Below are positions 1-64,000 of a DNA stretch of 64,000 nucleotides, one piece after another. Source of the stretch: Candidatus Woesebacteria bacterium (GTDB lineage: Bacteria > Patescibacteriota > Microgenomatia > UBA8517); assembly GCA_003484955.1 (NCBI GenBank), contig DMZH01000002.1:78825-142824 (forward strand), in the 5' to 3' direction. A program made the translations under genes and the position numbers. The notes under the pieces were generated by a model. The model searched no databases. It was given only the letters and a program-made list of their open reading frames with translations, and had not been told where the DNA came from. Within the stretch, counting starts at the first letter, position 1. Each line of letters begins with the position of its first letter.

Positions 1-67
1 GCTTGGTTCGATATTTGATCAAGCCAAAGATGTTTTTCCTCATCCACTGGCGTCATACTCTCAAAAA

Positions 68-1027
68 ATGCATACAAAATGGGGAGTTTTTTATGATTAT
101 ATGCAACTGATTGTAAAAAATGTTCCGAGTAATATGGCAATTTATAATCCGCCTCAAAACATCAGAGGTATTGAGGGAAACCAGTTTTTGATTAGAAGTT
201 TTCTATTTCCAAGAATATTGATATCTGCACAAAGAGTGTCTTGGAGTATTGCTAAAAGCGAAGCCGATTACGTGATGGTTACGGATTCGTGGCCTGGGTT
301 TGAACCTCCAAGAGAATCATTTGTGTATCTACCAAAGAACGTGCAGATTTTCTGGAAAAATTTTCTAGTTTATTTCCCTGACAGAATAGACAAAATTGAC
401 AATCTTTTGGAAATTGATAGCGATGGGGACAGAAAGATAGTAGAAAACAATAGTGAAGAAAAACATCTCTCGATAATCTATAATTCCTCCAACTATGACT
501 ACTGGGGTAGGAGTTATTCGAGAAACATGACCCCCGATAATATATCAGTTGATGTTTTGGTAAACCAAACCGAGAAAGTGAGTATTGTTGCGGGTTTTAA
601 ATTACAGAATGGAGCTACCATTGTGTTATCATCCCCACCGAACGATAAAAAAGAAGAGTATGTTCATTTGACCATAACTAATATACAAGCGAAGCTAGAT
701 AACATCACGAAGATTCAAGGCTTGCCACAAAAAGGTGCAACACTAAGCTTTGTAGCATTAAATCCAGGACAGGTGTATTTACATTCAGGCTATGCAGATT
801 TTGGCTTAATAAAGATTGATAAGAGTGGTCTGGTTGATTCAGAGAAGGCAATGCCCAAATATTATAATGATGCATACTTTCTAAATTTATATAGGCTTGC
901 GGTGTACAACAGTTCCTCAAAAAATATTGAGAAATATCGGACGCTAGTCTATGATTCAACATCGGGATTTGTAATTCCTGATGATGAGTATAATGAAGTT
1001 GAAAAAACAATAACCGGTAGAAAATAA
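68..1027 (+). CDS. hypothetical soluble protein; no recognisable domain, no transmembrane segment
   Basis: Complete 319-aa ORF with typical coding composition. Lies directly upstream of the glycan cluster. No motifs recognised. Confidence 0.4.
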   Translation: MHTKWGVFYDYMQLIVKNVPSNMAIYNPPQNIRGIEGNQFLIRSFLFPRILISAQRVSWSIAKSEADYVMVTDSWPGFEPPRESFVYLPKNVQIFWKNFLVYFPDRIDKIDNLLEIDSDGDRKIVENNSEEKHLSIIYNSSNYDYWGRSYSRNMTPDNISVDVLVNQTEKVSIVAGFKLQNGATIVLSSPPNDKKEEYVHLTITNIQAKLDNITKIQGLPQKGATLSFVALNPGQVYLHSGYADFGLIKIDKSGLVDSEKAMPKYYNDAYFLNLYRLAVYNSSSKNIEKYRTLVYDSTSGFVIPDDEYNEVEKTITGRK

Positions 1028-1028
1028 A

Positions 1029-2438
1029 ATGTTCTATATAATTTTTTTATCATTTTTTTTGCTCTCTTTCCAAATAATTTCAAGGTTGGATAAGAATATG
1101 AAATTTATTGAGAGAGCAGCAATGACATATTTGTTAGGAACCGCCGAGGTCTCCTTATTGGGATCGTTTTTTATATATACAAAAGGAAGAATCAACCTTC
1201 TTGAATTTATGATACCGGCAATAATTTCATTTGTTATTTCTTTACTGATTATTTTTAAAAAAGGGAACACCAACCTTAAGCTTCTTAAGAGAGTCAAAAA
1301 GGTTATATATGGCCAGCTCAAAAGAATTAATATTACCTCTTTTGAGGGAATTTGCCTGCTTATAATTGGATTATTACTTGCGACGACAATAATTAACGGA
1401 CTCTATTGGCCGGTGAGCTCCTGGGATTCATTAACTTTATATGATTTTCGCGGAAAGATAATCGCTCAAGGGTTTTCGTTAAGCGATTTATTTAAACAAA
1501 CGTTTAAAGATTGGGATTTTTATTCTTATTATTTTTCGTATCCGCTTTTCACCTCGATACTGCACAGTGTTTCGTATATGACGTCGGGGCCATCTCCTCA
1601 GATTTTCTATAGTCTTTATTATGTAAGTCTCGTAGTAATATTCTACTCAACTTTATTGAGATTTTCAGACAGAAAAACTACTGCATTTTTGACGTTGATG
1701 TTGGCTCTTTCACCAGTCATTTTTAGTCATACCACGATTGCTTATCCAAATTTACCATATGCTACATATTTTGTTACTGGATTTTTTATTTTTTATAGAT
1801 ATACCAAGGAAGGCCGTCCTATAGGTTTATTAATGTTATCTTTATTGATGAATGTCTTTGCGTATGCAGTCAGGCCAACAGAACCCTTTCTTGTAGCCTT
1901 TGCGCTCATATATATTATAGACATGCTTGTCAGCAGAAACATTAAAACGAAAATTATATATCTGTTTCTGTTTTTTATTTTGTTATATATATTAAATAAA
2001 TCATGGAGCCTATATTTTCAAAGAGAAGCTTTTGCAGCCATATCTTATCCCATCAATTTAGATAAAAGATCCTCTTTATTTGATGCCGGTTTAGCATGGG
2101 GCTCATTAAGAACTTTTTCCAATTTGCCGGAGATAATAAAATTTATATACAACAATAGTAAGGGCGCCGTTAGTCCGATTTTGGTTCTGATGTCTGCGAC
2201 TTCGGTATTTTTTTATAGGAATAAAATTAAAGATAACATCTATTCAATAATTTTTGTTGTTGCCTGCTATTTATTGATAGTTGCGGGAACATTGTATATT
2301 AGTTATATATATGATTTTTGGAAAATTATTGGGGAATCTTTGTCCAGAATAGTAATTTTTATTATTCCACTTTTACTTTTTACCATAGGTTGTTTTTGGC
2401 GCTTACCAAGTACTAGTATTTTGAAGTGGGAAGAATGA
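1029..2438 (+). CDS. polytopic membrane protein, putative GT-C fold glycosyltransferase (ArnT/PMT-like)
   Basis: 469 aa with more than 10 hydrophobic helices. An acidic/aromatic first-loop segment (WDSLTLYDFRGKIIAQG) resembles the GT-C loop motif. Sits in the glycosylation cluster. Confidence 0.5.
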   Translation: MFYIIFLSFFLLSFQIISRLDKNMKFIERAAMTYLLGTAEVSLLGSFFIYTKGRINLLEFMIPAIISFVISLLIIFKKGNTNLKLLKRVKKVIYGQLKRINITSFEGICLLIIGLLLATTIINGLYWPVSSWDSLTLYDFRGKIIAQGFSLSDLFKQTFKDWDFYSYYFSYPLFTSILHSVSYMTSGPSPQIFYSLYYVSLVVIFYSTLLRFSDRKTTAFLTLMLALSPVIFSHTTIAYPNLPYATYFVTGFFIFYRYTKEGRPIGLLMLSLLMNVFAYAVRPTEPFLVAFALIYIIDMLVSRNIKTKIIYLFLFFILLYILNKSWSLYFQREAFAAISYPINLDKRSSLFDAGLAWGSLRTFSNLPEIIKFIYNNSKGAVSPILVLMSATSVFFYRNKIKDNIYSIIFVVACYLLIVAGTLYISYIYDFWKIIGESLSRIVIFIIPLLLFTIGCFWRLPSTSILKWEE

Positions 2439-3529
2439 AAATCGGAATCAACACACTGTTTCTTATTCCAAATAAAGTTGGGGGGTCGGAGACATATTCA
2501 AGAGGATTAATTAAAGCTCTTTACGAGTATGACAAGAAAAATGAGTATGTTATATTTTGCAACAAAGAAAATTACAATACATTCGATAATAAGTACAATC
2601 GAATCTTAGTTCCAATAAATGCGACAAATAGATTTGTTAGGATTGTTGCTGAGCAATTAATCTTTCCAATATATCTGTATTTAAATAAAATTGACGTAGT
2701 ATATTCACTCGGATACACCTCTCCGTTTTTTACGACCTGCAAGGCAATTGTAAACATATTTGATCTTAATTGGTATTATCACCCTGAAGATTTTGGTTTT
2801 TTTCAAAAGTTAATCTTAAAATTTTTTGTAACCCACTCGGCAAACTTTGCAGATGCTATCACCACTTCCTCTTTTTCCTCAAAAAAATCAATTAAAGAAA
2901 AGCTTAATATTAAAAAGCCAGTTGAGGTTATGTATATGGGTATGCCATTAATGAATAAGCCAATTTCAAAAAATAGTCTTTTGAAATTGGGAGTGCGAAT
3001 GCCATATATTTTTTCATTAACGGCGGCTTATCCCCATAAAAACGTATTAGGACTATTAAATATTTTTAAATCAATTATTGATAGGGGACACAAGATCAAC
3101 TTAGTTATTGCTGGATTGGGGTGGAGATCGGAAAATGAAATGAAACAATTTATCAAGAAGAACAAACTAAATAGGAATGTTAAAATTTTAAGTTATGTGG
3201 ATAACGGTACTTTATCTGCGTTGTATAAGTATGCAAAATTATTTTTATTCGCTTCTTTTTATGAAGGGTTTGGAATTCCGTTGTTGGAATGTTTTCATTT
3301 TGGCGTTCCCATCATATCGTCCAATGCATTTTCTTTGAAGGAGGTTTTGGGTAACGGAGGTGTTAGTATAAATCCTCATGATCAGAAAATTTTTGTAAGA
3401 GAGATAGAAAAATCCCTAGTGGATAAAGAGTATCTTAATGCCCTAAAAATCAAAAGCACAGAACGCGTAAAAGGTTTTGATTGGGAAAAGAGCGTAAAAA
3501 TTTTTATTAACTTGTTAGGTAAAATATAA
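2435..3529 (+). CDS. glycosyltransferase family 1 (GT4, GT-B fold)
   Basis: C-terminal EGFGIPLLECFHFGVPIISSN matches the E-x7-E GT4 motif. The ATGA overlap with the upstream stop points to M4 (MKIGINTLF) as the likely start. Confidence 0.8.
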   Translation: MKIGINTLFLIPNKVGGSETYSRGLIKALYEYDKKNEYVIFCNKENYNTFDNKYNRILVPINATNRFVRIVAEQLIFPIYLYLNKIDVVYSLGYTSPFFTTCKAIVNIFDLNWYYHPEDFGFFQKLILKFFVTHSANFADAITTSSFSSKKSIKEKLNIKKPVEVMYMGMPLMNKPISKNSLLKLGVRMPYIFSLTAAYPHKNVLGLLNIFKSIIDRGHKINLVIAGLGWRSENEMKQFIKKNKLNRNVKILSYVDNGTLSALYKYAKLFLFASFYEGFGIPLLECFHFGVPIISSNAFSLKEVLGNGGVSINPHDQKIFVREIEKSLVDKEYLNALKIKSTERVKGFDWEKSVKIFINLLGKI

Positions 3530-3530
3530 G

Positions 3531-4442
3531 TTGAAAAACCATTTAAGCAAAAAAAATAAAATTGGAATTATCGTTGTCCATTACGGCAATCCGCAGGATA
3601 CGATCGAGCTATTAGGTTCTTTGTCTAAGATAAATATATTTAATGGCATTTTATATTTAGTCGATAATGATCCCAAAAACAGGCTTAGGAAAATTCCCCA
3701 GTATAACTTCAAAATTAACTATATTAAATCAAAGAAAAACTTGGGCTGGGCTGGCGGTGCAGATTTTGCTGCACGGAAGGCCTACTCACAAGGCTGTGAC
3801 ACCCTATGTTTTCTGACATGTGATACAGTTATTAACGATAAATTTTTCTTAGACAAGATGACGAAACCCCTGGGAGATACAAAGATAGGTGCAACGATAC
3901 CTTTAGTTGTGTTTCATAACAACCCCAATCGGATTTGGAGTGCGGGTGGAAAGTTATATAAATTAATTGCCTATACAAAACATTATGACTATAACCGCTT
4001 TGTAACGATTAAAAATTTGAACAAGTACCCCGACTTCGGTGGTATAGGTCTTACTATGAGATCAGATGTTTATAAAAAGATAGGGGGATGGGATCCAAAT
4101 TATTTTTTGTATTATGAAGATGTCGATATATGTTTCAAAATACTTAAACGTAAACTAAAAATAAAATTAGTTTCCCAGGCCATTGTTGAACACAAAGCAA
4201 CTACCCCATCACGCGGGATTGAGATGAAGCTGTCCCCATTTTCATCATTTCACTATGGGAGAAGCGCTTTTATTTTTATTAAGAAAAATCTCACCGGTTT
4301 TGGTGTTCTAACAGCAATATTTGGTCAGATATTTATACGTGCCCCTTTGTTTATGATTGCAATGATGAGACAAAATAATTTTAAGGCTTTGAAATCCTAC
4401 GTCCATGGTTCACTATCTGGGGTAAAAGAAGTTTTGTTTTAA
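3531..4442 (+). CDS. glycosyltransferase family 2 (GT-A)
   Basis: N-terminal IGIIVVHYGN and a DxD-like YEDVDICF motif. TTG start. C-terminal hydrophobic stretch. Confidence 0.7.
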   Translation: MKNHLSKKNKIGIIVVHYGNPQDTIELLGSLSKINIFNGILYLVDNDPKNRLRKIPQYNFKINYIKSKKNLGWAGGADFAARKAYSQGCDTLCFLTCDTVINDKFFLDKMTKPLGDTKIGATIPLVVFHNNPNRIWSAGGKLYKLIAYTKHYDYNRFVTIKNLNKYPDFGGIGLTMRSDVYKKIGGWDPNYFLYYEDVDICFKILKRKLKIKLVSQAIVEHKATTPSRGIEMKLSPFSSFHYGRSAFIFIKKNLTGFGVLTAIFGQIFIRAPLFMIAMMRQNNFKALKSYVHGSLSGVKEVLF

Positions 4443-5182
4443 ATTCTTTTACTAATAATAAATATCTTTCTATAACACTTGTCAAATGACAATGGTTTGG
4501 AAAGCCATCCGAAGCTGAACATAAAAAAACGAAAAGCAAAGGGTAGTATATCGATATGGATCCTATCCAATAGTTTTTGTAAGGCAAGAAGCGGTAAAAA
4601 GTCAAGGTTTGACAACACCACCAAAAAGATTTCGATTTTAGCGTTGAGATTATTAACCTCCTGTATACTTTCAGGTTTGTAAACTTTTATTTTTTTGACA
4701 ACTGCTTTCGATGAGGGGAGGCCGTTTTGAAGATGCTCCTTAATATATTTGATATGAGGAGAGTTTTTAAATGGAGAGACTAAGTTAAAGAATATTTTAT
4801 CCCGTTTTCGAGCAGCCGAATCACAAGGGAATCCAAGATATAAAGTTTTTTTTGTTACCCTCATCAGTTCAGAAAGGGCTTTGTTTCTAAGTTTTGGAGG
4901 GATGTGTTCAAGCATATCTAAAGAAATTACACTCTCAAAACTTTTGTCTTCAAACGGAAGCTTTAGAACGCTCCCAGTCTTGTAAAACACTGTTTTAAGT
5001 GATTTTCGTCTGAAACTGAAGTCAAATAAAGTAATTTTGGATGTTAGATTCAAAAATGGAGCTACTCCATAATCATCTGATCCCACCTCCAAAATTTTTT
5101 TATATTTGTTTTTCTTGATGTCGTTGACTATTGGTTCATATCTTAAGACAATATCTAGCATACACTGAAGAATATACAACAT
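4439..5182 (-). CDS. class I SAM-dependent methyltransferase
   Basis: ILEVGSDDYG (motif I, glycine-rich) and LDMLEHIPP, typical of the Methyltransf_11/23 fold. Confidence 0.7.
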   Translation of the reverse strand: MLYILQCMLDIVLRYEPIVNDIKKNKYKKILEVGSDDYGVAPFLNLTSKITLFDFSFRRKSLKTVFYKTGSVLKLPFEDKSFESVISLDMLEHIPPKLRNKALSELMRVTKKTLYLGFPCDSAARKRDKIFFNLVSPFKNSPHIKYIKEHLQNGLPSSKAVVKKIKVYKPESIQEVNNLNAKIEIFLVVLSNLDFLPLLALQKLLDRIHIDILPFAFRFFMFSFGWLSKPLSFDKCYRKIFIISKRI

Positions 5183-5284
5183 TTTCAGTCGAGAGACATC
5201 TGGTAATTGAGTGAGGTGGTTAAAATTCTGCGTGCGGGTTGATGATTGACATCTAAAGTGTTATGAGCTAATTTCTACGTATCA

Positions 5285-6559
5285 GTGGTAAAAGAATCTT
5301 TTGTAGATAAGGAACAAAACAAAGTACGTCTTTTGACGGTGTGTCAAGCGTGTAAGGGAAAAAAACTATACAAGTTTATAAATTTTGGGCCGATGCCCAA
5401 GCCGAATATATATCAAACACGTGAGGAAGTTATTCAACATGGTCAGATAAGTTATCAACTGGACGCAAATTTATGTATGAATTGTGGCCTGGTTCAACTA
5501 GGTGAAATAATCCCTTCAAGCGAACTTTTTGCAGACAATTACGCTTATCGTACCCCGGATGCTATGAAGTTTGATTTTAGAAATGGTGCTCACGAAACAA
5601 TAGATATCTCAAAAATACCAGAGGGATCTAAGGTTTTAGAAATTGGAAGCAATGTTGGGCTTTGTTTGAAAGAATATAAAAGATTGGGAATGAAAGTTAT
5701 TGGTGTCGACCCCGCCACAAAATATGCAAAGCAAGCCAACAAAGCAGGAATTAAAACTTTGATTGAACCATTTACACCGGTTTTGGCTAGTGAAATAGTC
5801 AAAAAAATGGGAAAGATGGATATTGTTACCGCAGCAAACGTATTGCAACACATTCCTGACATAAGAGGAACCATAGAGGGAATAGCGACACTACTTGCAC
5901 CAAAAGGTGTCTTTACTTTGGAATTCCCTTATCTGGGAAACATTCTTACAAATACAGATTTTGACACGTTCTATGCAGAGCATTACTATTATCTGTCTCT
6001 AAAACCACTACAAAGAATGTTTGAAGATTTCGGATTGACGATTGTTCATGCTAAACATTTGCCGGACATACACTGTGGTTCAATGAGGATTTTTGTTAAA
6101 CACGCTCCATCAAAAATGAGTCTAGTGGCAAAAGAAATACTAAAGCACGAAGAGGAACAGGGATTTTATGATCCAAATAAATTTGCTGCATTTAGAGTAA
6201 AGGTCAACGACATAATGTATCAAATACACGAACATCTTCACATAGCAAAAATGAGAGGCGAACGCATTGTTGCTCATGGCTCATCTGCCAAGTTTGTAAC
6301 GTTGACAAATTATGGACATATCGGTAGCGACATGATTGAATATGTTGCTGATTCAACCATCGCAAAACATGGAAAAGTCACTCCTGGTATGGGTATTCCT
6401 GTCGTATCTGAGGACAGGCTTATTAAAGACGCTCCAGACCTAATTTTTAATGGTATACGAAATTTTTATCAGCAAAATAAATCGAAATATGGCGAGATAA
6501 AGAGAAAAAATCCCAAGACGAAAATATTGATACCAATTCCAGAGGTAGAATATAAATAG
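5285..6559 (+). CDS. zinc-ribbon SAM-dependent C-methyltransferase (TylCIII/NovU-like sugar C-methyltransferase family)
   Basis: N-terminal CQAC...CMNC zinc-binding pairs, a central methyltransferase core (VLEIGSNVGL) and a C-terminal domain. This architecture is typical of NDP-hexose C-methyltransferases. GTG start is uncertain. Confidence 0.65.
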   Translation: MVKESFVDKEQNKVRLLTVCQACKGKKLYKFINFGPMPKPNIYQTREEVIQHGQISYQLDANLCMNCGLVQLGEIIPSSELFADNYAYRTPDAMKFDFRNGAHETIDISKIPEGSKVLEIGSNVGLCLKEYKRLGMKVIGVDPATKYAKQANKAGIKTLIEPFTPVLASEIVKKMGKMDIVTAANVLQHIPDIRGTIEGIATLLAPKGVFTLEFPYLGNILTNTDFDTFYAEHYYYLSLKPLQRMFEDFGLTIVHAKHLPDIHCGSMRIFVKHAPSKMSLVAKEILKHEEEQGFYDPNKFAAFRVKVNDIMYQIHEHLHIAKMRGERIVAHGSSAKFVTLTNYGHIGSDMIEYVADSTIAKHGKVTPGMGIPVVSEDRLIKDAPDLIFNGIRNFYQQNKSKYGEIKRKNPKTKILIPIPEVEYK

Positions 6560-6561
6560 AT

Positions 6562-7443
6562 CTATAATATCGCTTTTAATTCTTGTGCGAAGTCTTGGAT
6601 GGCTTCTTCCCATGTGGGTGGTTTTAAACCAAGTCTTTTTTCTGCGATTTCCGTAGCCAGGCCTCCAAATTTGGCGTATGGCTGTTTGCCGTTCATATCT
6701 TCAAATTTAGTAAGAGAGCCTTTCTTAATCCCTAATCCCAACCCCAATATCTTGTTTGTGTAAACACCGACTGCATATGGTGTGGTCAACCCTTTACATA
6801 CCCAGTGAAAAACCCCTGTTAATTTTAGTGTTGATAATTTCTCAATTACTGTTTGGAGAGATTTTATGTAGGTCGGTGTAAAATGTTGATCGGTAAATAA
6901 GGGATAACCCAATCTCACTGATTTTATAAGTTTTATTATATAGTCTTTGTCTGGAAAATCTGGATTCCCAAATGGATAGGCTATTCGAAGTATCGCTGCC
7001 TTTGCGCCGGACTTGTTAACTTCTATTTCTCCACGAAGTTTTGTGTAACCATATGGGCTAACTATTTTAAAATCGTCAAGCACTATTTCCGACTCGTCAT
7101 GAGGACCTTTGGATGTATTAAGGTAAGGAAACACTCCGTCGGTCGAGATGTGTATTAAAAACTTGCCCGTCTCTTTACACACCTCTGCAACATTTTTAGT
7201 TCCATCGACATTTAATTTCCAAGATGGACCATTTGGATCACGCGTTGCCGTTTTAACATCAGTGAAAGCGGCAAAATTAATTACAACATCAGCCATTTCT
7301 GCATATTGTCTAATAGAGTCTTTTTGGGTTATATCCAAGTCGGGAAATGGCGGGGAAATTACTTTTTGGAGAGGGGAGGAAAAACCTTGCAAAACTTTAG
7401 ATCCGACAAATCCATGTTTTCCAATAAACAGTATTTTTGACAT
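6562..7443 (-). CDS. NAD(P)-dependent sugar epimerase/reductase, RmlD-like (dTDP-4-dehydrorhamnose reductase family)
   Basis: N-terminal Rossmann motif ILFIGKHGFVGSKV. About 290 aa, the size of RmlD/short SDR epimerases. Adjacent to the C-methyltransferase. Confidence 0.6.
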   Translation of the reverse strand: MSKILFIGKHGFVGSKVLQGFSSPLQKVISPPFPDLDITQKDSIRQYAEMADVVINFAAFTDVKTATRDPNGPSWKLNVDGTKNVAEVCKETGKFLIHISTDGVFPYLNTSKGPHDESEIVLDDFKIVSPYGYTKLRGEIEVNKSGAKAAILRIAYPFGNPDFPDKDYIIKLIKSVRLGYPLFTDQHFTPTYIKSLQTVIEKLSTLKLTGVFHWVCKGLTTPYAVGVYTNKILGLGLGIKKGSLTKFEDMNGKQPYAKFGGLATEIAEKRLGLKPPTWEEAIQDFAQELKAIL

Positions 7444-7494
7444 TTAGCCATTTTATATCGGCACCTTTGATAAATGTAGTGGTAATATATATGT

Positions 7495-9066
7495 ATGTAC
7501 CTTAATCTTTCGGACTCCGCGAAGTTTGCAGACATTGCTAGAAATTTAGTAAATGGCTTAGGATATGGGAGTACTTTTTCCTTTTGGTCCATAAATATTT
7601 TTGAGCTAATTAAAACAAAAACATTTTGGTCTCCCTGGGTTCCTCCAGTAATACCTTATTCGATTGCAGCATTTTTTAAAATCTTTGGAGTAGGGGACTT
7701 TGCGGTAATTGCTACCTCGTTTTTCTATTTTATTCTCACTTTAGTTTTTGTTTACTTCTTGGGAAAGAGAATTTTCAACTCAAAATTAGTTGGGATTCTT
7801 TCTACTCTTACTATTGGATTTAGTTATGATCTGATCCACTATGCAACAAATGGTGCTTCAGAATCCCCTTTCATTTTTGAAATAGTGGCAGCTTCTTATT
7901 TTGCATCTATTAAAAAAAAGTGGGCGAGCGCAGTAACTATTTTATTATTGATTTTGATGTACTTCACCCGTCCCCAAGCGTTTATCTATATCACAGGGAT
8001 CGTGCTTTACTGGCTTTTAATTAACTTTAAGTTCAAAAAAGCATTGATTTTTTTTGGAATCATCTCAGTTGTTGGTTTTTTGGTTGATTATTTTGTACTA
8101 ATGTCACTTTCCGGAAAATATTTTTTGTATTCGATAATAGGCCGCGGAGTTGGCTCCTCCTTTAGCCAAACTTCAGTTGCCTCTGACGTTTTGCGCGGGG
8201 CCACCATTGTTGTTGAAGGAGGAATCTCACAAACCCTCAAAAACATTCTCTACAATCTTTACAACTTTTATAAACTTCTGCCACAAATAATATCATCATA
8301 CCTTTTTGGAATTTTTGTAACTGGTTTATTCCTTAAATCAAAAAACAAGACAGAAAGCTCATTTAAAATTGTCTCGACATTCATTGTGGCTTTTACTTTT
8401 TTAGTCACCGCCGCTAGTATTCCTTTTTTTAGGTATTTACACCCGGTTATTCCACTTGTGTACATTATTGCGACAGGGACACTCGTGGAAATAATTTCTA
8501 AATTCGAAATCCTAAATGCGAGACAGATTCCAAACCCCAAATCACAAATTCAAAATAAAAGATTCACAATTATTGCTTCCACATTCTTGATTCTTCTGTT
8601 TGGTGTTGGACAGACACTTGGAGTTTTAATTCTGGATTCAAGGTTTGAGGCAAAGACTCACAATGTTAGCAAACCTCCTGTGTACATCACACTTTCAAAG
8701 ATTTTGAATGAAAATACAGATAATAATCAGGTTGTTGTTACGAATCTTGATACCTGGGGGAGCTGGTACGGTGAGAGGAGAACCGCTTGGTTCCCTCTGG
8801 AACCAAAACAAATTATTGATCCGACGACGGGTAAAATTCCCTTTGATGCAATTTATCTGACAAACTACCTGATTGATGACGCAAATTATTATATGGGAAA
8901 TGATTGGAGAATGATCTTTAATAATCCAAACGATCCAAAGAAATGGACGTGCAGCAGCTGTGACGAGATTGCTAAGGAATTTACCTTGAAAGGTGTATAT
9001 AAAGTCCCCGCAAGTGACAATTATGAGCGTCTGGACTCTTCGGCTATTCTTCTAATCAAAAAGTAG
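7495..9066 (+). CDS. GT-C glycosyltransferase, ArnT/PMT-like (GT39/GT83-type)
   Basis: DSAKFADIARNLVNG closely resembles the ArnT/PMT first-loop motif DE-x2-YA-x2-AR-x-M. More than 10 transmembrane helices and a C-terminal soluble domain. The N-terminal TM1 usually found before the motif is absent (in-frame stop upstream). Confidence 0.7.
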   Translation: MYLNLSDSAKFADIARNLVNGLGYGSTFSFWSINIFELIKTKTFWSPWVPPVIPYSIAAFFKIFGVGDFAVIATSFFYFILTLVFVYFLGKRIFNSKLVGILSTLTIGFSYDLIHYATNGASESPFIFEIVAASYFASIKKKWASAVTILLLILMYFTRPQAFIYITGIVLYWLLINFKFKKALIFFGIISVVGFLVDYFVLMSLSGKYFLYSIIGRGVGSSFSQTSVASDVLRGATIVVEGGISQTLKNILYNLYNFYKLLPQIISSYLFGIFVTGLFLKSKNKTESSFKIVSTFIVAFTFLVTAASIPFFRYLHPVIPLVYIIATGTLVEIISKFEILNARQIPNPKSQIQNKRFTIIASTFLILLFGVGQTLGVLILDSRFEAKTHNVSKPPVYITLSKILNENTDNNQVVVTNLDTWGSWYGERRTAWFPLEPKQIIDPTTGKIPFDAIYLTNYLIDDANYYMGNDWRMIFNNPNDPKKWTCSSCDEIAKEFTLKGVYKVPASDNYERLDSSAILLIKK

Positions 9067-9144
9067 GGTAAAATATAGTGGTGAAAAGATACATCGAATT
9101 AGGCAAATCCATGCTTTTGTCGGCAACAGCCAAGGACAGATCTT

Positions 9145-10101
9145 ATGAGAAAAAATAATGCAAAATTAGTTATATACCAAACAAAATCAGGGTCGCTTGA
9201 ATTTAAAGGTGATTTTGAGAAAGATACTATTTGGGCTACACAGTCTCAAATAGTGGAACTTTTTTCTGTTGATCAGTCTGTAGTGTCCAGACATATCCGC
9301 AATATCTTTGATGAGGGTGAGGTTTCCTCTAAAAGCAATATGCAGAAAATGCATATTGCAAATTCTGATAAGCCGGTAGTTTTTTATTCACTTGATGTTG
9401 TATTGGCGGTTGGTTATAGAACTAATTCGAAAATTGCTATAGATTTCAGAAAATGGGCGACAAAAGTCCTAAGGCAGCATATTTTGGAAGGTTACACTAT
9501 AAATCGGAGACTTATCTCAAGAAATTACCAGTCATATTTGAAGGCTGTCGAGAATGTCAAAAAATACCTCCCTGTAAGTGACAAACTAAAAACATCAGAT
9601 GTTTTAGATTTGGTTAAAATGTTTGCTTCAACTTGGTTGTCCCTGGATTCGTATGACAAGGACGGATTACCCAAGAAGGGAAGTACTAAAAGACAAATAA
9701 CAGTTACATCAAATGATTTGTCGGAAGCTTTATCGAATCTCAAGGAAAGCCTGATAAAACAAGGTATAGCCACAGATCTTTTTGGTCAAGGAAGACAGAA
9801 AAACGATGTTGATTCAATCATCAAAAATGTTTTTCAATCCTATGCCGGCAAAGATTTATATCCGACCTTGGAGGAGAAAGCAGCAAATTTACTTTATTTC
9901 ATTGCAAAAGGTCACCCCTTTTTGGATGGAAACAAAAGAAGCGCTGCATTCGCATTTGTCTGGTTTTTGAGGAAAGCCAATATTTTAAATATTTCTGAGA
10001 TTACCCCGGAGGCATTAACTGCTTTGACTCTTCTTGTTGCAGAAAGTAACCCCAAGGATAAAGGAAAAATAATTGGATTGATTCTGATGTTAATAAAATA
10101 A
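9145..10101 (+). CDS. RhuM-family virulence protein fused to Fic/Doc domain (Doc-type toxin motif HxFxDGNKR)
   Basis: N-terminus (KLVIYQTKSGSLEF...QSQIVELFSVDQSVVSRHIRNIF) is typical of RhuM. C-terminus carries HPFLDGNKR at nt 9913-9939, identical to the Doc/Fic signature. Confidence 0.75.
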   Translation: MRKNNAKLVIYQTKSGSLEFKGDFEKDTIWATQSQIVELFSVDQSVVSRHIRNIFDEGEVSSKSNMQKMHIANSDKPVVFYSLDVVLAVGYRTNSKIAIDFRKWATKVLRQHILEGYTINRRLISRNYQSYLKAVENVKKYLPVSDKLKTSDVLDLVKMFASTWLSLDSYDKDGLPKKGSTKRQITVTSNDLSEALSNLKESLIKQGIATDLFGQGRQKNDVDSIIKNVFQSYAGKDLYPTLEEKAANLLYFIAKGHPFLDGNKRSAAFAFVWFLRKANILNISEITPEALTALTLLVAESNPKDKGKIIGLILMLIK

Positions 10102-10103
10102 TA

Positions 10104-11387
10104 ATGAAAAAAATATTTGATTGGGGAAGACAAATGCTTTTTTCTGCCACCGCCAAAGACACGTTTGTGCTTTTTGTCGGAAATTTAGGAGCTGCCTTTT
10201 GGGGTTTTCTTTTCATATTATTTGTTGCCCGCTCCTTGAGTGTTTATGATTTTGGTATTTTTTCTGCCGCACTCAATCTGGTTGTGATTCTTGCGTCCCT
10301 TGCTGATATAGGAATTTCGACAGGTTCTGTTAATTTTGTATCCGTCCACTCAGCAAAAGGTGAGCATGAAAAGGCCAATGAATATGTAAAAGCTTCATTT
10401 CTAATCAGACTTTTTATAGTTTTGGGAATTTCGGTGATAATCGTCGTATTTGCGCCTTTTGTTTCAAAGACTTTTCTGGCAACTCAGGACCCCAAAATCG
10501 CCATTTGGGCAGCCGTTATCCCAATTTTTCTTTTTCCGGATTTGTTTTTCCCATACATCCTGCAGGCAAAGAAAAAATTTCTTCACTCAACAATTATTGA
10601 TAATGCCTTTTATATTGCAAGGCTTTTATTTGCCCTGGCTTTTTACACAATTGGAGGCTTGACTATGTCCAAAGCTTTTTGGGCGTTTGGAGTAGGGTTC
10701 GCGGCGTCGCTTGTGTTTATTTTTATCTATTTGAAACCTGATTTTTTTAGGTCCCACCCAGGAAAAGAGGAATATAAAAAATTACTTAAATATTCCGGAT
10801 GGATTGGGGTCAACAGAATTATTTCTTCAGTTTCAGGGAGACTCGATGTTCAAATGCTGGCGACAATGGCAGGAGCTCTTGCAACAGGTCTTTATTCAAT
10901 TCCCTCAAGACTTGCATCTTTTATTATAGTTTTATCCGGAAGTTTTTCCGCAGTACTTGCTCCAAGACTTGCCGGATTTGGTAACAAAGAAAACGAGAAG
11001 AAATATATCCTTAAATCTCTTATCGCCCTTTTGCCGATTACGGCAGGAATAGTACTTTGGATAATAATTGCCAAACCTTTTATACTCACACTTTTCGGGG
11101 ATAAATATATAGACTCTGTTCCTGTTTTTCAGGCTTTGGCTCTCGCACAAATTCCATTTTTATTTACAGTTCCTTCCGTATCGGCCATTATTTACGCCAT
11201 GAAGAAAACCGTATTTATTGGAACTTTTTCATTTTTCCAGATAGCAGCCATTTTTCTTTTAAACTTTTTCCTGATTCCTAAATTCGGGGTTTTTGGGCCA
11301 ACTATTACCCTAGGAGTTACAAACATAATCCTAGCGGTCTATACGTGGGTGATAGTTATTAAATACTATTGGAAAGATAAATCCTAA
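10104..11387 (+). CDS. oligosaccharide flippase (Wzx-like, MOP superfamily polysaccharide biosynthesis protein)
   Basis: 427 aa with about 12-14 transmembrane helices, the layout of Wzx/polysacc_synt proteins. Sits in the glycan cluster. Confidence 0.65.
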   Translation: MKKIFDWGRQMLFSATAKDTFVLFVGNLGAAFWGFLFILFVARSLSVYDFGIFSAALNLVVILASLADIGISTGSVNFVSVHSAKGEHEKANEYVKASFLIRLFIVLGISVIIVVFAPFVSKTFLATQDPKIAIWAAVIPIFLFPDLFFPYILQAKKKFLHSTIIDNAFYIARLLFALAFYTIGGLTMSKAFWAFGVGFAASLVFIFIYLKPDFFRSHPGKEEYKKLLKYSGWIGVNRIISSVSGRLDVQMLATMAGALATGLYSIPSRLASFIIVLSGSFSAVLAPRLAGFGNKENEKKYILKSLIALLPITAGIVLWIIIAKPFILTLFGDKYIDSVPVFQALALAQIPFLFTVPSVSAIIYAMKKTVFIGTFSFFQIAAIFLLNFFLIPKFGVFGPTITLGVTNIILAVYTWVIVIKYYWKDKS

Positions 11388-13246
11388 ATAAAGTATGCTC
11401 TGTACCAAAGCTCCAATGACATGAGTGTCCAAAGGCGCGGACCAAAATCCTGAGTTTTGTTGTTATCCTCAATCATTGATTTAACATAGTTAACATCAAA
11501 TACGTCTTTTACAAATGATTTTTTATTGAGCAAAACACTTTTCGCGTAAGAGTTAAGTTCACCCGAGAACCATTTGTTTAAAGGGATGGTAAAGCCCATT
11601 TTTGGTCTATAAAGATTTTCTTTTGGCACAATCTTTTCAAAAGCTTTTTTCAAAATATATTTAGATTCTCCACTTTTCATTTTAAGATTGAATGGAATTT
11701 TGCAGGCCAGCTCAACCATCTTTTGATCCAGGAGGGGAGACCTGGCTTCAAGTGAAACAGCCATGGAAGCAATATCCACTTTTGTTAAGAGTTGATCGGG
11801 AAGAAAATATTGAAGATCAAATTTTAGCCCGGCATCTTTTAAATCCTTGCCGTTAAAATTTCTAAAACAATCATTTACTGTTTGATAAGGATTGCTTCTT
11901 TTTGCCAGTGAAAGAATATTCCCCCTTGAATGGTTTATCAGTTCATCCGGGTTAAAAATTTGATTGTATGATGCAAATCTGCTGTAAAGGGGAAGTTTCG
12001 CTTTCTCAAAAAAATTATTAGCTTTTGGGAATGATTTTAAGAGCTTTGCGGCAAGAGGTCTCATATCCTGAATCCAATAGTCATAATCTACATCCCGTTT
12101 TAGTCTCATGTATCTGTTTGGGTATCCGCCAAAATTTTCATCCCCTCCGTCACCGTTTAGGGCCACGGTTACATATTTTTTTGTCATTTTGGAAACCATA
12201 TAAGTAACAATATTACTTGCGTCTGCGAATGGTTCCTCATACTGCCTTGCCAGGCCGGGTAAGGTTTCAACAGATTGCGGCTTTGCAATTAAGACGTGGT
12301 GATCTGTCTTGTAGCGTTTAGCAATATTTTTAGCGTATCGGCTTTCATCTAATTTTTTATCCGCAAAAGCTATGGTAAAAGTTTTTACAGGCTTTGGAGA
12401 TAGGGCTGCCATAGCAGCTACCACGCCGCTACTGTCAACCCCTCCGGAAAGGAAGGCTCCAATAGGTACGTCCGAAATCATGCGAAGGCGGGTTGATTGC
12501 TCCAAGGTGTCGAGTATTCTTTTGCACCATTCGCGCTCACTTAAATGTAGTTTATTTCTATACCTTGGCTGCCAATATCGGATCTTTTGAACAGTTTTCC
12601 TGGCCAAGTTAATTAATAGATAAGTTCCTGGTTCCAGTTTCTTAATACTCTCAAAGCCTGTCATTGGAGCAGGACAGTATCCGTAAGTCAAATAAAGTTG
12701 TAAGGCTTTGTAGTCTGGAGATTTTGTAAATCCTGTTTGGGTGAGAATGGCTTTCAGCTCAGAAGCAAAAATTATTTGTGAGCCATCCAGAAAGTATTTA
12801 AGCGGTTTTTTGCCGATTCTATCGCGGGCCAGAAATAAAGTTTCGTTAACATTGTCATATATTGCAAAAGCAAACATTCCTCTTAAATGTTTGAGGCAGG
12901 AGACTCCATATTTTGAGTAAAGAGCCAAAACAACTTCCGTATCCGTTTCCGAACTAAATTTATATCCTTCCTTTACTAGTTTTTCTTTTTCTTCTTTGAA
13001 GTTGTAGATTTCTCCGTTAAAAGTTATTACATATCTGTCTCCGTATTTCATCGGTTGATGTCCCCGGGTGGATAAATCTATTATTGCCAGGCGCCTGCTG
13101 GCAAAACCCACTCTTTTATTTTTTGAAACGAAGAACCCTTCATCATCCGGACCCCTGTGGGTAATGGAGGTAGACATCATTTTCAGTTCACCCAGATGAA
13201 CTTCGTGGTTTTTATTAAAGTATGCCTTACCGGCAATTCCGCACAT
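11384..13246 (-). CDS. asnB: asparagine synthase (glutamine-hydrolysing), AsnB/WbpS-like amidotransferase
   Basis: MCGIAG N-terminal nucleophile (Cys2) and SGGVDSS PP-loop. The start is set at the Met-Cys; the 25-aa extension in the ORF track is rejected. Confidence 0.9.
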   Translation of the reverse strand: MCGIAGKAYFNKNHEVHLGELKMMSTSITHRGPDDEGFFVSKNKRVGFASRRLAIIDLSTRGHQPMKYGDRYVITFNGEIYNFKEEKEKLVKEGYKFSSETDTEVVLALYSKYGVSCLKHLRGMFAFAIYDNVNETLFLARDRIGKKPLKYFLDGSQIIFASELKAILTQTGFTKSPDYKALQLYLTYGYCPAPMTGFESIKKLEPGTYLLINLARKTVQKIRYWQPRYRNKLHLSEREWCKRILDTLEQSTRLRMISDVPIGAFLSGGVDSSGVVAAMAALSPKPVKTFTIAFADKKLDESRYAKNIAKRYKTDHHVLIAKPQSVETLPGLARQYEEPFADASNIVTYMVSKMTKKYVTVALNGDGGDENFGGYPNRYMRLKRDVDYDYWIQDMRPLAAKLLKSFPKANNFFEKAKLPLYSRFASYNQIFNPDELINHSRGNILSLAKRSNPYQTVNDCFRNFNGKDLKDAGLKFDLQYFLPDQLLTKVDIASMAVSLEARSPLLDQKMVELACKIPFNLKMKSGESKYILKKAFEKIVPKENLYRPKMGFTIPLNKWFSGELNSYAKSVLLNKKSFVKDVFDVNYVKSMIEDNNKTQDFGPRLWTLMSLELWYRAYFI

Positions 13247-13299
13247 CTCCCAGCAATTGTACAGCAGAAATTTAGGTTTAAAAAGGTTACAATTGAGGT

Positions 13300-14139
13300 A
13301 TGCAGGTTTGGGCCCATACACTTGTAAAGAACGAAGAAAAATGGCTTTGGTATTCTGTCACCTCAGTAATTGATCACGTAGATAAACTTCTCTTGTGGGA
13401 CACAGGAAGCACAGATAAAAGTATTGAGATAGAGAAAGAGTTAGAGAAAAAATACCCGGGAAAAATCGAACTTAAGCAAAGAAAAATTACTTCCCCCTCC
13501 GACTTTACAAAAACGCGTCAGGAAATGCTTGATGTGACATCCTCCGATTGGTTCATAGTTCTTGATGCAGATGAGATTTGGTATGAAGATTCTATAAAGA
13601 AATTTATTGGGACAATTAACAATAGAGGACAAAACATTGAATCGGTTGTTGTACCGACAATTAATTTAGTAGGGGATATCTTTCATCGACAAGCCGAGTC
13701 TGCCGGAAGATATAAGTTTGGCAGTAGAGTGGGGCATTATAATTTGAGAGCCGTAAAGCGGAATATCCCGGGACTTCATTCGGAGGGTGTTCATGGGGTT
13801 TGGGGTTGGGTAGATGATGAAAATAAAATGATCCAAGACAGAGACTCGGAAAAAGTAAAATTTGTCGATGCTCCTTATTTGCACGCCTCATTTTTACCAA
13901 GAGGTGGAACAAAAGGAAAGGATTTGGAAGTTGTCAAAAGATCAAAAAAACTAAAGCATGAGTTGGGAGAAAATCTTTCAAAAGATTTTTATTACCCCGA
14001 AGTTTTTTTCAAGGAGAAACCCAATTTTATTCCAAGTCCGTGGAGTACAATGTCAGCATCTTTTAAATTTAGAGCTTTTTTTGAAACACCTCTTCGGAAA
14101 ATGAAAAGGGTAATTTGGTGGGGTAGAGCCGGATACTAA
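13300..14139 (+). CDS. glycosyltransferase family 2-like
   Basis: FIVLDADEIWYED DxD motif and a GT-A like N-terminal half. Confidence 0.55.
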   Translation: MQVWAHTLVKNEEKWLWYSVTSVIDHVDKLLLWDTGSTDKSIEIEKELEKKYPGKIELKQRKITSPSDFTKTRQEMLDVTSSDWFIVLDADEIWYEDSIKKFIGTINNRGQNIESVVVPTINLVGDIFHRQAESAGRYKFGSRVGHYNLRAVKRNIPGLHSEGVHGVWGWVDDENKMIQDRDSEKVKFVDAPYLHASFLPRGGTKGKDLEVVKRSKKLKHELGENLSKDFYYPEVFFKEKPNFIPSPWSTMSASFKFRAFFETPLRKMKRVIWWGRAGY

Positions 14140-14148
14140 TAATAAATT

Positions 14149-15495
14149 ATGAAGAAAAAAGATTATATATTGGTGACTGGAATTTTAGCGGTTCATTTAT
14201 TGCTTTTGATTGTTTTAAAGTTTACTGCCTGGCCGGAAATGAGCCTTTGGCCATACCTTATTGCCAAAGGATGGTTGCCCTACAGGGATATCGCCATTGC
14301 CCATACTCCCCTCATGCTTTTTGACCTGGGTCTTTTCTACAAGATTTTCGGTACAGGAATACTTCAGCTGAAAATATTTACTTGGCTCCTGATTCTGATT
14401 TTTGACGGACTCGTCTTTTTTGTTGCCAGAAAACTTTGGAATACAAAAGCCGCATTTATTGCGCTTGGTGCCTTTGCCTTCTGGAACCTTTTTTACGATG
14501 GTAACGGGCTTTGGTTTGATCTTTATATGGGTCTAATGGTCTTTTGTTCTTTCTACTTTGCAAGACAGAAAAAGTGGCTTTGGACGGGAGTTTTCTGGGC
14601 ATTGGCTTTTGTTTCCAAACAAACAGCTGTTTGGTTTTTGATTCCAATCTTGTTGGAATTAGAACAAAGTACAAAGTACAGAGTACAGAATTTTAAAAAA
14701 CTAATTACAGGGACTCTGTCGGTTTTTGTTCCGTTCTTTTTGATAATGTGGGCGGTTGGGGTTTTGCCGGACTTCTGGAACTGGGCTGTAAAGTTTGGAA
14801 TTTTCATTCTTCCCAAAGCTCAGGGGCAAGTTCAGCTTCCGGATTTTAAAAATCTGGCTGTGGCAACATTCCCGTTTCTGATTTTTATTCCGCTTATTCT
14901 AAAATCCGGCCGCAAAAATCTTAATATATTAGTTTGGGCAGTTGCCGGAAGCCTCGGGGCGTTTCCCAGGTTTGAATTTTTCCATTTTCAGTCGGCAGTT
15001 CCCTTTTTGGCGATTGCAACAGGATTGGTGTTTGAAAGAGTCAAAAAGGAAAAAAAGTTATTCAAACCACTTGTTCCGGTTTACATTACCGTTTCAATAA
15101 TTCTTTTCGCGGGCTTTTTCATGAGAAATTTTAAGGAAGGCACCAGATTTTATGAAGCTAATGTTGTCAATGTTATAACGTTTGTAAATTACAACACAAA
15201 GCCTGGGGACAAAATATTTGTTCTGAACTGGTGGGACAACATATATGCACTAACAGATACGTTGCCAGCTACCGATCCCTGGGTTCCGCAGCTTTCCTGG
15301 TATATAGAGATTCCCGGGGTACAGGAAAAAATGGTGGAGGATCTGAAAGCAAATCCGCCGAAAATGATAATTTACAATTCCTATACAATGTCCGGACTTT
15401 CATCATATATTCCCCAAAAGGTTTACAATTTTGTCACGGAAAATTATAAAATCACTCAGAGGGTTGATAACCTGGAGGTATTAACTAAAAAATAA
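14149..15495 (+). CDS. polytopic membrane protein, possible GT-C-type glycosyltransferase
   Basis: 448 aa with about 9-11 transmembrane helices and a C-terminal soluble domain. Lies between GT2 and GT4 genes. Confidence 0.4.
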   Translation: MKKKDYILVTGILAVHLLLLIVLKFTAWPEMSLWPYLIAKGWLPYRDIAIAHTPLMLFDLGLFYKIFGTGILQLKIFTWLLILIFDGLVFFVARKLWNTKAAFIALGAFAFWNLFYDGNGLWFDLYMGLMVFCSFYFARQKKWLWTGVFWALAFVSKQTAVWFLIPILLELEQSTKYRVQNFKKLITGTLSVFVPFFLIMWAVGVLPDFWNWAVKFGIFILPKAQGQVQLPDFKNLAVATFPFLIFIPLILKSGRKNLNILVWAVAGSLGAFPRFEFFHFQSAVPFLAIATGLVFERVKKEKKLFKPLVPVYITVSIILFAGFFMRNFKEGTRFYEANVVNVITFVNYNTKPGDKIFVLNWWDNIYALTDTLPATDPWVPQLSWYIEIPGVQEKMVEDLKANPPKMIIYNSYTMSGLSSYIPQKVYNFVTENYKITQRVDNLEVLTKK

Positions 15496-15496
15496 G

Positions 15497-16435
15497 GTGA
15501 AAATCGCGTTTTTAAATAAATATCAAGAAAAAGTTCGGCGTGGAGCGGAGACTTTTGTCTTCGAGCTTTCGAATCGCCTGTCCGAGCACCACAAAGTTGA
15601 CGTCATCGCAGATATTAACTATTTGAATCTTCTGAAAGGCAAATACGATGTAATTATTCCGACAAACGGAAGATTCCAGGTTGTTCTGGTTAGGATTATT
15701 TCCCTACTGACTGGAGCCAAAATGATAGTTTCGGGCCAATCCGGAATGGGTTGGGATGATAAAGTGAATTTGTATTCATGCCCCAATGCTTTTGTCGCAC
15801 TTTCCAAGAAAGCTCTAGCTTGGGCAAAGGAGGTCAACCCCCGCGTTAAATCTTTGTATATTCCAAACGGAGTGGACCTAACTAAATTTAATCCAAAAGG
15901 GAAAGTGTATAAAACAAGGATTAAAAAACCTGTGGTTCTTTGTGGAGGTGCTTTTACTCCTCAAAAAAGAATGGATTTGTCGATTAAAGCTGTCGCCAAA
16001 CTTCCCGGGGTAAGCCTTTTAATGGTTGGTGGGGGAGGAGAGCTTAGGGGAGAGCTGGAAAGATATGGAGAAAAGATTTTGGGTAAGGACAGATTTGAAC
16101 TTTTATCGGTTCCTTTTGAGAAAATGCCAGAGATTTATAGAGCCGCAGATGTGTTTACACTTCCCTCAAGGCCGTCTGAATCATTCGGAAATGTTTTAGT
16201 TGAAGCAATGGCCACCAATTTGCCGGTTGTGGCAACAAATGACCCTGTCAGGAGCGGGATTGTTGGGGAGGCAGGGCTTCTGGTTGACCCGACGGATACA
16301 AAGGCTTATGCCAAGGCGATCGAAAAAGCACTGAATCAAAATTGGGAAGGTAAACCAAGAGAACAGGCAAAAAAGTTTTCCTGGGACGAAATCGCCAAAA
16401 AGTATGAAGACTTGTTTAATGAACTAAAAAAATGA
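15497..16435 (+). CDS. glycosyltransferase family 1 (GT4)
   Basis: ESFGNVLVEAMATNLPVVATN E-x7-E motif. GTG start. Confidence 0.8.
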   Translation: MKIAFLNKYQEKVRRGAETFVFELSNRLSEHHKVDVIADINYLNLLKGKYDVIIPTNGRFQVVLVRIISLLTGAKMIVSGQSGMGWDDKVNLYSCPNAFVALSKKALAWAKEVNPRVKSLYIPNGVDLTKFNPKGKVYKTRIKKPVVLCGGAFTPQKRMDLSIKAVAKLPGVSLLMVGGGGELRGELERYGEKILGKDRFELLSVPFEKMPEIYRAADVFTLPSRPSESFGNVLVEAMATNLPVVATNDPVRSGIVGEAGLLVDPTDTKAYAKAIEKALNQNWEGKPREQAKKFSWDEIAKKYEDLFNELKK

Positions 16436-17268
16436 TTTCAGTAATAATTCCCACATACAACGAAGAAAAAGTATTGTCCGATTGTATAGAGTCTTTAGGG
16501 TTCCAAACTTATACAGACTTTGAAATTATTATCGTTGATGACGGCTCTACCGACGGAACTTTAGAAATTCTCAAAAATTTGGAAAAGTCCCTGCCGAGTT
16601 TTAAATCTTTTCAGGAGAACCATAAGGGAGCAGGTGCGGCAAGAAATTTGGGGGCAGGGCACGCGAATGGGGAAATTCTGGTTTTTGTGGATGCAGACAT
16701 GACTTTTGATAAAAACTTCTTGGAAAAACTTACCGAGCCGATTCGTAAAAGTTTGGCAAAAGGAACTTTCAGCAAAGAAGAAATTGTATCCAATTGGGAT
16801 AACCCCTGGTCAAGATGCTGGAACATAAACGAGGGGTGGGAGGAGAAACGTCGCCACCCCAAAAACTTCCCCGATCACCAGCCTGTTTTTAGGGCAATTC
16901 TGAAAAGTGAATTTGATAAAGTCGGTGGATTTACCCCCGGAGGATATGATGACGATTGGAGCCTGAGTAGAAAGCTTGGCTATGAAGCGGTTATGGCACC
17001 AGGTGCCGTCTTCTACCATAAAAACCCTTCAAGCCCGGGTGAAATATTTAACCATGCAAAGTGGGTAGGGAAGAGGAAATACAAATTCGGAATTTTTGGA
17101 AGTTTTGCTGGTTTAATTAGGGCATCACTGCCCGTTTCTCTGATTGTGGGGATTTATAAATCTCTCTTAACATTAAATTTAAAATTTATGATTTTTAAAT
17201 TAGTTTATGATTTTGGCATTTTTGTGGGTATTCTGGAATACATAATCACAAAAAGAGGATCAAAGTGA
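16432..17268 (+). CDS. GT2 polyprenyl-phosphate sugar synthase-like (DPM1/GtrB/ArnC-type) with C-terminal TM helices
   Basis: Classic VIIPTYNEE...IIIVDDGSTDGT and VDAD. Two C-terminal hydrophobic helices as in GtrB/ArnC. ATGA-coupled to the downstream GT-C gene. Confidence 0.7.
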   Translation: MISVIIPTYNEEKVLSDCIESLGFQTYTDFEIIIVDDGSTDGTLEILKNLEKSLPSFKSFQENHKGAGAARNLGAGHANGEILVFVDADMTFDKNFLEKLTEPIRKSLAKGTFSKEEIVSNWDNPWSRCWNINEGWEEKRRHPKNFPDHQPVFRAILKSEFDKVGGFTPGGYDDDWSLSRKLGYEAVMAPGAVFYHKNPSSPGEIFNHAKWVGKRKYKFGIFGSFAGLIRASLPVSLIVGIYKSLLTLNLKFMIFKLVYDFGIFVGILEYIITKRGSK

Positions 17269-18599
17269 AAAAAATTCTTCTAAAAAACAGACTGCTACTG
17301 ACTTTGTTTGTAGGGTTACTACTTCGTCTGATATCCATTGATCAATCTCTTTGGCTTGATGAGGCAACAACCGCTCTCGCGGCTAAGATGCCTTTGGCGG
17401 ATATTTTTACCAAATTTCTACCGGGAGATTTCCACCCCCCGCTTTATTATCTTTTAATGAAAGGGTGGGGTAGCCTCTTTGGGTTGTCTGAAATTTCTCT
17501 CCGGACCCCCTCTGTTATTTTTGGTATTCTGACGATTTATTTTATTTATCTCATTGCCAAAAAAATATTTGATACCAAGACTGCAAGAATTGCCTCAATA
17601 TTGGCGGCAACGTCCGGCCTTTTAATTTATTACTCACAGGAAGCCAGAATGTACTCTTTGGCCGCGTTTTTGGCTACCCTGCTTTTTTATCTATTTCTGG
17701 AAAAGAAATGGGTGCTTTTTTCTATTTTTCTACCCATCCTGGCGATGACCGATTATGTTTCTCTTCTGATTATTCCGGTTTTTTGGCTTCTAGGATATAA
17801 GGACTGGAAAAAATTGGCTCTGGCCCACATTCCGCTTTTTATTATATTGATAGCCTGGCTGCCAACGTTCTTGAGCCAACTTTCGGGAGGGTTTTCGGTG
17901 CAGGGATCGGCCTGGTGGAACCTACTAGGTACAATCTCGCTTAAAAATATCGCATTGATCCCTGTTAAATTTATATTCGGAAGGATCAGCTTTAATAATA
18001 AAATTTTGTATGGCGCGGTTTCGCTGGCTTCGGCATTTTTATATGCCTTTTTACTGACCTTACGGCGGCCTTTAAAGGGTTTCTCCCACAAGGTTCTTTG
18101 GGCATGGCTCATTGTACCGATTCTTCTGTCAATTTTAATAAGCATTAAGATTCCTATTCTTTACTATTTCAGATTTCTTTTTTGTCTTCCTGCCTTTTAC
18201 ATTTTGGCGGCGGGAGGGCTGACAAGTTTAAAAGGCAAAACGTTTTGGATATTTTTATCCACAGCCATTTTGATAAACATTGCCTCATCCTCTCTATATT
18301 TATTTAATCCAAAGTTCCAAAGGGAAAATTGGAGAGCAGTTGCGGAGGCTGTTGGCGCAGACGCTATAATTTATCCCTCGAATTCTCAAAAAGAAGCACT
18401 TACCTATTACCAAAAAGGCGGACAAATAGTTTATTTTCAAAATTTCAGTGGAGAGCCGAGGGTGGTTTGGTTATCAAGATATGTCTGGCAGATATTTGAT
18501 TCCAAGGACATGGCGCGGATTAAAATCGAAAATTTAGGATATAATAAAGTCCAGGAACTGAACCTGAACGGCGTTGAGTTTTGGAAGTATATAAAATAA
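17265..18599 (+). CDS. GT-C glycosyltransferase, ArnT/PMT-like
   Basis: LWLDEATTALAAKM matches the ArnT loop motif DE-x2-YA-x2-A-x-M. 444 aa polytopic membrane protein. Confidence 0.7.
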   Translation: MKKILLKNRLLLTLFVGLLLRLISIDQSLWLDEATTALAAKMPLADIFTKFLPGDFHPPLYYLLMKGWGSLFGLSEISLRTPSVIFGILTIYFIYLIAKKIFDTKTARIASILAATSGLLIYYSQEARMYSLAAFLATLLFYLFLEKKWVLFSIFLPILAMTDYVSLLIIPVFWLLGYKDWKKLALAHIPLFIILIAWLPTFLSQLSGGFSVQGSAWWNLLGTISLKNIALIPVKFIFGRISFNNKILYGAVSLASAFLYAFLLTLRRPLKGFSHKVLWAWLIVPILLSILISIKIPILYYFRFLFCLPAFYILAAGGLTSLKGKTFWIFLSTAILINIASSSLYLFNPKFQRENWRAVAEAVGADAIIYPSNSQKEALTYYQKGGQIVYFQNFSGEPRVVWLSRYVWQIFDSKDMARIKIENLGYNKVQELNLNGVEFWKYIK

Positions 18600-18603
18600 T
18601 AAA

Positions 18604-19662
18604 TTGAAAATTGCTATCGACATCAGTCAAATTATTTACGGAACGGGTGTTTCTGTCTACACCAGAAAGCTGGTTGAGACTTTGCTTACACTTGATCGGG
18701 AAAATGAATATGTGCTCTTTGCAGGGGCTTTCAGAAGGCGTCAGGAGATTTTGGAAGCGTTTCCCAACTCCAAAGTTTTTCCTATTCCGCCGATTGCAGC
18801 AGACTTTATCTGGAACAGGCTTCACACCTTTCCGATCGAAAAATTAATTGGTGAAGTGGATGTTCTCCATACTTCCGATTGGTCGGAGCCCCCCAGCAAT
18901 GCTTTTAAGGTCACAACGGTACACGATCTTTATCCCTTAAAGTTTCCCAGACTGGTACATTCCAAAATACTGGAGGTTCATAAGAGAAGACTTTACTGGG
19001 TGATTAAGGAAAGTAAAAGAATAATCGTTCCCTCAGTTTCTACAAAAAATGACCTAGTCGACTTGGGGGTTAAGGAGGATATAATTCGTGTGATTCCCGA
19101 AGCTCCGTCCATAAAGAAGGTCGATGAAGAAAAAATTCTAGAGATCAAAAAGAAATATCAGATAAGGGAGGACTATCTTATCTCAATTGGAGTTACGCCC
19201 CTGAAAAATACCAAGAAGATAATAAAAGCATTTCACCTGGCCACTGCCGGGAAAGACCTGAAACTGATAATTGCAGGAAGACCATCGGGCATTAAAATTG
19301 ATCCGGAAAGAAACGTCAGGATACTCGGGCATATTCCCCAAAGTGACTTGGCCGCGCTTCTCAGTGGTTCAAAAGGCTTAATTTTTGCCTCGCTTTATGA
19401 GGGTTATGGAATTCCGATTCTGGACGGATTTACCTGCGAAGTGCCGGTAATCACCTCCAATATAGGTTCCATGCCTGAGGTTGCGGGAAACGCCGCGGAG
19501 CTGGTCGATCCTAATTCTGTGAATTCAATTGCCGAAGGGATTGCAAAAGTGGTTCGCGGAGGAAAAGGACTTGTTGATAAGGGGAAACTGCGCGTTAGAG
19601 ACTTTTCCTGGGAAAAAACCGCACAAATGACACTTGATGTGTACAAGGAGGGGCAAAAATGA
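18604..19662 (+). CDS. glycosyltransferase family 1 (GT4)
   Basis: EGYGIPILDGFTCEVPVITSN motif. TTG start. Confidence 0.8.
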   Translation: MKIAIDISQIIYGTGVSVYTRKLVETLLTLDRENEYVLFAGAFRRRQEILEAFPNSKVFPIPPIAADFIWNRLHTFPIEKLIGEVDVLHTSDWSEPPSNAFKVTTVHDLYPLKFPRLVHSKILEVHKRRLYWVIKESKRIIVPSVSTKNDLVDLGVKEDIIRVIPEAPSIKKVDEEKILEIKKKYQIREDYLISIGVTPLKNTKKIIKAFHLATAGKDLKLIIAGRPSGIKIDPERNVRILGHIPQSDLAALLSGSKGLIFASLYEGYGIPILDGFTCEVPVITSNIGSMPEVAGNAAELVDPNSVNSIAEGIAKVVRGGKGLVDKGKLRVRDFSWEKTAQMTLDVYKEGQK

Positions 19663-20786
19663 TTGTTGGCATCGACGGAAACGAGGCTAATGTTGAAAAA
19701 AGGGTGGGAGTGAACACTTATGCCTATGAGCTTCTGTGGAATTTCTGGAAACTACAAGACGAATGGAAAAATAACCATAAACTTATAGTTTTTCTTAAAA
19801 ATGAGCCCAGAGCGAACTTACCGAAGGAGACGAAGTTCTTCAGGTACAAAGTGATTAAGGGTGGGGGGGCATGGATACTGACCAAGCTTACCCCGAACCT
19901 ATTTTCGGGGGACCCTAAGTGTGATGTTTTCTTTTCCCCAAGCCACTACGCACCCCCTATTGCCCCAATGCCCAGGTTTTGTTCAATTATGGACCTTGGA
20001 TACCTCGAATTCTCGGGACAATTTCGAAAAAAGGACTTTTGGCAGTTAAAGTTATGGAGTGCCATTAGCATTTTTGTATCAAAAGCGGTCTTTGCTATAT
20101 CAAATAGTACAAAAGACGACATTGTACGACACTACCCCTCAGCTAAAGGTAAGATTTACGTTACCCCCCTTGCATATGACAATATGAAGTTCAATATGAG
20201 TGTTTCTGAAAAAGATGTGCGACGTGTAAGGGATAGGTACTCCATAGTTACGGACTATGTATTATATTTGGGTACTCTCAAGCCTAGCAAGAATGTCGAA
20301 GGCCTTGTCGAGGCTTTCTCCAGAATCAAGAATCAAGAATCAAGAATCAAGCTTGTTATAGCCGGTAAAAAGGGCTGGATGTATGAATCTATTTTTGAAA
20401 AAGTCAAAAAACTGGGGATGGAAGATAAAGTAATATTTACGGATTTTGTTTCTGAGGAAGATAAGCCCGGACTGATCAAGGGTGCGAAAGTATTTGTCCT
20501 GCCTTCATTTTGGGAGGGATTTGGGCTCGATGTCTTAAATGCCATGGCTAGCGGCGTGCCTGTAGTTGCCTCAAACATGGGAAGCTTGCCTGAAGTGGTT
20601 GGGGATGCCGGGATACTGATTAACCCCAAAAGTACAGATAGTATTGCCGAGGGGATTACCAAGGTGCTTTTGGCACCCATTGCGAAGTATAATAGTATGA
20701 AAGAGGCAGGTTTAGCTCAAGCTAAAAAGTTTTCCTGGGAGAAAACAGCAAGGAAAACCCTGGATATAATTACGAATAATGCTTAA
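19659..20786 (+). CDS. glycosyltransferase family 1 (GT4); carries a G7 homopolymer and a 7-bp x4 tandem repeat
   Basis: EGFGLDVLNAMASGVPVVASN motif. ATGA overlap with the upstream gene. Confidence 0.8.
   Translation: MIVGIDGNEANVEKRVGVNTYAYELLWNFWKLQDEWKNNHKLIVFLKNEPRANLPKETKFFRYKVIKGGGAWILTKLTPNLFSGDPKCDVFFSPSHYAPPIAPMPRFCSIMDLGYLEFSGQFRKKDFWQLKLWSAISIFVSKAVFAISNSTKDDIVRHYPSAKGKIYVTPLAYDNMKFNMSVSEKDVRRVRDRYSIVTDYVLYLGTLKPSKNVEGLVEAFSRIKNQESRIKLVIAGKKGWMYESIFEKVKKLGMEDKVIFTDFVSEEDKPGLIKGAKVFVLPSFWEGFGLDVLNAMASGVPVVASNMGSLPEVVGDAGILINPKSTDSIAEGITKVLLAPIAKYNSMKEAGLAQAKKFSWEKTARKTLDIITNNA
19863..19869 (+). repeat. G7 homopolymeric tract inside the GT4 CDS
   Basis: gtGGGGGGGc encodes KGGGA. 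This is the longest G run noticed in the low-GC window. Confidence 0.8.
20322..20351 (+). repeat. heptanucleotide tandem repeat (AGAATCA) x4 plus a partial copy, inside the GT4 CDS
   Basis: Read directly: AGAATCA at 20322, 20329, 20336 and 20343, then AG. It encodes SRIKNQESRIK. Confidence 0.9.
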
Positions 20787-21375
20787 AGATAAAAACGGAA
20801 AAAATCTTACAGGAGGTGAGGTAATAGAAAAGGTGCTCAACAGGATCAGTAATGTTATTCTTGATTTTGAGTTGATGACGCTCCGGTGGGTTTCCCATGT
20901 TCCCTCTCACACTTTTCGAAAAATAATTTATAAACTTTCCGGAATGAAAATCGGAAAGGGGTCGACGGTTCACATGTGGGCCAACTTTTTTGACCCTTCC
21001 GGTATTTCCATCGGCGAAGACACCATTGTCGGGGATCACGCTTTCTTGGATGGCAGGGCGGCGTTAACCATCGGTAGCCATGTAGACATTGCCTCATCGG
21101 TAATGATTTATAACTCCGAACATGATTTGGAGAGTGAAGAGTTTTCAGCCAGAACCGAGCCTGTGGAAATTGGCAATTATGTTTTTGTTGGTCCCAGGGC
21201 AATCATTCTTCCCGGAGTTAAAATCGGAAAGGGAGCCGTTGTTGCTGCAGGGGCGGTTGTAACAAAAGATGTTCCCGAGTTCACAATTGTCGGCGGAGTT
21301 CCTGCAGGGAAAATTGGAGAAAGGAGAGAAAGAAATCCTCATTACATTCTCGGTCGGGCAAGACTATTTCAGTAA
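20779..21375 (+). CDS. hexapeptide-repeat (LbH) sugar O-acetyltransferase (WbbJ/MAT-like)
   Basis: Repeated [LIV]G-x4 hexapeptides (IGEDTIVGDHAFLDGRAALTIGSHVDIASS...). About 200 aa. Confidence 0.7.
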   Translation: MLKDKNGKNLTGGEVIEKVLNRISNVILDFELMTLRWVSHVPSHTFRKIIYKLSGMKIGKGSTVHMWANFFDPSGISIGEDTIVGDHAFLDGRAALTIGSHVDIASSVMIYNSEHDLESEEFSARTEPVEIGNYVFVGPRAIILPGVKIGKGAVVAAGAVVTKDVPEFTIVGGVPAGKIGERRERNPHYILGRARLFQ

Positions 21376-21920
21376 TGTTTAAAAAAATTCTCAATATCTT
21401 CTACGCTATTTTTTGTATAGCCGGAATTTTATACCTAGCCCTGCCGAATTACACTTTTCCTGAACCTCCCACTGATTCCATTCAGTCAGAAGAACCTGCG
21501 GATTTGGAAACCCCTTTAAGGAGGGGATATTTTACAAATCACACCAGAGAGGAAGTGCTGGCCTGGTATAAACAACAGTTCGATCGTTCGAGCTTTATGG
21601 GTATTAAACTTCCGACACTCCTTCTTAATTACCCTCCGGAAAACGCTCAGACTATCATAAGGGACCAGACGGGGAGCACTTTCCTCCAGGAGTTTACCCA
21701 CCCTTTCCGGGAGAGTATATATATTAATGGCTTTAAGCCTCCTAGCGACAACAACCGGCCTATATTTTTTGTAGGTGGAAAGCCATGGCAGCAAAAAATA
21801 ATAATACGCTACGTACCCAGCAGTATTTGGGTTAGGGAGGCGGTATTTATTGCATCAGCCTTAATGATAGCCGTAATTTACAATGCTTTTGAAAAATCAT
21901 TAAGAAAAAGGAATGAGTAA
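21375..21920 (+). CDS. hypothetical bitopic membrane protein
   Basis: 181 aa with N- and C-terminal hydrophobic helices. No motifs. Confidence 0.35.
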   Translation: MFKKILNIFYAIFCIAGILYLALPNYTFPEPPTDSIQSEEPADLETPLRRGYFTNHTREEVLAWYKQQFDRSSFMGIKLPTLLLNYPPENAQTIIRDQTGSTFLQEFTHPFRESIYINGFKPPSDNNRPIFFVGGKPWQQKIIIRYVPSSIWVREAVFIASALMIAVIYNAFEKSLRKRNE

Positions 21921-22839
21921 CACACTCGATTTATCAATAATCATAGTATCGTCCAAAAAGGACTATCTCCTCGACTGCATTAAAACCCTCAAGCCCGCTC
22001 TTGAAGGTGTCGAGAGTGAAATTATTCTGATCGATAACGCATCGTCTGATGAATTGAACAGTTTGGTGAAAGAAAAGTCTCCTTATGTAAAAGTTTTGAG
22101 GCGGGAGGAAAACGGAGGCTTTGGGGAAAACAACAATATGGGAATAAAGATTGCCACCGGAAGGTATATTCTTCTCCTTAACGATGACACACGGATTATT
22201 GATAAAAATATCTTCAGGGAAATGATTGCCTGGATGGATGCCCACCCCAAGGCTGGCGTCTCAAGCTGCGCCCTCCTTAATCCGGACGGAGTTTCCTATC
22301 AAGGATCGGGGGGCTTTTATCCGACTCTTTTCAGGGTGTTGGCCTGGATGACTTTCTTGGACGATATTCCGGGAGTGGACAGACTTATCAAGCCTTATCA
22401 CCCACTTCATTCCGCATCTCCCATTTATAAAGGTGAAAAATTTTTCAAAAGTGAGCATAGACAAGACTGGGTAACCGGAGCATTTTTTTTGATGCGGAGG
22501 CAGGCTTTGAAAGAAGTCGGTATTTTTGATGAGGACTTTTTTCTTTATGTCGAGGAAGTGGAACTCTCGGCAAGATTTGCCAAAAAAGGTTGGGAAATCT
22601 GGTATTTGCCGGAATGGAAAATAGTTCACTTTGGACAGGCAACCTCCGGAAGTGAGAAAGCAATGATTTTTGAACTTAAAAACCTGGTTTTGATGTATAA
22701 AAAACACGAACCGAAGTGGAAAATTCCCATCCTTCGTGCAATCCTTAAATTGGGGGTCTTTTTGAGAATAATTCTTTGGGGCATTGCAGGAAAAAGAGAT
22801 GTTTCTAAAATATATGCAAAAGCTATTAATGCTTTCTGA
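21913..22839 (+). CDS. glycosyltransferase family 2
   Basis: LSIIIVSSKK...LIDNASSDE and LLNDDT motifs. Confidence 0.75.
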   Translation: MSNTLDLSIIIVSSKKDYLLDCIKTLKPALEGVESEIILIDNASSDELNSLVKEKSPYVKVLRREENGGFGENNNMGIKIATGRYILLLNDDTRIIDKNIFREMIAWMDAHPKAGVSSCALLNPDGVSYQGSGGFYPTLFRVLAWMTFLDDIPGVDRLIKPYHPLHSASPIYKGEKFFKSEHRQDWVTGAFFLMRRQALKEVGIFDEDFFLYVEEVELSARFAKKGWEIWYLPEWKIVHFGQATSGSEKAMIFELKNLVLMYKKHEPKWKIPILRAILKLGVFLRIILWGIAGKRDVSKIYAKAINAF

Positions 22840-24199
22840 AAAAATATCTAAATATTTGATTGCCGCGGTTCTGATAATAGTACCGCTTCTGCCGAAGTTT
22901 CCGCTGATTAGTGTTCCCGGAACTTACGTCTCAATCCGTCTTGAAGACGTTTTAATGTTTCTCCTGGCGCTTGTCCTGGTCCCCAAGTTCGTAATGGATT
23001 TTAAAAAGATTTGGAAAGACAAGATTTTTGTTGCAATCCTGATATTTTTTACAGTAACTTTCATTTCGCTTCTTGCCGGGATTCTTATTACGCAAACGGT
23101 AGAGTTAAGATTGGGGCTTTTGCATTGGGCAAGGCGCGTTGAGTATATTATTCCTTTTCTCGCAACTTATCTTTTGATTCCACGCGACAAAATAAAGGAA
23201 ACCGTTGAATTTTATTTTAAAATTTTATTGATTGTTATGGCCATCGCTTTTGTCTATGGCCTGGGGCAGCGATACCTGAATTTTCCCGTAATCATCACAC
23301 AAAATGAAGAATATTCCAAAGGAATTGCCCTGCGCTGGAGTCCCGGAGCCCACATAAATTCGACTTTCGCCGGACATTATGATCTGTCGGCCTTCATGGT
23401 TTTAGTGCTTCCCATATTTTTAGGAGTACTTTTTACATTAAAAGAAAAACTTTCAGAACTTTTTATAGCAATTTCTTCCGGAATGGGACTTTGGCTTTTG
23501 ATAAGTTCAGTTTCAAGGACCGCTCAGGCCTCGTATCTTTTGGCGGTTACTGTTACGCTTTTTCTATTAAAGAAATTTAAAGGCTGGCTGTTAGTAATTC
23601 TTATCAGTGTTATCTCAATGACCATGTCTTCGGGGCTTGATGCCAGATTTGGGCAGGCAATAAAGGTTCTATACGAGTATGTTACAACCGGAAAAGGCAT
23701 CAGTTATGTTCCGGGTTTTGTTGTTAGGGCGGATGAGGTTACGCTGACAACGCGCGAGATTATTCAGGCAACCCCGGCTCCGGCAGCCGTAAAAGTTATC
23801 AATGACGTTTCAATTGCAATCAGGTACAACGTTGAGTGGCCAAGGGCAATCAGGGCCTTTTCCAAAAATCCGATTTTGGGAACGGGCTATTCGTCAATAG
23901 ACCTGGCGACGGATAACGATTATTTAAGAATGCTTGGAGAAATCGGTCTCGTGGGATTCTCCGCTTTCGTGTTAATATTTCTAAGAATAGGGAAAGTTTT
24001 ATTAAAAACATTTTCATTAAAAGATAAGTTAAGCAGTTTTGAGAAAAGCTATCTATTTGGAATTATGGGAGGACTTATAGGGACTTTTGTTACGGCACTC
24101 CTGATTGATTTGTTTGAAGCGTCGAAATTTGCAATAATATTCTGGTTGCTTTTGGGTAGTTCCGTAAGTCTGATTAAAAGTAAACTAAATGAGAACTAA
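22829..24199 (+). CDS. O-antigen ligase/polymerase family membrane protein (Wzy_C domain)
   Basis: Polytopic. DNDYLRMLGEIGLVGF matches the Wzy_C motif (H/D)N-x-YL-x3-x-E-x-G. Start is uncertain; M11 and M16 of the ORF-track translation are candidates. Confidence 0.65.
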   Translation: MLSEKISKYLIAAVLIIVPLLPKFPLISVPGTYVSIRLEDVLMFLLALVLVPKFVMDFKKIWKDKIFVAILIFFTVTFISLLAGILITQTVELRLGLLHWARRVEYIIPFLATYLLIPRDKIKETVEFYFKILLIVMAIAFVYGLGQRYLNFPVIITQNEEYSKGIALRWSPGAHINSTFAGHYDLSAFMVLVLPIFLGVLFTLKEKLSELFIAISSGMGLWLLISSVSRTAQASYLLAVTVTLFLLKKFKGWLLVILISVISMTMSSGLDARFGQAIKVLYEYVTTGKGISYVPGFVVRADEVTLTTREIIQATPAPAAVKVINDVSIAIRYNVEWPRAIRAFSKNPILGTGYSSIDLATDNDYLRMLGEIGLVGFSAFVLIFLRIGKVLLKTFSLKDKLSSFEKSYLFGIMGGLIGTFVTALLIDLFEASKFAIIFWLLLGSSVSLIKSKLNEN

Positions 24200-25658
24200 A
24201 ATTATTCAATTTACAAAAAGTAAATATTTTGAGTACATTTTATTATCAATCATGCTTGTTTTAGGTTTTACGGTACGCCTTTACAAAATAAACAATCCTG
24301 TTGCCGATTGGCACAGCTGGCGTCAGTCGGATACGGCTTCCGTGAGCCGGGTGTATCTTGAAAACGGGATAAATTTGCTTTTACCCCGATACCATGACAT
24401 TTCAAGCATTCAAACGGGAATGGATAATCCCCAGGGCTACCGTATGGTGGAATTTCCTTTCTATAATGCCCTAAACGTCGTTCTGGCCAAATCTTTTACC
24501 TCTATTTCTCTTGAGGTTTGGGCAAGACTTTTGACTATAAGCATTGCCGTTGTCTCCGCATTTTTCCTGTATCTTATTGGGAAAAGATTGATGGGGAAAT
24601 ATGTGGGACTTCTTTCCGCATTTTTCTATTTGTTTATTCCCTACAACATTTATTTTACAAGGGTGATTTTGCCCGACCCGATGGGGGTGATGTTCGGAGT
24701 AATTTCCCTTTGGGCATTTCTGGAGTTTACTCACGGCAACAAAAAAGCTTTGCTTTTTATCTCCTCTGTTTTTTTTGCAATGGCTCTTCTTATCAAGCCT
24801 TATCTGGGATTCTACCTTTTTCCGATAATATATCTAGCAATTAAAAAATATGGAATTAAAAGTTTCTTTAAGGAAAAACGTGTTATTTTAGGAACTCTTG
24901 CCTATCTGGCAGTTGCTTTTATCCCTTTTCTTCTTTGGAGAGGATGGGAGGCAAAGTTTCCCGAAGGAATTCCTTTTTACGAATGGGCGTTTAACGGAAA
25001 CCTGATTAGATTTAAACCTTCCTGGTGGTACTGGATTTTCGGGGAAAGACTGGGCCACCTTATCCTGGGTTCTTTGGGGCTTATTCCTTTTACTTTCGGG
25101 GTTTTAAATACAAAGGTTAAAAATTTATTTATTCAGGCATTTTTAGGAGGCACCCTTTTTTATGTTGCTGCCGTAGCCAATGCCAATGTTATGCACGATT
25201 ATTATCAAATACTTTCTATTCCGGCTATAGCTCTAGCGGTAGCATCCGGAACAGTTTTTCTTTGGGAGGGGAGAATATTTAATAAAATTCTGACAAGGAT
25301 TATCGTTGTGATTTCAATTGGGGTTATGCTCATAACCGGTTGGAATCAAATAGTGGGAAACTTTAATATCAACCATCCGGAAATAATGGAGGCGGGGGAG
25401 GCGGTTGACAGGGTTACTCCGAAAGACGCCCTTATTGTTGCACCCTATAACGGCGACACGGCCTTTTTGTATCAAACTAAACGATTCGGTTGGCCAGCAA
25501 TTGATAACTCGATCGATAATATTATTGAAGAAGGGGCAGACTACTACGTATCCGTGAATTTGGGCAGCAAGGATACCAAAATGATAGAGGCAAGGTTTAA
25601 AACAGTAGAAAAGACGGATAAGTATATTATTATTGACCTTAACAAACCTATTAAATAA
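24189..25658 (+). CDS. GT-C-type membrane glycosyltransferase
   Basis: WHSWRQSDTASVSRVY first-loop acidic motif. About 11 transmembrane helices plus a C-terminal soluble domain. Confidence 0.55.
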   Translation: MRTKIIQFTKSKYFEYILLSIMLVLGFTVRLYKINNPVADWHSWRQSDTASVSRVYLENGINLLLPRYHDISSIQTGMDNPQGYRMVEFPFYNALNVVLAKSFTSISLEVWARLLTISIAVVSAFFLYLIGKRLMGKYVGLLSAFFYLFIPYNIYFTRVILPDPMGVMFGVISLWAFLEFTHGNKKALLFISSVFFAMALLIKPYLGFYLFPIIYLAIKKYGIKSFFKEKRVILGTLAYLAVAFIPFLLWRGWEAKFPEGIPFYEWAFNGNLIRFKPSWWYWIFGERLGHLILGSLGLIPFTFGVLNTKVKNLFIQAFLGGTLFYVAAVANANVMHDYYQILSIPAIALAVASGTVFLWEGRIFNKILTRIIVVISIGVMLITGWNQIVGNFNINHPEIMEAGEAVDRVTPKDALIVAPYNGDTAFLYQTKRFGWPAIDNSIDNIIEEGADYYVSVNLGSKDTKMIEARFKTVEKTDKYIIIDLNKPIK

Positions 25659-25660
25659 CC

Positions 25661-26872
25661 ATGAAGATATTAATGTTGACCCCCTACCTACCCTTTCCGG
25701 ATTCATCCGGCGGGCAAATCCGCTCATATAATTTAATTAAGGGTTTAAGCAAGAAACATAAAATCACCCTTTTTTCCCTAATTAAAGATGACTCTGAAAG
25801 AAAGTTTATTCCGGAACTTGAAAAATATTGTGTAAAAGTAAAAGTTTTTAAACGCTCGAAATCCCCATGGACTTTAAGGAATATTCTTTTAACCGGTTTC
25901 GGGCCTTACCCCTTCCTGGTTATCAGAAACCTTTCACCGTACGAAACAAAAGCTGTTCAGGAAGAAATTACCCAGGTTGATTACGACTTAATTCACGCAG
26001 AAACATTTTATGTTATGCCTCATATTCCCGAAACTAAAACCCCGATCCTTTTGGTCGAACAGACGATAGAGTATCTGGTTTATAAGCATTATGTGGAAGG
26101 GATAAAAAACCCCATATTACGCTCTCTTTTATCAATTGATGTCGCAAAGCTTAAATACTGGGAGACGAAGTTTTGGAAAAAAGCCGATGGGGTGGTCGCG
26201 GTATCTGAGTCGGACAGGAAAGAGATGCTGAAACTGGTCCCCAATCTTAAGGTCAACCTTGTTCCGAATGGGGTAAATCTGGATTTCTTTAAAGAGAAGG
26301 ATAGCTGGCACTCACCGGAATTCAAAATTCTTTTTATTGCCAATTTCAAATGGTTGCAAAATGTTGAAGCGGCTGAACTTCTTCTAAAAGAAGTCTTTCC
26401 GCGGGTACATGCCAAAAGTCCCAAAGTAAAAGTTTGGGTTGTCGGTCAGCATATACCTGAAGAAATTTTAAAATATAAATCCGAAAATATAATTATCGAT
26501 AATTTAAGCGAAGACGATCAGGAAGGGATAAGAAATGCTTATTACGAATCCTCAGTTTTTGTCTCGCCTCTTAGGGGGCCCGGAGGAACCAGACTTAAGC
26601 ATTTGGCGGCAATGGCTGCAAAGTTGCCTCTGGTTACGACATCGGTGGGTGCTGAAGGTCTTGGTGCGGCCGACGGCAGGGAAGTAATAATCAGGGACAC
26701 TTCCAAAGAGATTGCCGATGCAACCTTACGGATTTTGGGAAATGAAAAGTTGGCAAAAAAGATAGCGGAAAACGCCAGAAAACTGGTTGAGCAAAAGTTC
26801 AGTTGGTATAAAATGGGGGAATATTTGGACAAAATATATGAAAAAACCGCTACTCACGATAGTAATTCTTAA
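25661..26872 (+). CDS. glycosyltransferase family 1 (GT4)
   Basis: N-terminal MKILMLTPYLPFPDSSGGQIR and a C-terminal GT-B domain. Confidence 0.75.
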   Translation: MKILMLTPYLPFPDSSGGQIRSYNLIKGLSKKHKITLFSLIKDDSERKFIPELEKYCVKVKVFKRSKSPWTLRNILLTGFGPYPFLVIRNLSPYETKAVQEEITQVDYDLIHAETFYVMPHIPETKTPILLVEQTIEYLVYKHYVEGIKNPILRSLLSIDVAKLKYWETKFWKKADGVVAVSESDRKEMLKLVPNLKVNLVPNGVNLDFFKEKDSWHSPEFKILFIANFKWLQNVEAAELLLKEVFPRVHAKSPKVKVWVVGQHIPEEILKYKSENIIIDNLSEDDQEGIRNAYYESSVFVSPLRGPGGTRLKHLAAMAAKLPLVTTSVGAEGLGAADGREVIIRDTSKEIADATLRILGNEKLAKKIAENARKLVEQKFSWYKMGEYLDKIYEKTATHDSNS

Positions 26873-27719
26873 TTACAATACAAAAGAGCTTTTGGAAGAC
26901 TGCCTTAATTCCGTTAAGGCACACATTAATGAGGTACCCTTGGAGGTAATAGTGTCTGATAATTCTTCGGCCGACGGGAGCCCCGAAATGGTCCGGAGAA
27001 AATTTCCCTGGGTGAAGTATACCGAAGGACCAAATGAAGGATTTTCTAAAGGCAATAATAGGGCTAGACCCATGGTTACCGGAGATATGGTTCTTTTTTT
27101 AAATCCAGATACGATTGTTCATAAAGATGTTTTTGCAAAAACAGTCATATTTTTAAAGGAACATCCGAATGCTGGCGCGGTAACCTGTAAACTGGTACTT
27201 CCGAACGGTAAAATGGATAAGGACACCAGACGCCGTTTTCCTACTCCTAAAATTGCCTTTCAGCACTTAATTTTAGGTAACGGCAAGGCTTATTGGTACG
27301 AAGACATTTCCGAAAATATAACTCATGAAGTGGAAGCAATTCAGGGTGCTTTCTTTTTGACCCGGAAAAAGGTGTTGGATGAAGTGGGTTGGTTTGACGA
27401 AAAATATTTTTTTGATGGGGAGGACATTGACCTTTGCTACCAAATACACAAAGCCGGCTACAAAATTTTTTATTATCCGGAGGTAACAGTAACCCATCTT
27501 AAAGGCGTTACCAAAGGCAAAGTTTCGGAGTGGAAACATAAAGTCAGTCCCAAACAGCGTAAAAAAATCCGCTTGGCAGGAGTTACTTCCATGGAAAGGT
27601 TTTTCAGAAAGAATTTGTGGAAAAAATATCCGCTGGTTTTCGATTATTTTGTTGTTTTCGGGATAAAAGTATTTAAAGTATTTAGGTATATCAAAGTGGC
27701 CCTATTATCCTCATACTAA
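26838..27719 (+). CDS. glycosyltransferase family 2
   Basis: LLTIVILNYN... and DGEDIDLCYQ. Start is taken at M18 of the ORF (MKKPLL). Confidence 0.7.
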   Translation: MKKPLLTIVILNYNTKELLEDCLNSVKAHINEVPLEVIVSDNSSADGSPEMVRRKFPWVKYTEGPNEGFSKGNNRARPMVTGDMVLFLNPDTIVHKDVFAKTVIFLKEHPNAGAVTCKLVLPNGKMDKDTRRRFPTPKIAFQHLILGNGKAYWYEDISENITHEVEAIQGAFFLTRKKVLDEVGWFDEKYFFDGEDIDLCYQIHKAGYKIFYYPEVTVTHLKGVTKGKVSEWKHKVSPKQRKKIRLAGVTSMERFFRKNLWKKYPLVFDYFVVFGIKVFKVFRYIKVALLSSY

Positions 27720-27726
27720 AAAATTT

Positions 27727-28854
27727 ATGACAAAAATATTATTGGATGCCCGTCTTTATGGGCTTGAAAATGCAGGTCTGGGGAGATATTTAATTAATCT
27801 TGTAGGCGAACTTTCGAAGCTGGATTCAAAGAACGAATATGTTATTCTTCTCAGGAAAAAATATTTTGATTCCTTGAAACTGCCGGATAATTGGAAAAAA
27901 ATATTGGCGGACTATCGACATTACAGTTTAGCGGAGCAAATAATGATCCCCGGGATCATTAAAAAAGAAAAACCCGACATAACCCACTTTCCGCATTTTA
28001 ATGTACCCATATTTTTCAGAGGTAAATTTATTGTGACAATTCACGATATGCTGATGCATAAAAGCGTGGGACTTGCGGCGACAACACTCCCTGCGCCGGT
28101 TTATTTTATTAAAAGGCTGGGGTATAGATTTGTATTTGATAATGCGGTTAAAAAATCAAAAATGATTTTGGTGCCAAGCTACGCAGTCAGGGATGAACTG
28201 ATGGAAGAGTACAAAGTGGATTCCGATAAAATAAAGGTGACTTATGAAGGATTTGATAGAAAAATCTCCGGAGGGTCTGAAGTTGAAATGCCAAAGCCAT
28301 ACTTTGTTTATACGGGAAACGCATATCCCCACAAGAATTTATCAAGGCTAATCGAGGCTATAAGACTATTGAACACAAAAAGTAAACAGAAGGTGTTTTT
28401 GGCAATTGCATCATCGAGGAATATTTTTACCCAAAGAATAGAAAAACAGGCTCAAAAGTGGGGTGTAATTGAATTGGTAAAACTTGTTGGTTTTGTTCCC
28501 GATGAAAAACTCGGGGGTTTGTATAAAAATTCCATAGGATTTGTGTTCCCGTCCCTTTCCGAAGGTTTTGGCCTTCCCGGACTTGAAGCAATGGCCTCCG
28601 GAACTTTACTTTTGGCATCGGATATAAAGGTTTTTAAAGAAATATACGGCGAGAATGCTTTGTATTTCGACCCGAAAGACCCCAACTCAATTGCAGCTGC
28701 CATGGAAACTGCAATGTCTATGGGTAGCTCCGATCGTGCCAGAAAGATTTCAAATTCAATCAAGTTTGTAAATAAATATTCTTGGGTTAAAATGGCGAAT
28801 GAAACCTTGGAAGCATACAAAAAAAGTTGCGATAGTATACGACAGGGTCAATAA
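27727..28854 (+). CDS. glycosyltransferase family 1 (GT4)
   Basis: EGFGLPGLEAMASGTLLLASD motif. Confidence 0.8.
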   Translation: MTKILLDARLYGLENAGLGRYLINLVGELSKLDSKNEYVILLRKKYFDSLKLPDNWKKILADYRHYSLAEQIMIPGIIKKEKPDITHFPHFNVPIFFRGKFIVTIHDMLMHKSVGLAATTLPAPVYFIKRLGYRFVFDNAVKKSKMILVPSYAVRDELMEEYKVDSDKIKVTYEGFDRKISGGSEVEMPKPYFVYTGNAYPHKNLSRLIEAIRLLNTKSKQKVFLAIASSRNIFTQRIEKQAQKWGVIELVKLVGFVPDEKLGGLYKNSIGFVFPSLSEGFGLPGLEAMASGTLLLASDIKVFKEIYGENALYFDPKDPNSIAAAMETAMSMGSSDRARKISNSIKFVNKYSWVKMANETLEAYKKSCDSIRQGQ

Positions 28855-29920
28855 GTGGGGAGGTGCCGAACGTGTACTCCTGGCTCTTCATGAAATTTTT
28901 CCCGATGCACCTCTTTATACCTCCGTATATGATTCCAAAAAGGCTTCTTGGGCAAAAGTTTTTCCGGCAGTTAAAACATCATTTTTGCAAAAGATTCCTC
29001 TTGTCAAGTCGCTTCATGAACTTTTCGGTTGGTTGATGCCTGTTGCCTTTGAGTCATTTAATTTTGATAAATTTGATCTGGTAATTAGTGTTACGTCGGA
29101 GGCCGCTAAGGGTATAAAAACCAAACCCGACACTTTGCATATCTGCTATTGTCTGACGCCAACCAGATATCTCTGGAGTTTAAATGACTATTATTTTAAA
29201 AACCCTCCGGTTTACTTTAAAATATTTCCTTTTTTTCGTGTAATCTCAAAACCTTTTGTCGGATACCTTAAGACATGGGAGGTAAAAGCTGCAAAACGGC
29301 CCGACAAGATGATTGCCATTTCGACCGAAGTAAAAAAGAGAATAAAGAAATATTACAAACGCGATTCAGAAATGATATTTCCTCCGGTTGAATTTAAAAG
29401 TCCCAGGTCAAAAACTCTTGGTAAGCGCGGACATTATTTGGTTGTAAACAGACTGGTTCCTTATAAAAAAGTTGATCTTGCAGTTTCCGCTTTTAATCAA
29501 TTGGGGCTCCCATTAATAGTTGTTGGAACGGGAAGTGAAAGAGTGAAGTTGAAGCGCAGTGCCAAGGAAAATATAAAATTTGTCGGCGAGGTTTCCGAAA
29601 CAAAGCTTGCCAAATACTATCAAAATGCCAAAGCTCTTATTATGCCCCAGGAAGAAGATTTTGGTATAGTTGCCGTAGAGGCCCAGAGTTACGGCGTACC
29701 CGTCATTGCCTATAAAAAAGGAGGATCACTTGACACTGTTATCGATGGAAAAACCGGAATTCTTTTTGATAAACAAAACCCCAAAACGCTAATTAGGGCA
29801 GTCAGGAAATTTGAAAAAATGAAGTTTGATAAAAAGCGGCTTACCGAAAATGCCCGGAAGTTTTCAAAAGCTAGATTTAAAAAAGAGTTTCTTGACTTAA
29901 CTAAAAAGATGTTAAACTAA
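28799..29920 (+). CDS. glycosyltransferase family 1 (GT4)
   Basis: VAIVYDRVNKWGGAERV N-terminus and DFGIVAVEAQSYGVPVIAYK C-terminal motif. Confidence 0.75.
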   Translation: MKPWKHTKKVAIVYDRVNKWGGAERVLLALHEIFPDAPLYTSVYDSKKASWAKVFPAVKTSFLQKIPLVKSLHELFGWLMPVAFESFNFDKFDLVISVTSEAAKGIKTKPDTLHICYCLTPTRYLWSLNDYYFKNPPVYFKIFPFFRVISKPFVGYLKTWEVKAAKRPDKMIAISTEVKKRIKKYYKRDSEMIFPPVEFKSPRSKTLGKRGHYLVVNRLVPYKKVDLAVSAFNQLGLPLIVVGTGSERVKLKRSAKENIKFVGEVSETKLAKYYQNAKALIMPQEEDFGIVAVEAQSYGVPVIAYKKGGSLDTVIDGKTGILFDKQNPKTLIRAVRKFEKMKFDKKRLTENARKFSKARFKKEFLDLTKKMLN

Positions 29921-29926
29921 TAGCTA

Positions 29927-31081
29927 ATGAAAGTTTTCGGATTTTTGTCTAAAATACAAAAAGTGGAAAACGGCAATTACAAAGATCATCTTTATGCATT
30001 GATTTTAGCGGGCGGTGGTGGAACAAGACTTTGGCCCAGGTCCAGACAGAAAACCCCAAAACAATTTTTAAAACTTTTTGATAACCAAACTTTAACTCAA
30101 GTCGCCGTAAAACGTTTTGCTGAAATTCTTCCTTGGGAGAAAATCTTCATTGTCACAGTTTCACCGGAATATAAGAAAGAAGTTCTCAGGGAAAATCCAA
30201 GGCTTCACCCCGAAAATGTTATTGTCGAACCGGTCAGGCGCGAAACAGGGCCGGCTCATGCACTTGGCGCCCTCTTTATTGAATCAAAAGATCCCGACGC
30301 GGTTATTATGACCGAGGCGGCAGACAGGGTGGTCAAGCCGATTTCAAGATATTTGGAAACTTTAGTCCGGGCAGCAAAAGAAGCTTATGAAAAGCATGTG
30401 CTTATTGCTATGGGGGTTGAACCAAGATATCCCCATACGGGTCTGGGACACATCAAAAAAGGAGATAAGGTTAGGGTAAAGGGAAACGTGGATTTTTACA
30501 AACTGGACGGATTTGTTGAGAAGCCCCCCATTGAACTGGCCAAGGAGTATACGGCATCCGGAAAATATCTTTGGAATGCGGGCCAATACGTGTGGAGAGC
30601 GGATGATCTTTTGAATTCTTTTAAAAAACATCAGCCGGGAATCTATAAGAATCTTCAGGATATCAAGCCGCATATAGGCAAAGCCGATGAAGCAAGAGTC
30701 ATGGCATCCGAGTATAAAAAAATGCCTGCGATATCCGTTGATTATGCGATAAGCGAGCGGGAGAAGAACTTTTTGGCTGTCGCCGGAGATTTTTTTTGGA
30801 CGGATATAGGGGATTGGAGAGAAGTTTGGGCGAATTCCAAAAAAGACAATAAAAGCAATGTAATAATTTCAGGGGATGAGCCCGGCGGAGAGGTATTAAC
30901 AATCGACACGACCGATGCTCTGGTACACTCCGACGGTAGAATGATTGCCGTAGTAGGCCTTGATAACATCGTGGTGGTCGATACAAAAGACGCGCTTTTG
31001 GTTTGCTCCAAGAGTCATGCGCAATCCGTTAAAAAAGTTGTGGAACAGCTTAAAGAAGAAAAGAATGTAAATCTTCTTTGA
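29927..31081 (+). CDS. manC: mannose-1-phosphate guanylyltransferase (GDP-mannose pyrophosphorylase)
   Basis: ALILAGGGGTRLWPRSRQKTPKQFL nucleotidyltransferase signature, typical of ManC/CpsB. Confidence 0.75.
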   Translation: MKVFGFLSKIQKVENGNYKDHLYALILAGGGGTRLWPRSRQKTPKQFLKLFDNQTLTQVAVKRFAEILPWEKIFIVTVSPEYKKEVLRENPRLHPENVIVEPVRRETGPAHALGALFIESKDPDAVIMTEAADRVVKPISRYLETLVRAAKEAYEKHVLIAMGVEPRYPHTGLGHIKKGDKVRVKGNVDFYKLDGFVEKPPIELAKEYTASGKYLWNAGQYVWRADDLLNSFKKHQPGIYKNLQDIKPHIGKADEARVMASEYKKMPAISVDYAISEREKNFLAVAGDFFWTDIGDWREVWANSKKDNKSNVIISGDEPGGEVLTIDTTDALVHSDGRMIAVVGLDNIVVVDTKDALLVCSKSHAQSVKKVVEQLKEEKNVNLL

Positions 31082-31085
31082 AAAT

Positions 31086-31736
31086 ATGTTATACGAAATT
31101 GTTAAAAGAGGTATGGATATTGTCTTATCAATATTTCTTTTGGTTCTTTTTTCTCCATTAATGCTTGTTACCGCTCTTGTAATCAAAATGACTTCCTCCG
31201 GACCGATCCTGGTTGAAAAATCAAATATTCATATGAAAAGAATTGGCAAAGGGGGAAGGATTTTCAGACTTTACAAATTCCGTTCGATGGCAGTTAATGC
31301 CGATTATCTTTTAACAAAAGATCCCAGATTCAAAAAACTTTACAGCGAATATAAAAAATCCAGTTTTAAACTCCATGAAGACCCGCGCGTGACCAGGTTT
31401 GGAAAATTTATCAGAAAATATTCCATTGATGAAATGCCCCAATTTTTAAATGTTTTAAAGGGTGAGATGAGTATAGTTGGGCCGCGTCCGTATCATGCCG
31501 ATGAACTTGCCGAGCAGCAAAAAAGATATCCCGGGACGGAGCCGTATGTAAAAGAGACTCAAACGGTAAAACCCGGCATCACCGGCTTTTGGCAGGTAAC
31601 AGGGAGAAGCAATATCAATTTCGACAAGAGAATAAAAATGGATGCGGACTATGCCAGAAAGAAATCACTCCTAATGGACTTGGCCATTATCCTAAGAACC
31701 CCAATCGCAATGATTAGCGGTGTCGGAGCCGTCTGA
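31086..31736 (+). CDS. initiating phosphoglycosyl transferase (bacterial sugar transferase, PglC/WbaP C-terminal family)
   Basis: A single N-terminal transmembrane helix and conserved KFRSM...PGITGFWQV motifs. Confidence 0.8.
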   Translation: MLYEIVKRGMDIVLSIFLLVLFSPLMLVTALVIKMTSSGPILVEKSNIHMKRIGKGGRIFRLYKFRSMAVNADYLLTKDPRFKKLYSEYKKSSFKLHEDPRVTRFGKFIRKYSIDEMPQFLNVLKGEMSIVGPRPYHADELAEQQKRYPGTEPYVKETQTVKPGITGFWQVTGRSNINFDKRIKMDADYARKKSLLMDLAIILRTPIAMISGVGAV

Positions 31737-31755
31737 TTTGTTGTATTATTAATGC

Positions 31756-33744
31756 ATGGAAAATGGCTCAATATTGGTTCCGAAAATCAATGTTGCCGAA
31801 AACGACATAGTGCAAAAGCTTGCTCCGGAAGAACAGGCTAGAGAAATAATAAATCCTGTAAAGCCCAGGAGGGTGTGGGTAAAAATAACCCTAGGAATCT
31901 TACTGGCAATCGCAATCCTCTTGGTTTACAACATCATATCGGGACTTCTGATTTATCAAAAAACAACCAAGCTGGTAAATGGTGCCAAAACTTTGTCTGA
32001 AACAGCCAAATCGCAGGATCTTGCGAAGATAAAGACGGAAGTGGGTAATACGAAAAAATTATTAAATAGTGTTTCAGGTACATATAAACTGGTAGCCTGG
32101 GAAAAATTTTTGCCGTTTGTCGGTGCCTACATTGCCGATGGAAGCCACGCAATTGCTGCAGGACAGGCAGGGCTTGATGTCGGGGAATCGCTTCTGACGG
32201 TAATTGAACCATATGCAGATCTCCTTGGCTTTGCCGGTGGCCAGAATGTTTTGGGGGCAAAAACGGGAGAGGAAACAGCTGAGGATAGAATTGACTTTAT
32301 TGCCAAGACAATTCCGGACCTCATTCCCCAAATTGATACAATTTCAGGAAAAATGAAAACGGTTCAGAGCGAAATATCACAAATAAACCCGGACAGGTAT
32401 CCCGAGAAAGTCCAGGGAAAAGCCGTCAGGGCGCAAATTAAAAGTATTGTAGACACGGTAAACGAAACATCGACATTTTTGGTTAACGGAAAACCTTTTC
32501 TGGAATCTGCCCAGTATCTTTTGGGAATGGACTCTCCAAGAACCTATCTTCTCTTGTTTCAAAATGACAAGGAATTGAGGCCCACCGGAGGGTTTATGAC
32601 TGCTTATGCTATCTTGAAAGTCGATAAGGCAAAGGTGAGCACTGTCACAAGCAATGATATTTACGCTCTTGATGCGGTTTACAAATCTTCCGTAGACGCA
32701 CCTAATCCGATCATTAAATATATAAAAGGGCCTTACATTTTGTCGAAGAAATGGAGATTGAGGGATATGAATTGGTCGCCGGATTTTGTTGAAAGCATGA
32801 AAGTTGTGGTTCCTGCGGCGGAGGATGCCGGGGTGGAAGACATTGATGGCGTAATTGCGGTTGACACACAAATTCTGGTAAACATATTGGACGTCATAGG
32901 GCCGATCGGGGTACCCGGTTTTGGAAATTTCAGTACGGAGGTGTCCCCCGAGTGCAACTGTGCCCAGGTGATTCACGAACTCGAAGCCTTTGCTGATGTT
33001 GAGGGGCCTGTCATTTGGGATCCTATAACAGGAAAAATTATTCAGAGACCTCCGAATTCTGACAACAGAAAGAAAATAATAGGGCCTTTAATGAATTCGA
33101 TTTTGGCAAACTCCATGGGTCAGCCAAAAGACAAGATCCCGGGTCTCCTGCAGGCAGGTTTTAAATCTTTAATGGAAAAGCATGTCCTTTTCTATCTGTT
33201 GGATGACAATGTCCAAAAGGCCGTTGCAGATTTTGGGTTGAGCGGAACGATAAAAAATTATGACGGAGACTATTTGCATATAAATGATGCAAACCTTGGA
33301 GGTAGAAAATCCAACCTTTATGCCTATGAAAATGTCGAACAGGATATTCAAGTTGCAGGGGACGGATCCGTAACAAAAACGGTCACAATAACATACCAAA
33401 ATCCCGAAAAACAGGACGGTTGGCTGAACTCGGTTCTGCCAACCTGGGTAAGAGTTTATGTTCCCAAAGGGAGCGAGCTCATTGCCGCTGAGGGGTTGGA
33501 GATGGCGGCAGAACCCTATGAAGATTTGGGGAAAACAGTATTCGCGGGATTTTTCCAGCTTCGTCCTGAAGGGGTTGCCAAAGTCACATTTAAATATAAG
33601 CTGCCTTTCAAAGTCGCCAAAGAATATAAACTCCTTTTACAGAAACAGCCGGGTACCGACGGGTTTTTGTATACGGTGAACCTTGGCAAGCATTCCGAAG
33701 AATTTAAACTGACGACAGACAAGGAGATAAAAATTGAATTGTAG
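31756..33744 (+). CDS. large membrane-anchored exported protein (DUF4012-like)
   Basis: 662 aa with an N-terminal transmembrane helix after about 45 residues; the rest is predicted extracytoplasmic. Proteins of this size, architecture and location are recalled from Actinobacteria/CPR glycan loci; assignment by recollection. Confidence 0.4.
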   Translation: MENGSILVPKINVAENDIVQKLAPEEQAREIINPVKPRRVWVKITLGILLAIAILLVYNIISGLLIYQKTTKLVNGAKTLSETAKSQDLAKIKTEVGNTKKLLNSVSGTYKLVAWEKFLPFVGAYIADGSHAIAAGQAGLDVGESLLTVIEPYADLLGFAGGQNVLGAKTGEETAEDRIDFIAKTIPDLIPQIDTISGKMKTVQSEISQINPDRYPEKVQGKAVRAQIKSIVDTVNETSTFLVNGKPFLESAQYLLGMDSPRTYLLLFQNDKELRPTGGFMTAYAILKVDKAKVSTVTSNDIYALDAVYKSSVDAPNPIIKYIKGPYILSKKWRLRDMNWSPDFVESMKVVVPAAEDAGVEDIDGVIAVDTQILVNILDVIGPIGVPGFGNFSTEVSPECNCAQVIHELEAFADVEGPVIWDPITGKIIQRPPNSDNRKKIIGPLMNSILANSMGQPKDKIPGLLQAGFKSLMEKHVLFYLLDDNVQKAVADFGLSGTIKNYDGDYLHINDANLGGRKSNLYAYENVEQDIQVAGDGSVTKTVTITYQNPEKQDGWLNSVLPTWVRVYVPKGSELIAAEGLEMAAEPYEDLGKTVFAGFFQLRPEGVAKVTFKYKLPFKVAKEYKLLLQKQPGTDGFLYTVNLGKHSEEFKLTTDKEIKIEL

Positions 33745-33768
33745 AATGTCTTCACGATATACCGCACA

Positions 33769-34314
33769 ATGACACCCAGAGGCTACACGTCGGAAGGAAT
33801 AATACTGGGGAGAAGAAATTATGGGGAAGCCGACAGAATTCTTCTTGTTTACTCTGAAGACAAAGGTAAATTATCACTTCTTGCCAAAGGAATAAGGCGT
33901 CCGAAAAGCCGTAAAAGGGGACACCTGGAAATTTTCACCAGGATTCGGTTTCAAGCAGTCTCGGGCAGAGGCCTTGGAATCATAACCGAGGTCGAGACAG
34001 TTGATGATTATGAAAGCATCAGGCAATCAATAAAGAAAGTTTCCCTGGCATATTATTTTGTTGAAGTTTTGGGAAAAGCCATTCATGAGGGTGAGGCAAA
34101 TCCCGAAGTGTACTCTCTCCTTGTGGGCTCCATGGAGAAGCTAAAAACCGCAAAAAAACTTAAGGAGCTGAGGATGGAGTTTGTCGTAAATCTTTTAAAA
34201 TTGCTTGGTTATTGGCCGAAAGATATGAAACTACCCCTTCCCGATGAAAAATTGGAAGAGGTGTTGGAAAGACAAATCTATTCGATAAGAGTTGGAAAGA
34301 TAATGTTAGAATAA
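33769..34314 (+). CDS. recO: DNA repair protein RecO (compact form)
   Basis: N-terminal EGIILGRRNYGEADRILLVYSEDKGKLSLLAKGIRRPKS matches the RecO OB-fold signature. Confidence 0.75.
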   Translation: MTPRGYTSEGIILGRRNYGEADRILLVYSEDKGKLSLLAKGIRRPKSRKRGHLEIFTRIRFQAVSGRGLGIITEVETVDDYESIRQSIKKVSLAYYFVEVLGKAIHEGEANPEVYSLLVGSMEKLKTAKKLKELRMEFVVNLLKLLGYWPKDMKLPLPDEKLEEVLERQIYSIRVGKIMLE

Positions 34315-34317
34315 ATT

Positions 34318-35034
34318 ATGCAGGAAGATATTTTGACGGTTTCCGGATTAAGCGTTGAATTTGACAACCATACCGTACTTGATGACATAAGTTTTGCGGT
34401 CAGACGCGATTCAACCATGGCAATAATCGGACCAAACGGCGCGGGAAAATCGGTTCTTTTCAGATCGCTCCTGAATTTGATTCCTTACAAAGGCACGGTT
34501 TCTTGGAGTGAAGATACTCGAATCGGATATGTTCCCCAAAAACTGGCTATTGATAAAGAGTTGCCGTTAACCGTATATGAATTCTTGAGTTTTAAAGAAA
34601 AAAGTAGAGATAAAATCCTTGAGGTAATGGGGGCGGTTGGCTTTTTGAAAGAAGCGAACCATATTCACAATGACACAAGAGTTCTAAAAACCCGTATAGG
34701 AAACCTGTCAGGAGGGGAATTACAAAGAGTTCTCATCGCCTATGCACTTCTCGGGAAACCCAACGTTTTGCTTTTTGACGAACCAACCGCCGGGGTTGAT
34801 ATTGCCGGCGAAGAAACTGTATATGGGCTTATTCATAAACTAAAAGCAGACAAAGACCTGACAATTATTTTTATTTCCCACGAATTGGAAGTTGTAAATA
34901 AATATGCCGACTCGGTCCTTTGTCTTAATAAGGAAAAAGTTTGTTTTGGTCCGCCAAAGACAGCAATTGATAAAGAAAGTCTGGAAAAAATGTACGGAGA
35001 GGAAACTCATATATATCACCACCATGACCACTAA
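34318..35034 (+). CDS. znuC: metal (Zn/Mn) ABC transporter ATP-binding protein with His-rich C-terminal tail
   Basis: Walker A GPNGAGKS, signature LSGGELQRV, Walker B LLFDEPTAGVD, and a C-terminal HIYHHHDH tail. Confidence 0.8.
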   Translation: MQEDILTVSGLSVEFDNHTVLDDISFAVRRDSTMAIIGPNGAGKSVLFRSLLNLIPYKGTVSWSEDTRIGYVPQKLAIDKELPLTVYEFLSFKEKSRDKILEVMGAVGFLKEANHIHNDTRVLKTRIGNLSGGELQRVLIAYALLGKPNVLLFDEPTAGVDIAGEETVYGLIHKLKADKDLTIIFISHELEVVNKYADSVLCLNKEKVCFGPPKTAIDKESLEKMYGEETHIYHHHDH

Positions 35035-35791
35035 CTTACTACTACTCCTGGCAGTCGGTGCTCTTTCAGGAGCAGTTTCGGGATATCTTGGAAGCTTTAT
35101 GGTTTTAAGAAGAATGTCTCTTGTTGGAGATGCTCTTTCCCATGTGGCACTGCCCGGAATTGCGGTTGCCCTGGCAATAGGGGTCAATCCCATGCTGGGA
35201 GCTCTTCTTGCGCTTACCCTGGCAGCTGTCGGCATTTGGTATCTTAGTGATCACTCCGAAATTTATCCGGAAGCTTTGGTGGGAATATTTTTTACGGCCT
35301 CCTTGGCAGCCGGAATTTTGATTACTCCCGAGGTGGAACTTTTGGAAGCTCTTTTCGGAGATATAGATAAAATTGGCCCGATAGACGCCATATTTACTTT
35401 CATCGGTGCCGTGACAATTTTTGCGGTCACGATGGCAGTTTCCAAAAAGCTTCTTTTAATGGTTGTCTCAAAGGATTTGGCCAAGTCCCAAAAGATAAAA
35501 ACATCAAAAATAGACTTAATTTACTTGCTTTTGGTTTGTGGTGTTGTTGCCTTAGGGGTTAAGTTTTTAGGAACCCTTTTGACGGGAGCCATGGTGATAA
35601 TCCCTGCGGTTACCGCCAAAAACATTGCCGGAAACATAAAGGCATATCAAATCCTTTCCGTAGTTTTGGGAACTCTGGCAACAGCTGCCGGAATTCTGAT
35701 TGCCTCATATTTTAAATTCCCCTCCGGTCCTACGATAGTTCTTACCGCAATCTCCTTTTTTATCTTCAGCTTTGTGTTTAAAAAGAGGTGA
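35024..35791 (+). CDS. znuB: metal ABC transporter permease (ZnuB-like)
   Basis: MTTNLLLLLAVGALSG...GDALSHVALPGIA, typical of ZnuB/MntB. ATG at 35024 overlaps the znuC stop. The upstream extension in the ORF track is rejected. Confidence 0.8.
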   Translation: MTTNLLLLLAVGALSGAVSGYLGSFMVLRRMSLVGDALSHVALPGIAVALAIGVNPMLGALLALTLAAVGIWYLSDHSEIYPEALVGIFFTASLAAGILITPEVELLEALFGDIDKIGPIDAIFTFIGAVTIFAVTMAVSKKLLLMVVSKDLAKSQKIKTSKIDLIYLLLVCGVVALGVKFLGTLLTGAMVIIPAVTAKNIAGNIKAYQILSVVLGTLATAAGILIASYFKFPSGPTIVLTAISFFIFSFVFKKR

Positions 35792-35827
35792 TAAAACTTT
35801 GGCTTTAAGGTAGAATATTTGTTGCCC

Positions 35828-36439
35828 ATGAATTATTTTGAGGTAATTTTTGATACCGAAACAAAGAAATTTTTTGAGGATATTGAAGGGTATGATCCAG
35901 GTAAACTCGGCGTGTCAATAACTTCGGTTTATTCAAGAACTCTTGACGAGAATTTGAAAGAAGTTGAGGGAAAAATGCAAAGCTTTTGGGAAAAGGATTT
36001 CGGAGAAATGTTCAAGTTGTTTGAAAAGGCAGACAGAATAATAGGATTCAATTCGATAAGCTTCGATATTCCGGCACTTTCGCCATACCTTCCGCCCCAT
36101 TGGCCGAAACTAAAACATTTTGACATTCTCTCCGAGATAAAAATGGTTGAGGGTAAAAGAATGTCGCTGGACTCATTGGCCAAAGCGACTTTGGGGACAA
36201 AGAAAAACGATAGCGGTGAAAATGCCATCAAATATTGGAACCAGGGGACTTCCGAAAGCTTAACCAAGCTTAAAAAATACTGTGAAATGGATGTTGCTAT
36301 AACCCGCGACATTTATGACCACACACTGAAGAATAAAGTTTTAAAATATATTGACTTTTGGAATGAAACACACGAAATAACACTGGACTTTTCTTACCCA
36401 CGACAAGACACATCGGAAACCCAAGGGAGTTTATTTTAA
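35828..36439 (+). CDS. DEDD-family 3'-5' exonuclease (RNase H-like fold)
   Basis: Exo I FDTET, Exo II GFNSISFDIPAL, Exo III YCEMDVAITRDIY. Confidence 0.6.
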   Translation: MNYFEVIFDTETKKFFEDIEGYDPGKLGVSITSVYSRTLDENLKEVEGKMQSFWEKDFGEMFKLFEKADRIIGFNSISFDIPALSPYLPPHWPKLKHFDILSEIKMVEGKRMSLDSLAKATLGTKKNDSGENAIKYWNQGTSESLTKLKKYCEMDVAITRDIYDHTLKNKVLKYIDFWNETHEITLDFSYPRQDTSETQGSLF

Positions 36440-36449
36440 TTTTTAACCA

Positions 36450-36833
36450 TCACTTCTCGGCTTTTTCAGCGCGCATGGCATCCTCTTTAGTGTCATGAAC
36501 AGTTCCGTCCGGATGGTGTGCGGGGGAATAAATCGTATACAGCTTCAATTCCTTTTCCTGAGAAGTGTTGACCACATTGTGATAGTTACCTGCCGGTATT
36601 ATTACGCAATCTCCCGCCTCGCCTGTAAATTTTTCGCCGGAAATTTCTGCCATCCATTCACCTTCCTCAAATCTCAAAAATTGATCGTTATCTGAGTGAA
36701 CTTCCATCCCGATTTCCTCTCCGGGCTTAAGGCTCATTAGTACCAACTGTGAATGCGGCGCAGTGTAGATTACATGCCTAAAGTGAGTGTTTTCTAAAGC
36801 GTCTTTTTCGAGACTTCCTTTGTATCCTGCCAT
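36450..36833 (-). CDS. cupin domain protein
   Basis: Two-His cupin motifs (GMEVHSDNDQ...GDCVIIPAGNYHNV). Start is set at MAGYKGS, which is preceded by a strong AGGAAAGAGGGTGA RBS. Confidence 0.65.
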   Translation of the reverse strand: MAGYKGSLEKDALENTHFRHVIYTAPHSQLVLMSLKPGEEIGMEVHSDNDQFLRFEEGEWMAEISGEKFTGEAGDCVIIPAGNYHNVVNTSQEKELKLYTIYSPAHHPDGTVHDTKEDAMRAEKAEK

Positions 36834-36911
36834 TTTTATCACCCTCTTTCCTGAGAAAGAATCCTGTGCACCAGTCGAAGGACCCTTCAATACATTGTAT
36901 ACTAAACCGGC

Positions 36912-37739
36912 ATGAAGTTTGTATCGAAAATACTATTGATTATACTGTCGGTTCCCATCCTTGTCCTGTGTGTTTTGTCGATAAATGTCAGGCTCCAATT
37001 TTTATCATCCGACTTTTGGATAGGAACTTTTGAAAAGGCTGACGTCTATACTCAGATTTCAACATCCTTGAGCAGTCGGCTTTTTGATAAAGTGGTAGCC
37101 GGAGGAGGAAAAGGCAGCGATGTTGCAGTTCTTTCCAGTTTAATTTCCCCAAACATATTAAAGATATTTTTTGAAGAAAATATCAAAAGCATATTGCTGT
37201 ACGCCAACGGGAAATCTTCCGAAATTGTTGTGTTTACGCCATTTTCCACCGACAGTATCCTTCGGGGTGTGAAGGCGGAAGACCTGGGTAACTTTTCGGA
37301 GAAGATGACTTTAGACGACTTTTTAAAAAAATTTAACATAACGGGAATTAATGAAAAAGATATTCAAATAGTTTCAAAATTTGGAATTTGGTCTTGGCTC
37401 TTTGTAATCGGGTCATTATCACTTCTGGCTTTAGTTTTGGTACTGACATATCTTCTTACCGGAACCGGGAAACGCCTGACTACGATGGGGATAGAGTTAA
37501 CTTTATCGGGGATTTGTGTGCTTGTCGTGAATTTCCTGGCGGATTTTATAGTAAAAAGTTTTACGGAAAATTTTGCGGGAAGCGCCAATGTGGGCACTTC
37601 GCTTATTGCCATTACCGCCCCTCCGATAATTCAAAACATCACTCAAATCTGGATTTGGTTTGGTATTTCCTCACTGATCTTGGGGGTTTTGCTATTTTTT
37701 ATCAAAAAACCGGGCAATAGTATTCGCCGTAAGGGATGA
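36912..37739 (+). CDS. hypothetical membrane protein
   Basis: N-terminal signal/TM segment and 3-4 C-terminal transmembrane helices. Confidence 0.35.
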   Translation: MKFVSKILLIILSVPILVLCVLSINVRLQFLSSDFWIGTFEKADVYTQISTSLSSRLFDKVVAGGGKGSDVAVLSSLISPNILKIFFEENIKSILLYANGKSSEIVVFTPFSTDSILRGVKAEDLGNFSEKMTLDDFLKKFNITGINEKDIQIVSKFGIWSWLFVIGSLSLLALVLVLTYLLTGTGKRLTTMGIELTLSGICVLVVNFLADFIVKSFTENFAGSANVGTSLIAITAPPIIQNITQIWIWFGISSLILGVLLFFIKKPGNSIRRKG

Positions 37740-37770
37740 TGGTATAATTATTTGAAGTGAAATATTTTAT

Positions 37771-38232
37771 ATGAAATACTTTAGTACAGCTTTTGTTACT
37801 GCTGTTATAGTCTTTCTCGGGGCGACAATTTATTATAAGGGTTTGCCCAACTTTGTTAGTCCGAGCGGAGTTTCAGTCACCTCTACCGAAGTGGCTATAA
37901 CGGATGCTCCATCTCCTTCACCGGCACCAGTTGACGAAACCACATCTTTGACTCTTGCAGTTAAGGAAGCTCTTGTTGCAAAGTACGGGTCGGCTGCGGC
38001 GTCCTTAAGTGTGAGTGTTTCCAAAATTGAAGGGAATTATGCCGGAGGAACAGTTTCGGAGCAGGGCGGAGGCGGCGGATGGTTTGCCGCCAAAACAGGA
38101 ACAGAATGGAAGCTTGTTTGGGATGGAAACGGGCAAATCGACTGTAAAAATATTTCCGGCTATCCTGATTTTCCAAAAAGTATGATTCCGGAATGTTGGA
38201 ACTCGGTTTCGGGTAAACTCATTACACGCTAA
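37771..38232 (+). CDS. hypothetical secreted/anchored protein
   Basis: N-terminal transmembrane helix, Pro/Ser-rich linker and a Gly-rich segment. Confidence 0.35.
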   Translation: MKYFSTAFVTAVIVFLGATIYYKGLPNFVSPSGVSVTSTEVAITDAPSPSPAPVDETTSLTLAVKEALVAKYGSAAASLSVSVSKIEGNYAGGTVSEQGGGGGWFAAKTGTEWKLVWDGNGQIDCKNISGYPDFPKSMIPECWNSVSGKLITR

Positions 38233-38251
38233 AATTGCTGTATAATTAGCC

Positions 38252-39088
38252 ATGGCCATTGATGAATATTCGGCGACATGGGTTTCCCACTCTTCAATAT
38301 CGGATTTCCTCAAGTGTCCGAGAGCGTATTACCTGAGAAACGTTTATAAAAATCCAAGAACAGGGCATAAGATGACCATAGTCACACCACCTTTAGCACT
38401 CGGACAAGCGGTGCATGAAGTTATAGAATCTTTGGCAATTCTTCCGGTAGAGGAGCGCTTGAAAATATCGCTTGTCAAAAAGCTTGACCCTGTTTGGTTG
38501 AAGATTACCGGTAAAAGGGGTGGGTTTAAAGATAATAAAGAGGAGATGGAATACAAGCAGCGAGGAGTACAAATGCTAATTAATCTTCAGGAAAACCCCG
38601 GTCCCATTTTGGAAAAAGCAATAAAAATAAAATCAAAAATGAACCTGCCTCACTTTTGGCTCAACCAGGATGACGGGATTATCCTTGGCGGTAAAATCGA
38701 TTGGTTAAAATATAACCAGACGGATGATTCGGTGCAAATCATTGATTTTAAAACCGGTAAGAATGAAGAAAAAGAAGACAGCCTGCAGCTGCCGATATAT
38801 CTTTTGGTAGCCACCAACACTCAAAGCAAAAAAGTAGATGGAGCAGCCTATTGGTATTTGGACAGAGACGACGGCATTTTTGAAAAAAAGCTCCCCGACG
38901 CACGCGAGGCCTACGAAAGGGTTTATAAAATTGCAAAAAGAATTCAGCTGGCCCGCAAAATCAACCATTTCAAATGCCCTACGGGCGGATGTTTTGCCTG
39001 CAGACCTTTTGAGAAAATACTTAAAGGTGAAGGAGAGTTTGTGGGAGTAAGTGATACCCGGCAGGATGTTTACATGCTCAATGACTAA
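38252..39088 (+). CDS. PD-(D/E)xK nuclease with Cas4/AddB-type 4-Cys cluster (RecB-family nuclease)
   Basis: N-terminal Cys (KCPRAYY), the core IIDFKTGK within a D...E-K motif, and C-terminal C-x4-C-x2-C (CPTGGCFAC). Confidence 0.6.
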   Translation: MAIDEYSATWVSHSSISDFLKCPRAYYLRNVYKNPRTGHKMTIVTPPLALGQAVHEVIESLAILPVEERLKISLVKKLDPVWLKITGKRGGFKDNKEEMEYKQRGVQMLINLQENPGPILEKAIKIKSKMNLPHFWLNQDDGIILGGKIDWLKYNQTDDSVQIIDFKTGKNEEKEDSLQLPIYLLVATNTQSKKVDGAAYWYLDRDDGIFEKKLPDAREAYERVYKIAKRIQLARKINHFKCPTGGCFACRPFEKILKGEGEFVGVSDTRQDVYMLND

Positions 39089-40122
39089 ATGTTTTGGGAA
39101 ATGTAGCTTTTAATATCCGTAAAATTAAACATTCCGGCTTTGGGTATCAAAATATATTGTCCGTCGTTGCTTTTGTTTTCATTTAAAACGTTATCCGTTG
39201 TTAATTGAACTTCTGTTTTTGAGTAAATGGCCGGGTCTCCAAATATTTCAATTAAACTTTTAATTTTTCCCAAGCTCAGATCGGTTTTGATCATGTTTGA
39301 TAAAGCATCGATTGTCGAATCAAGTTTTCCCACAGACTTGAGAGATATTAGTTTTTTGGCGATGCCGGCTATTACTGCAAATTGCCGTTTGCTTCTGCCG
39401 AAATCGCTGTCACCGTGGCGCGAGCGGACGAATTTTAGAGCCTCGCTCCCTGTAAGAACCACCGGGCCCTGATTGTAGCTAATTTTTTCATAGCGGCATG
39501 TAAATTGTTTTTCCAGCTCAAACCCGGAATATTTTGCTTTAAATTCATTGATTTCGTTTTCGGTAAAGCCGCAAGTCTCATTTTCAAGACCGGGAATTGG
39601 ATAGAAGGAGTCTGTAAATGCATTTGGGACTTCGACACTAATACCTCCGAGGTTGTCGATAATTTTGGAGTAATTCGTAAAATCCACAGAAATAAAGTTC
39701 TCGATTGGAAGGCCGGTTATCACTTGAAGCGCGGGCCCGACGCTTTGAAAGCCGTTTACCGAAGCCTCGGCGTTTATCTTGCGGTTTGCCTGTGTCCATA
39801 AATCCCTGGGTATGGAGATGAGCGCGTATTTTTTTGTGTTGGTATCGATGTGAAAGACAATTAAACTGTCGGTAAGGCCTCCTCCTGAATGGCCACTGCC
39901 GCCGTAGCCAAGGAGAAGAATATTAAAAACTCCTTTAGTGGCATCAATTGGCTCCGGGGCCGCGTTCGTATAGAAATTGGCAGCCGGACTTAAATCCTTT
40001 TTAACGAATACATTGGATATTTTTAAACTAAGATAAGTAATACCGAAGACCAGAAAAAAAACCGCAACCAGGGCGGCGGCAAAGAGGATGCCATCTTTTG
40101 ATAATTTAATTTTTGGCAGCAT
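39085..40122 (-). CDS. LytR-CpsA-Psr (LCP) family glycopolymer-PG ligase
   Basis: N-terminal transmembrane helix (MLPKIKLSKDGILFAAALVAVFF) and the LCP core NILLLGYGGSGHSGGGLTDSLIVFHID...ISIPRDLW. Confidence 0.8.
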   Translation of the reverse strand: MLPKIKLSKDGILFAAALVAVFFLVFGITYLSLKISNVFVKKDLSPAANFYTNAAPEPIDATKGVFNILLLGYGGSGHSGGGLTDSLIVFHIDTNTKKYALISIPRDLWTQANRKINAEASVNGFQSVGPALQVITGLPIENFISVDFTNYSKIIDNLGGISVEVPNAFTDSFYPIPGLENETCGFTENEINEFKAKYSGFELEKQFTCRYEKISYNQGPVVLTGSEALKFVRSRHGDSDFGRSKRQFAVIAGIAKKLISLKSVGKLDSTIDALSNMIKTDLSLGKIKSLIEIFGDPAIYSKTEVQLTTDNVLNENKSNDGQYILIPKAGMFNFTDIKSYISQNI

Positions 40123-40159
40123 ATTGATACCAATTATACATATGTGATAGTCTAAAAGA

Positions 40160-40633
40160 ATGAGTAAACCGCTCAAGTTATTCGCTTCTATCCTAGTATG
40201 TTTTCTGGCTGCCGGACTTGGAGCTATATTTACCGTTTCTGCAATTCCGACTTGGTACGCGGGCCTTAATAAACCATTTTTCAGTCCACCCAACTGGCTT
40301 TTTGGTCCTGCCTGGACAATCCTTTATTTATTAATGGGAATTGCACTTTTCCTTGTTTGGCAGAAAGGGACGAAGGATAAAAAAATACGGGAAGCTATAA
40401 AACTTTTTGCAATTCAACTTGCTCTGAACGCTTCCTGGTCGCCTATATTTTTTGGAGCAAAAAATCTTTTTCTGGCTTTGATAGTAATTATTTTTATGTG
40501 GATTTTTATATTAAAAACAATTTTGGCTTTCGCGAAAATCAATAAAACCGCCAGTTATCTGCTTTATCCATATATTGCTTGGGTAAGTTTCGCTTCCGTA
40601 TTAAATTTCTCCGTTTGGTTTTTGAACCGTTAG
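40160..40633 (+). CDS. tspO: TspO/MBR family (tryptophan-rich sensory protein)
   Basis: 157 aa with 5 transmembrane helices. WYAGLNKPFFSPPNWLFGPAWTILY is the typical TspO signature. Confidence 0.7.
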   Translation: MSKPLKLFASILVCFLAAGLGAIFTVSAIPTWYAGLNKPFFSPPNWLFGPAWTILYLLMGIALFLVWQKGTKDKKIREAIKLFAIQLALNASWSPIFFGAKNLFLALIVIIFMWIFILKTILAFAKINKTASYLLYPYIAWVSFASVLNFSVWFLNR

Positions 40634-40676
40634 ATAATATAATTCTTGTTATATGGACGCGAAGGCTTCGTCGGTG

Positions 40677-41954
40677 ATGGAAAAGATTACTTCTTTGGCA
40701 AAACGCCGCGGCTTTATCTTTCAGGGTAGTGAAATTTACGGTGGATACCAGGGATTTTGGGATTATGGACCGGCCGGGGTTGAGATGAAAAATAACATCA
40801 AGAAAGAATGGTGGAAATATACGGTTTATGACAGGGAAGATGTGGTCGGAATTGATGCGGCTATCATTATGAACCCCACAGTCTGGGAAAAATCCGGACA
40901 CCTTAAAGCTTTTACCGACCCACTTGTCGAGTGCAAGGTTTGCCACAAAAGAGTCAGGGCGGACAATGAGGAAGCCGTTGCCGATCACGAAAAAACACAC
41001 AAAGATAAAAAAGATATTTGGACAGAGCCAAAAACCTTTAACTTAATGACCGAAGTCCTTCTCGGAACCACGGAGCCTAAAGAAAAATCATATCTCAGAG
41101 GAGAGATCACACAAGGAGCCTTTGTTGATTTCAGGAATGTAGTTGACTCTACCCGAGTCAGGATTCCTTTTGGAATCGCTCAAATAGGAAAGGCTTTCAG
41201 AAATGAAATTACTCCGGGCAATTTAACTTTCCGCTCCCGCGAGTTTGAGCAGATGGAGCTTGAATATTTTGTAAAGCCGGATGAGGAGGACAGTAAAAAA
41301 ATCTTTGAATACTGGAAAGAAAAGAGAAAAAGATGGTATGAGGATTTGGGAATTGATCCTAAAAAATTAAGGTTCCACGATCACGAACCCGAAAAGAGGG
41401 CTCACTATGCCAAATATGCCACCGATTTGGAATATGAAGCACCTTTCGGCTGGAGCGAGTTTGAAGGAATCCACCACAGGGGAGACTTTGATTTAGGCAA
41501 TCACAATCTTTCCTATAGAGACAATCTGACCGGAGAAGAGTACACGCCTTGGGTAATCGAAACTTCGGGCGGGGTGGACCGGGCAATGCTTTTCTTCCTT
41601 ATTGATGCATACCGTGAGGATGGAGAAAGAATTTACCTTAAGCTCAATCCCAAAATTGCTCCCTACAAAGTTGCCGTTTTCCCTCTTTTGGCCAATAAAC
41701 CTGAACTTCTGGCTAAAGCCAAAGAAATATACAAAAATCTTAAGCAAAAATTAAACGTTGTTTGGGACGACAGGGGAAACATCGGCAAGCGCTATTTTGC
41801 ACAGGATGAGATAGGGACTCCGTGGTGTGTAACGGTTGATTTTGAGTCCTTAAATGATGCTACAGTGACCGTACGCGATAGGGACAGCGCCAAGCAGGAA
41901 AGAATTGCCATTGACAATTTGACAGAATATTTTCAAAATAAGTTAGCAGCATGA
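40677..41954 (+). CDS. glyQS: glycine--tRNA ligase (homodimeric glyQS type)
   Basis: ITSLAKRRGFIFQGSEIYGGYQGFWDYGPAG N-terminus, class II synthetase motifs and a C-terminal anticodon-binding domain. The start is likely the second Met. Confidence 0.85.
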   Translation: MEKITSLAKRRGFIFQGSEIYGGYQGFWDYGPAGVEMKNNIKKEWWKYTVYDREDVVGIDAAIIMNPTVWEKSGHLKAFTDPLVECKVCHKRVRADNEEAVADHEKTHKDKKDIWTEPKTFNLMTEVLLGTTEPKEKSYLRGEITQGAFVDFRNVVDSTRVRIPFGIAQIGKAFRNEITPGNLTFRSREFEQMELEYFVKPDEEDSKKIFEYWKEKRKRWYEDLGIDPKKLRFHDHEPEKRAHYAKYATDLEYEAPFGWSEFEGIHHRGDFDLGNHNLSYRDNLTGEEYTPWVIETSGGVDRAMLFFLIDAYREDGERIYLKLNPKIAPYKVAVFPLLANKPELLAKAKEIYKNLKQKLNVVWDDRGNIGKRYFAQDEIGTPWCVTVDFESLNDATVTVRDRDSAKQERIAIDNLTEYFQNKLAA

Positions 41955-42616
41955 AAAAAACTTTACCGATAATTGTCGGAGCCCTGGTTTTAGTGGTTCT
42001 TGTAGTTGGATTTGTTATCAAAGGTAAAAACAAAGCTTCAAATACTTCCGAAAATGATGACATCTCAAATGTTCCCGTTCTTTCCGAGTCCGAGTGGCCA
42101 GCCATTAGCCTTACTCCAACCAACAAGTCCGGAATTTCAGGATCCGACGGACACTGGCTGAATTTTAAAGTTGAAAAAATCAACGTTTCCGGAGCGGCCT
42201 CGATGGACTACCTGATGGTCTATAGCACCAGCGATGGAGGCCAACAGGGCGTGCCGGGGACCGTTAAACTAACAGATACCAGTATAGAAAGGATGCTCCT
42301 TTTGGGCTCGGAGTCATCCGGAAAATTCAGGTATGATGCGGGAGTTGAGCAGGGCACGATGACTATTACTTTCAGGGACGGGAATGGAAAAATGATAGGA
42401 AAGCTGACCACGGATTTTCATCTCCAATCAGGTGTCACGGAACTAACCTCTGTTGACGGGATTTTTAAGTATACCCTGGATAAAATTGCCAAAAATGTTT
42501 ACTTTGTAACAATGAAAACATATAAGGAACCCTCCGTAGCCCCAGTTGTTTGGCAGAACGGCTATGGAGTTTTTGCTTCAGATGGTCTTGCCCACACAGG
42601 GGAACTTGGTCAGTAA
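41951..42616 (+). CDS. hypothetical exported protein
   Basis: N-terminal transmembrane/signal segment, then a soluble domain. Confidence 0.35.
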   Translation: MKKTLPIIVGALVLVVLVVGFVIKGKNKASNTSENDDISNVPVLSESEWPAISLTPTNKSGISGSDGHWLNFKVEKINVSGAASMDYLMVYSTSDGGQQGVPGTVKLTDTSIERMLLLGSESSGKFRYDAGVEQGTMTITFRDGNGKMIGKLTTDFHLQSGVTELTSVDGIFKYTLDKIAKNVYFVTMKTYKEPSVAPVVWQNGYGVFASDGLAHTGELGQ

Positions 42617-42671
42617 TCTTCATTCAAATATTCCGGTAATAACCATATAAAGATCTTCCGTGAAGCGGGTC

Positions 42672-42700
42672 TTGACAGCACCGTGAAAATAATATTAAAT
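42672..42700 (+). promoter_or_regulatory. sigma70-like promoter upstream of mraZ (TTGACA -35 with AT-rich -10 candidates)
   Basis: TTGACA at 42672-42677. TATTAA/TTAAAT hexamers lie 15-17 nt downstream. This is the only long intergenic region before the dcw operon. Confidence 0.5.
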
Positions 42701-42723
42701 GGTTGTTAATGGTGAGAAATGGT
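42698..42723 (+). promoter_or_regulatory. three direct AATGGT repeats at exact 10-bp spacing: putative MraZ operator
   Basis: AATGGTtgttAATGGTgagaAATGGT at 42698, 42708 and 42718, between the promoter and the mraZ start. Confidence 0.5.
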
Positions 42724-42762
42724 AATTACTGTTTCTAACCACATCTGCCCAGATGAAAAGAA

Positions 42763-43200
42763 ATGTTTTTAGGTACATATTTGGTGAGCGTGACTTCGGG
42801 GAAAAGAATCTCCATTCCTTCTGTCTTTCGGGAAAATCTGGGAAAAGAATTGATTTTGTCGCAGTGGTACGAAGAATGTCTGGTTCTTGTTGGTAAAAGC
42901 TCTTTAAATACACTTTTAGGGAGGGTTACGGGGGATCAAAGAACAATAATTGAGCCCATAAGAAAGACCGAACATTTCATTTTTGCGTCTTCTTATGAAG
43001 TTGTTCCCGATGATCAGGGCCGGATAGTAGTACCCGACAGGCTGGTGGCTTATGCAAATCTGAAAGATCAGGTTTACTTTTTGGGAGTTGGCGATCGGGT
43101 AGAAATTTGGAATAAAGAGATTTGGGAAGAGCGGGAAAAAGAAGTGGCCAAAGACGCAGCCAGTTATATTGAAGATCTGGCAAAAAGAAATGAAAAATGA
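42763..43200 (+). CDS. mraZ: transcriptional regulator MraZ
   Basis: MFLGTYLVSVTSGKRISIPSVFRE. Two-SpoVT/AbrB-like repeat architecture. About 145 aa. First gene of the dcw cluster. Confidence 0.85.
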   Translation: MFLGTYLVSVTSGKRISIPSVFRENLGKELILSQWYEECLVLVGKSSLNTLLGRVTGDQRTIIEPIRKTEHFIFASSYEVVPDDQGRIVVPDRLVAYANLKDQVYFLGVGDRVEIWNKEIWEEREKEVAKDAASYIEDLAKRNEK

Positions 43201-44068
43201 ATTTCACGAATCAGTATTAGTTAAAAAGGCTATAGAGGCCTTGCACATTGAAAAAGGTAGTAAATATATTGACGCAACACTCGGAAATGCGGGGCATACT
43301 TTGGAAATCTTGAATTTGGGAGGAATGGTTTTAGGAATAGAGATCGACCCCAAAATGCTTGAAATAGCCGAAGGAAGGCTGAAAACTGCTAATAAAAAGG
43401 ATTTCAAGCTAGTTGGAGGGAACTTTACCGAGATTGACAGAATTGCCAAAGAAAACGGCTGGTACCCTGTTGCCGGAATTCTTTTTGACCTTGGTGTAAC
43501 AAATTTACACTTGAAAGATCTCGAAAGAGGGTTTTCATTTGGTAATTCAGAGGCACCATTAGACATGAGAATGAATCCGGAAACTCAGGGAGTAAAGGGG
43601 TCCGATCTTTTAAATGTTTTGAGGGAGGATCAGCTGAGGGATCTTTTTGAGGCAACAATGGAGCCTGGAGCGGCGAAATGGATTTCGGGTCGGGTTATGC
43701 ATTCGAGAATGGATAAACCCATAGAAACGGTCGGAGACCTTTTGGAAATTTCCGAGGGACTTAAAGTTGGCAAGCCGGGATTAAATGAGGCAACTTTGCC
43801 GTTTTTAGCCGTCAGGATTGCGGTCAATAGCGAGTTGACCAATCTGGAAGAGGTTTTACCTAAGGCGTTTGACTTGATTGAAAAAGGCGGAAGGCTGGTT
43901 GTTATAAGTTTTCATTCAAAGGAGGACGTTTTGGTTAAGAACTTTTTTAAAGAAATGACAAAAGTGGGGGCAAAACAGATAACTTTTAAACCCATCATGG
44001 CTGAGGCTGATGAGATTGGAATTAATAGAAGAGCCAGGAGCGCAAAGATGCGGGTTTTAGAAAAATAG
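43190..44068 (+). CDS. rsmH: 16S rRNA (cytosine1402-N4)-methyltransferase RsmH (MraW)
   Basis: FHESVL (HxPVL-type), DATLGNAGHT and FHSKED motifs. Start is taken at the second Met. Confidence 0.85.
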   Translation: MKNEFHESVLVKKAIEALHIEKGSKYIDATLGNAGHTLEILNLGGMVLGIEIDPKMLEIAEGRLKTANKKDFKLVGGNFTEIDRIAKENGWYPVAGILFDLGVTNLHLKDLERGFSFGNSEAPLDMRMNPETQGVKGSDLLNVLREDQLRDLFEATMEPGAAKWISGRVMHSRMDKPIETVGDLLEISEGLKVGKPGLNEATLPFLAVRIAVNSELTNLEEVLPKAFDLIEKGGRLVVISFHSKEDVLVKNFFKEMTKVGAKQITFKPIMAEADEIGINRRARSAKMRVLEK

Positions 44069-44090
44069 TGTTTTTACAAAAATAAAAATT

Positions 44091-44417
44091 ATGATAAGAA
44101 GAAAAAATTTTAACAGTCACGACAAAGGAACGTCGGCTTGGAAAATGAAGAAATACATGTTACTTGCCGTAGGGGCGGTTTTGGCAATTTCATCCGTTTT
44201 TATGACTGTTGAAACAGCAACCTCGGGAGTGGAAGTTTCCAGCCTTAGGCAAAAACAAGGTGAACTTTCCATGGAAAAAAGAAATATGGAAAGCACTCTT
44301 GTTCGTTCACTTTCCATAAACGGTTTGGAAGAAAAAAGCGGTGAGATGGGTTATATAAAACCAAACATGATGGTATATGTTTCTCAGTCTCAGGAGGCTA
44401 TGGCTAAACTTCCATAG
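44091..44417 (+). CDS. ftsL: cell division protein FtsL-like (small bitopic membrane protein)
   Basis: 108 aa with a single transmembrane helix followed by a coiled-coil-like region. Canonical position between rsmH and ftsI. Confidence 0.55.
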   Translation: MIRRKNFNSHDKGTSAWKMKKYMLLAVGAVLAISSVFMTVETATSGVEVSSLRQKQGELSMEKRNMESTLVRSLSINGLEEKSGEMGYIKPNMMVYVSQSQEAMAKLP

Positions 44418-44419
44418 AT

Positions 44420-46129
44420 ATGCCTGTAAAAATTCGCTTACTTTCGGTCCTTTTTATAATACTTTTCCTGGCGTTGACGGCAAGACTTTTCTATTGGCAG
44501 GTTATTAAAGGCAGCACGCTTGCGGATCAGGCAAGAAATCAGCATAGCACCTCGACAGTGACCACTGCTCCCCGTGGAAATATTCTGGCTTCAGACGGGA
44601 CTCCTTGGGTTGCAAGGGCTCCTTCCTGGAATCTTTGGGTAAACCCTCATCTTTTGAACCTTTCAGCTCCGGAGGTATCAGGCAAACTTGCACCGCTTTT
44701 GATGGATGAAGAAGGGGATACTGATGCGCTTACAAACGAAAAAGAAAGACTCCGAATCCTTTTGGAAAAAGATTCGAATTGGGTTTCATTAAAGCAAAAA
44801 ATAGATGACAGCATCAAAATAAACATTGAGGCTTTGGATATTGAAGGGATTGGGTATGACGCTGCGGAAGCTTCGTTTTATCCCGAATCGTCCTCCGCGG
44901 CCCAGCTTTTGGGGTTTGTGGGAAAGGATAATGACGGAGCCGATATCGGCTACTTCGGATTGGAGGGGTATTACAACCTTCCTCTGAGCGGAAAACCGGG
45001 TTTTGTGGGCGGCGAAAAAGATGCAAAGGGTTCACCAATACTCCTTGGCGGCACTACACAGATCTCAGCAATTTCGGGAGTGGACCTTTTGACCAGTATT
45101 GACAAAAGAGTCCAGATTGTTGTCGAAGACGAGCTTGCAAAAGGAATTGAAAAATATGGAGCCGCCGGAGGCAGTATTACAATAATGGATCCTAAAAGCG
45201 GGAAAATTTTAGCAATGGCAAGCCTTCCTTCGTTCGATCCTGCTGATTATGGTTTATACAATGACTCTCTTTTTAAAAACCCCGTCATCAGCAACACTTT
45301 CGAACCGGGATCGATCTTAAAAGTTGTGGTAATGGCTGCCGGACTGGATGCGGGCGTGGTGGAGCCGGATACACCTTGTGATATTTGCAGCGGCCCCTTG
45401 AAGCTGGATAAGTATTTTATTAAAACCTGGAATGATAAATATACGGCAGATATATCCATGACAGATGTAATAGTGGAGTCGGATAACATCGGAATGTCTT
45501 TCGTTGGCCAAAAACTGGGGACAGATACCCTTTATGATTATTTTGTTAAATTCGGAATTGGACAAAAAACAGGCATAGATTTACAGGGTGAAGTAGCACC
45601 CAAACTGAGAGAAAAAGGAACCTGGAATGTGGTGGACCTGGCAACAGCCAGTTTTGGTCAGGGAGTAGCCGTTACCGGAATTGAAATAGTGAGGGCAGTA
45701 TCCGCCATAGCCAATGGCGGCTATCTTGTCACTCCGAGGGTTGTAACTGCCGTAAACGGAGACGGTTGGGAGGAAAAAATAGAGGCAGATCCTCCTGTCA
45801 GAATAATTAAACAGCAAGCCGCGAAAGAAATTACCCAGATGATGGTTGAAGCGGCTGAGCGCGGTGAGGCTAAATGGGTTAAAATCCCGGGCTTTAAGGT
45901 TGCCGGAAAAACGGGTACGGCCCAAATTCCGGTTGCGGGGCATTATGACGCAACAAACACAATTCATTCGTTTGTCGGTTTTGCTCCTGCCGGCAATCCT
46001 AAATTTGTAATGCTTGTTACGCTCAACTCCCCACAGAGTTCGCCCTGGGCCGCGGAAACCGCGGCTCCCCTTTGGTTTGCAATCGCAAAAGATCTTTTCC
46101 CATATTTTGGGATTCAGCCTGAGGGGTGA
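44420..46129 (+). CDS. ftsI: penicillin-binding protein 2 / FtsI (peptidoglycan D,D-transpeptidase)
   Basis: N-terminal transmembrane helix, RGNILASDGT dimerisation-domain motif, active-site S-x-x-K (GSILK) and KTGTA. Confidence 0.85.
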   Translation: MPVKIRLLSVLFIILFLALTARLFYWQVIKGSTLADQARNQHSTSTVTTAPRGNILASDGTPWVARAPSWNLWVNPHLLNLSAPEVSGKLAPLLMDEEGDTDALTNEKERLRILLEKDSNWVSLKQKIDDSIKINIEALDIEGIGYDAAEASFYPESSSAAQLLGFVGKDNDGADIGYFGLEGYYNLPLSGKPGFVGGEKDAKGSPILLGGTTQISAISGVDLLTSIDKRVQIVVEDELAKGIEKYGAAGGSITIMDPKSGKILAMASLPSFDPADYGLYNDSLFKNPVISNTFEPGSILKVVVMAAGLDAGVVEPDTPCDICSGPLKLDKYFIKTWNDKYTADISMTDVIVESDNIGMSFVGQKLGTDTLYDYFVKFGIGQKTGIDLQGEVAPKLREKGTWNVVDLATASFGQGVAVTGIEIVRAVSAIANGGYLVTPRVVTAVNGDGWEEKIEADPPVRIIKQQAAKEITQMMVEAAERGEAKWVKIPGFKVAGKTGTAQIPVAGHYDATNTIHSFVGFAPAGNPKFVMLVTLNSPQSSPWAAETAAPLWFAIAKDLFPYFGIQPEG

Positions 46130-46147
46130 TACAATACTTTTATTGTT

Positions 46148-47404
46148 ATGTCGAAATTTATAATAGTCGGCGGCAACAAGCTTGAGGGAAAAATTAAGCT
46201 TTCCGGTAATAAAAACTCGGCTTTGAAGTTAATTCCCGCCGCACTTCTTGCCGATTCCCCCACGACCTTAACTAATGTGCCTGAAATTTCCGATGTTTCC
46301 GTAATGCTTGACCTTGTTTCAAAGCTTGGGGTTAAGGTTACAAAACGCGACCATGAAGTGACAATTGATCCTCAAGGGTTAGATTCTTTTGATCCGGATC
46401 CTGATTTGTCCGCGAAATTTAGAGCCTCCGTCGTTTTAGCTGCGCCTCTTTTGGTTCGGTTTGGGAAGGCAGTTGTAACTCCTCCCGGGGGAGACCAGAT
46501 CGGGGAAAGACTTCTTGATACCCATTTTGCCATGATGCAAAAGATGGGAGTGGAAATTAAGCGCACTGACGGGAGATATTTTTTGAACTGGAAGAAAAAA
46601 GTGTCCCCTGACATTTTTTTGGATGAGCCGTCCGTTACGGCTACTGAAATGGGACTTATAATGGCATCCTCCATGCCTGACGGTATAACTATCGACGATG
46701 CCGCAACAGAACCGCATGTTCTGGATTTGGCAAAAATGCTTTCCAAAATGGGTGCGGACATTTCCGGAATAGGATCCAATGTCTTAAAAATCAGAGGGGG
46801 AAAACTGCACGGAGTTGAGCACAGAGTCTGTCCGGATCATATTGAGGGCGGCACTTTTGCAATAGCGGCAGCCATAACCGGCGGAAAAATAGAAATAGAA
46901 GACTTCGACTTCAGGCAGTACCCCATGATGTTAAATTACTTGGGCTATATGGGTGTGAATTATAAACCCGGAGAAAATTCCCTTACGGTACTGCCTTCCA
47001 AACTGGTTTCTACTCGTGGAAAGTTTCAGACAAGGCCCTGGCCAGGTTTTCCGACTGATTTAATGAGCCCTTTCATTGTTCTTGCAACGCAGACTAAAGG
47101 CACTGTTGTCTGCCACGACTGGATGTATGAATGGAGAATGTTTTTTGTGGACGATCTTATTTCGATGGGTGCGAAAATATTTATCGCTGACCCCCATAGG
47201 GTTATAGTCAGCGGCCCGACGCCACTTATGAGTGACAGGCTTTTTTGTAAAGACATAAGAGCCGGTATTTCGGTAATTTTAGCCGCTCTTGCGGCTTCGG
47301 GCAGAAGTGAAATAGAAAATGTAGAGGTTGTTGCCAGGGGGTATGAAAATATTGGACAAAGACTTCGTTCGCTAGGAGCGGAGATTTTTGAAAAGAATGA
47401 GTAA
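46148..47404 (+). CDS. murA: UDP-N-acetylglucosamine 1-carboxyvinyltransferase
   Basis: MSKFIIVGGNKLEGKIKLSGNKNSALKLIPAALLAD, the typical EPSP-synthase-fold MurA. Confidence 0.9.
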   Translation: MSKFIIVGGNKLEGKIKLSGNKNSALKLIPAALLADSPTTLTNVPEISDVSVMLDLVSKLGVKVTKRDHEVTIDPQGLDSFDPDPDLSAKFRASVVLAAPLLVRFGKAVVTPPGGDQIGERLLDTHFAMMQKMGVEIKRTDGRYFLNWKKKVSPDIFLDEPSVTATEMGLIMASSMPDGITIDDAATEPHVLDLAKMLSKMGADISGIGSNVLKIRGGKLHGVEHRVCPDHIEGGTFAIAAAITGGKIEIEDFDFRQYPMMLNYLGYMGVNYKPGENSLTVLPSKLVSTRGKFQTRPWPGFPTDLMSPFIVLATQTKGTVVCHDWMYEWRMFFVDDLISMGAKIFIADPHRVIVSGPTPLMSDRLFCKDIRAGISVILAALAASGRSEIENVEVVARGYENIGQRLRSLGAEIFEKNE

Positions 47405-48392
47405 AATTCCCAATATTGTCATTATTGGAGGAGGGACGGGTTCGTACGTTGTTGCTTCGGGATTAAGCCGCGCTCCTGTTCACATTACAATGTTGATGAC
47501 AATGGTGGATGATGGAGGTTCAAACCGAATAATCCGCGACGAATTCGGTCTACTTCCGACCTCAGGCATCAGACAGGCAATAGTTGCCCTGTCTGAAAAC
47601 AAAACCGTTTTGAGAAAATTGTTTACATACCGCTACAGCAAAGGAGGAGAGGGTTTGGACGGGATGACATTTGGGAATCTATTCATGGCTGCAATGGCTG
47701 ACATAATGGGTTCGCAAAAAAAAGGGATAGAAGAAACCTGCAGACTTTTACAGGTAAAAGGGGATATTATTCCGATTAGCTATGACAATGCCAGATTAAT
47801 GGCTAAATATGAAGACGGTTCCGAGGCCGTCGGCGAACACAATATAGATATATCCAGAAGTGCAGGAGTCAGAATTAAGAATCTGAAGATTTTACCGGCT
47901 GTGAAGTTAAATTCCAAGGCAAAAAAGGCAATTTTGGAAGCAGACATCATAATTATCGGACCGGGAGATTTTTATACCAATACAATTGCTAACCTGGTGG
48001 TTGACGATGTCGTAAATGCTTTAAAAAAATCCAAAGGAGAAATTTTGTTTATAGCCAATTTAATGAATTCACGCAGCGAAACTCCGGGATATGCGTTATC
48101 GGATTTTTTTGCCGACCTGAAAAAATATATGCCGCTTGGTCTGGTGAAAAAAGTCTTGGTTAACAACAACAATAATTTTCCAAAGCCCGCTCTTAAAGCT
48201 TATGCGCTTGAAAACACATTTCCTGTAAAAGATGATTTAAAGACTAAAATTTTTGGTAATGGAGTTAAAATAATCAGAACAGACCTCCTTTCCGATAAAA
48301 TTCCAAAGAAAGAAAAAGGGGATGCTCTCAACAGAAGTATGATACGCCATGATCCGGATAAACTTCGTGCGGCAATTTTGAATAGTTTTTAA
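47388..48392 (+). CDS. yvcK: YvcK/GlmR-family (UPF0052/CofD-like) gluconeogenesis factor
   Basis: IVIIGGGTGSYVVASGL...MVDDGGS signature. Confidence 0.8.
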   Translation: MKRMSKIPNIVIIGGGTGSYVVASGLSRAPVHITMLMTMVDDGGSNRIIRDEFGLLPTSGIRQAIVALSENKTVLRKLFTYRYSKGGEGLDGMTFGNLFMAAMADIMGSQKKGIEETCRLLQVKGDIIPISYDNARLMAKYEDGSEAVGEHNIDISRSAGVRIKNLKILPAVKLNSKAKKAILEADIIIIGPGDFYTNTIANLVVDDVVNALKKSKGEILFIANLMNSRSETPGYALSDFFADLKKYMPLGLVKKVLVNNNNNFPKPALKAYALENTFPVKDDLKTKIFGNGVKIIRTDLLSDKIPKKEKGDALNRSMIRHDPDKLRAAILNSF

Positions 48393-48397
48393 AAAAT

Positions 48398-50173
48398 ATG
48401 TGCGGAATATTTGGATATGTTGGTAATAGAAATGACGGACAGAAACTGGTTTTTAGTGGTTTGAAAAGTCTTGAATACCGCGGATACGACAGTTGGGGAG
48501 TTGGGGTAATCCCCGAGGAAAGTAAAAACACGATAGCCATAAAGAAGAAAGTTGGTAAAATCGGAAACGCCAACGTCAGCGATTTGCCGGGAGGCAGTCT
48601 TTCATTCGGCCATACACGCTGGGCAACCCACGGCGGCGTGACGGACGCAAACGCACACCCGCATCTTGATTGCAGCGGTACCATTGCCGTCATCCATAAT
48701 GGGATTTTTGAAAATTATGAGGAGATAAAAAAAGGGCTATTGAGGAAGGGTCATAAATTTGTTTCCGAAACGGATACGGAAACTCTGACACACCTCCTTG
48801 AGGATTTTAGTAAAGACAAGCCTTTTGCCGAGGCGGTAAGGGCGGCATTTAACCGCATGGATGGGCTTAATGCCGTGATAGCTGTCAGTGCTAAGGAAAA
48901 TTTACTGGTAGCCGCCAGGAACGGATCCCCTCTGGTAATCGGGTTTGGTAAGAATGAAAATTTTTTGGCAAGCGACGCGTCGGCACTTCTTCCCTATACG
49001 AGAGATGTTTATTTCCTTGAAGATAATGAAATGGCCGTTCTTGCCCCCGGCAAAGTTACTATTTTGAATGTAAAAACCGCCAAAGAGATTACCCCTAAAA
49101 GAAAAAGGCTGGATTGGAAAATTGAACAAGGTGAAAAGGGAAAATATAAGTTTTATATGCTTAAAGAAATTTTTGAGCAGCCTCAAATTATTACGGATAT
49201 TGCCGTATCCGGAGCTTCTCAGGCTGAAGAAATAGCAAAAAAAATCAAGGACGCGCGGGGAACTTATTTGGTTGGCTGTGGGACAGCTTCATATGCCTGT
49301 CTCGCGGGCTCGTATTTGTTTTCTAAACTGGCAAAACGGCATGTAAACTTTGCGATAGGTAGCGAGTTTGGCTACAGTTTGGATTTCTTAAACAAAGATA
49401 GTCTGGTGATTGCAATTTCACAGTCCGGAGAAACGATGGATATTCTGGAATCGGTTAAAAAAGCCAAAGATAAGGGCGCAAAAATTCTGAGTCTGGTAAA
49501 TGTTCCCGGTTCATCCCTTTACAGGCTATCCGATTATAAAATGCTGATTGGAGCCGGTCAGGAGAGGGCGGTTGCGTCAACAAAGGCTTTTACCGGCATG
49601 GTTGCGCACCTAGTGCTTTTGGCCAATTCATTAAACGGCGGAGTAAAAGAAGGTCAAAAATCACTGATGGCAGCAGTTAAGTCGGTTAATCAGATATTAT
49701 CCCTCAAATCTCTAAGAAAAATTAAAGAACTTACATCGCGAATTGTAGACAAAAAACATATCTATGTAATCGGGCGTGGGCTTTCTTATCCGGCAAGCCT
49801 TGAAACAGCACTTAAAATTAAGGAAATTTCATACATCCATGCCGAAGGCCTTGCCGCGGGCGAACTTAAGCATGGCCCGCTTGCTTTGATTGAAAAAGGT
49901 ACTCCGTGTATCAGTTTTCTCCCTAACGATGAGACTTACGGATCAAATCTTGCCGGAGCTATGGAAATGAAGGCAAGAGGAGGCTATATTATCGGGATTT
50001 CTCATAAACCTCGCGAGGTTTTTGATTATTATATACATGTTTCCGATGCCGGGGAGTCCAGTATTATTCCCGAGGTTATTGTTGCTCAGCTTCTTGCCTA
50101 CTACCTCACAATAAAGAAAGGACTTGATCCGGATAAACCCAGAAATTTGGCAAAGTCCGTTACAGTTAAATAA
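48398..50173 (+). CDS. glmS: glutamine--fructose-6-phosphate aminotransferase (isomerising)
   Basis: MCGIFGYVG Ntn-Cys start and two SIS domains. Confidence 0.9.
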   Translation: MCGIFGYVGNRNDGQKLVFSGLKSLEYRGYDSWGVGVIPEESKNTIAIKKKVGKIGNANVSDLPGGSLSFGHTRWATHGGVTDANAHPHLDCSGTIAVIHNGIFENYEEIKKGLLRKGHKFVSETDTETLTHLLEDFSKDKPFAEAVRAAFNRMDGLNAVIAVSAKENLLVAARNGSPLVIGFGKNENFLASDASALLPYTRDVYFLEDNEMAVLAPGKVTILNVKTAKEITPKRKRLDWKIEQGEKGKYKFYMLKEIFEQPQIITDIAVSGASQAEEIAKKIKDARGTYLVGCGTASYACLAGSYLFSKLAKRHVNFAIGSEFGYSLDFLNKDSLVIAISQSGETMDILESVKKAKDKGAKILSLVNVPGSSLYRLSDYKMLIGAGQERAVASTKAFTGMVAHLVLLANSLNGGVKEGQKSLMAAVKSVNQILSLKSLRKIKELTSRIVDKKHIYVIGRGLSYPASLETALKIKEISYIHAEGLAAGELKHGPLALIEKGTPCISFLPNDETYGSNLAGAMEMKARGGYIIGISHKPREVFDYYIHVSDAGESSIIPEVIVAQLLAYYLTIKKGLDPDKPRNLAKSVTVK

Positions 50174-50248
50174 CTTGCCAAAACTGGGCAGAGCTTGCAT
50201 ATACACTATATACTATATAGTTTATAGTTATAAGCTATAATTAATATT

Positions 50249-50572
50249 ATGTCTACGGAAAACATGGGTGAGTTTATTAGAAGCCTCCTTCAGAAGGACG
50301 ATTCTTTGACGGATCTAAACAATTGCCGTAATTCTACGTCAAAAATAGGGAAAGAAGTAAAAGGCAAATTTCCTGAAGCTAAAACAGAAGTTTTGGTCTA
50401 TCCGGAACCCAGCGCAGGATACGGTGTGCATTATTCGCTTTTGATTGCCCAGGGCGATGAAGAAATTCTGGTTAACGCCGTAGCCGCTCCAGGGTTCCCC
50501 GAGTATATTGGAAGTTCTAAGGCTGCTCCTCCAACGTTTACAGCAATGAAGGTAACGCCGAGGGTAATATAG
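50249..50572 (+). CDS. hypothetical small protein
   Basis: 107-aa ORF, no motifs. Confidence 0.3.
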   Translation: MSTENMGEFIRSLLQKDDSLTDLNNCRNSTSKIGKEVKGKFPEAKTEVLVYPEPSAGYGVHYSLLIAQGDEEILVNAVAAPGFPEYIGSSKAAPPTFTAMKVTPRVI

Positions 50573-50588
50573 TTTTTCGAAAAAGAGG

Positions 50589-51761
50589 TTAACCTCTAAA
50601 AGTGTAAATAATCCGGTTTTCTTTCAAGTCTGCAATTTTCTTAAATCCGTAGTTTGTATAAAGTTTGTTCGCATGGACGTTGTCTTTCGCCGTGCTAAGC
50701 CAGACCCCTTTTTCATTGGATACCCTAAAATCTTTAAAGACAATATACATAAATTTTGATGAAAGTCCTTTGCTGCGGGCCGGAGGATAATTTCTTATTG
50801 CAAAAGTGTAGCCACAGTTAGATGTCTTTAAAAGTTTGGAAACTCTGACGGGTGCGGTTTTGCTGCTAAACCAAATTATTCCGAGGAGTTTATTTCTACG
50901 CCCGACCATTACATAAATTTTTTTTCCACGCTTTTTCCAGGAAATAAAGGCCTTGAATGAACTGAAACGCTCCCTGTCATGTGTAAATTTTTTGATCAAG
51001 TTGTCTTTGCCGGTTGAGTGAATTAATTGTTCAATTTGGGGCTTGGAAATTTCTCTTAATATAGAAATATTTTCTTTTATATTCCTTTGAGACAAGATGC
51101 CTACGAAATTTTTCAGATAATGAATAAGATTTTCGGAAGAATCCGTTTCATAATCAATCGATATTTTATCCTTTGGCAGAATATTCTTATATTTTCCAAA
51201 CCTGAACCAGACAGTGATACATCCAGGGTCAACTCTTTTAGCTTTTTCCAGAAAATGGGCTCTATCATCCACCATTATTATTTGGTTATAGCCGGACGCT
51301 TTGAATTTCAGAATTGTACCCCCGAGTGCGGTTTTTTTATTTTTCAGAATTACGATATTGTCTTTGCCTATTAATTTTTCAATTCCGCTTCCATTTATTT
51401 TAGTAGGTTGGTAATGGGCATCACCCAAGGAGTAGAGGGTTACTTTTCCGCCACCCTTCAATATTTTTATTAGTTTGTCCGAGTGCTTGAAAACGAATTT
51501 TTTAAACTCCGCTTTGAAAAACAAGTCCTCAAAATCCTTTGCCGAACCATCCCCGAATTTTTTGTGTAAATCTTTGGAAATTTCTTTAATATCAACATAT
51601 TTCAAAGCTTTAACCGATTCGGCGTAAGTTTTCCAAAATAGGGATAAGTTTTTATCGCCAAATCTTTTTTTGAAATTTTCGGAGATGGATCTTTTTAGGG
51701 CATCGGTATCAAAAAGGGTGTTGTCAAAATCGATAAGATAAACTCTTTTGGGTTCTCTCAT
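50589..51761 (-). CDS. HAD-superfamily hydrolase/phosphomutase domain fused to a GNAT N-acetyltransferase domain
   Basis: HAD motif I LIDFDNTLFDTD (DxDxT), a cap region, motif IV IIMVDDRAH. C-terminal GNAT motif A ARSKGLS (R-x-x-G-x-S) and motif B NVHANKLYTNYGFKK. Confidence 0.65.
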   Translation of the reverse strand: MREPKRVYLIDFDNTLFDTDALKRSISENFKKRFGDKNLSLFWKTYAESVKALKYVDIKEISKDLHKKFGDGSAKDFEDLFFKAEFKKFVFKHSDKLIKILKGGGKVTLYSLGDAHYQPTKINGSGIEKLIGKDNIVILKNKKTALGGTILKFKASGYNQIIMVDDRAHFLEKAKRVDPGCITVWFRFGKYKNILPKDKISIDYETDSSENLIHYLKNFVGILSQRNIKENISILREISKPQIEQLIHSTGKDNLIKKFTHDRERFSSFKAFISWKKRGKKIYVMVGRRNKLLGIIWFSSKTAPVRVSKLLKTSNCGYTFAIRNYPPARSKGLSSKFMYIVFKDFRVSNEKGVWLSTAKDNVHANKLYTNYGFKKIADLKENRIIYTFRG

Positions 51762-51824
51762 TGTTATAATCTTGCCCTTGCCTCAATTGGAGTCGGGCTC
51801 GATTGCTGATATAATATACCACAG

Positions 51825-53834
51825 ATGATCAAAAATCTTGGGGAATTAATCGGAAAGCTTTCCAGTTACAAAGGTTTGACCGACGACTCGAGAAAGGTTG
51901 AAAAAGGCCATATTTTTGTTGCCGTCAGAGGTGTTGGAAGTGACGGTCACGACTATATTAAAGACGCTTTCAAAAACGGCGCTTCCCTGGTAGTGGGCGA
52001 AAAGGATATCAAAATCGGGAATTATCTTAAAGTTAAAGACAGCCGCGAAGCCCTGGGACAACTTGCGTCCGTTTGGTTTGGCCGCCCTTCCGAAAAACTT
52101 AAAATGATCGGGATTACCGGAACAAAAGGAAAAACCACGACTGCACACATTATTCATCACATTTTAAATTCCCTTGGAAAAAGAGTTGGAATTTTGTCCT
52201 CAATTTCGGTGCCCGGCCTTCATGTTACAAGTCCTGATGTAATTTCTTTGCATAAATTCCTAAAGAAATTTGTCGATGATGGGGACGAATATGCAGTTGT
52301 CGAAGTCAGCTCTCATGGGATTGACCAAAAAAGAATCGCCGGGATTCACTTTGACGTTGGAGTGCTGACCAATATAGCGCCGGAGCACTTGGATTATCAC
52401 AGGACCTTCAAAGAGTATAAAAAGGTAAAAAAGTCATTTATAAATTCCTGTAAATGGAAAGTTATTTCTCCCAAAGACACTTCCATAAATGTATTGCCGG
52501 GAAAATACAATAATTTGAACGTCGAGGTGGCTATCTCAGCGGTTGAAAAATTTGGTATTTCAAGGAATAGTGCCCTAAAAGTGCTTAAAGATTTTAGACT
52601 GCCGGAAGGAAGACTTGCCGAAATAAAAAACGATATAGGCGCAAACATTATTATAGATTTTGCGCATACTCCAGATTCGCTTGAGGCGGTATTGACCCAT
52701 CTTCGCGGGACTACTCGGGGAAAACTTATTTCCTTATTCGGGTGTGCGGGGGAAAGAGATCCAAGAAAAAGATTTAAAATGGGCAAAATTTCAGCAAAGT
52801 TAAGCGACATTTCAGTTTTTACCGCAGAGGATCCGAGAAGCGAGAATGTCTTTGACATCTTGTCAAAAATGTCGGAAGGGGCGAGAAGTGCAAACGCCAA
52901 AGAAGATAAAACTTTTTTCAAAATTGCGGAGCGTGGTGAAGCAATTGCCTATGCCCTCTCTCTTTGCAAAAAAGGAGATACGGTTGCAATTTTAGGAAAA
53001 GGCCATGAAAAAAGCATGGCATATGGGGTTTACGAACACCCTTGGAGCGACAAGGAAATAGTTGAAAACTTTCTGGGCAGAAGTAAGGACATATCTGCCG
53101 TGATTCTGGCTGCTGGAAAAGGGACGAGAATGAAATCAACTCTGCCTAAAGTTATTCACAAAATTTGTGGACGGCCGATGATTGCCTACACATTGGAAAA
53201 TTTAAGATCCGCAGGAGTAGGAAGCATTACTGCAGTTATTTCTTTTAAAAGGAATCAGGTGGCAAAGTACATTAAAGGTGCCATTGAGCTTGCTATACAG
53301 AAAAATCCCAAGGGAGGAACTGCGGATGCGGCCAGGGCAGGTTTTGTAAAAGTACCTCCTTCCTCAAAGATACTGATTGTTATAAACGGAGATGACAGTG
53401 CCTTTTACAAGCCGGAAACAATCAGGCAAATTATTAAGATTCATGTTGAGAGGCAAAGGGCGCTGACATTTGTTTCACTTATGAAAAACAACCCAACCGG
53501 GCTTGGTAGGGTTATCAGGGGTAAAAACGGTCTTATTACAAAAATCGTTGAAGAAAGAGATGCCACACCCGAGGAAAAAAATATTAAAGAGGTTAATGAC
53601 GGCCTTTATGTTTTCGATAAAGACTGGTTTGCCAAAAATATCGATAATGTCAAAAAGAGCAAGCAGGGCGAATATTATCTGGTAGATTTAATTAAGATGG
53701 CGATTGATCAGGGAATGAGGATGGCAACCTATACTTTGCCGGATGACAGTGAATGGCAGGGAATAAATACTCCTGAGGAATTGGAAAAAGCCAGGATAAA
53801 AATGGAAGAAAGATTGGGGACTTTCAATGAATAA
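51825..53834 (+). CDS. murE: MurE (UDP-MurNAc-L-Ala-D-Glu:diamino acid ligase) fused to a GlmU-type sugar-1-phosphate uridylyltransferase domain (no LbH acetyltransferase domain)
   Basis: Mur ligase GITGTKGKTTT at aa 1 to about 420. The C-terminal third (about nt 53090-53831) carries the GlmU N-domain signature: ILAAGKGTRM, LPKVIH, GTADA, GLGR, QGEYYLVDLI. A single uninterrupted frame. Confidence 0.8.
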   Translation: MIKNLGELIGKLSSYKGLTDDSRKVEKGHIFVAVRGVGSDGHDYIKDAFKNGASLVVGEKDIKIGNYLKVKDSREALGQLASVWFGRPSEKLKMIGITGTKGKTTTAHIIHHILNSLGKRVGILSSISVPGLHVTSPDVISLHKFLKKFVDDGDEYAVVEVSSHGIDQKRIAGIHFDVGVLTNIAPEHLDYHRTFKEYKKVKKSFINSCKWKVISPKDTSINVLPGKYNNLNVEVAISAVEKFGISRNSALKVLKDFRLPEGRLAEIKNDIGANIIIDFAHTPDSLEAVLTHLRGTTRGKLISLFGCAGERDPRKRFKMGKISAKLSDISVFTAEDPRSENVFDILSKMSEGARSANAKEDKTFFKIAERGEAIAYALSLCKKGDTVAILGKGHEKSMAYGVYEHPWSDKEIVENFLGRSKDISAVILAAGKGTRMKSTLPKVIHKICGRPMIAYTLENLRSAGVGSITAVISFKRNQVAKYIKGAIELAIQKNPKGGTADAARAGFVKVPPSSKILIVINGDDSAFYKPETIRQIIKIHVERQRALTFVSLMKNNPTGLGRVIRGKNGLITKIVEERDATPEEKNIKEVNDGLYVFDKDWFAKNIDNVKKSKQGEYYLVDLIKMAIDQGMRMATYTLPDDSEWQGINTPEELEKARIKMEERLGTFNE

Positions 53835-55035
53835 ATTAAAGAAGATCCACATGATGGGAATCGGCGGGAGTGGAATATCTGCCGTTGCCCTCCTCGCCTC
53901 CAAAATGGGCTATGAGGTTACGGGCTGTGATCTGGAGGAGCAGACCGCCTACGCTAAGAATTTTTTTAAAGGACATGATCCAAGCCACCTGGAAGGAATA
54001 GACTTTCTTATAGTTTCGCCTGCAATTTATTATCAAAACAAAGAAAATCCGGAGCTTATCGAGGCGGAGAAAAGAAAAATCGTAATGACCTGGCAGGAGT
54101 TTCTCGGAAAATATTTGACCGAGGGCAAGAAAGTAATTTGCATTGCGGGCACCCACGGCAAGTCTACAACAACAGCAATGGTAGGTAAGCTTTTAGTTGA
54201 TGCAGGTTTGGACCCTTCAGTTGTTGTCGGCGCAAAAATACCAGAATGGGAGGCAAATGCAAGGTTTGGCAAAGGAGAATATTTTGTAATCGAGGCAGAC
54301 GAATTTAATAATAATTTCCTAAACTATCATCCCGACATAATTATTATTAACAATATTGAGTTTGACCATCCCGATTTTTTCAAAAACGAAGAGGAAGTAC
54401 GGGAAGCTTTCAGAAAATTTGTGAACAATCTTAAAGGAGAGAAAATTTTAATTATGGAAAAAGATAATTCTGGGAAAAAGTTTCATTTAAAGATTTTTGG
54501 AGAACACAATCAGAAGAATGCAAACCTGGTTTATGTTTTGGGTAAAAAGTTGGGAATAGCCGAAGAGACCATTGTTAAATCTTTGGAGAGTTTTTCCGGA
54601 ATCGGGAGGAGAATGGAGCTTATTGCGGGTCGTGGTGGCGTAAAGATTTTTGATGATTATGCTCACCATCCGACCGCCATAAAAACAACGATTGAAGGTT
54701 TAAGAAAAGAATTTCCCGAATCAAAAATTTGGGTAATTGATGAACCGCACGGTTTTGCGAGGACTCATGCGCTTCTTCCGAAATATGATGGAGTTTTTAA
54801 TGCGGCGGATAAAATTATAGTTGGACCGATTTTTAAAGCTCGTGACAGTGAAACTTTTGGGATAACTCCGGAAGATGTTGCCCGTGCCACCGGCAACAAA
54901 AACGCGATTGGGATTAATTCTTTTGAAAAAATTAAGAAAATGTTATTGGAAGAAGTTAAATCGGGAGATATTATTTTGGTAATGGGAGCAGGAAAAAGTT
55001 ATTTATGGGCCAGGGAGATTGCCGAGTTGATATAA
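53827..55035 (+). CDS. murC: UDP-N-acetylmuramate--L-alanine ligase
   Basis: IHMMGIGGSGISAVALLASKMGYEVTGCD (MurC N-domain) and CIAGTHGKSTTT. Confidence 0.8.
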   Translation: MNKLKKIHMMGIGGSGISAVALLASKMGYEVTGCDLEEQTAYAKNFFKGHDPSHLEGIDFLIVSPAIYYQNKENPELIEAEKRKIVMTWQEFLGKYLTEGKKVICIAGTHGKSTTTAMVGKLLVDAGLDPSVVVGAKIPEWEANARFGKGEYFVIEADEFNNNFLNYHPDIIIINNIEFDHPDFFKNEEEVREAFRKFVNNLKGEKILIMEKDNSGKKFHLKIFGEHNQKNANLVYVLGKKLGIAEETIVKSLESFSGIGRRMELIAGRGGVKIFDDYAHHPTAIKTTIEGLRKEFPESKIWVIDEPHGFARTHALLPKYDGVFNAADKIIVGPIFKARDSETFGITPEDVARATGNKNAIGINSFEKIKKMLLEEVKSGDIILVMGAGKSYLWAREIAELI

Positions 55036-55043
55036 TTAGTTCT

Positions 55044-56057
55044 ATGAAAATAATTGAAGACAAAAAATTTAAAGATTTAACGACTTTCCGCATCGGAGGG
55101 AAGATAAAATATTATGTTGAAGTAAAAAGCGAGGGTGAGATAAGAGAGATGATCCGGTTTGCAAAAACCAACAACCTGCCGATTTTTATAGTTGGTGACG
55201 GAAGCGATTTTTTGGCCAGCGACAGGAAGTATGAGGGGCTGGTAATTAAATATACAGGCGATGGTTTAAAATTCGAAGTTCAAGATTCTGAGGTTTTTGT
55301 AACAGCGGGGGCGGGACTCAATTGGGATAAATTGGTTGAAGAAACCGTAAAAAGAAATCTTCAAGGATTGGAATGCCTTTCGGGGGTTCCCGGGACAGCA
55401 GGGGCAGCTCCGATTCAAAATATGGGTGCTTACGGACAGGAAGTGGCAGATACTTTTTATAAGCTTGAGGCCTATGATATTCAAAATGAAGAGCATAAAA
55501 CTTTTACCAAAGAGGACTGTAAATTCGGCTACAGGGAAAGTGTTTTTAAGGATAAAGAAAACTGGCAGAAATATCTGATTATCAGTGTAACTTTCAAGTT
55601 GAGTAAAGACGGGAAACCAAACACAAGCTATGAGTCGTTGAAAAATTCTGTCGGCGAGGGAGCAACACTGCAAGAGGTTAGGAAAGCGGTTTTGAAAACC
55701 AGAAAGGAAAAACTGGAGGATCCGAAAGAAGTCGGCAATGCTGGATCGTTTTTTAAAAATCCCGTGATAGATGTCGATGAGAAAGTCAGGATTGAAAAAG
55801 AGTTTGCCGATGCAAAAATCTTTCCGTTTAAAAATATGTATAAAGTTTCCGCTGCCTGGATGATAGAAAGAGCCGGATGGAAAGGAAAAAGCGAAGACGG
55901 GGTTGCGGTTTCGCCCAAACACGCTCTTATTTTGATAAACAAAAGCGGATATGCATCTGCCGAGGATGTCTATAAACTTTCGGAGATGATAATAAAGGAT
56001 GTTTCTGAGAAATTCGGAGTTAAGCTTGAGAGGGAAGTTCAGTTGATCAATTTTTAA
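55044..56057 (+). CDS. murB: UDP-N-acetylenolpyruvoylglucosamine reductase
   Basis: TTFRIGGKIKYYVEVKSEGEI...PIFIVGDGSD FAD-binding domain and a C-terminal MurB domain. Confidence 0.85.
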   Translation: MKIIEDKKFKDLTTFRIGGKIKYYVEVKSEGEIREMIRFAKTNNLPIFIVGDGSDFLASDRKYEGLVIKYTGDGLKFEVQDSEVFVTAGAGLNWDKLVEETVKRNLQGLECLSGVPGTAGAAPIQNMGAYGQEVADTFYKLEAYDIQNEEHKTFTKEDCKFGYRESVFKDKENWQKYLIISVTFKLSKDGKPNTSYESLKNSVGEGATLQEVRKAVLKTRKEKLEDPKEVGNAGSFFKNPVIDVDEKVRIEKEFADAKIFPFKNMYKVSAAWMIERAGWKGKSEDGVAVSPKHALILINKSGYASAEDVYKLSEMIIKDVSEKFGVKLEREVQLINF

Positions 56058-56084
56058 CTACAGCGCATTAATGCACCATAATTT

Positions 56085-57332
56085 ATGAATAATAAAATTG
56101 CGATTTTGGGATATGGTCTTGAAGGTCAGGATGCAGAAAAGTATTTCAAGAATCTTGGAGACGAAGTTACTGTTTTAGATAAGAAATTTGACGAAAATTA
56201 TCTTAAAAATCTGAATGACTTTAATATTATTGTTCGTTCTCCGGGTGTTTACAGATATCTGCCCGAAATTGTAAAAGCAGAAGAAAACGGGGTTAAAATA
56301 ACATCCTCTTTAAAAATATTTTTTGATAACTGTCCGGGAAATATTATCGGCGTGACCGGAACAAAGGGAAAAGGAACAACCTCAACTTTAATTTATGAAA
56401 TTCTTAAGAATGCCGGAAAAGACGTTTATCTGGTAGGGAATATCGGGAAACCTTATTTGGAACTTCTTTCAAAACTCACAAAAAACAGTTTCGTAATAAT
56501 GGAGCTTTCTTCTTTTCAGTTAATCGACTTAACCAAAAGTCCGCATATTGCGGTAGTCTTAAATATCACCCTTGATCATATGGATTGGCATAAGAGTAAA
56601 GAAGAATATGTAGAGGCCAAGAAAAATATCCTGAGTTACCAAAGTCCCGACGATTTTGCAATATTAAACGAGGAATATGAAACACCAAAAAGTTTTGTAG
56701 AAGCCGCAAAAGGAAAAACAGTTTTTTTCTCAAAGACCAAGCTTGAACAGAAATACAAAGAGAATTTACTTCTTCGTGGTGAGCATAATTTGGAAAACAT
56801 TGCCGCTGCCGTTGCTGCCGCAAAAATTGTCGGCATTAACGAGGGGACAATTCTGGAAACCGTGAGGTCTTTTAAGGGGTTGGAGCACAGACTTGAGTTG
56901 GTTGACACGATAGAAGGCATAGCCTTTTACAACGATTCTTTTGCAACCGGCCCCCAGCCGACGATTGCGGCAATGAACTCGTTTACTGATCCCGAAACTC
57001 TGATTCTTGGCGGAAGCGATAAAGGCCTGGACTATCAGGAATTAATGCGCGAGATAGAAAAAAAGGAAAACATCAAAAATCTTATTTTGATTGGCGACGT
57101 CGGAAATAAAATTACCGATATCTTGAAGGGTTACGCCTTTCAAGGCAGTGTAATCAACATGGGGCACTCATCGATGGAGGAAATCGTCAAAAAAGCTTTC
57201 GAGATAACCCCTAGGGGCGGCATTGTAATCCTGTCACCGGCAGCGGCCAGTTTTGATATGTTCAAAGACTATAAAGACAGGGGAAACCAATTTAAGAAGT
57301 CAGTTTTTAAACTCAGAGACCTACCTGTATAA
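56085..57332 (+). CDS. murD: UDP-N-acetylmuramoylalanine--D-glutamate ligase
   Basis: IAILGYGLEGQ...GVTGTKGKGTT. Confidence 0.85.
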   Translation: MNNKIAILGYGLEGQDAEKYFKNLGDEVTVLDKKFDENYLKNLNDFNIIVRSPGVYRYLPEIVKAEENGVKITSSLKIFFDNCPGNIIGVTGTKGKGTTSTLIYEILKNAGKDVYLVGNIGKPYLELLSKLTKNSFVIMELSSFQLIDLTKSPHIAVVLNITLDHMDWHKSKEEYVEAKKNILSYQSPDDFAILNEEYETPKSFVEAAKGKTVFFSKTKLEQKYKENLLLRGEHNLENIAAAVAAAKIVGINEGTILETVRSFKGLEHRLELVDTIEGIAFYNDSFATGPQPTIAAMNSFTDPETLILGGSDKGLDYQELMREIEKKENIKNLILIGDVGNKITDILKGYAFQGSVINMGHSSMEEIVKKAFEITPRGGIVILSPAAASFDMFKDYKDRGNQFKKSVFKLRDLPV

Positions 57333-57341
57333 TCTCCAGTC

Positions 57342-58391
57342 ATGATATCAACGCAGCCAATCTTAAGTTTCCGGTATTTTAAATTTAAAAAGAATAAACT
57401 TGCCGAAAATGTTAAACGTTTGTTCTATCTTTCCTGGGAGGACGCTTTCTGGGATATCCTACTCAAGAAAAAAGTACCTAAAGGATCATATGTTTTACTT
57501 CCCGATTTTTTTTGCGGTGACGTTGAGAGTAACATCAGATTGCATGGCTGCAAGCCGGTTTACTACAAAATCAATACCAACCTGACAGCAGACAAAAAAT
57601 CTTTTAAATCGAAAATCGACCGGGTTAAGCCAAGTGTGATCGTAATATTTCACCCTGTCGGGATAAAAAGCAATCTGATGGATGACCTAAAGTGGCTTAA
57701 AAAAATCACTGGAAGCTCAATCCTGATAGAGGACTCTGTTCATAGAATTGTTGATCCGGAAGAAATTAAAATTTTTAAAAAAGACCATTTTATTATCGAT
57801 AGTCTAAGGAAAGTAGTTCCCCTGCAGGGGTCAAATATTTATGGAAGAGTTGAAGATTTGGACTTTTCGGCACCCCCTTTTTACCAGTCGTTTTTTTATT
57901 CGATCAGGGTTAATCTGCTTTGGGCTTTAATGGTTTTAGGTTGGTCGTTAAGATTTGGTCGAATTGCGGAAAGGTTGATGCTAAGGGGATACTCCCTGAT
58001 AGGGGACTCAATGCTGCCTGCGCGGGGACCTTTCCCGGCAAACTTTTTAAGCTCCAGAATAAATACCGGGGAAATCCGGGATATTAGGAAACACCAAGCC
58101 ATTTATTACGAAAAAGAATTGGGCAAATTTCTACCCGTAAAAATAAGTCTTTCTGGTGAAGACCGTGCCAGCCTGCGTGCCTACCCAGTAATTTTAGACA
58201 AAGAATATGCCGGCTGGATTTTAAAGTTTTTAAGAACAAACGACCTTCTTGTCAGGTTTGAGTTGAATGATTCGGGCTGGTCCAGGAAACAAAAAATAAT
58301 TTATTTGCCACTTGGAATTCAAATGACCGAAAAGGAGCAAGGTACGGTCTGTGGTTTGGTTAAATCAGCGCTTTTAGGCTATCGGGCATAA
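57342..58391 (+). CDS. hypothetical protein, possible divergent DegT/DnrJ-like PLP-fold enzyme
   Basis: Weak, spaced similarity to sugar aminotransferases: VLLPDFFCGDV...GCKPVYYKIN...VIVIFHPVGI...ILIEDSVHRI...SLRKVVPLQGSNIYG with a candidate Lys. Confidence 0.3.
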   Translation: MISTQPILSFRYFKFKKNKLAENVKRLFYLSWEDAFWDILLKKKVPKGSYVLLPDFFCGDVESNIRLHGCKPVYYKINTNLTADKKSFKSKIDRVKPSVIVIFHPVGIKSNLMDDLKWLKKITGSSILIEDSVHRIVDPEEIKIFKKDHFIIDSLRKVVPLQGSNIYGRVEDLDFSAPPFYQSFFYSIRVNLLWALMVLGWSLRFGRIAERLMLRGYSLIGDSMLPARGPFPANFLSSRINTGEIRDIRKHQAIYYEKELGKFLPVKISLSGEDRASLRAYPVILDKEYAGWILKFLRTNDLLVRFELNDSGWSRKQKIIYLPLGIQMTEKEQGTVCGLVKSALLGYRA

Positions 58392-59222
58392 TTGTCATAT
58401 AATACCTTTATGCTTAGGGAGCAAGATAAGCCTGTCGGGGTTTTTGACTCGGGTCTTGGAGGTTTAACGGTAGTCAAAGAACTGACTAAAATTTTACCGC
58501 ATGAGAACCTGGTATATTTGGGCGATACCGCCAGGGTTCCTTACGGCCCGCGCGGAGTAGAAACAATTAAACGCTTTTCTGAAGAAAATACCAGATTTTT
58601 AATAGGAGAGAATGTCAAAGCGGTGGTGATTGCCTGCAACACATCTTCGGCGGTTGCGGCGGACTTCCTGAAAAGTACTTTTCCAAAAATTCCGATATTT
58701 GAAGTGATAAGCTCGGCTTCCAATGAGGCTTCGCGAGGTACCCGTTCTATTGGGGTTATCGGGACATACGGAACAGTAGGGAGTCATGCTTACGCTAAAA
58801 ATATTTCCAAAAATTTGTCCCGAACAAAAGTTATTGAAAAGGCGTGTCCCCTCTTTGTCCCGTTTATTGAGGAAGGGGAGATAGGGAGTAAAGCGCTAAA
58901 GCTGGTTGCAAAAGGGTACCTGTCGGAGCTTAAAAAACAAAAAGTAGGCACCTTGATTATGGGCTGCACCCATTACCCTATCATTAAAAATATTATTAGT
59001 GAAACAATGGGTAAGGGTGTTACCTTGATCAATCCCGGAAAATCTGTCGCAAAAGAAGTTTTTGATTTTTTAAAGAAAAATAATTTATTAAACAGGCAAA
59101 AAAAGAAGGGAACTGCCGACTTCTATGTTACGGACCTCACAGATAGATTCACAAAGGTTGCGGAAATGTTTCTAGGGAAAAAGATAAAAAATGATCTAAA
59201 AATCGCCAGGCTGACAAAATGA
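58392..59222 (+). CDS. murI: glutamate racemase
   Basis: PVGVFDSGLGGLTVVKEL...YLGDTARVPYGPRG...ACNTSS...GCTHYP. Confidence 0.9.
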   Translation: MSYNTFMLREQDKPVGVFDSGLGGLTVVKELTKILPHENLVYLGDTARVPYGPRGVETIKRFSEENTRFLIGENVKAVVIACNTSSAVAADFLKSTFPKIPIFEVISSASNEASRGTRSIGVIGTYGTVGSHAYAKNISKNLSRTKVIEKACPLFVPFIEEGEIGSKALKLVAKGYLSELKKQKVGTLIMGCTHYPIIKNIISETMGKGVTLINPGKSVAKEVFDFLKKNNLLNRQKKKGTADFYVTDLTDRFTKVAEMFLGKKIKNDLKIARLTK

Positions 59223-60148
59223 ACAAAAAACTAAAAGTAGCGGTACTAATGGGCGGCAAGTCATCGGAACATGAGGTATCGATAGTGTCCGGCAAAGAAG
59301 TTATAAAAAACTTAGACAAGAAGAAATATATGGTTTATCCTCTGGTAATTTCGAAAGACGGAAAAGGACTAAATAAAATTGTCAAAATTAATCCGGATAT
59401 CGCCTTTATAGCCCTTCACGGAAAATACGGAGAGGATGGAAAAATTCAAGGTTTCCTTGAAGTAATAGGTATTCCATACGTTGGTTCGGGCGTGCTTGCG
59501 TCCGCCATTGGAATGGATAAGGAAATTTTCCGAGAGTTGATGAATTTTCATAAAGTACCCATCCCCGAATATGTGTTTTTGAAGAAGGGTGAAAAATATC
59601 AAAGTGTTTATAAAACATTGGGTGCTCCGCCTTACTTTGTGAAACCGGTCGAGGGAGGTTCCTCGATAGGTGTTTCGCCGGCAAAAAATTTAAATGAGCT
59701 TAAAAAATCCATGAACCTGGCGTTTGAGTATGACAACAGAATTTTAGTGGATAAATATATAAAAGGAAGAGAGTTTACCTGTGCCGTTACGGGAAACGAT
59801 AAACCGATAGCACTTCCGGTCGTGGAAATAAAACCCCTGAAAGGGAGTTTTTTTGATTATGAATCAAAATATGCCGAAAGCGGTTCGGAAGAAATAGTTC
59901 CGGCTAGAATTTCGAAAACCCTTACGGAAAAAATCCAGAAAATCGCGTTGGAAGTTTATAGAATTGTCGGATGCCGTGGCTTTGGAAGAGTTGATTTTAT
60001 TTTAAAGGACGGCAGAACCCCTGTTGTTTTGGAAGTCAATACAATACCGGGACTTACGCCGATGTCTCTTTTTCCCAAGGCGGCAAAAGCGGCGGGTATT
60101 TCATATCCCCGTCTGCTTGATATGATCATCGACTTAGTCAAGTCGTAG
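59219..60148 (+). CDS. ddl: D-alanine--D-alanine ligase
   Basis: KVAVLMGGKSSEHEVSIVSGK and an ATP-grasp C-terminal domain. Confidence 0.9.
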   Translation: MNKKLKVAVLMGGKSSEHEVSIVSGKEVIKNLDKKKYMVYPLVISKDGKGLNKIVKINPDIAFIALHGKYGEDGKIQGFLEVIGIPYVGSGVLASAIGMDKEIFRELMNFHKVPIPEYVFLKKGEKYQSVYKTLGAPPYFVKPVEGGSSIGVSPAKNLNELKKSMNLAFEYDNRILVDKYIKGREFTCAVTGNDKPIALPVVEIKPLKGSFFDYESKYAESGSEEIVPARISKTLTEKIQKIALEVYRIVGCRGFGRVDFILKDGRTPVVLEVNTIPGLTPMSLFPKAAKAAGISYPRLLDMIIDLVKS

Positions 60149-60182
60149 AATCATCAGTCTTGCTGATGTAAAATGATTAAAG

Positions 60183-61403
60183 ATGCAATCGAAAAAAATT
60201 AACACCATCCTCAAATGGTGGGTGACCCCAAAGCTTCCTCCGGAAGATATATTTGCCAGGCATAATTTTGTCTCCCAATGGCTGACACATCCGATTAAAA
60301 GGAGACTTGCCAGAACCTACTTGAAGTATTTGCAAAAACATACGAATCTTAAAGTAATTGGCATTACAGGGAGTACCGGCAAGACCACCACTACCGAAAT
60401 TTTAGCGTCAATTCTCAGTAGAATCGGTAAAACTGTCTGGTCGGCAGAGGGGGTAGACCCTGTTTACAATATTCCCAACACGATTCTCAGAGCAACTCCG
60501 GACACAAAATATTTAATCCTCGAAATGTCAGTGGAATATGTAAACGAAATGGATTATTATCTCTGGCTTGCGAAGCCCGATATCGGAATTATAACCAACA
60601 TCGCTGTTACCCATACCCAATTTTTAGGGGACGAAAAAGGTGTTGCTTGTGAAAAAGGAAAGTTGATTAAAGGGTTATCCACGGGCGGAACAGCCATACT
60701 TAACAAAGAAGACAAACTGGTATGCTCACTGGGGAATGGATGGATATGTAAAGTCGCATTTTTTGGTAACACCGCCAATATTTATGCAAAAAATATCAGG
60801 TTGAATCCTGATTTGAGTACTAATTTTACCCTAGTAATTAATCAGAGTATAAAAACTGTTCATATGAAAGCCTTGGGAAGCCAGTTTGTGAGCAACGCCC
60901 TGGCTTCTGCCGCCGCCGCAGACAGTCTCGGTGTGGGCCTTAATCAAATTGTCCGGGGAATGGAACTTTTTAAGCCACCGACCCACAGGCTCAACATTTT
61001 TAGAAGTAAGCTGTATGGGATTATATTTGATGACAGCTATAACAGTAATCCTAAAGCGGCGAACGAATCCCTGGATACTTTTGAGGTAGTTTCCAAGGGT
61101 AAAAAGAAAATAGCTGTAATTGGAGACATGCTTGAGCTGGGTAAATTTGAGGAAAGCGCCCACAGAGAACTTGGCAAAAAAGTCGGAAAAATGAAATTTG
61201 ACTGCATTATCGGAGTCGGTAATGCCGCAAGATTTATGGTAGACGAAGCCTCCCGTGAGTGGGGAAATAAAAATTGCTTTTTAGTGGCAGATTATCTTGA
61301 GGCTTTGGAGATTGTTAAGCCAATTTTGGACAAAGATTCCGCCCTTTTTGTAAAGGGTTCACGCTCCATTCATCTTGACAAACTTGTTGATGCCTTAAAA
61401 TGA
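60183..61403 (+). CDS. murF: UDP-MurNAc-tripeptide--D-alanyl-D-alanine ligase
   Basis: VIGITGSTGKTTT. Mur ligase domains. Sits between ddl and mraY. Confidence 0.85.
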   Translation: MQSKKINTILKWWVTPKLPPEDIFARHNFVSQWLTHPIKRRLARTYLKYLQKHTNLKVIGITGSTGKTTTTEILASILSRIGKTVWSAEGVDPVYNIPNTILRATPDTKYLILEMSVEYVNEMDYYLWLAKPDIGIITNIAVTHTQFLGDEKGVACEKGKLIKGLSTGGTAILNKEDKLVCSLGNGWICKVAFFGNTANIYAKNIRLNPDLSTNFTLVINQSIKTVHMKALGSQFVSNALASAAAADSLGVGLNQIVRGMELFKPPTHRLNIFRSKLYGIIFDDSYNSNPKAANESLDTFEVVSKGKKKIAVIGDMLELGKFEESAHRELGKKVGKMKFDCIIGVGNAARFMVDEASREWGNKNCFLVADYLEALEIVKPILDKDSALFVKGSRSIHLDKLVDALK

Positions 61404-61429
61404 ATGCTGTTATAATCTAACTGATCCGT

Positions 61430-62479
61430 ATGACAAACTATTTAACTCTAAATTTGGGGCTTATAATTTTCTCCTTTCTTATCTGCGGTGTATTGATAGT
61501 CCCCTTTATTAATTTGCTTTATAGGTTGAAGCTTACAAGAAGGAAAGAGGCCCCGGAACACGGTAAAGTGCCTCTTTTTGATAAACTTCACGATATTAAA
61601 GAAGGAACTCCTGTAGGGGGTGGAATTTTGATTATTGCTGTAGTTACAATACTTTTTGCGATTTCTTTCCCGCTGGCATCATTTTTAGGACTTTTTGTCA
61701 GAAGTTCGTTTTCGCTGAGAGCGGAGCTTTTTGTAATATTTTTTGCCTTTATTTCTTTTGGGCTTCTTGGATTGTCCGATGATCTTTTGAAAGTTTTCAG
61801 CAAGCCCACAAAAGGCGTTTTAGGACTTTGGTTTGGCCTCAGACGCAGACAAAAATTCATTTTACAGTGGGTTCTGGGCCTTCTTTTGGGGTTTTTCATA
61901 TATAAATATTTAGGAGTTCATATAGTCAACATTCCCGGTTTTGATACGGTTTGGGATTTGGGCATATGGTATATACCGTTCTCGGCTTTTGTTATCGTCG
62001 CGTTTTCGAATGCTTTTAATATTACCGATGGGCTCGACGGACTTTCCACTGGGCTTTTGCTAATCTGCCTTGGCGTTTTTGAAATAATTGCGATCGGAAA
62101 TCTGGATACTCCACTTCTCTTCTTTATTTCACTCTGGGCGGGTGCTCTATTCGCGTTTTTGTACTTTAATGTTTGGCCGGCAAGGATTTTTCTGGGGGAT
62201 GCCGGAGCCCTTTCTTTCGGGGCAATGCTGGCGGTAATAGGTCTTATTACCGGAAAAATCTTGGCGCTTGTTGTTGTCGGAGGAATTTTTGTTATTGAAG
62301 CCACCACTTCTCTTATTCAAATTTTGGGTTGGAAATATTTGAAAAGACCCATCTTTCCTTTGGCTCCGATTCACCACACTTTTCTGGCAAGAGGCTGGAA
62401 AGAGCCCAAAATTGTTATACGTGCATGGATTCTGGGCCTTCTTTTGGGAGTGTTCGGACTCTGGCTGGCGACAATGTAA
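61430..62479 (+). CDS. mraY: phospho-N-acetylmuramoyl-pentapeptide transferase
   Basis: NAFNITDGLDGLSTG and a polytopic membrane layout. Confidence 0.9.
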   Translation: MTNYLTLNLGLIIFSFLICGVLIVPFINLLYRLKLTRRKEAPEHGKVPLFDKLHDIKEGTPVGGGILIIAVVTILFAISFPLASFLGLFVRSSFSLRAELFVIFFAFISFGLLGLSDDLLKVFSKPTKGVLGLWFGLRRRQKFILQWVLGLLLGFFIYKYLGVHIVNIPGFDTVWDLGIWYIPFSAFVIVAFSNAFNITDGLDGLSTGLLLICLGVFEIIAIGNLDTPLLFFISLWAGALFAFLYFNVWPARIFLGDAGALSFGAMLAVIGLITGKILALVVVGGIFVIEATTSLIQILGWKYLKRPIFPLAPIHHTFLARGWKEPKIVIRAWILGLLLGVFGLWLATM

Positions 62480-62490
62480 GTTTATCTTAA

Positions 62491-63597
62491 GTGAGAAATA
62501 GAAAACTGACACTTTCAAAGCAAAACAAGTCTTTTGACAATAAATTATTTTTTCTTGTCATAGCATTCGTTGTTCTGGGAATAATTGCGGTTGCCGATGT
62601 TTCGGCTCCGCAATCCTTAAGCAACTACGGAGATAAATTTTATTTGTTGAAGCAGCAAATTCTCTCAGCCGGTATCGGGATAGTGGCTTTTTTTGTTGTT
62701 TCGAGAATAAAATATACTTTTTGGGAAAAAATAGGAACACCACTTTTCTTTCTTTCTTTAATACTTCTTGTTCTGGTTTTGTTGCAGCGCTTTGGCATTT
62801 CGGCGCTTGGAGCCAGGCGCTGGATCAGTTTTGGCCCCGTTAACTTTCAGCCTTCGGAACTTGTAAAATTTACGGTTGCAATATATCTTGCCAAAGTTGC
62901 CGCAAGTAAAAAATCCCCGCTTGCGTATTTTATTCCACTAGTGCTAATCGCCGGACTTATCATGCTTCAGCCAGATTTAGGAACAACACTTGTAGTCCTG
63001 GTTATAGGATTTTCCCAGATTTTTGTGGCGGATGTAGGCCTTCTTTATGTCATAGGGGCAGCAGCGGCCGGTGGTTTGGCCACATTTTTGTTAATTATAG
63101 CCTCTCCCTACAGACGCGCCAGATTATCGACATTTTTGGAAAGTACAACTGACCCTCTGGGCAAGTCTTATCATATTAGACAGGTTCTTTTGGCGCTTGG
63201 TTCGGGAGGGATTTTTGGAGTTGGTTTTGGCGCATCACGCCAAAAATATTCATTTTTACCTGAAGCCTCAACAGACTCTATTTTTGCCGTAATTGCCGAG
63301 GAGTTGGGCTTGGTAGGTGCCTCGGTTATTATATTCCTTTTTATTTTTTTTGTGATTAGGGGACTCCGAATTGCCAAAAACGCGCCGGATAAATTCTCTT
63401 CAGTCCTTGCTGTCGGAATTTCGGCATGGATTGGCGGACAGGCATTTTTAAATATTGGCTCGATGGTTTCACTGGTTCCTTTAACCGGAATTCCCCTGCC
63501 GTTTTTTTCCTACGGTGGAAGCAGTTTGGTGATGATACTTTCCGCTTGCGGTATACTACTAAATATATCGAAGTTTACGACTCATGAGCAAAAATAG
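62491..63597 (+). CDS. ftsW: SEDS-family peptidoglycan glycosyltransferase FtsW/RodA
   Basis: 10 transmembrane helices and a C-terminal PLPFFSYGGSSLV motif. GTG start. Confidence 0.85.
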   Translation: MRNRKLTLSKQNKSFDNKLFFLVIAFVVLGIIAVADVSAPQSLSNYGDKFYLLKQQILSAGIGIVAFFVVSRIKYTFWEKIGTPLFFLSLILLVLVLLQRFGISALGARRWISFGPVNFQPSELVKFTVAIYLAKVAASKKSPLAYFIPLVLIAGLIMLQPDLGTTLVVLVIGFSQIFVADVGLLYVIGAAAAGGLATFLLIIASPYRRARLSTFLESTTDPLGKSYHIRQVLLALGSGGIFGVGFGASRQKYSFLPEASTDSIFAVIAEELGLVGASVIIFLFIFFVIRGLRIAKNAPDKFSSVLAVGISAWIGGQAFLNIGSMVSLVPLTGIPLPFFSYGGSSLVMILSACGILLNISKFTTHEQK

Positions 63598-64000
63598 ATT
63601 GGTTCTTACCGGCGGACATGCCGCAACAACCGCAGTTGCAGTTGTTGAGGAAATAAAATCGCAGAATAGAGATTGGAGACTCTACTGGATCGGGGTAAAA
63701 AATGCGATTGAGGGAAAAAAAGTTGTAACTCTGGAATCCGAAGTCTTGCCGCGGCTTGGCGTGAAATTTTTGCCATTGATCACGGGCAGGCTTCAGCGAA
63801 GGTTTACCGTGTGGACTATCCCGTCGTATTTGAAAATTCCGATAGGATTTGTTCAGTCTCTCTATTATCTAGTGAAGATCAAACCAAAGGCGGTACTTTC
63901 GTTTGGTGGATTTGCTTCTTTTCCCGTTGTATTTAATGCCAAGCTTTTGGGAATTCCGGTTATTATTCATGAACAAACCTCAGCCGCTGGACGGGCAAAT
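63584..64000 (+). CDS. murG: UDP-GlcNAc:undecaprenyl-PP-MurNAc-pentapeptide GlcNAc transferase MurG (5' partial, runs off the window)
   Basis: Not in the ORF track because it is open at the window end. ATG at 63584 overlaps the ftsW stop. Translation MSKNRLVLTGGHAATTAVAVVEE...IIHEQTS matches MurG. Confidence 0.8.
   Translation, partial: MSKNRLVLTGGHAATTAVAVVEEIKSQNRDWRLYWIGVKNAIEGKKVVTLESEVLPRLGVKFLPLITGRLQRRFTVWTIPSYLKIPIGFVQSLYYLVKIKPKAVLSFGGFASFPVVFNAKLLGIPVIIHEQTSAAGRAN

What the first reader, a model, noticed from the sequence alone, without database searches (positions are those of the whole stretch)
51825..53834. MurE fused in-frame to a GlmU uridylyltransferase-only domain
A single 669-aa frame joins a complete Mur ligase (GITGTKGKTTT...) to a nucleotidyltransferase domain. 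That domain has near-textbook GlmU N-domain motifs (ILAAGKGTRM, LPKVIH, QGEYYLVDLI) but no hexapeptide-repeat acetyltransferase domain. A fusion of this kind is not familiar to me from textbook dcw clusters. It would physically link UDP-GlcNAc synthesis to a late cytoplasmic peptidoglycan step.
Basis: seen in the sequence. Interest (0 to 1): 0.65.

Follow-up and report, generated by a model that had tools for sequence, protein, structure and literature searches.

The report
MurE fused to acetyltransferase-less GlmU
In one lineage of ultra-small (CPR) bacteria, a cell-wall peptide ligase (MurE) is genuinely and stably fused to the half of GlmU that makes UDP-GlcNAc; the missing acetylating half is probably supplied by a neighbouring gene of a different enzyme type, which bears on a currently open question about how such bacteria make this essential sugar nucleotide.

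Summary
Window 51825-53834 (+) is one uninterrupted 669-aa ORF: a MurE ligase (aa 1-417), a junction with essentially no linker, and a GlmU-type uridylyltransferase domain (aa ~424-664) with no hexapeptide acetyltransferase.

It is not an assembly artefact. At least 120 protein clusters from independent NCBI, JGI, ENA and Logan assemblies (Woesebacteria/Microgenomates) share the architecture. The junction has no indels, and both active sites are invariant.

Sister lineages show the origin: murE and a standalone glmU(N) gene are adjacent with overlapping stop/start codons. Elsewhere the same domain is fused to MurC, or to a HAD domain.

The two enzymes catalyse non-consecutive steps, so direct substrate channelling is unlikely. 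Fixed 1:1 co-expression, or assembly into a Mur complex, is more plausible.

The missing acetyl step has a candidate. A HAD-GNAT gene (50589-51761, minus strand) is transcribed divergently from the fusion in 7 of 7 genomic contexts. Its HAD subfamily is fused to GlmU(N) in about 12 independent clusters.

I found no published description of this chimera; a 2023 survey of Mur chimeras omits it. I rate it a new variant of a known kind, of moderate-to-good interest.

The parts
51825..53834 (+). Whole murE-glmU(N) ORF, 669 aa including stop
   Evidence: Searches show an uninterrupted frame. One search finds at least 120 homologous clusters of the same length and architecture.
51825..53075 (+). MurE moiety (aa 1-417): Mur ligase N, central (shortened) and C-terminal domains. 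P-loop GTKGKTT at aa 99-105, K202, and an EDPR motif at aa 335-338.
   Evidence: Pfam. (TIGR01085 403 bits, NF001126 395 bits, both above cut-off). [quoted passage not shown] (invariant catalytic columns).
53076..53093 (+). Junction (aa 418-423, GRSKDI): effectively linkerless and of fixed length
   Evidence: no gaps or insertions at aa 401-440 in 121 sequences; exactly 18 aa between the PWSD and LAAGxG motifs in 106 of 106 sequences matching both patterns; in the AF2 model, helix 409-417 leads into strand 420-428 with pLDDT about 89-95; the DNA aligns without indels in three assemblies.
53094..53816 (+). GlmU-type N-terminal uridylyltransferase domain (aa 424-664), with no LbH domain
   Evidence: GlmU models match positions 2-240 only; best solved matches are GlmU N-domains (1HM0/1G95, E about 1e-38). 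G14, R18, K25, G81, T82, D105, G140, E154, N169, E195, Y197 and N227 (E. coli numbering) are invariant or nearly so in 121 sequences.
53827..53834 (+). 8-nt overlap of the fusion's last codons and stop with the murC start
   Evidence: murC occupies 53827..55035.
50589..51761 (-). HAD-GNAT gene (390 aa), transcribed divergently from the fusion. It is the candidate supplier of the missing acetyl step, and possibly of a phospho-sugar mutase or phosphatase step.
   Evidence: weak Pfam matches to HAD and Acetyltransf_1; invariant HAD motifs (D10, D12, T14, D164, D165) and GNAT acetyl-CoA motifs. AF2 model with pLDDT 90.7 and pTM 0.89; divergent adjacency to MurE-GlmU(N) in 7 of 7 contexts; the same HAD subfamily is fused to GlmU(N).
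51762..51824 (.). 63-bp divergent intergenic region shared by HAD-GNAT and the fusion
   Evidence: One search gives the sequence; -10-like boxes lie close to both start codons. The consensus scan reported no site inside this region.
48398..50173 (+). glmS (makes GlcN-6-P, the first step of the pathway), upstream in the same cluster
   Evidence: GATase and SIS domains; synteny.
47388..48392 (+). CofD/YvcK-like gene, a conserved neighbour of glmU(N)/glmS in CPR mur clusters
   Evidence: PF01933. (synteny).
46148..47404 (+). murA
   Evidence: EPSP_synthase family, with mur context.
53827..57332 (+). murC, murB and murD, immediately downstream and co-directional
58392..63597 (+). murI, ddl, murF, mraY and ftsW, completing the cluster

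Best explanation
SHOWN:
- The ORF encodes a genuine, evolutionarily stable two-enzyme polypeptide, characteristic of Woesebacteria-type CPR bacteria (Microgenomates).
- Its N-terminal 417 aa are a MurE ligase, which adds the third residue to UDP-MurNAc-L-Ala-D-Glu.
- Its C-terminal ~245 aa are a GlmU-type sugar-1-phosphate uridylyltransferase with an intact active site and no LbH acetyltransferase domain.
- In sister lineages murE and a standalone glmU(N) gene are adjacent, with overlapping stop/start codons. The fused junction has a fixed length and essentially no linker.

INFERRED:
- The fusion arose when that stop/start boundary was lost between the two adjacent genes.
- The C-terminal domain converts GlcNAc-1-P and UTP into UDP-GlcNAc.
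- The two active sites work independently. Four enzymes (MurA, MurB, MurC, MurD) act between them, so direct channelling is unlikely. The fusion instead enforces 1:1 co-production and a rigid co-placement of the first committed nucleotide-sugar step with the Mur ligases. This is as proposed for other natural Mur chimeras, and UDP-GlcNAc is needed again by MurG at the end of the cytoplasmic pathway.
- The acetylation lost with the LbH domain is supplied in trans. In this lineage the most likely supplier is the divergently transcribed HAD-GNAT protein: its GNAT domain as the acetyltransferase, and its HAD domain as a phospho-sugar mutase or phosphatase. GlcN-6-P would come from the adjacent glmS.
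For: Reality and conservation of the fusion:
- intact ORF; both domains detected; at least 120 clusters at 59-98% identity, 630-714 aa, from NCBI, JGI, ENA and Logan, on contigs up to 1.08 Mb.
- further MurE-fused clusters down to about 39% identity.
- seven named MAG loci with the same synteny.

Both halves are under selection:
- both halves have similar column conservation (0.7-0.9).
- the uridylyltransferase catalytic and GlcNAc-binding residues are invariant, including N169, whose importance is shown experimentally in bioRxiv 10.64898/2026.06.23.733835.
- the MurE P-loop, K202, H188 and related columns are invariant.

Origin:
- L083/L084 have murE followed by a standalone 254-aa glmU(N) with an ATGA stop/start overlap.
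- the same domain is fused to MurC in Daviesbacteria, Curtissbacteria and others.

Rigid junction:
- no indels; a constant 18-aa spacing.
- AF2 model with pLDDT 90.4 and pTM 0.86.

Acetyl step supplied in trans:
- the 64-kb window has no LbH GlmU-C and no second GlmU.
- HAD-GNAT is divergently adjacent to the fusion in 7 of 7 contexts, spanning 39-96% identity, while other neighbours rearrange.
- the HAD and GNAT HMMs hit nothing in 73 MurE loci from other phyla.
- about 12 representative clusters plus P0291-P0293 are GlmU(N)-HAD proteins carrying the same HAD subfamily (E 1e-22 to 1e-38).
- one GlmU(N)-HAD-GNAT protein.
- in L088 the divergent neighbours of a GlmU(N)-HAD gene are an NTP-transferase + LbH protein and a HAD, which parallels HAD-GNAT here.
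Against: - No biochemistry is available. The substrate of the uridylyltransferase domain and of the GNAT domain is inferred, not shown.
- Only about half of the fusion-bearing loci examined carry HAD-GNAT or a GNAT at that position (absent in L004-L006). The family has only 19 clusters against at least 120 for the fusion. So it cannot be the universal partner.
- The GNAT domain has no specific similarity to the known GlcN-6-P acetyltransferase GNA1.
- The HAD domain's structural neighbours are generic C1-cap hydrolases, haloacid dehalogenases and NANP, not beta-phosphoglucomutase. A mutase role is therefore unsupported by structure.
- The triple GlmU(N)-HAD-GNAT protein is a singleton on one 5.6-kb contig.
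- Whole genomes could not be searched. A GlmM, or an LbH acetyltransferase encoded elsewhere, cannot be excluded. Some CPR mur clusters do carry an NTP-transferase + LbH gene.
- The fusion could be selectively neutral: the fixed junction length may only reflect tightly abutting secondary-structure elements.
Confidence: 0.6

Rival explanations
1. Neutral fusion. The fusion is real, but it is only a by-product of genome streamlining. Adjacent genes with overlapping stop/start codons merged; both enzymes work exactly as they would separately; and the fusion confers no benefit in assembly, stoichiometry or regulation.
For: -: the unfused state has a 4-nt stop/start overlap, so a small indel is enough to fuse the genes.
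- genes in this cluster commonly overlap.
- the same lineages also fuse MurC to MurB and GlmU(N) to MurC, which suggests a general tendency to fuse.
- The two reactions are non-consecutive (established pathway knowledge).
- in a rough tree, fused and unfused forms are interleaved.
Against: -: the junction length is invariant (18 aa) from about 39% to 98% identity.
- the inter-domain geometry is predicted with confidence (pTM 0.86).
- the fusion is retained across a deep clade.

These observations are suggestive of a constraint but not decisive.
Confidence: 0.3
2. A different substrate. The C-terminal domain is not a GlcNAc-1-P uridylyltransferase. It might act like MurU on MurNAc-alpha-1-P (salvage to UDP-MurNAc, feeding the Mur ligases directly). 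Or it might act on GlcN-1-P to make UDP-GlcN, which a GNAT then acetylates, as PseH and WecD do with nucleotide amino-sugars.
For: - Fusion to a Mur ligase would make more pathway sense for a UDP-MurNAc-forming enzyme.
- a relative (P0179) is fused to an APH-type sugar kinase, as in AmgK-MurU salvage.
- HAD phosphatases take part in that salvage route (MupP; PMC5371409, listed).
- GNATs that acetylate nucleotide amino-sugars are well known (own knowledge).
Against: -: GlmU models score about 195-207 bits, while the MurU model NF045761 scores 40 bits against a cut-off of 250.
- the solved MurU-like structure 4Y7T matches only at E = 9e-6.
- the GlcNAc-contacting residues of GlmU (G140, E154, N169, E195, Y197) are invariant.
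- murA, murB and glmS are all present in the cluster, so a de novo route is encoded.
Confidence: 0.08
3. Assembly or sequencing artefact. A chimeric join or a frameshift error has falsely merged two genes.
For: Separate murE and glmU(N) genes do exist in other lineages. Read-level data could not be inspected.
Against: -: at least 120 independent clusters from four sources share the same architecture.
- identical synteny in many independent assemblies.
- the junction DNA has no indels across three assemblies, and the differences are mostly at third codon positions.
- composition is continuous across the junction.
- the junction spacing is invariant.
Confidence: 0.01

Closest known systems
Natural Mur chimeras: MurE-MurF, MurC-Ddl, MurC-MurB, MurG-MurC, MurD-FtsW, MraY-MurG (Shirakawa et al. 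2023, PMC10214165; B. pertussis MurE-MurF structure 8F5D)
   Same: A Mur ligase is fused in one polypeptide to another enzyme of peptidoglycan synthesis. It arose from neighbouring genes of the dcw/mur cluster. The junction is linkerless, as in B. pertussis MurE-MurF. The partners need not catalyse consecutive steps, as with MurG-MurC or MurC-Ddl. 8F5D is the second-best solved match to the MurE half.
   Different: The partner is a UDP-GlcNAc-forming uridylyltransferase, an enzyme upstream of the whole Mur pathway and not normally in the dcw cluster. This pairing is absent from the survey (GlmU is mentioned 0 times), and the survey excluded proteins from unidentified species. The chimera occurs in CPR/Microgenomates rather than Proteobacteria, Actinobacteria or PVC.
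Bifunctional GlmU (TIGR01173; E. coli, S. pneumoniae 1HM0/1G95)
   Same: The N-terminal domain fold, the signature LxxGxGTxMxxxxPK and all catalytic and GlcNAc-binding residues are shared. Identity to S. pneumoniae GlmU over the domain gives E about 1e-38.
   Different: There is no LbH acetyltransferase or trimerisation domain. The domain sits at the C-terminus of MurE. Full-length GlmU model scores fall below their cut-offs.
Truncated, N-terminal-only GlmU homologues noted in bacteria by Fong et al. 2026 (bioRxiv 10.64898/2026.06.23.733835)
   Same: Both have a uridylyltransferase domain without the acetyltransferase, which implies 'an unidentified acetyltransferase'.
   Different: That study looked only at NagU-containing RefSeq genomes and names no candidate acetyltransferase. 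Here the domain belongs to a large CPR family embedded in mur clusters, and it is fused to MurE, MurC or HAD, with a specific HAD-GNAT neighbour.
Eukaryotic hexosamine pathway: GNA1 (a GNAT acting on GlcN-6-P), AGM1 mutase and UAP1
   Same: If the HAD-GNAT hypothesis holds, acetylation would be done by a GNAT-fold enzyme and would be separate from uridylyl transfer, as in eukaryotes.
   Different: No specific sequence or structural similarity to GNA1 was found. The uridylyltransferase is GlmU-type, not UAP1/NagU-type. The putative mutase would be HAD-type, not an alpha-D-phosphohexomutase.
MupP-AmgK-MurU peptidoglycan sugar salvage in Pseudomonas
   Same: It combines a HAD phosphatase, an anomeric sugar kinase and a small standalone uridylyltransferase. 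Relatives of the domain are fused to HAD or to an APH-type kinase.
   Different: The MurU model scores far below its cut-off. No APH kinase was detected in the window. A de novo route (glmS, murA, murB) is encoded.

Membership tests
MurE (UDP-MurNAc-L-Ala-D-Glu: amino acid ligase; TIGR01085) | Three-domain Mur ligase architecture (N-terminal, central ATPase, C-terminal) | tested here: met
   PF01225 at aa 15-81, PF08245 at aa 97-235, PF02875 at aa 262-393. The central domain is about 65 aa shorter than in T. maritima MurE.
MurE (UDP-MurNAc-L-Ala-D-Glu: amino acid ligase; TIGR01085) | Score above the curated MurE family cut-off, and best reciprocal similarity to MurE rather than MurC, MurD or MurF | tested here: met
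   TIGR01085 scores 403 bits against a cut-off of 257, and NF001126 scores 395 against 373; the murF, murD and murC models score far lower; the top solved matches are all MurE.
MurE (UDP-MurNAc-L-Ala-D-Glu: amino acid ligase; TIGR01085) | ATP-binding P-loop GxxGKT, and the conserved Lys (carbamylated in solved MurE/MurD), His and Glu of the central domain | tested here: met
   G99-T-K-G-K103-T-T, E160, H188, K202, N229 and N230 are invariant in 62 sequences.
MurE (UDP-MurNAc-L-Ala-D-Glu: amino acid ligase; TIGR01085) | DNPR motif, typical of meso-DAP-adding MurE | tested here: not met
   the motif is E335-D-P-R338 (E, D and R invariant). It aligns with DDPR of the T. maritima L/D-Lys ligase. 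Which amino acid is added is therefore uncertain. This concerns specificity, not membership of MurE.
MurE (UDP-MurNAc-L-Ala-D-Glu: amino acid ligase; TIGR01085) | Ligase activity on UDP-MurNAc-dipeptide | not testable with these tools
   Needs an enzyme assay.
Bifunctional GlmU (TIGR01173 equivalog) | N-terminal uridylyltransferase domain with the LxxGxGTxMxxxxPK signature and catalytic residues R18, K25, D105, E154, N169 and N227 | tested here: met
   all are present, and each is invariant in 120 or 121 of the 121 fused sequences.
Bifunctional GlmU (TIGR01173 equivalog) | C-terminal left-handed beta-helix (hexapeptide) GlcN-1-P acetyltransferase domain | tested here: not met
   there is no Hexapep match, and GlmU profiles are matched only at positions 2-240 of ~450. 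The protein ends at aa 669 and murC follows.
Bifunctional GlmU (TIGR01173 equivalog) | Whole-protein score above the curated cut-off | tested here: not met
   195 bits against a cut-off of 366.85 for TIGR01173; all PRK143xx GlmU models are also below their cut-offs.
Natural Mur chimeras (as surveyed in PMC10214165) | A Mur-pathway ligase and a second peptidoglycan-pathway enzyme encoded as one conserved polypeptide | tested here: met
Natural Mur chimeras (as surveyed in PMC10214165) | Belongs to one of the described chimera types (MurE-MurF, MurC-Ddl, MurC-MurB, MurG-MurC, MurD-FtsW, MraY-MurG) | tested here: not met
MurU (MurNAc-alpha-1-P uridylyltransferase; NF045761) | Score above the curated cut-off | tested here: not met
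   40 bits against a cut-off of 250.
GNA1-type GlcN-6-P N-acetyltransferase (considered for the neighbouring HAD-GNAT gene) | GNAT fold with an acetyl-CoA-binding R/Q-x-x-G-x-G/A motif | tested here: met
   an Acetyltransf_1 match; R328-x-x-G331-x-S; and a confident GNAT fold in the model.
GNA1-type GlcN-6-P N-acetyltransferase (considered for the neighbouring HAD-GNAT gene) | Specific sequence or structural similarity to GNA1, or demonstrated activity on GlcN-6-P | tested here: inconclusive
   only generic GNAT matches, with no GNA1 among the listed hits. Activity cannot be tested here.
HAD-superfamily phosphomutase, beta-PGM-like (considered for the HAD domain of the neighbour) | DxDxT nucleophile and acid/base motif, plus motifs II-IV | tested here: met
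   D10, D12, T14, S110, K141, D164 and D165 are invariant or nearly so. These motifs are shared with HAD phosphatases, so they do not discriminate between the two.
HAD-superfamily phosphomutase, beta-PGM-like (considered for the HAD domain of the neighbour) | Closest structural neighbours are phosphomutases | tested here: not met
   the top neighbours are 2P11 (function unknown), L-2-haloacid dehalogenases and NANP/HDHD4. No beta-PGM appears in the top 50.

The most novel reading that the evidence does not exclude
Microgenomates (CPR) bacteria may make UDP-GlcNAc by a non-canonical route that lacks both the LbH acetyltransferase half of GlmU and possibly GlmM.

In this route glmS would supply GlcN-6-P. 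A GNAT domain would acetylate it. A dedicated HAD-family domain would move or handle the phosphate, for example as a HAD-type phosphohexosamine mutase. The GlmU(N) domain would then add UMP. That is a eukaryote-like order of reactions built from non-orthologous parts. The HAD module is repeatedly fused to GlmU(N) at the position the LbH domain normally occupies, and the uridylyltransferase itself is built into MurE or MurC.

If so, the HAD-GNAT gene at 50589-51761 would be the 'unidentified acetyltransferase' asked for in the 2026 NagU preprint.
Probability: 0.25. Interest if true: 0.8.

Novelty: new variant of a known kind. Interest (0 to 1): 0.6.

Why it matters
- **A new type of Mur chimera.** GlmU has long been treated as the universal, essential bacterial route to UDP-GlcNAc, and Mur-enzyme fusions are used as evidence for a cytoplasmic Mur complex. 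This locus adds a seventh, undescribed chimera type. It ties the supply of nucleotide sugar directly to a Mur ligase in a major uncultivated lineage.

- **A whole family without the acetyltransferase.** Uridylyltransferase-only GlmU is shown here to be a large family that is routinely embedded in CPR cell-wall operons.

- **A testable candidate for an open question.** A specific, syntenic HAD-GNAT protein, and a GlmU(N)-HAD architecture, are nominated for a question raised explicitly in 2026: which enzyme acetylates the glucosamine phosphate when the LbH domain is absent? This can be tested by complementing E. coli glmU or glmM depletion strains and by simple in vitro assays.

- **Annotation.** These proteins are currently labelled only 'MurE' or 'NTP transferase domain-containing protein'. 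Pathway reconstructions for CPR genomes will therefore miscall UDP-GlcNAc synthesis.

Tried and rejected
- **Chimeric assembly or frameshift:** rejected.

- **A GlmU-C-like acetyltransferase elsewhere in the window:** I scanned essentially all ORFs of at least 120 aa with Pfam. The only hexapeptide protein (20779-21375) is maltose/galactoside O-acetyltransferase-like and lies in a glycan cluster.

- **GlmM in the window or in related loci:** no PGM_PMM domain was found in the window. A phosphohexomutase signature scan of 338 kb of CPR loci found nothing. It also found nothing in the 1.2 Mb of control loci, so the scan is uninformative.

- **The 349-aa ORF at 57342-58391 as an anomeric sugar kinase:** rejected. 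It has only weak similarity to PLP aminotransferases.

- **The triple GlmU(N)-HAD-GNAT protein as strong Rosetta-stone evidence:** downgraded, because it is a singleton on one short contig.

- **Monophyly of the MurE fusions:** a quick NJ tree was too poorly resolved to decide between one and several fusion events.

- **Literature:** searches for a description of a MurE-GlmU fusion, or of GlmM/GlmU status in CPR bacteria, found nothing specific.

- **First MAFFT --add residue mapping:** it slipped register and was replaced by a pairwise alignment.
Full report
**1. The observation**

Window 51825..53834 (+) is a single 669-aa ORF with an ATG start and no internal stop.

- Pfam finds the three Mur-ligase domains (aa 15-393) followed by an NTP_transferase domain (aa 425-660).
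- NCBIfam scores the N-terminal part as MurE above curated cut-offs: TIGR01085 at 403 bits against 257, and NF001126 at 395 against 373.
- All GlmU models match only their first ~240 of ~450 positions.
- The protein ends five residues after that domain, and its stop overlaps the murC start. So there is no hexapeptide/LbH acetyltransferase domain.

The one qualification is that the MurE central domain is about 65 aa shorter than in Thermotoga maritima MurE. The neighbouring Mur ligases are short as well.

**2. It is not an artefact**

- A search of 5.8 billion proteins returned at least 120 clusters (at 90% identity) with 59-98% identity to the query. All are 630-714 aa long and all carry both domain sets. 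They come from NCBI, JGI, ENA and Logan assemblies, on contigs up to 1.08 Mb. One is named 'NTP transferase domain-containing protein [Candidatus Woesebacteria bacterium]', and the JGI copies are named simply MurE.
- An exhaustive HMMER search of 1.84 billion representatives with the C-terminal domain alone found further MurE-fused clusters down to about 39% full-length identity.
- Seven species-representative MAGs carry the full fusion in the same gene order. They are Woesebacteria/Microgenomates; three records carry evidently automatic proteobacterial labels.
- Across 121 aligned sequences, the junction (aa 401-440) has no gap or insertion.
- The spacing between the MurE C-terminal PWSD motif and the GlmU LAAGxG loop is exactly 18 residues in all 106 sequences that match both patterns, including divergent clusters.
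- The junction DNA aligns without indels in three independent assemblies, with mostly third-position changes. Base composition is continuous across it.

**3. Both halves look active**

I mapped residues with a pairwise alignment to E. coli GlmU. On this mapping, G14, R18, K25, G81, T82, D105, G140, E154, N169 (120 of 121), E195, Y197 and N227 are invariant in the fused family. N169 is the residue whose substitution cripples S. aureus GlmU, according to Fong et al. 2026.

In the MurE half, the P-loop, E160, H188, K202, N229/N230 and the EDPR motif are invariant. The best solved matches are:

- for the other half, the S. pneumoniae GlmU N-domain.

An AlphaFold2 model built with a 62-sequence alignment is confident (pLDDT 90.4, pTM 0.86). 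It runs the last MurE helix (409-417) almost directly into the first GlmU strand (420-428). The fusion is therefore linkerless.

**4. Where the fusion came from**

The window holds an extended cell-wall cluster: mraW, ftsI, murA, cofD/yvcK-like, glmS, a 107-aa ORF, HAD-GNAT (minus strand), murE-glmU(N), murC, murB, murD, a 349-aa ORF, murI, ddl, murF, mraY and ftsW.

Among the 150 nearest 50%-identity representatives of the GlmU(N) domain, about 95 are standalone ~250-aa proteins. Their genes sit in CPR mur clusters:

- In L083/L084, a murE orthologue (same EDPR motif) is followed directly by a 254-aa glmU(N), and the murE stop overlaps the glmU(N) ATG (…AAATGATGAAA…). Then come pgeF, murC, murB and murA.
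- In L085/L086, the order is cofD, glmU(N), pgeF, murC.

The fusion is therefore a merger of two adjacent genes. Concatenating the unfused pair would give 23 residues between the two motifs, against 18 in the fusion.

In other Microgenomates (Daviesbacteria, Curtissbacteria and unnamed MAGs), the same domain is fused to the N-terminus of MurC instead. In several Woesebacteria-like loci, MurC and MurB are also one ORF. A rough NJ tree places the core fusions in one tight clade. The most divergent fused clusters are interleaved with MurC-fused and standalone forms, so the number of fusion events is unresolved.

**5. How it most likely works**

*Shown:* one polypeptide carries two intact catalytic modules, joined by a rigid junction of constant length.

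*Inferred:* MurE adds residue 3 of the stem peptide, and the C-terminal domain makes UDP-GlcNAc from GlcNAc-1-P and UTP. MurA, MurB, MurC and MurD act between these two reactions, so direct channelling is not expected.

The published view of Mur chimeras is that fusions of non-consecutive enzymes serve stoichiometric co-expression, stability and assembly of a cytoplasmic Mur complex (PMC10214165). That view fits here. UDP-GlcNAc is also consumed by MurG at the end of the cytoplasmic pathway.

A purely neutral fusion in a streamlined genome remains a serious rival. The invariant junction and the confident inter-domain prediction argue only mildly against it.

**6. The missing acetyl step**

Canonical GlmU acetylates GlcN-1-P with its LbH domain. 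The window has no such domain. Its only hexapeptide protein is maltose O-acetyltransferase-like and lies in a glycan cluster.

Immediately upstream of the fusion, on the opposite strand and 63 bp away, lies a 390-aa HAD-GNAT protein. Its HAD motifs (DxDxT, DD) and its GNAT acetyl-CoA motifs are invariant. Its model is confident and compact (pLDDT 90.7, pTM 0.89).

Four observations link it to GlmU(N):

- (a) In every genomic context recovered, it is directly adjacent to a MurE-GlmU(N) gene and transcribed divergently from it. It is the only opposite-strand gene in the cluster, while glmS and cofD move around it. The contexts are the window, L001, L002, L007, L090, L091 and L092, spanning 39-96% identity. 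L003 has a GNAT-only version at the same position.
- (b) HMMs of its two domains hit nothing in 73 MurE neighbourhoods from other phyla.
- (c) Twelve of the 150 nearest GlmU(N) representatives, plus P0291-P0293, are ~470-aa GlmU(N)-HAD proteins. Their HAD domain matches this HAD subfamily over its full length (E = 1e-22 to 1e-38). It sits at the position the LbH domain occupies in canonical GlmU, and these genes lie in the same slot of the mur cluster.
- (d) One protein (P0192) carries GlmU(N)+HAD+GNAT. It is a singleton on a 5.6-kb contig, so it carries little weight.

In L088, the divergent neighbours of a GlmU(N)-HAD gene are an NTP-transferase + LbH protein and a Cof-type HAD. That is another 'acetyltransferase-type domain plus HAD' pair.

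My best reading is that the GNAT supplies the acetylation in this sub-lineage, and that the HAD handles the sugar phosphate. The order of steps is not resolved: the acetyl acceptor could be GlcN-6-P, GlcN-1-P or UDP-GlcN. The chemistry of the HAD domain is not resolved either: it could be a mutase, a phosphatase or a pyrophosphatase. If the HAD is a mutase and the pathway runs in the eukaryote-like order, every observed fusion would join consecutive steps. That is attractive, but it is only an argument from parsimony.

*Against this reading:*

- HAD-GNAT is absent at this position in L004-L006, and the family has only 19 clusters.
- There is no specific similarity to GNA1 or to beta-PGM.
- Whole genomes could not be searched for GlmM or for LbH proteins.

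**7. Comparison with what is known, and novelty**

The 2023 survey of Mur chimeras lists six types, none involving GlmU, and it excluded proteins from unidentified species.

Fong et al. [quoted passage not shown]

Further literature searches found no description of a MurE-GlmU fusion, or of the HAD/GNAT association. Only the held open-access library was searched.

The proteins are abundant in public databases, but they are annotated only as MurE or as 'NTP transferase domain-containing protein'. I therefore class the finding as a new variant of a known kind: a Mur chimera combined with a truncated GlmU. A more novel pathway hypothesis is attached to it.

**8. Verdict**

Interest is 0.6. The fusion alone is a solid but modest curiosity. 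Its value rises because its genomic context yields a concrete and cheap experimental test of an explicitly open question about UDP-GlcNAc synthesis in bacteria that lack full-length GlmU.

Noticed in passing
window 57342-58391 (+): A 349-aa ORF sits between murD and murI and is conserved in L001 (87%). It has no Pfam family above threshold, only weak similarity to fold-type-I PLP aminotransferases (E = 0.028). It is an unassigned enzyme inside the mur operon, possibly linked to supply of the stem-peptide amino acid.
   Followed up: partly
window 50249-50572 (+): A 107-aa ORF lies between glmS and the 3' end of HAD-GNAT. It is conserved in L001 (89%) and L002 (78%) and matches no family.
   Followed up: partly
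L003 13103-15319, L004 12022-14238, L005 11971-14256, L007 5339-7540, L090 2871-5078: MurC and MurB are a single 734-762-aa ORF in related Woesebacteria-like genomes. In the window they are separate genes that overlap by 31 nt (53827-55035 and 55005-56057). This is a second Mur fusion in the same lineage.
   Followed up: partly
window 52827-52838 (MurE aa 335-338): The MurE motif that governs third-residue specificity is EDPR (E, D and R invariant in the family) rather than the DNPR of meso-DAP ligases. It aligns with DDPR of the T. maritima L/D-lysine-adding MurE. The stem-peptide residue 3 of these bacteria is therefore uncertain.
   Followed up: partly
window 51825-53075, 53827-55035, 60183-61403: The Mur ligases here are unusually short (MurE moiety 417 aa, MurC 402 aa, MurF 406 aa). 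MurE lacks about 65 aa of the central domain relative to T. maritima MurE, and Pfam Mur_ligase_M matches cover only about 130-140 of 200 positions in MurE and MurC.
   Followed up: partly
window 47388-48392 (+); also L004-L007, L085, L086, L088, L090-L092: A CofD/YvcK-like gene is a constant companion of murA, glmS and glmU(N) in these CPR mur clusters. From my own knowledge, not tested here: YvcK (GlmR) in Bacillus binds UDP-GlcNAc and regulates GlmS. That would fit a regulatory role in this cluster.
   Followed up: no
window 1-33744: A large cell-surface glycan cluster. It has more than 10 GT1/GT2/GT4 glycosyltransferases, five PMT_2 (ArnT/PMT-like) membrane glycosyltransferases, Wzy_C, a flippase, an AsnB-like amidotransferase, RmlD-like and C-methyltransferase genes, a ManC-like guanylyltransferase (29927-31081), a Bac_transf priming enzyme and a DUF4012 protein.
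   Followed up: no
window 9145-10101 (+): A Fic/DOC-domain protein with a RhuM-like N-terminal region is embedded in the glycan cluster.
   Followed up: no
L003 18649-21541, L005 17581-20487, L007 11247-14072: By sequence motifs, a trio of genes lies between a murF-like gene and mraY: alpha/beta-hydrolase-like, PLP-enzyme-like (DegT-like N-terminus) and FemAB-like ('SFLQSWxWGE'). This suggests interpeptide-bridge synthesis in these CPR bacteria. It was not checked with HMMs.
   Followed up: no
L091 3211-4026 (-): A 271-aa NUDIX + GNAT fusion lies between cofD and glmS, in a genome that also has HAD-GNAT next to MurE-GlmU(N). This is a second acetyltransferase-containing gene in the UDP-GlcNAc neighbourhood.
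   Followed up: no
L085 5728-7008 (+); L088 4997-6253 (-): Genes of 418-426 aa encoding NTP_transferase + LbH proteins (GMPPB_C / LbH_EIF2B type, resembling archaeal-type bifunctional enzymes by domain content) sit inside CPR mur clusters alongside the N-only glmU(N). In those genomes they may supply the acetyltransferase.
   Followed up: no
L083 2438-3121, L084 1151-1930, L085 8757-9452, L086 2004-2699: A Cu-oxidase_4 (YfiH/PgeF-family) gene immediately follows the standalone glmU(N) and precedes murC in the unfused clusters. It is absent between the fusion and murC in the window.
   Followed up: no
window 51762-51824: The 63-bp divergent intergenic region has TGnTATAAT-like boxes within about 10 nt of both start codons, which hints at very short or absent leaders. 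The simple promoter scan, which requires a -35 element, did not flag them.
   Followed up: partly
L001, L003, L007 (record titles): Public MAG records carrying this clearly Woesebacteria-type cluster are titled 'uncultured Gammaproteobacteria' or 'Alphaproteobacteria'. These are probably automatic mislabels. L001 is 94-99% identical in protein sequence to the window across the 16 longer cluster genes compared (87-89% for the two unassigned ORFs).
   Followed up: no
P0179, P0184, P0238, P0218 (relatives of the GlmU(N) domain): The N-only uridylyltransferase domain is also found fused to an APH-type sugar kinase (like an AmgK/NahK-plus-MurU salvage pair), to a short-chain dehydrogenase, to a C39 peptidase and to a PD-(D/E)XK domain. 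It appears to be a promiscuous fusion partner.
   Followed up: partly
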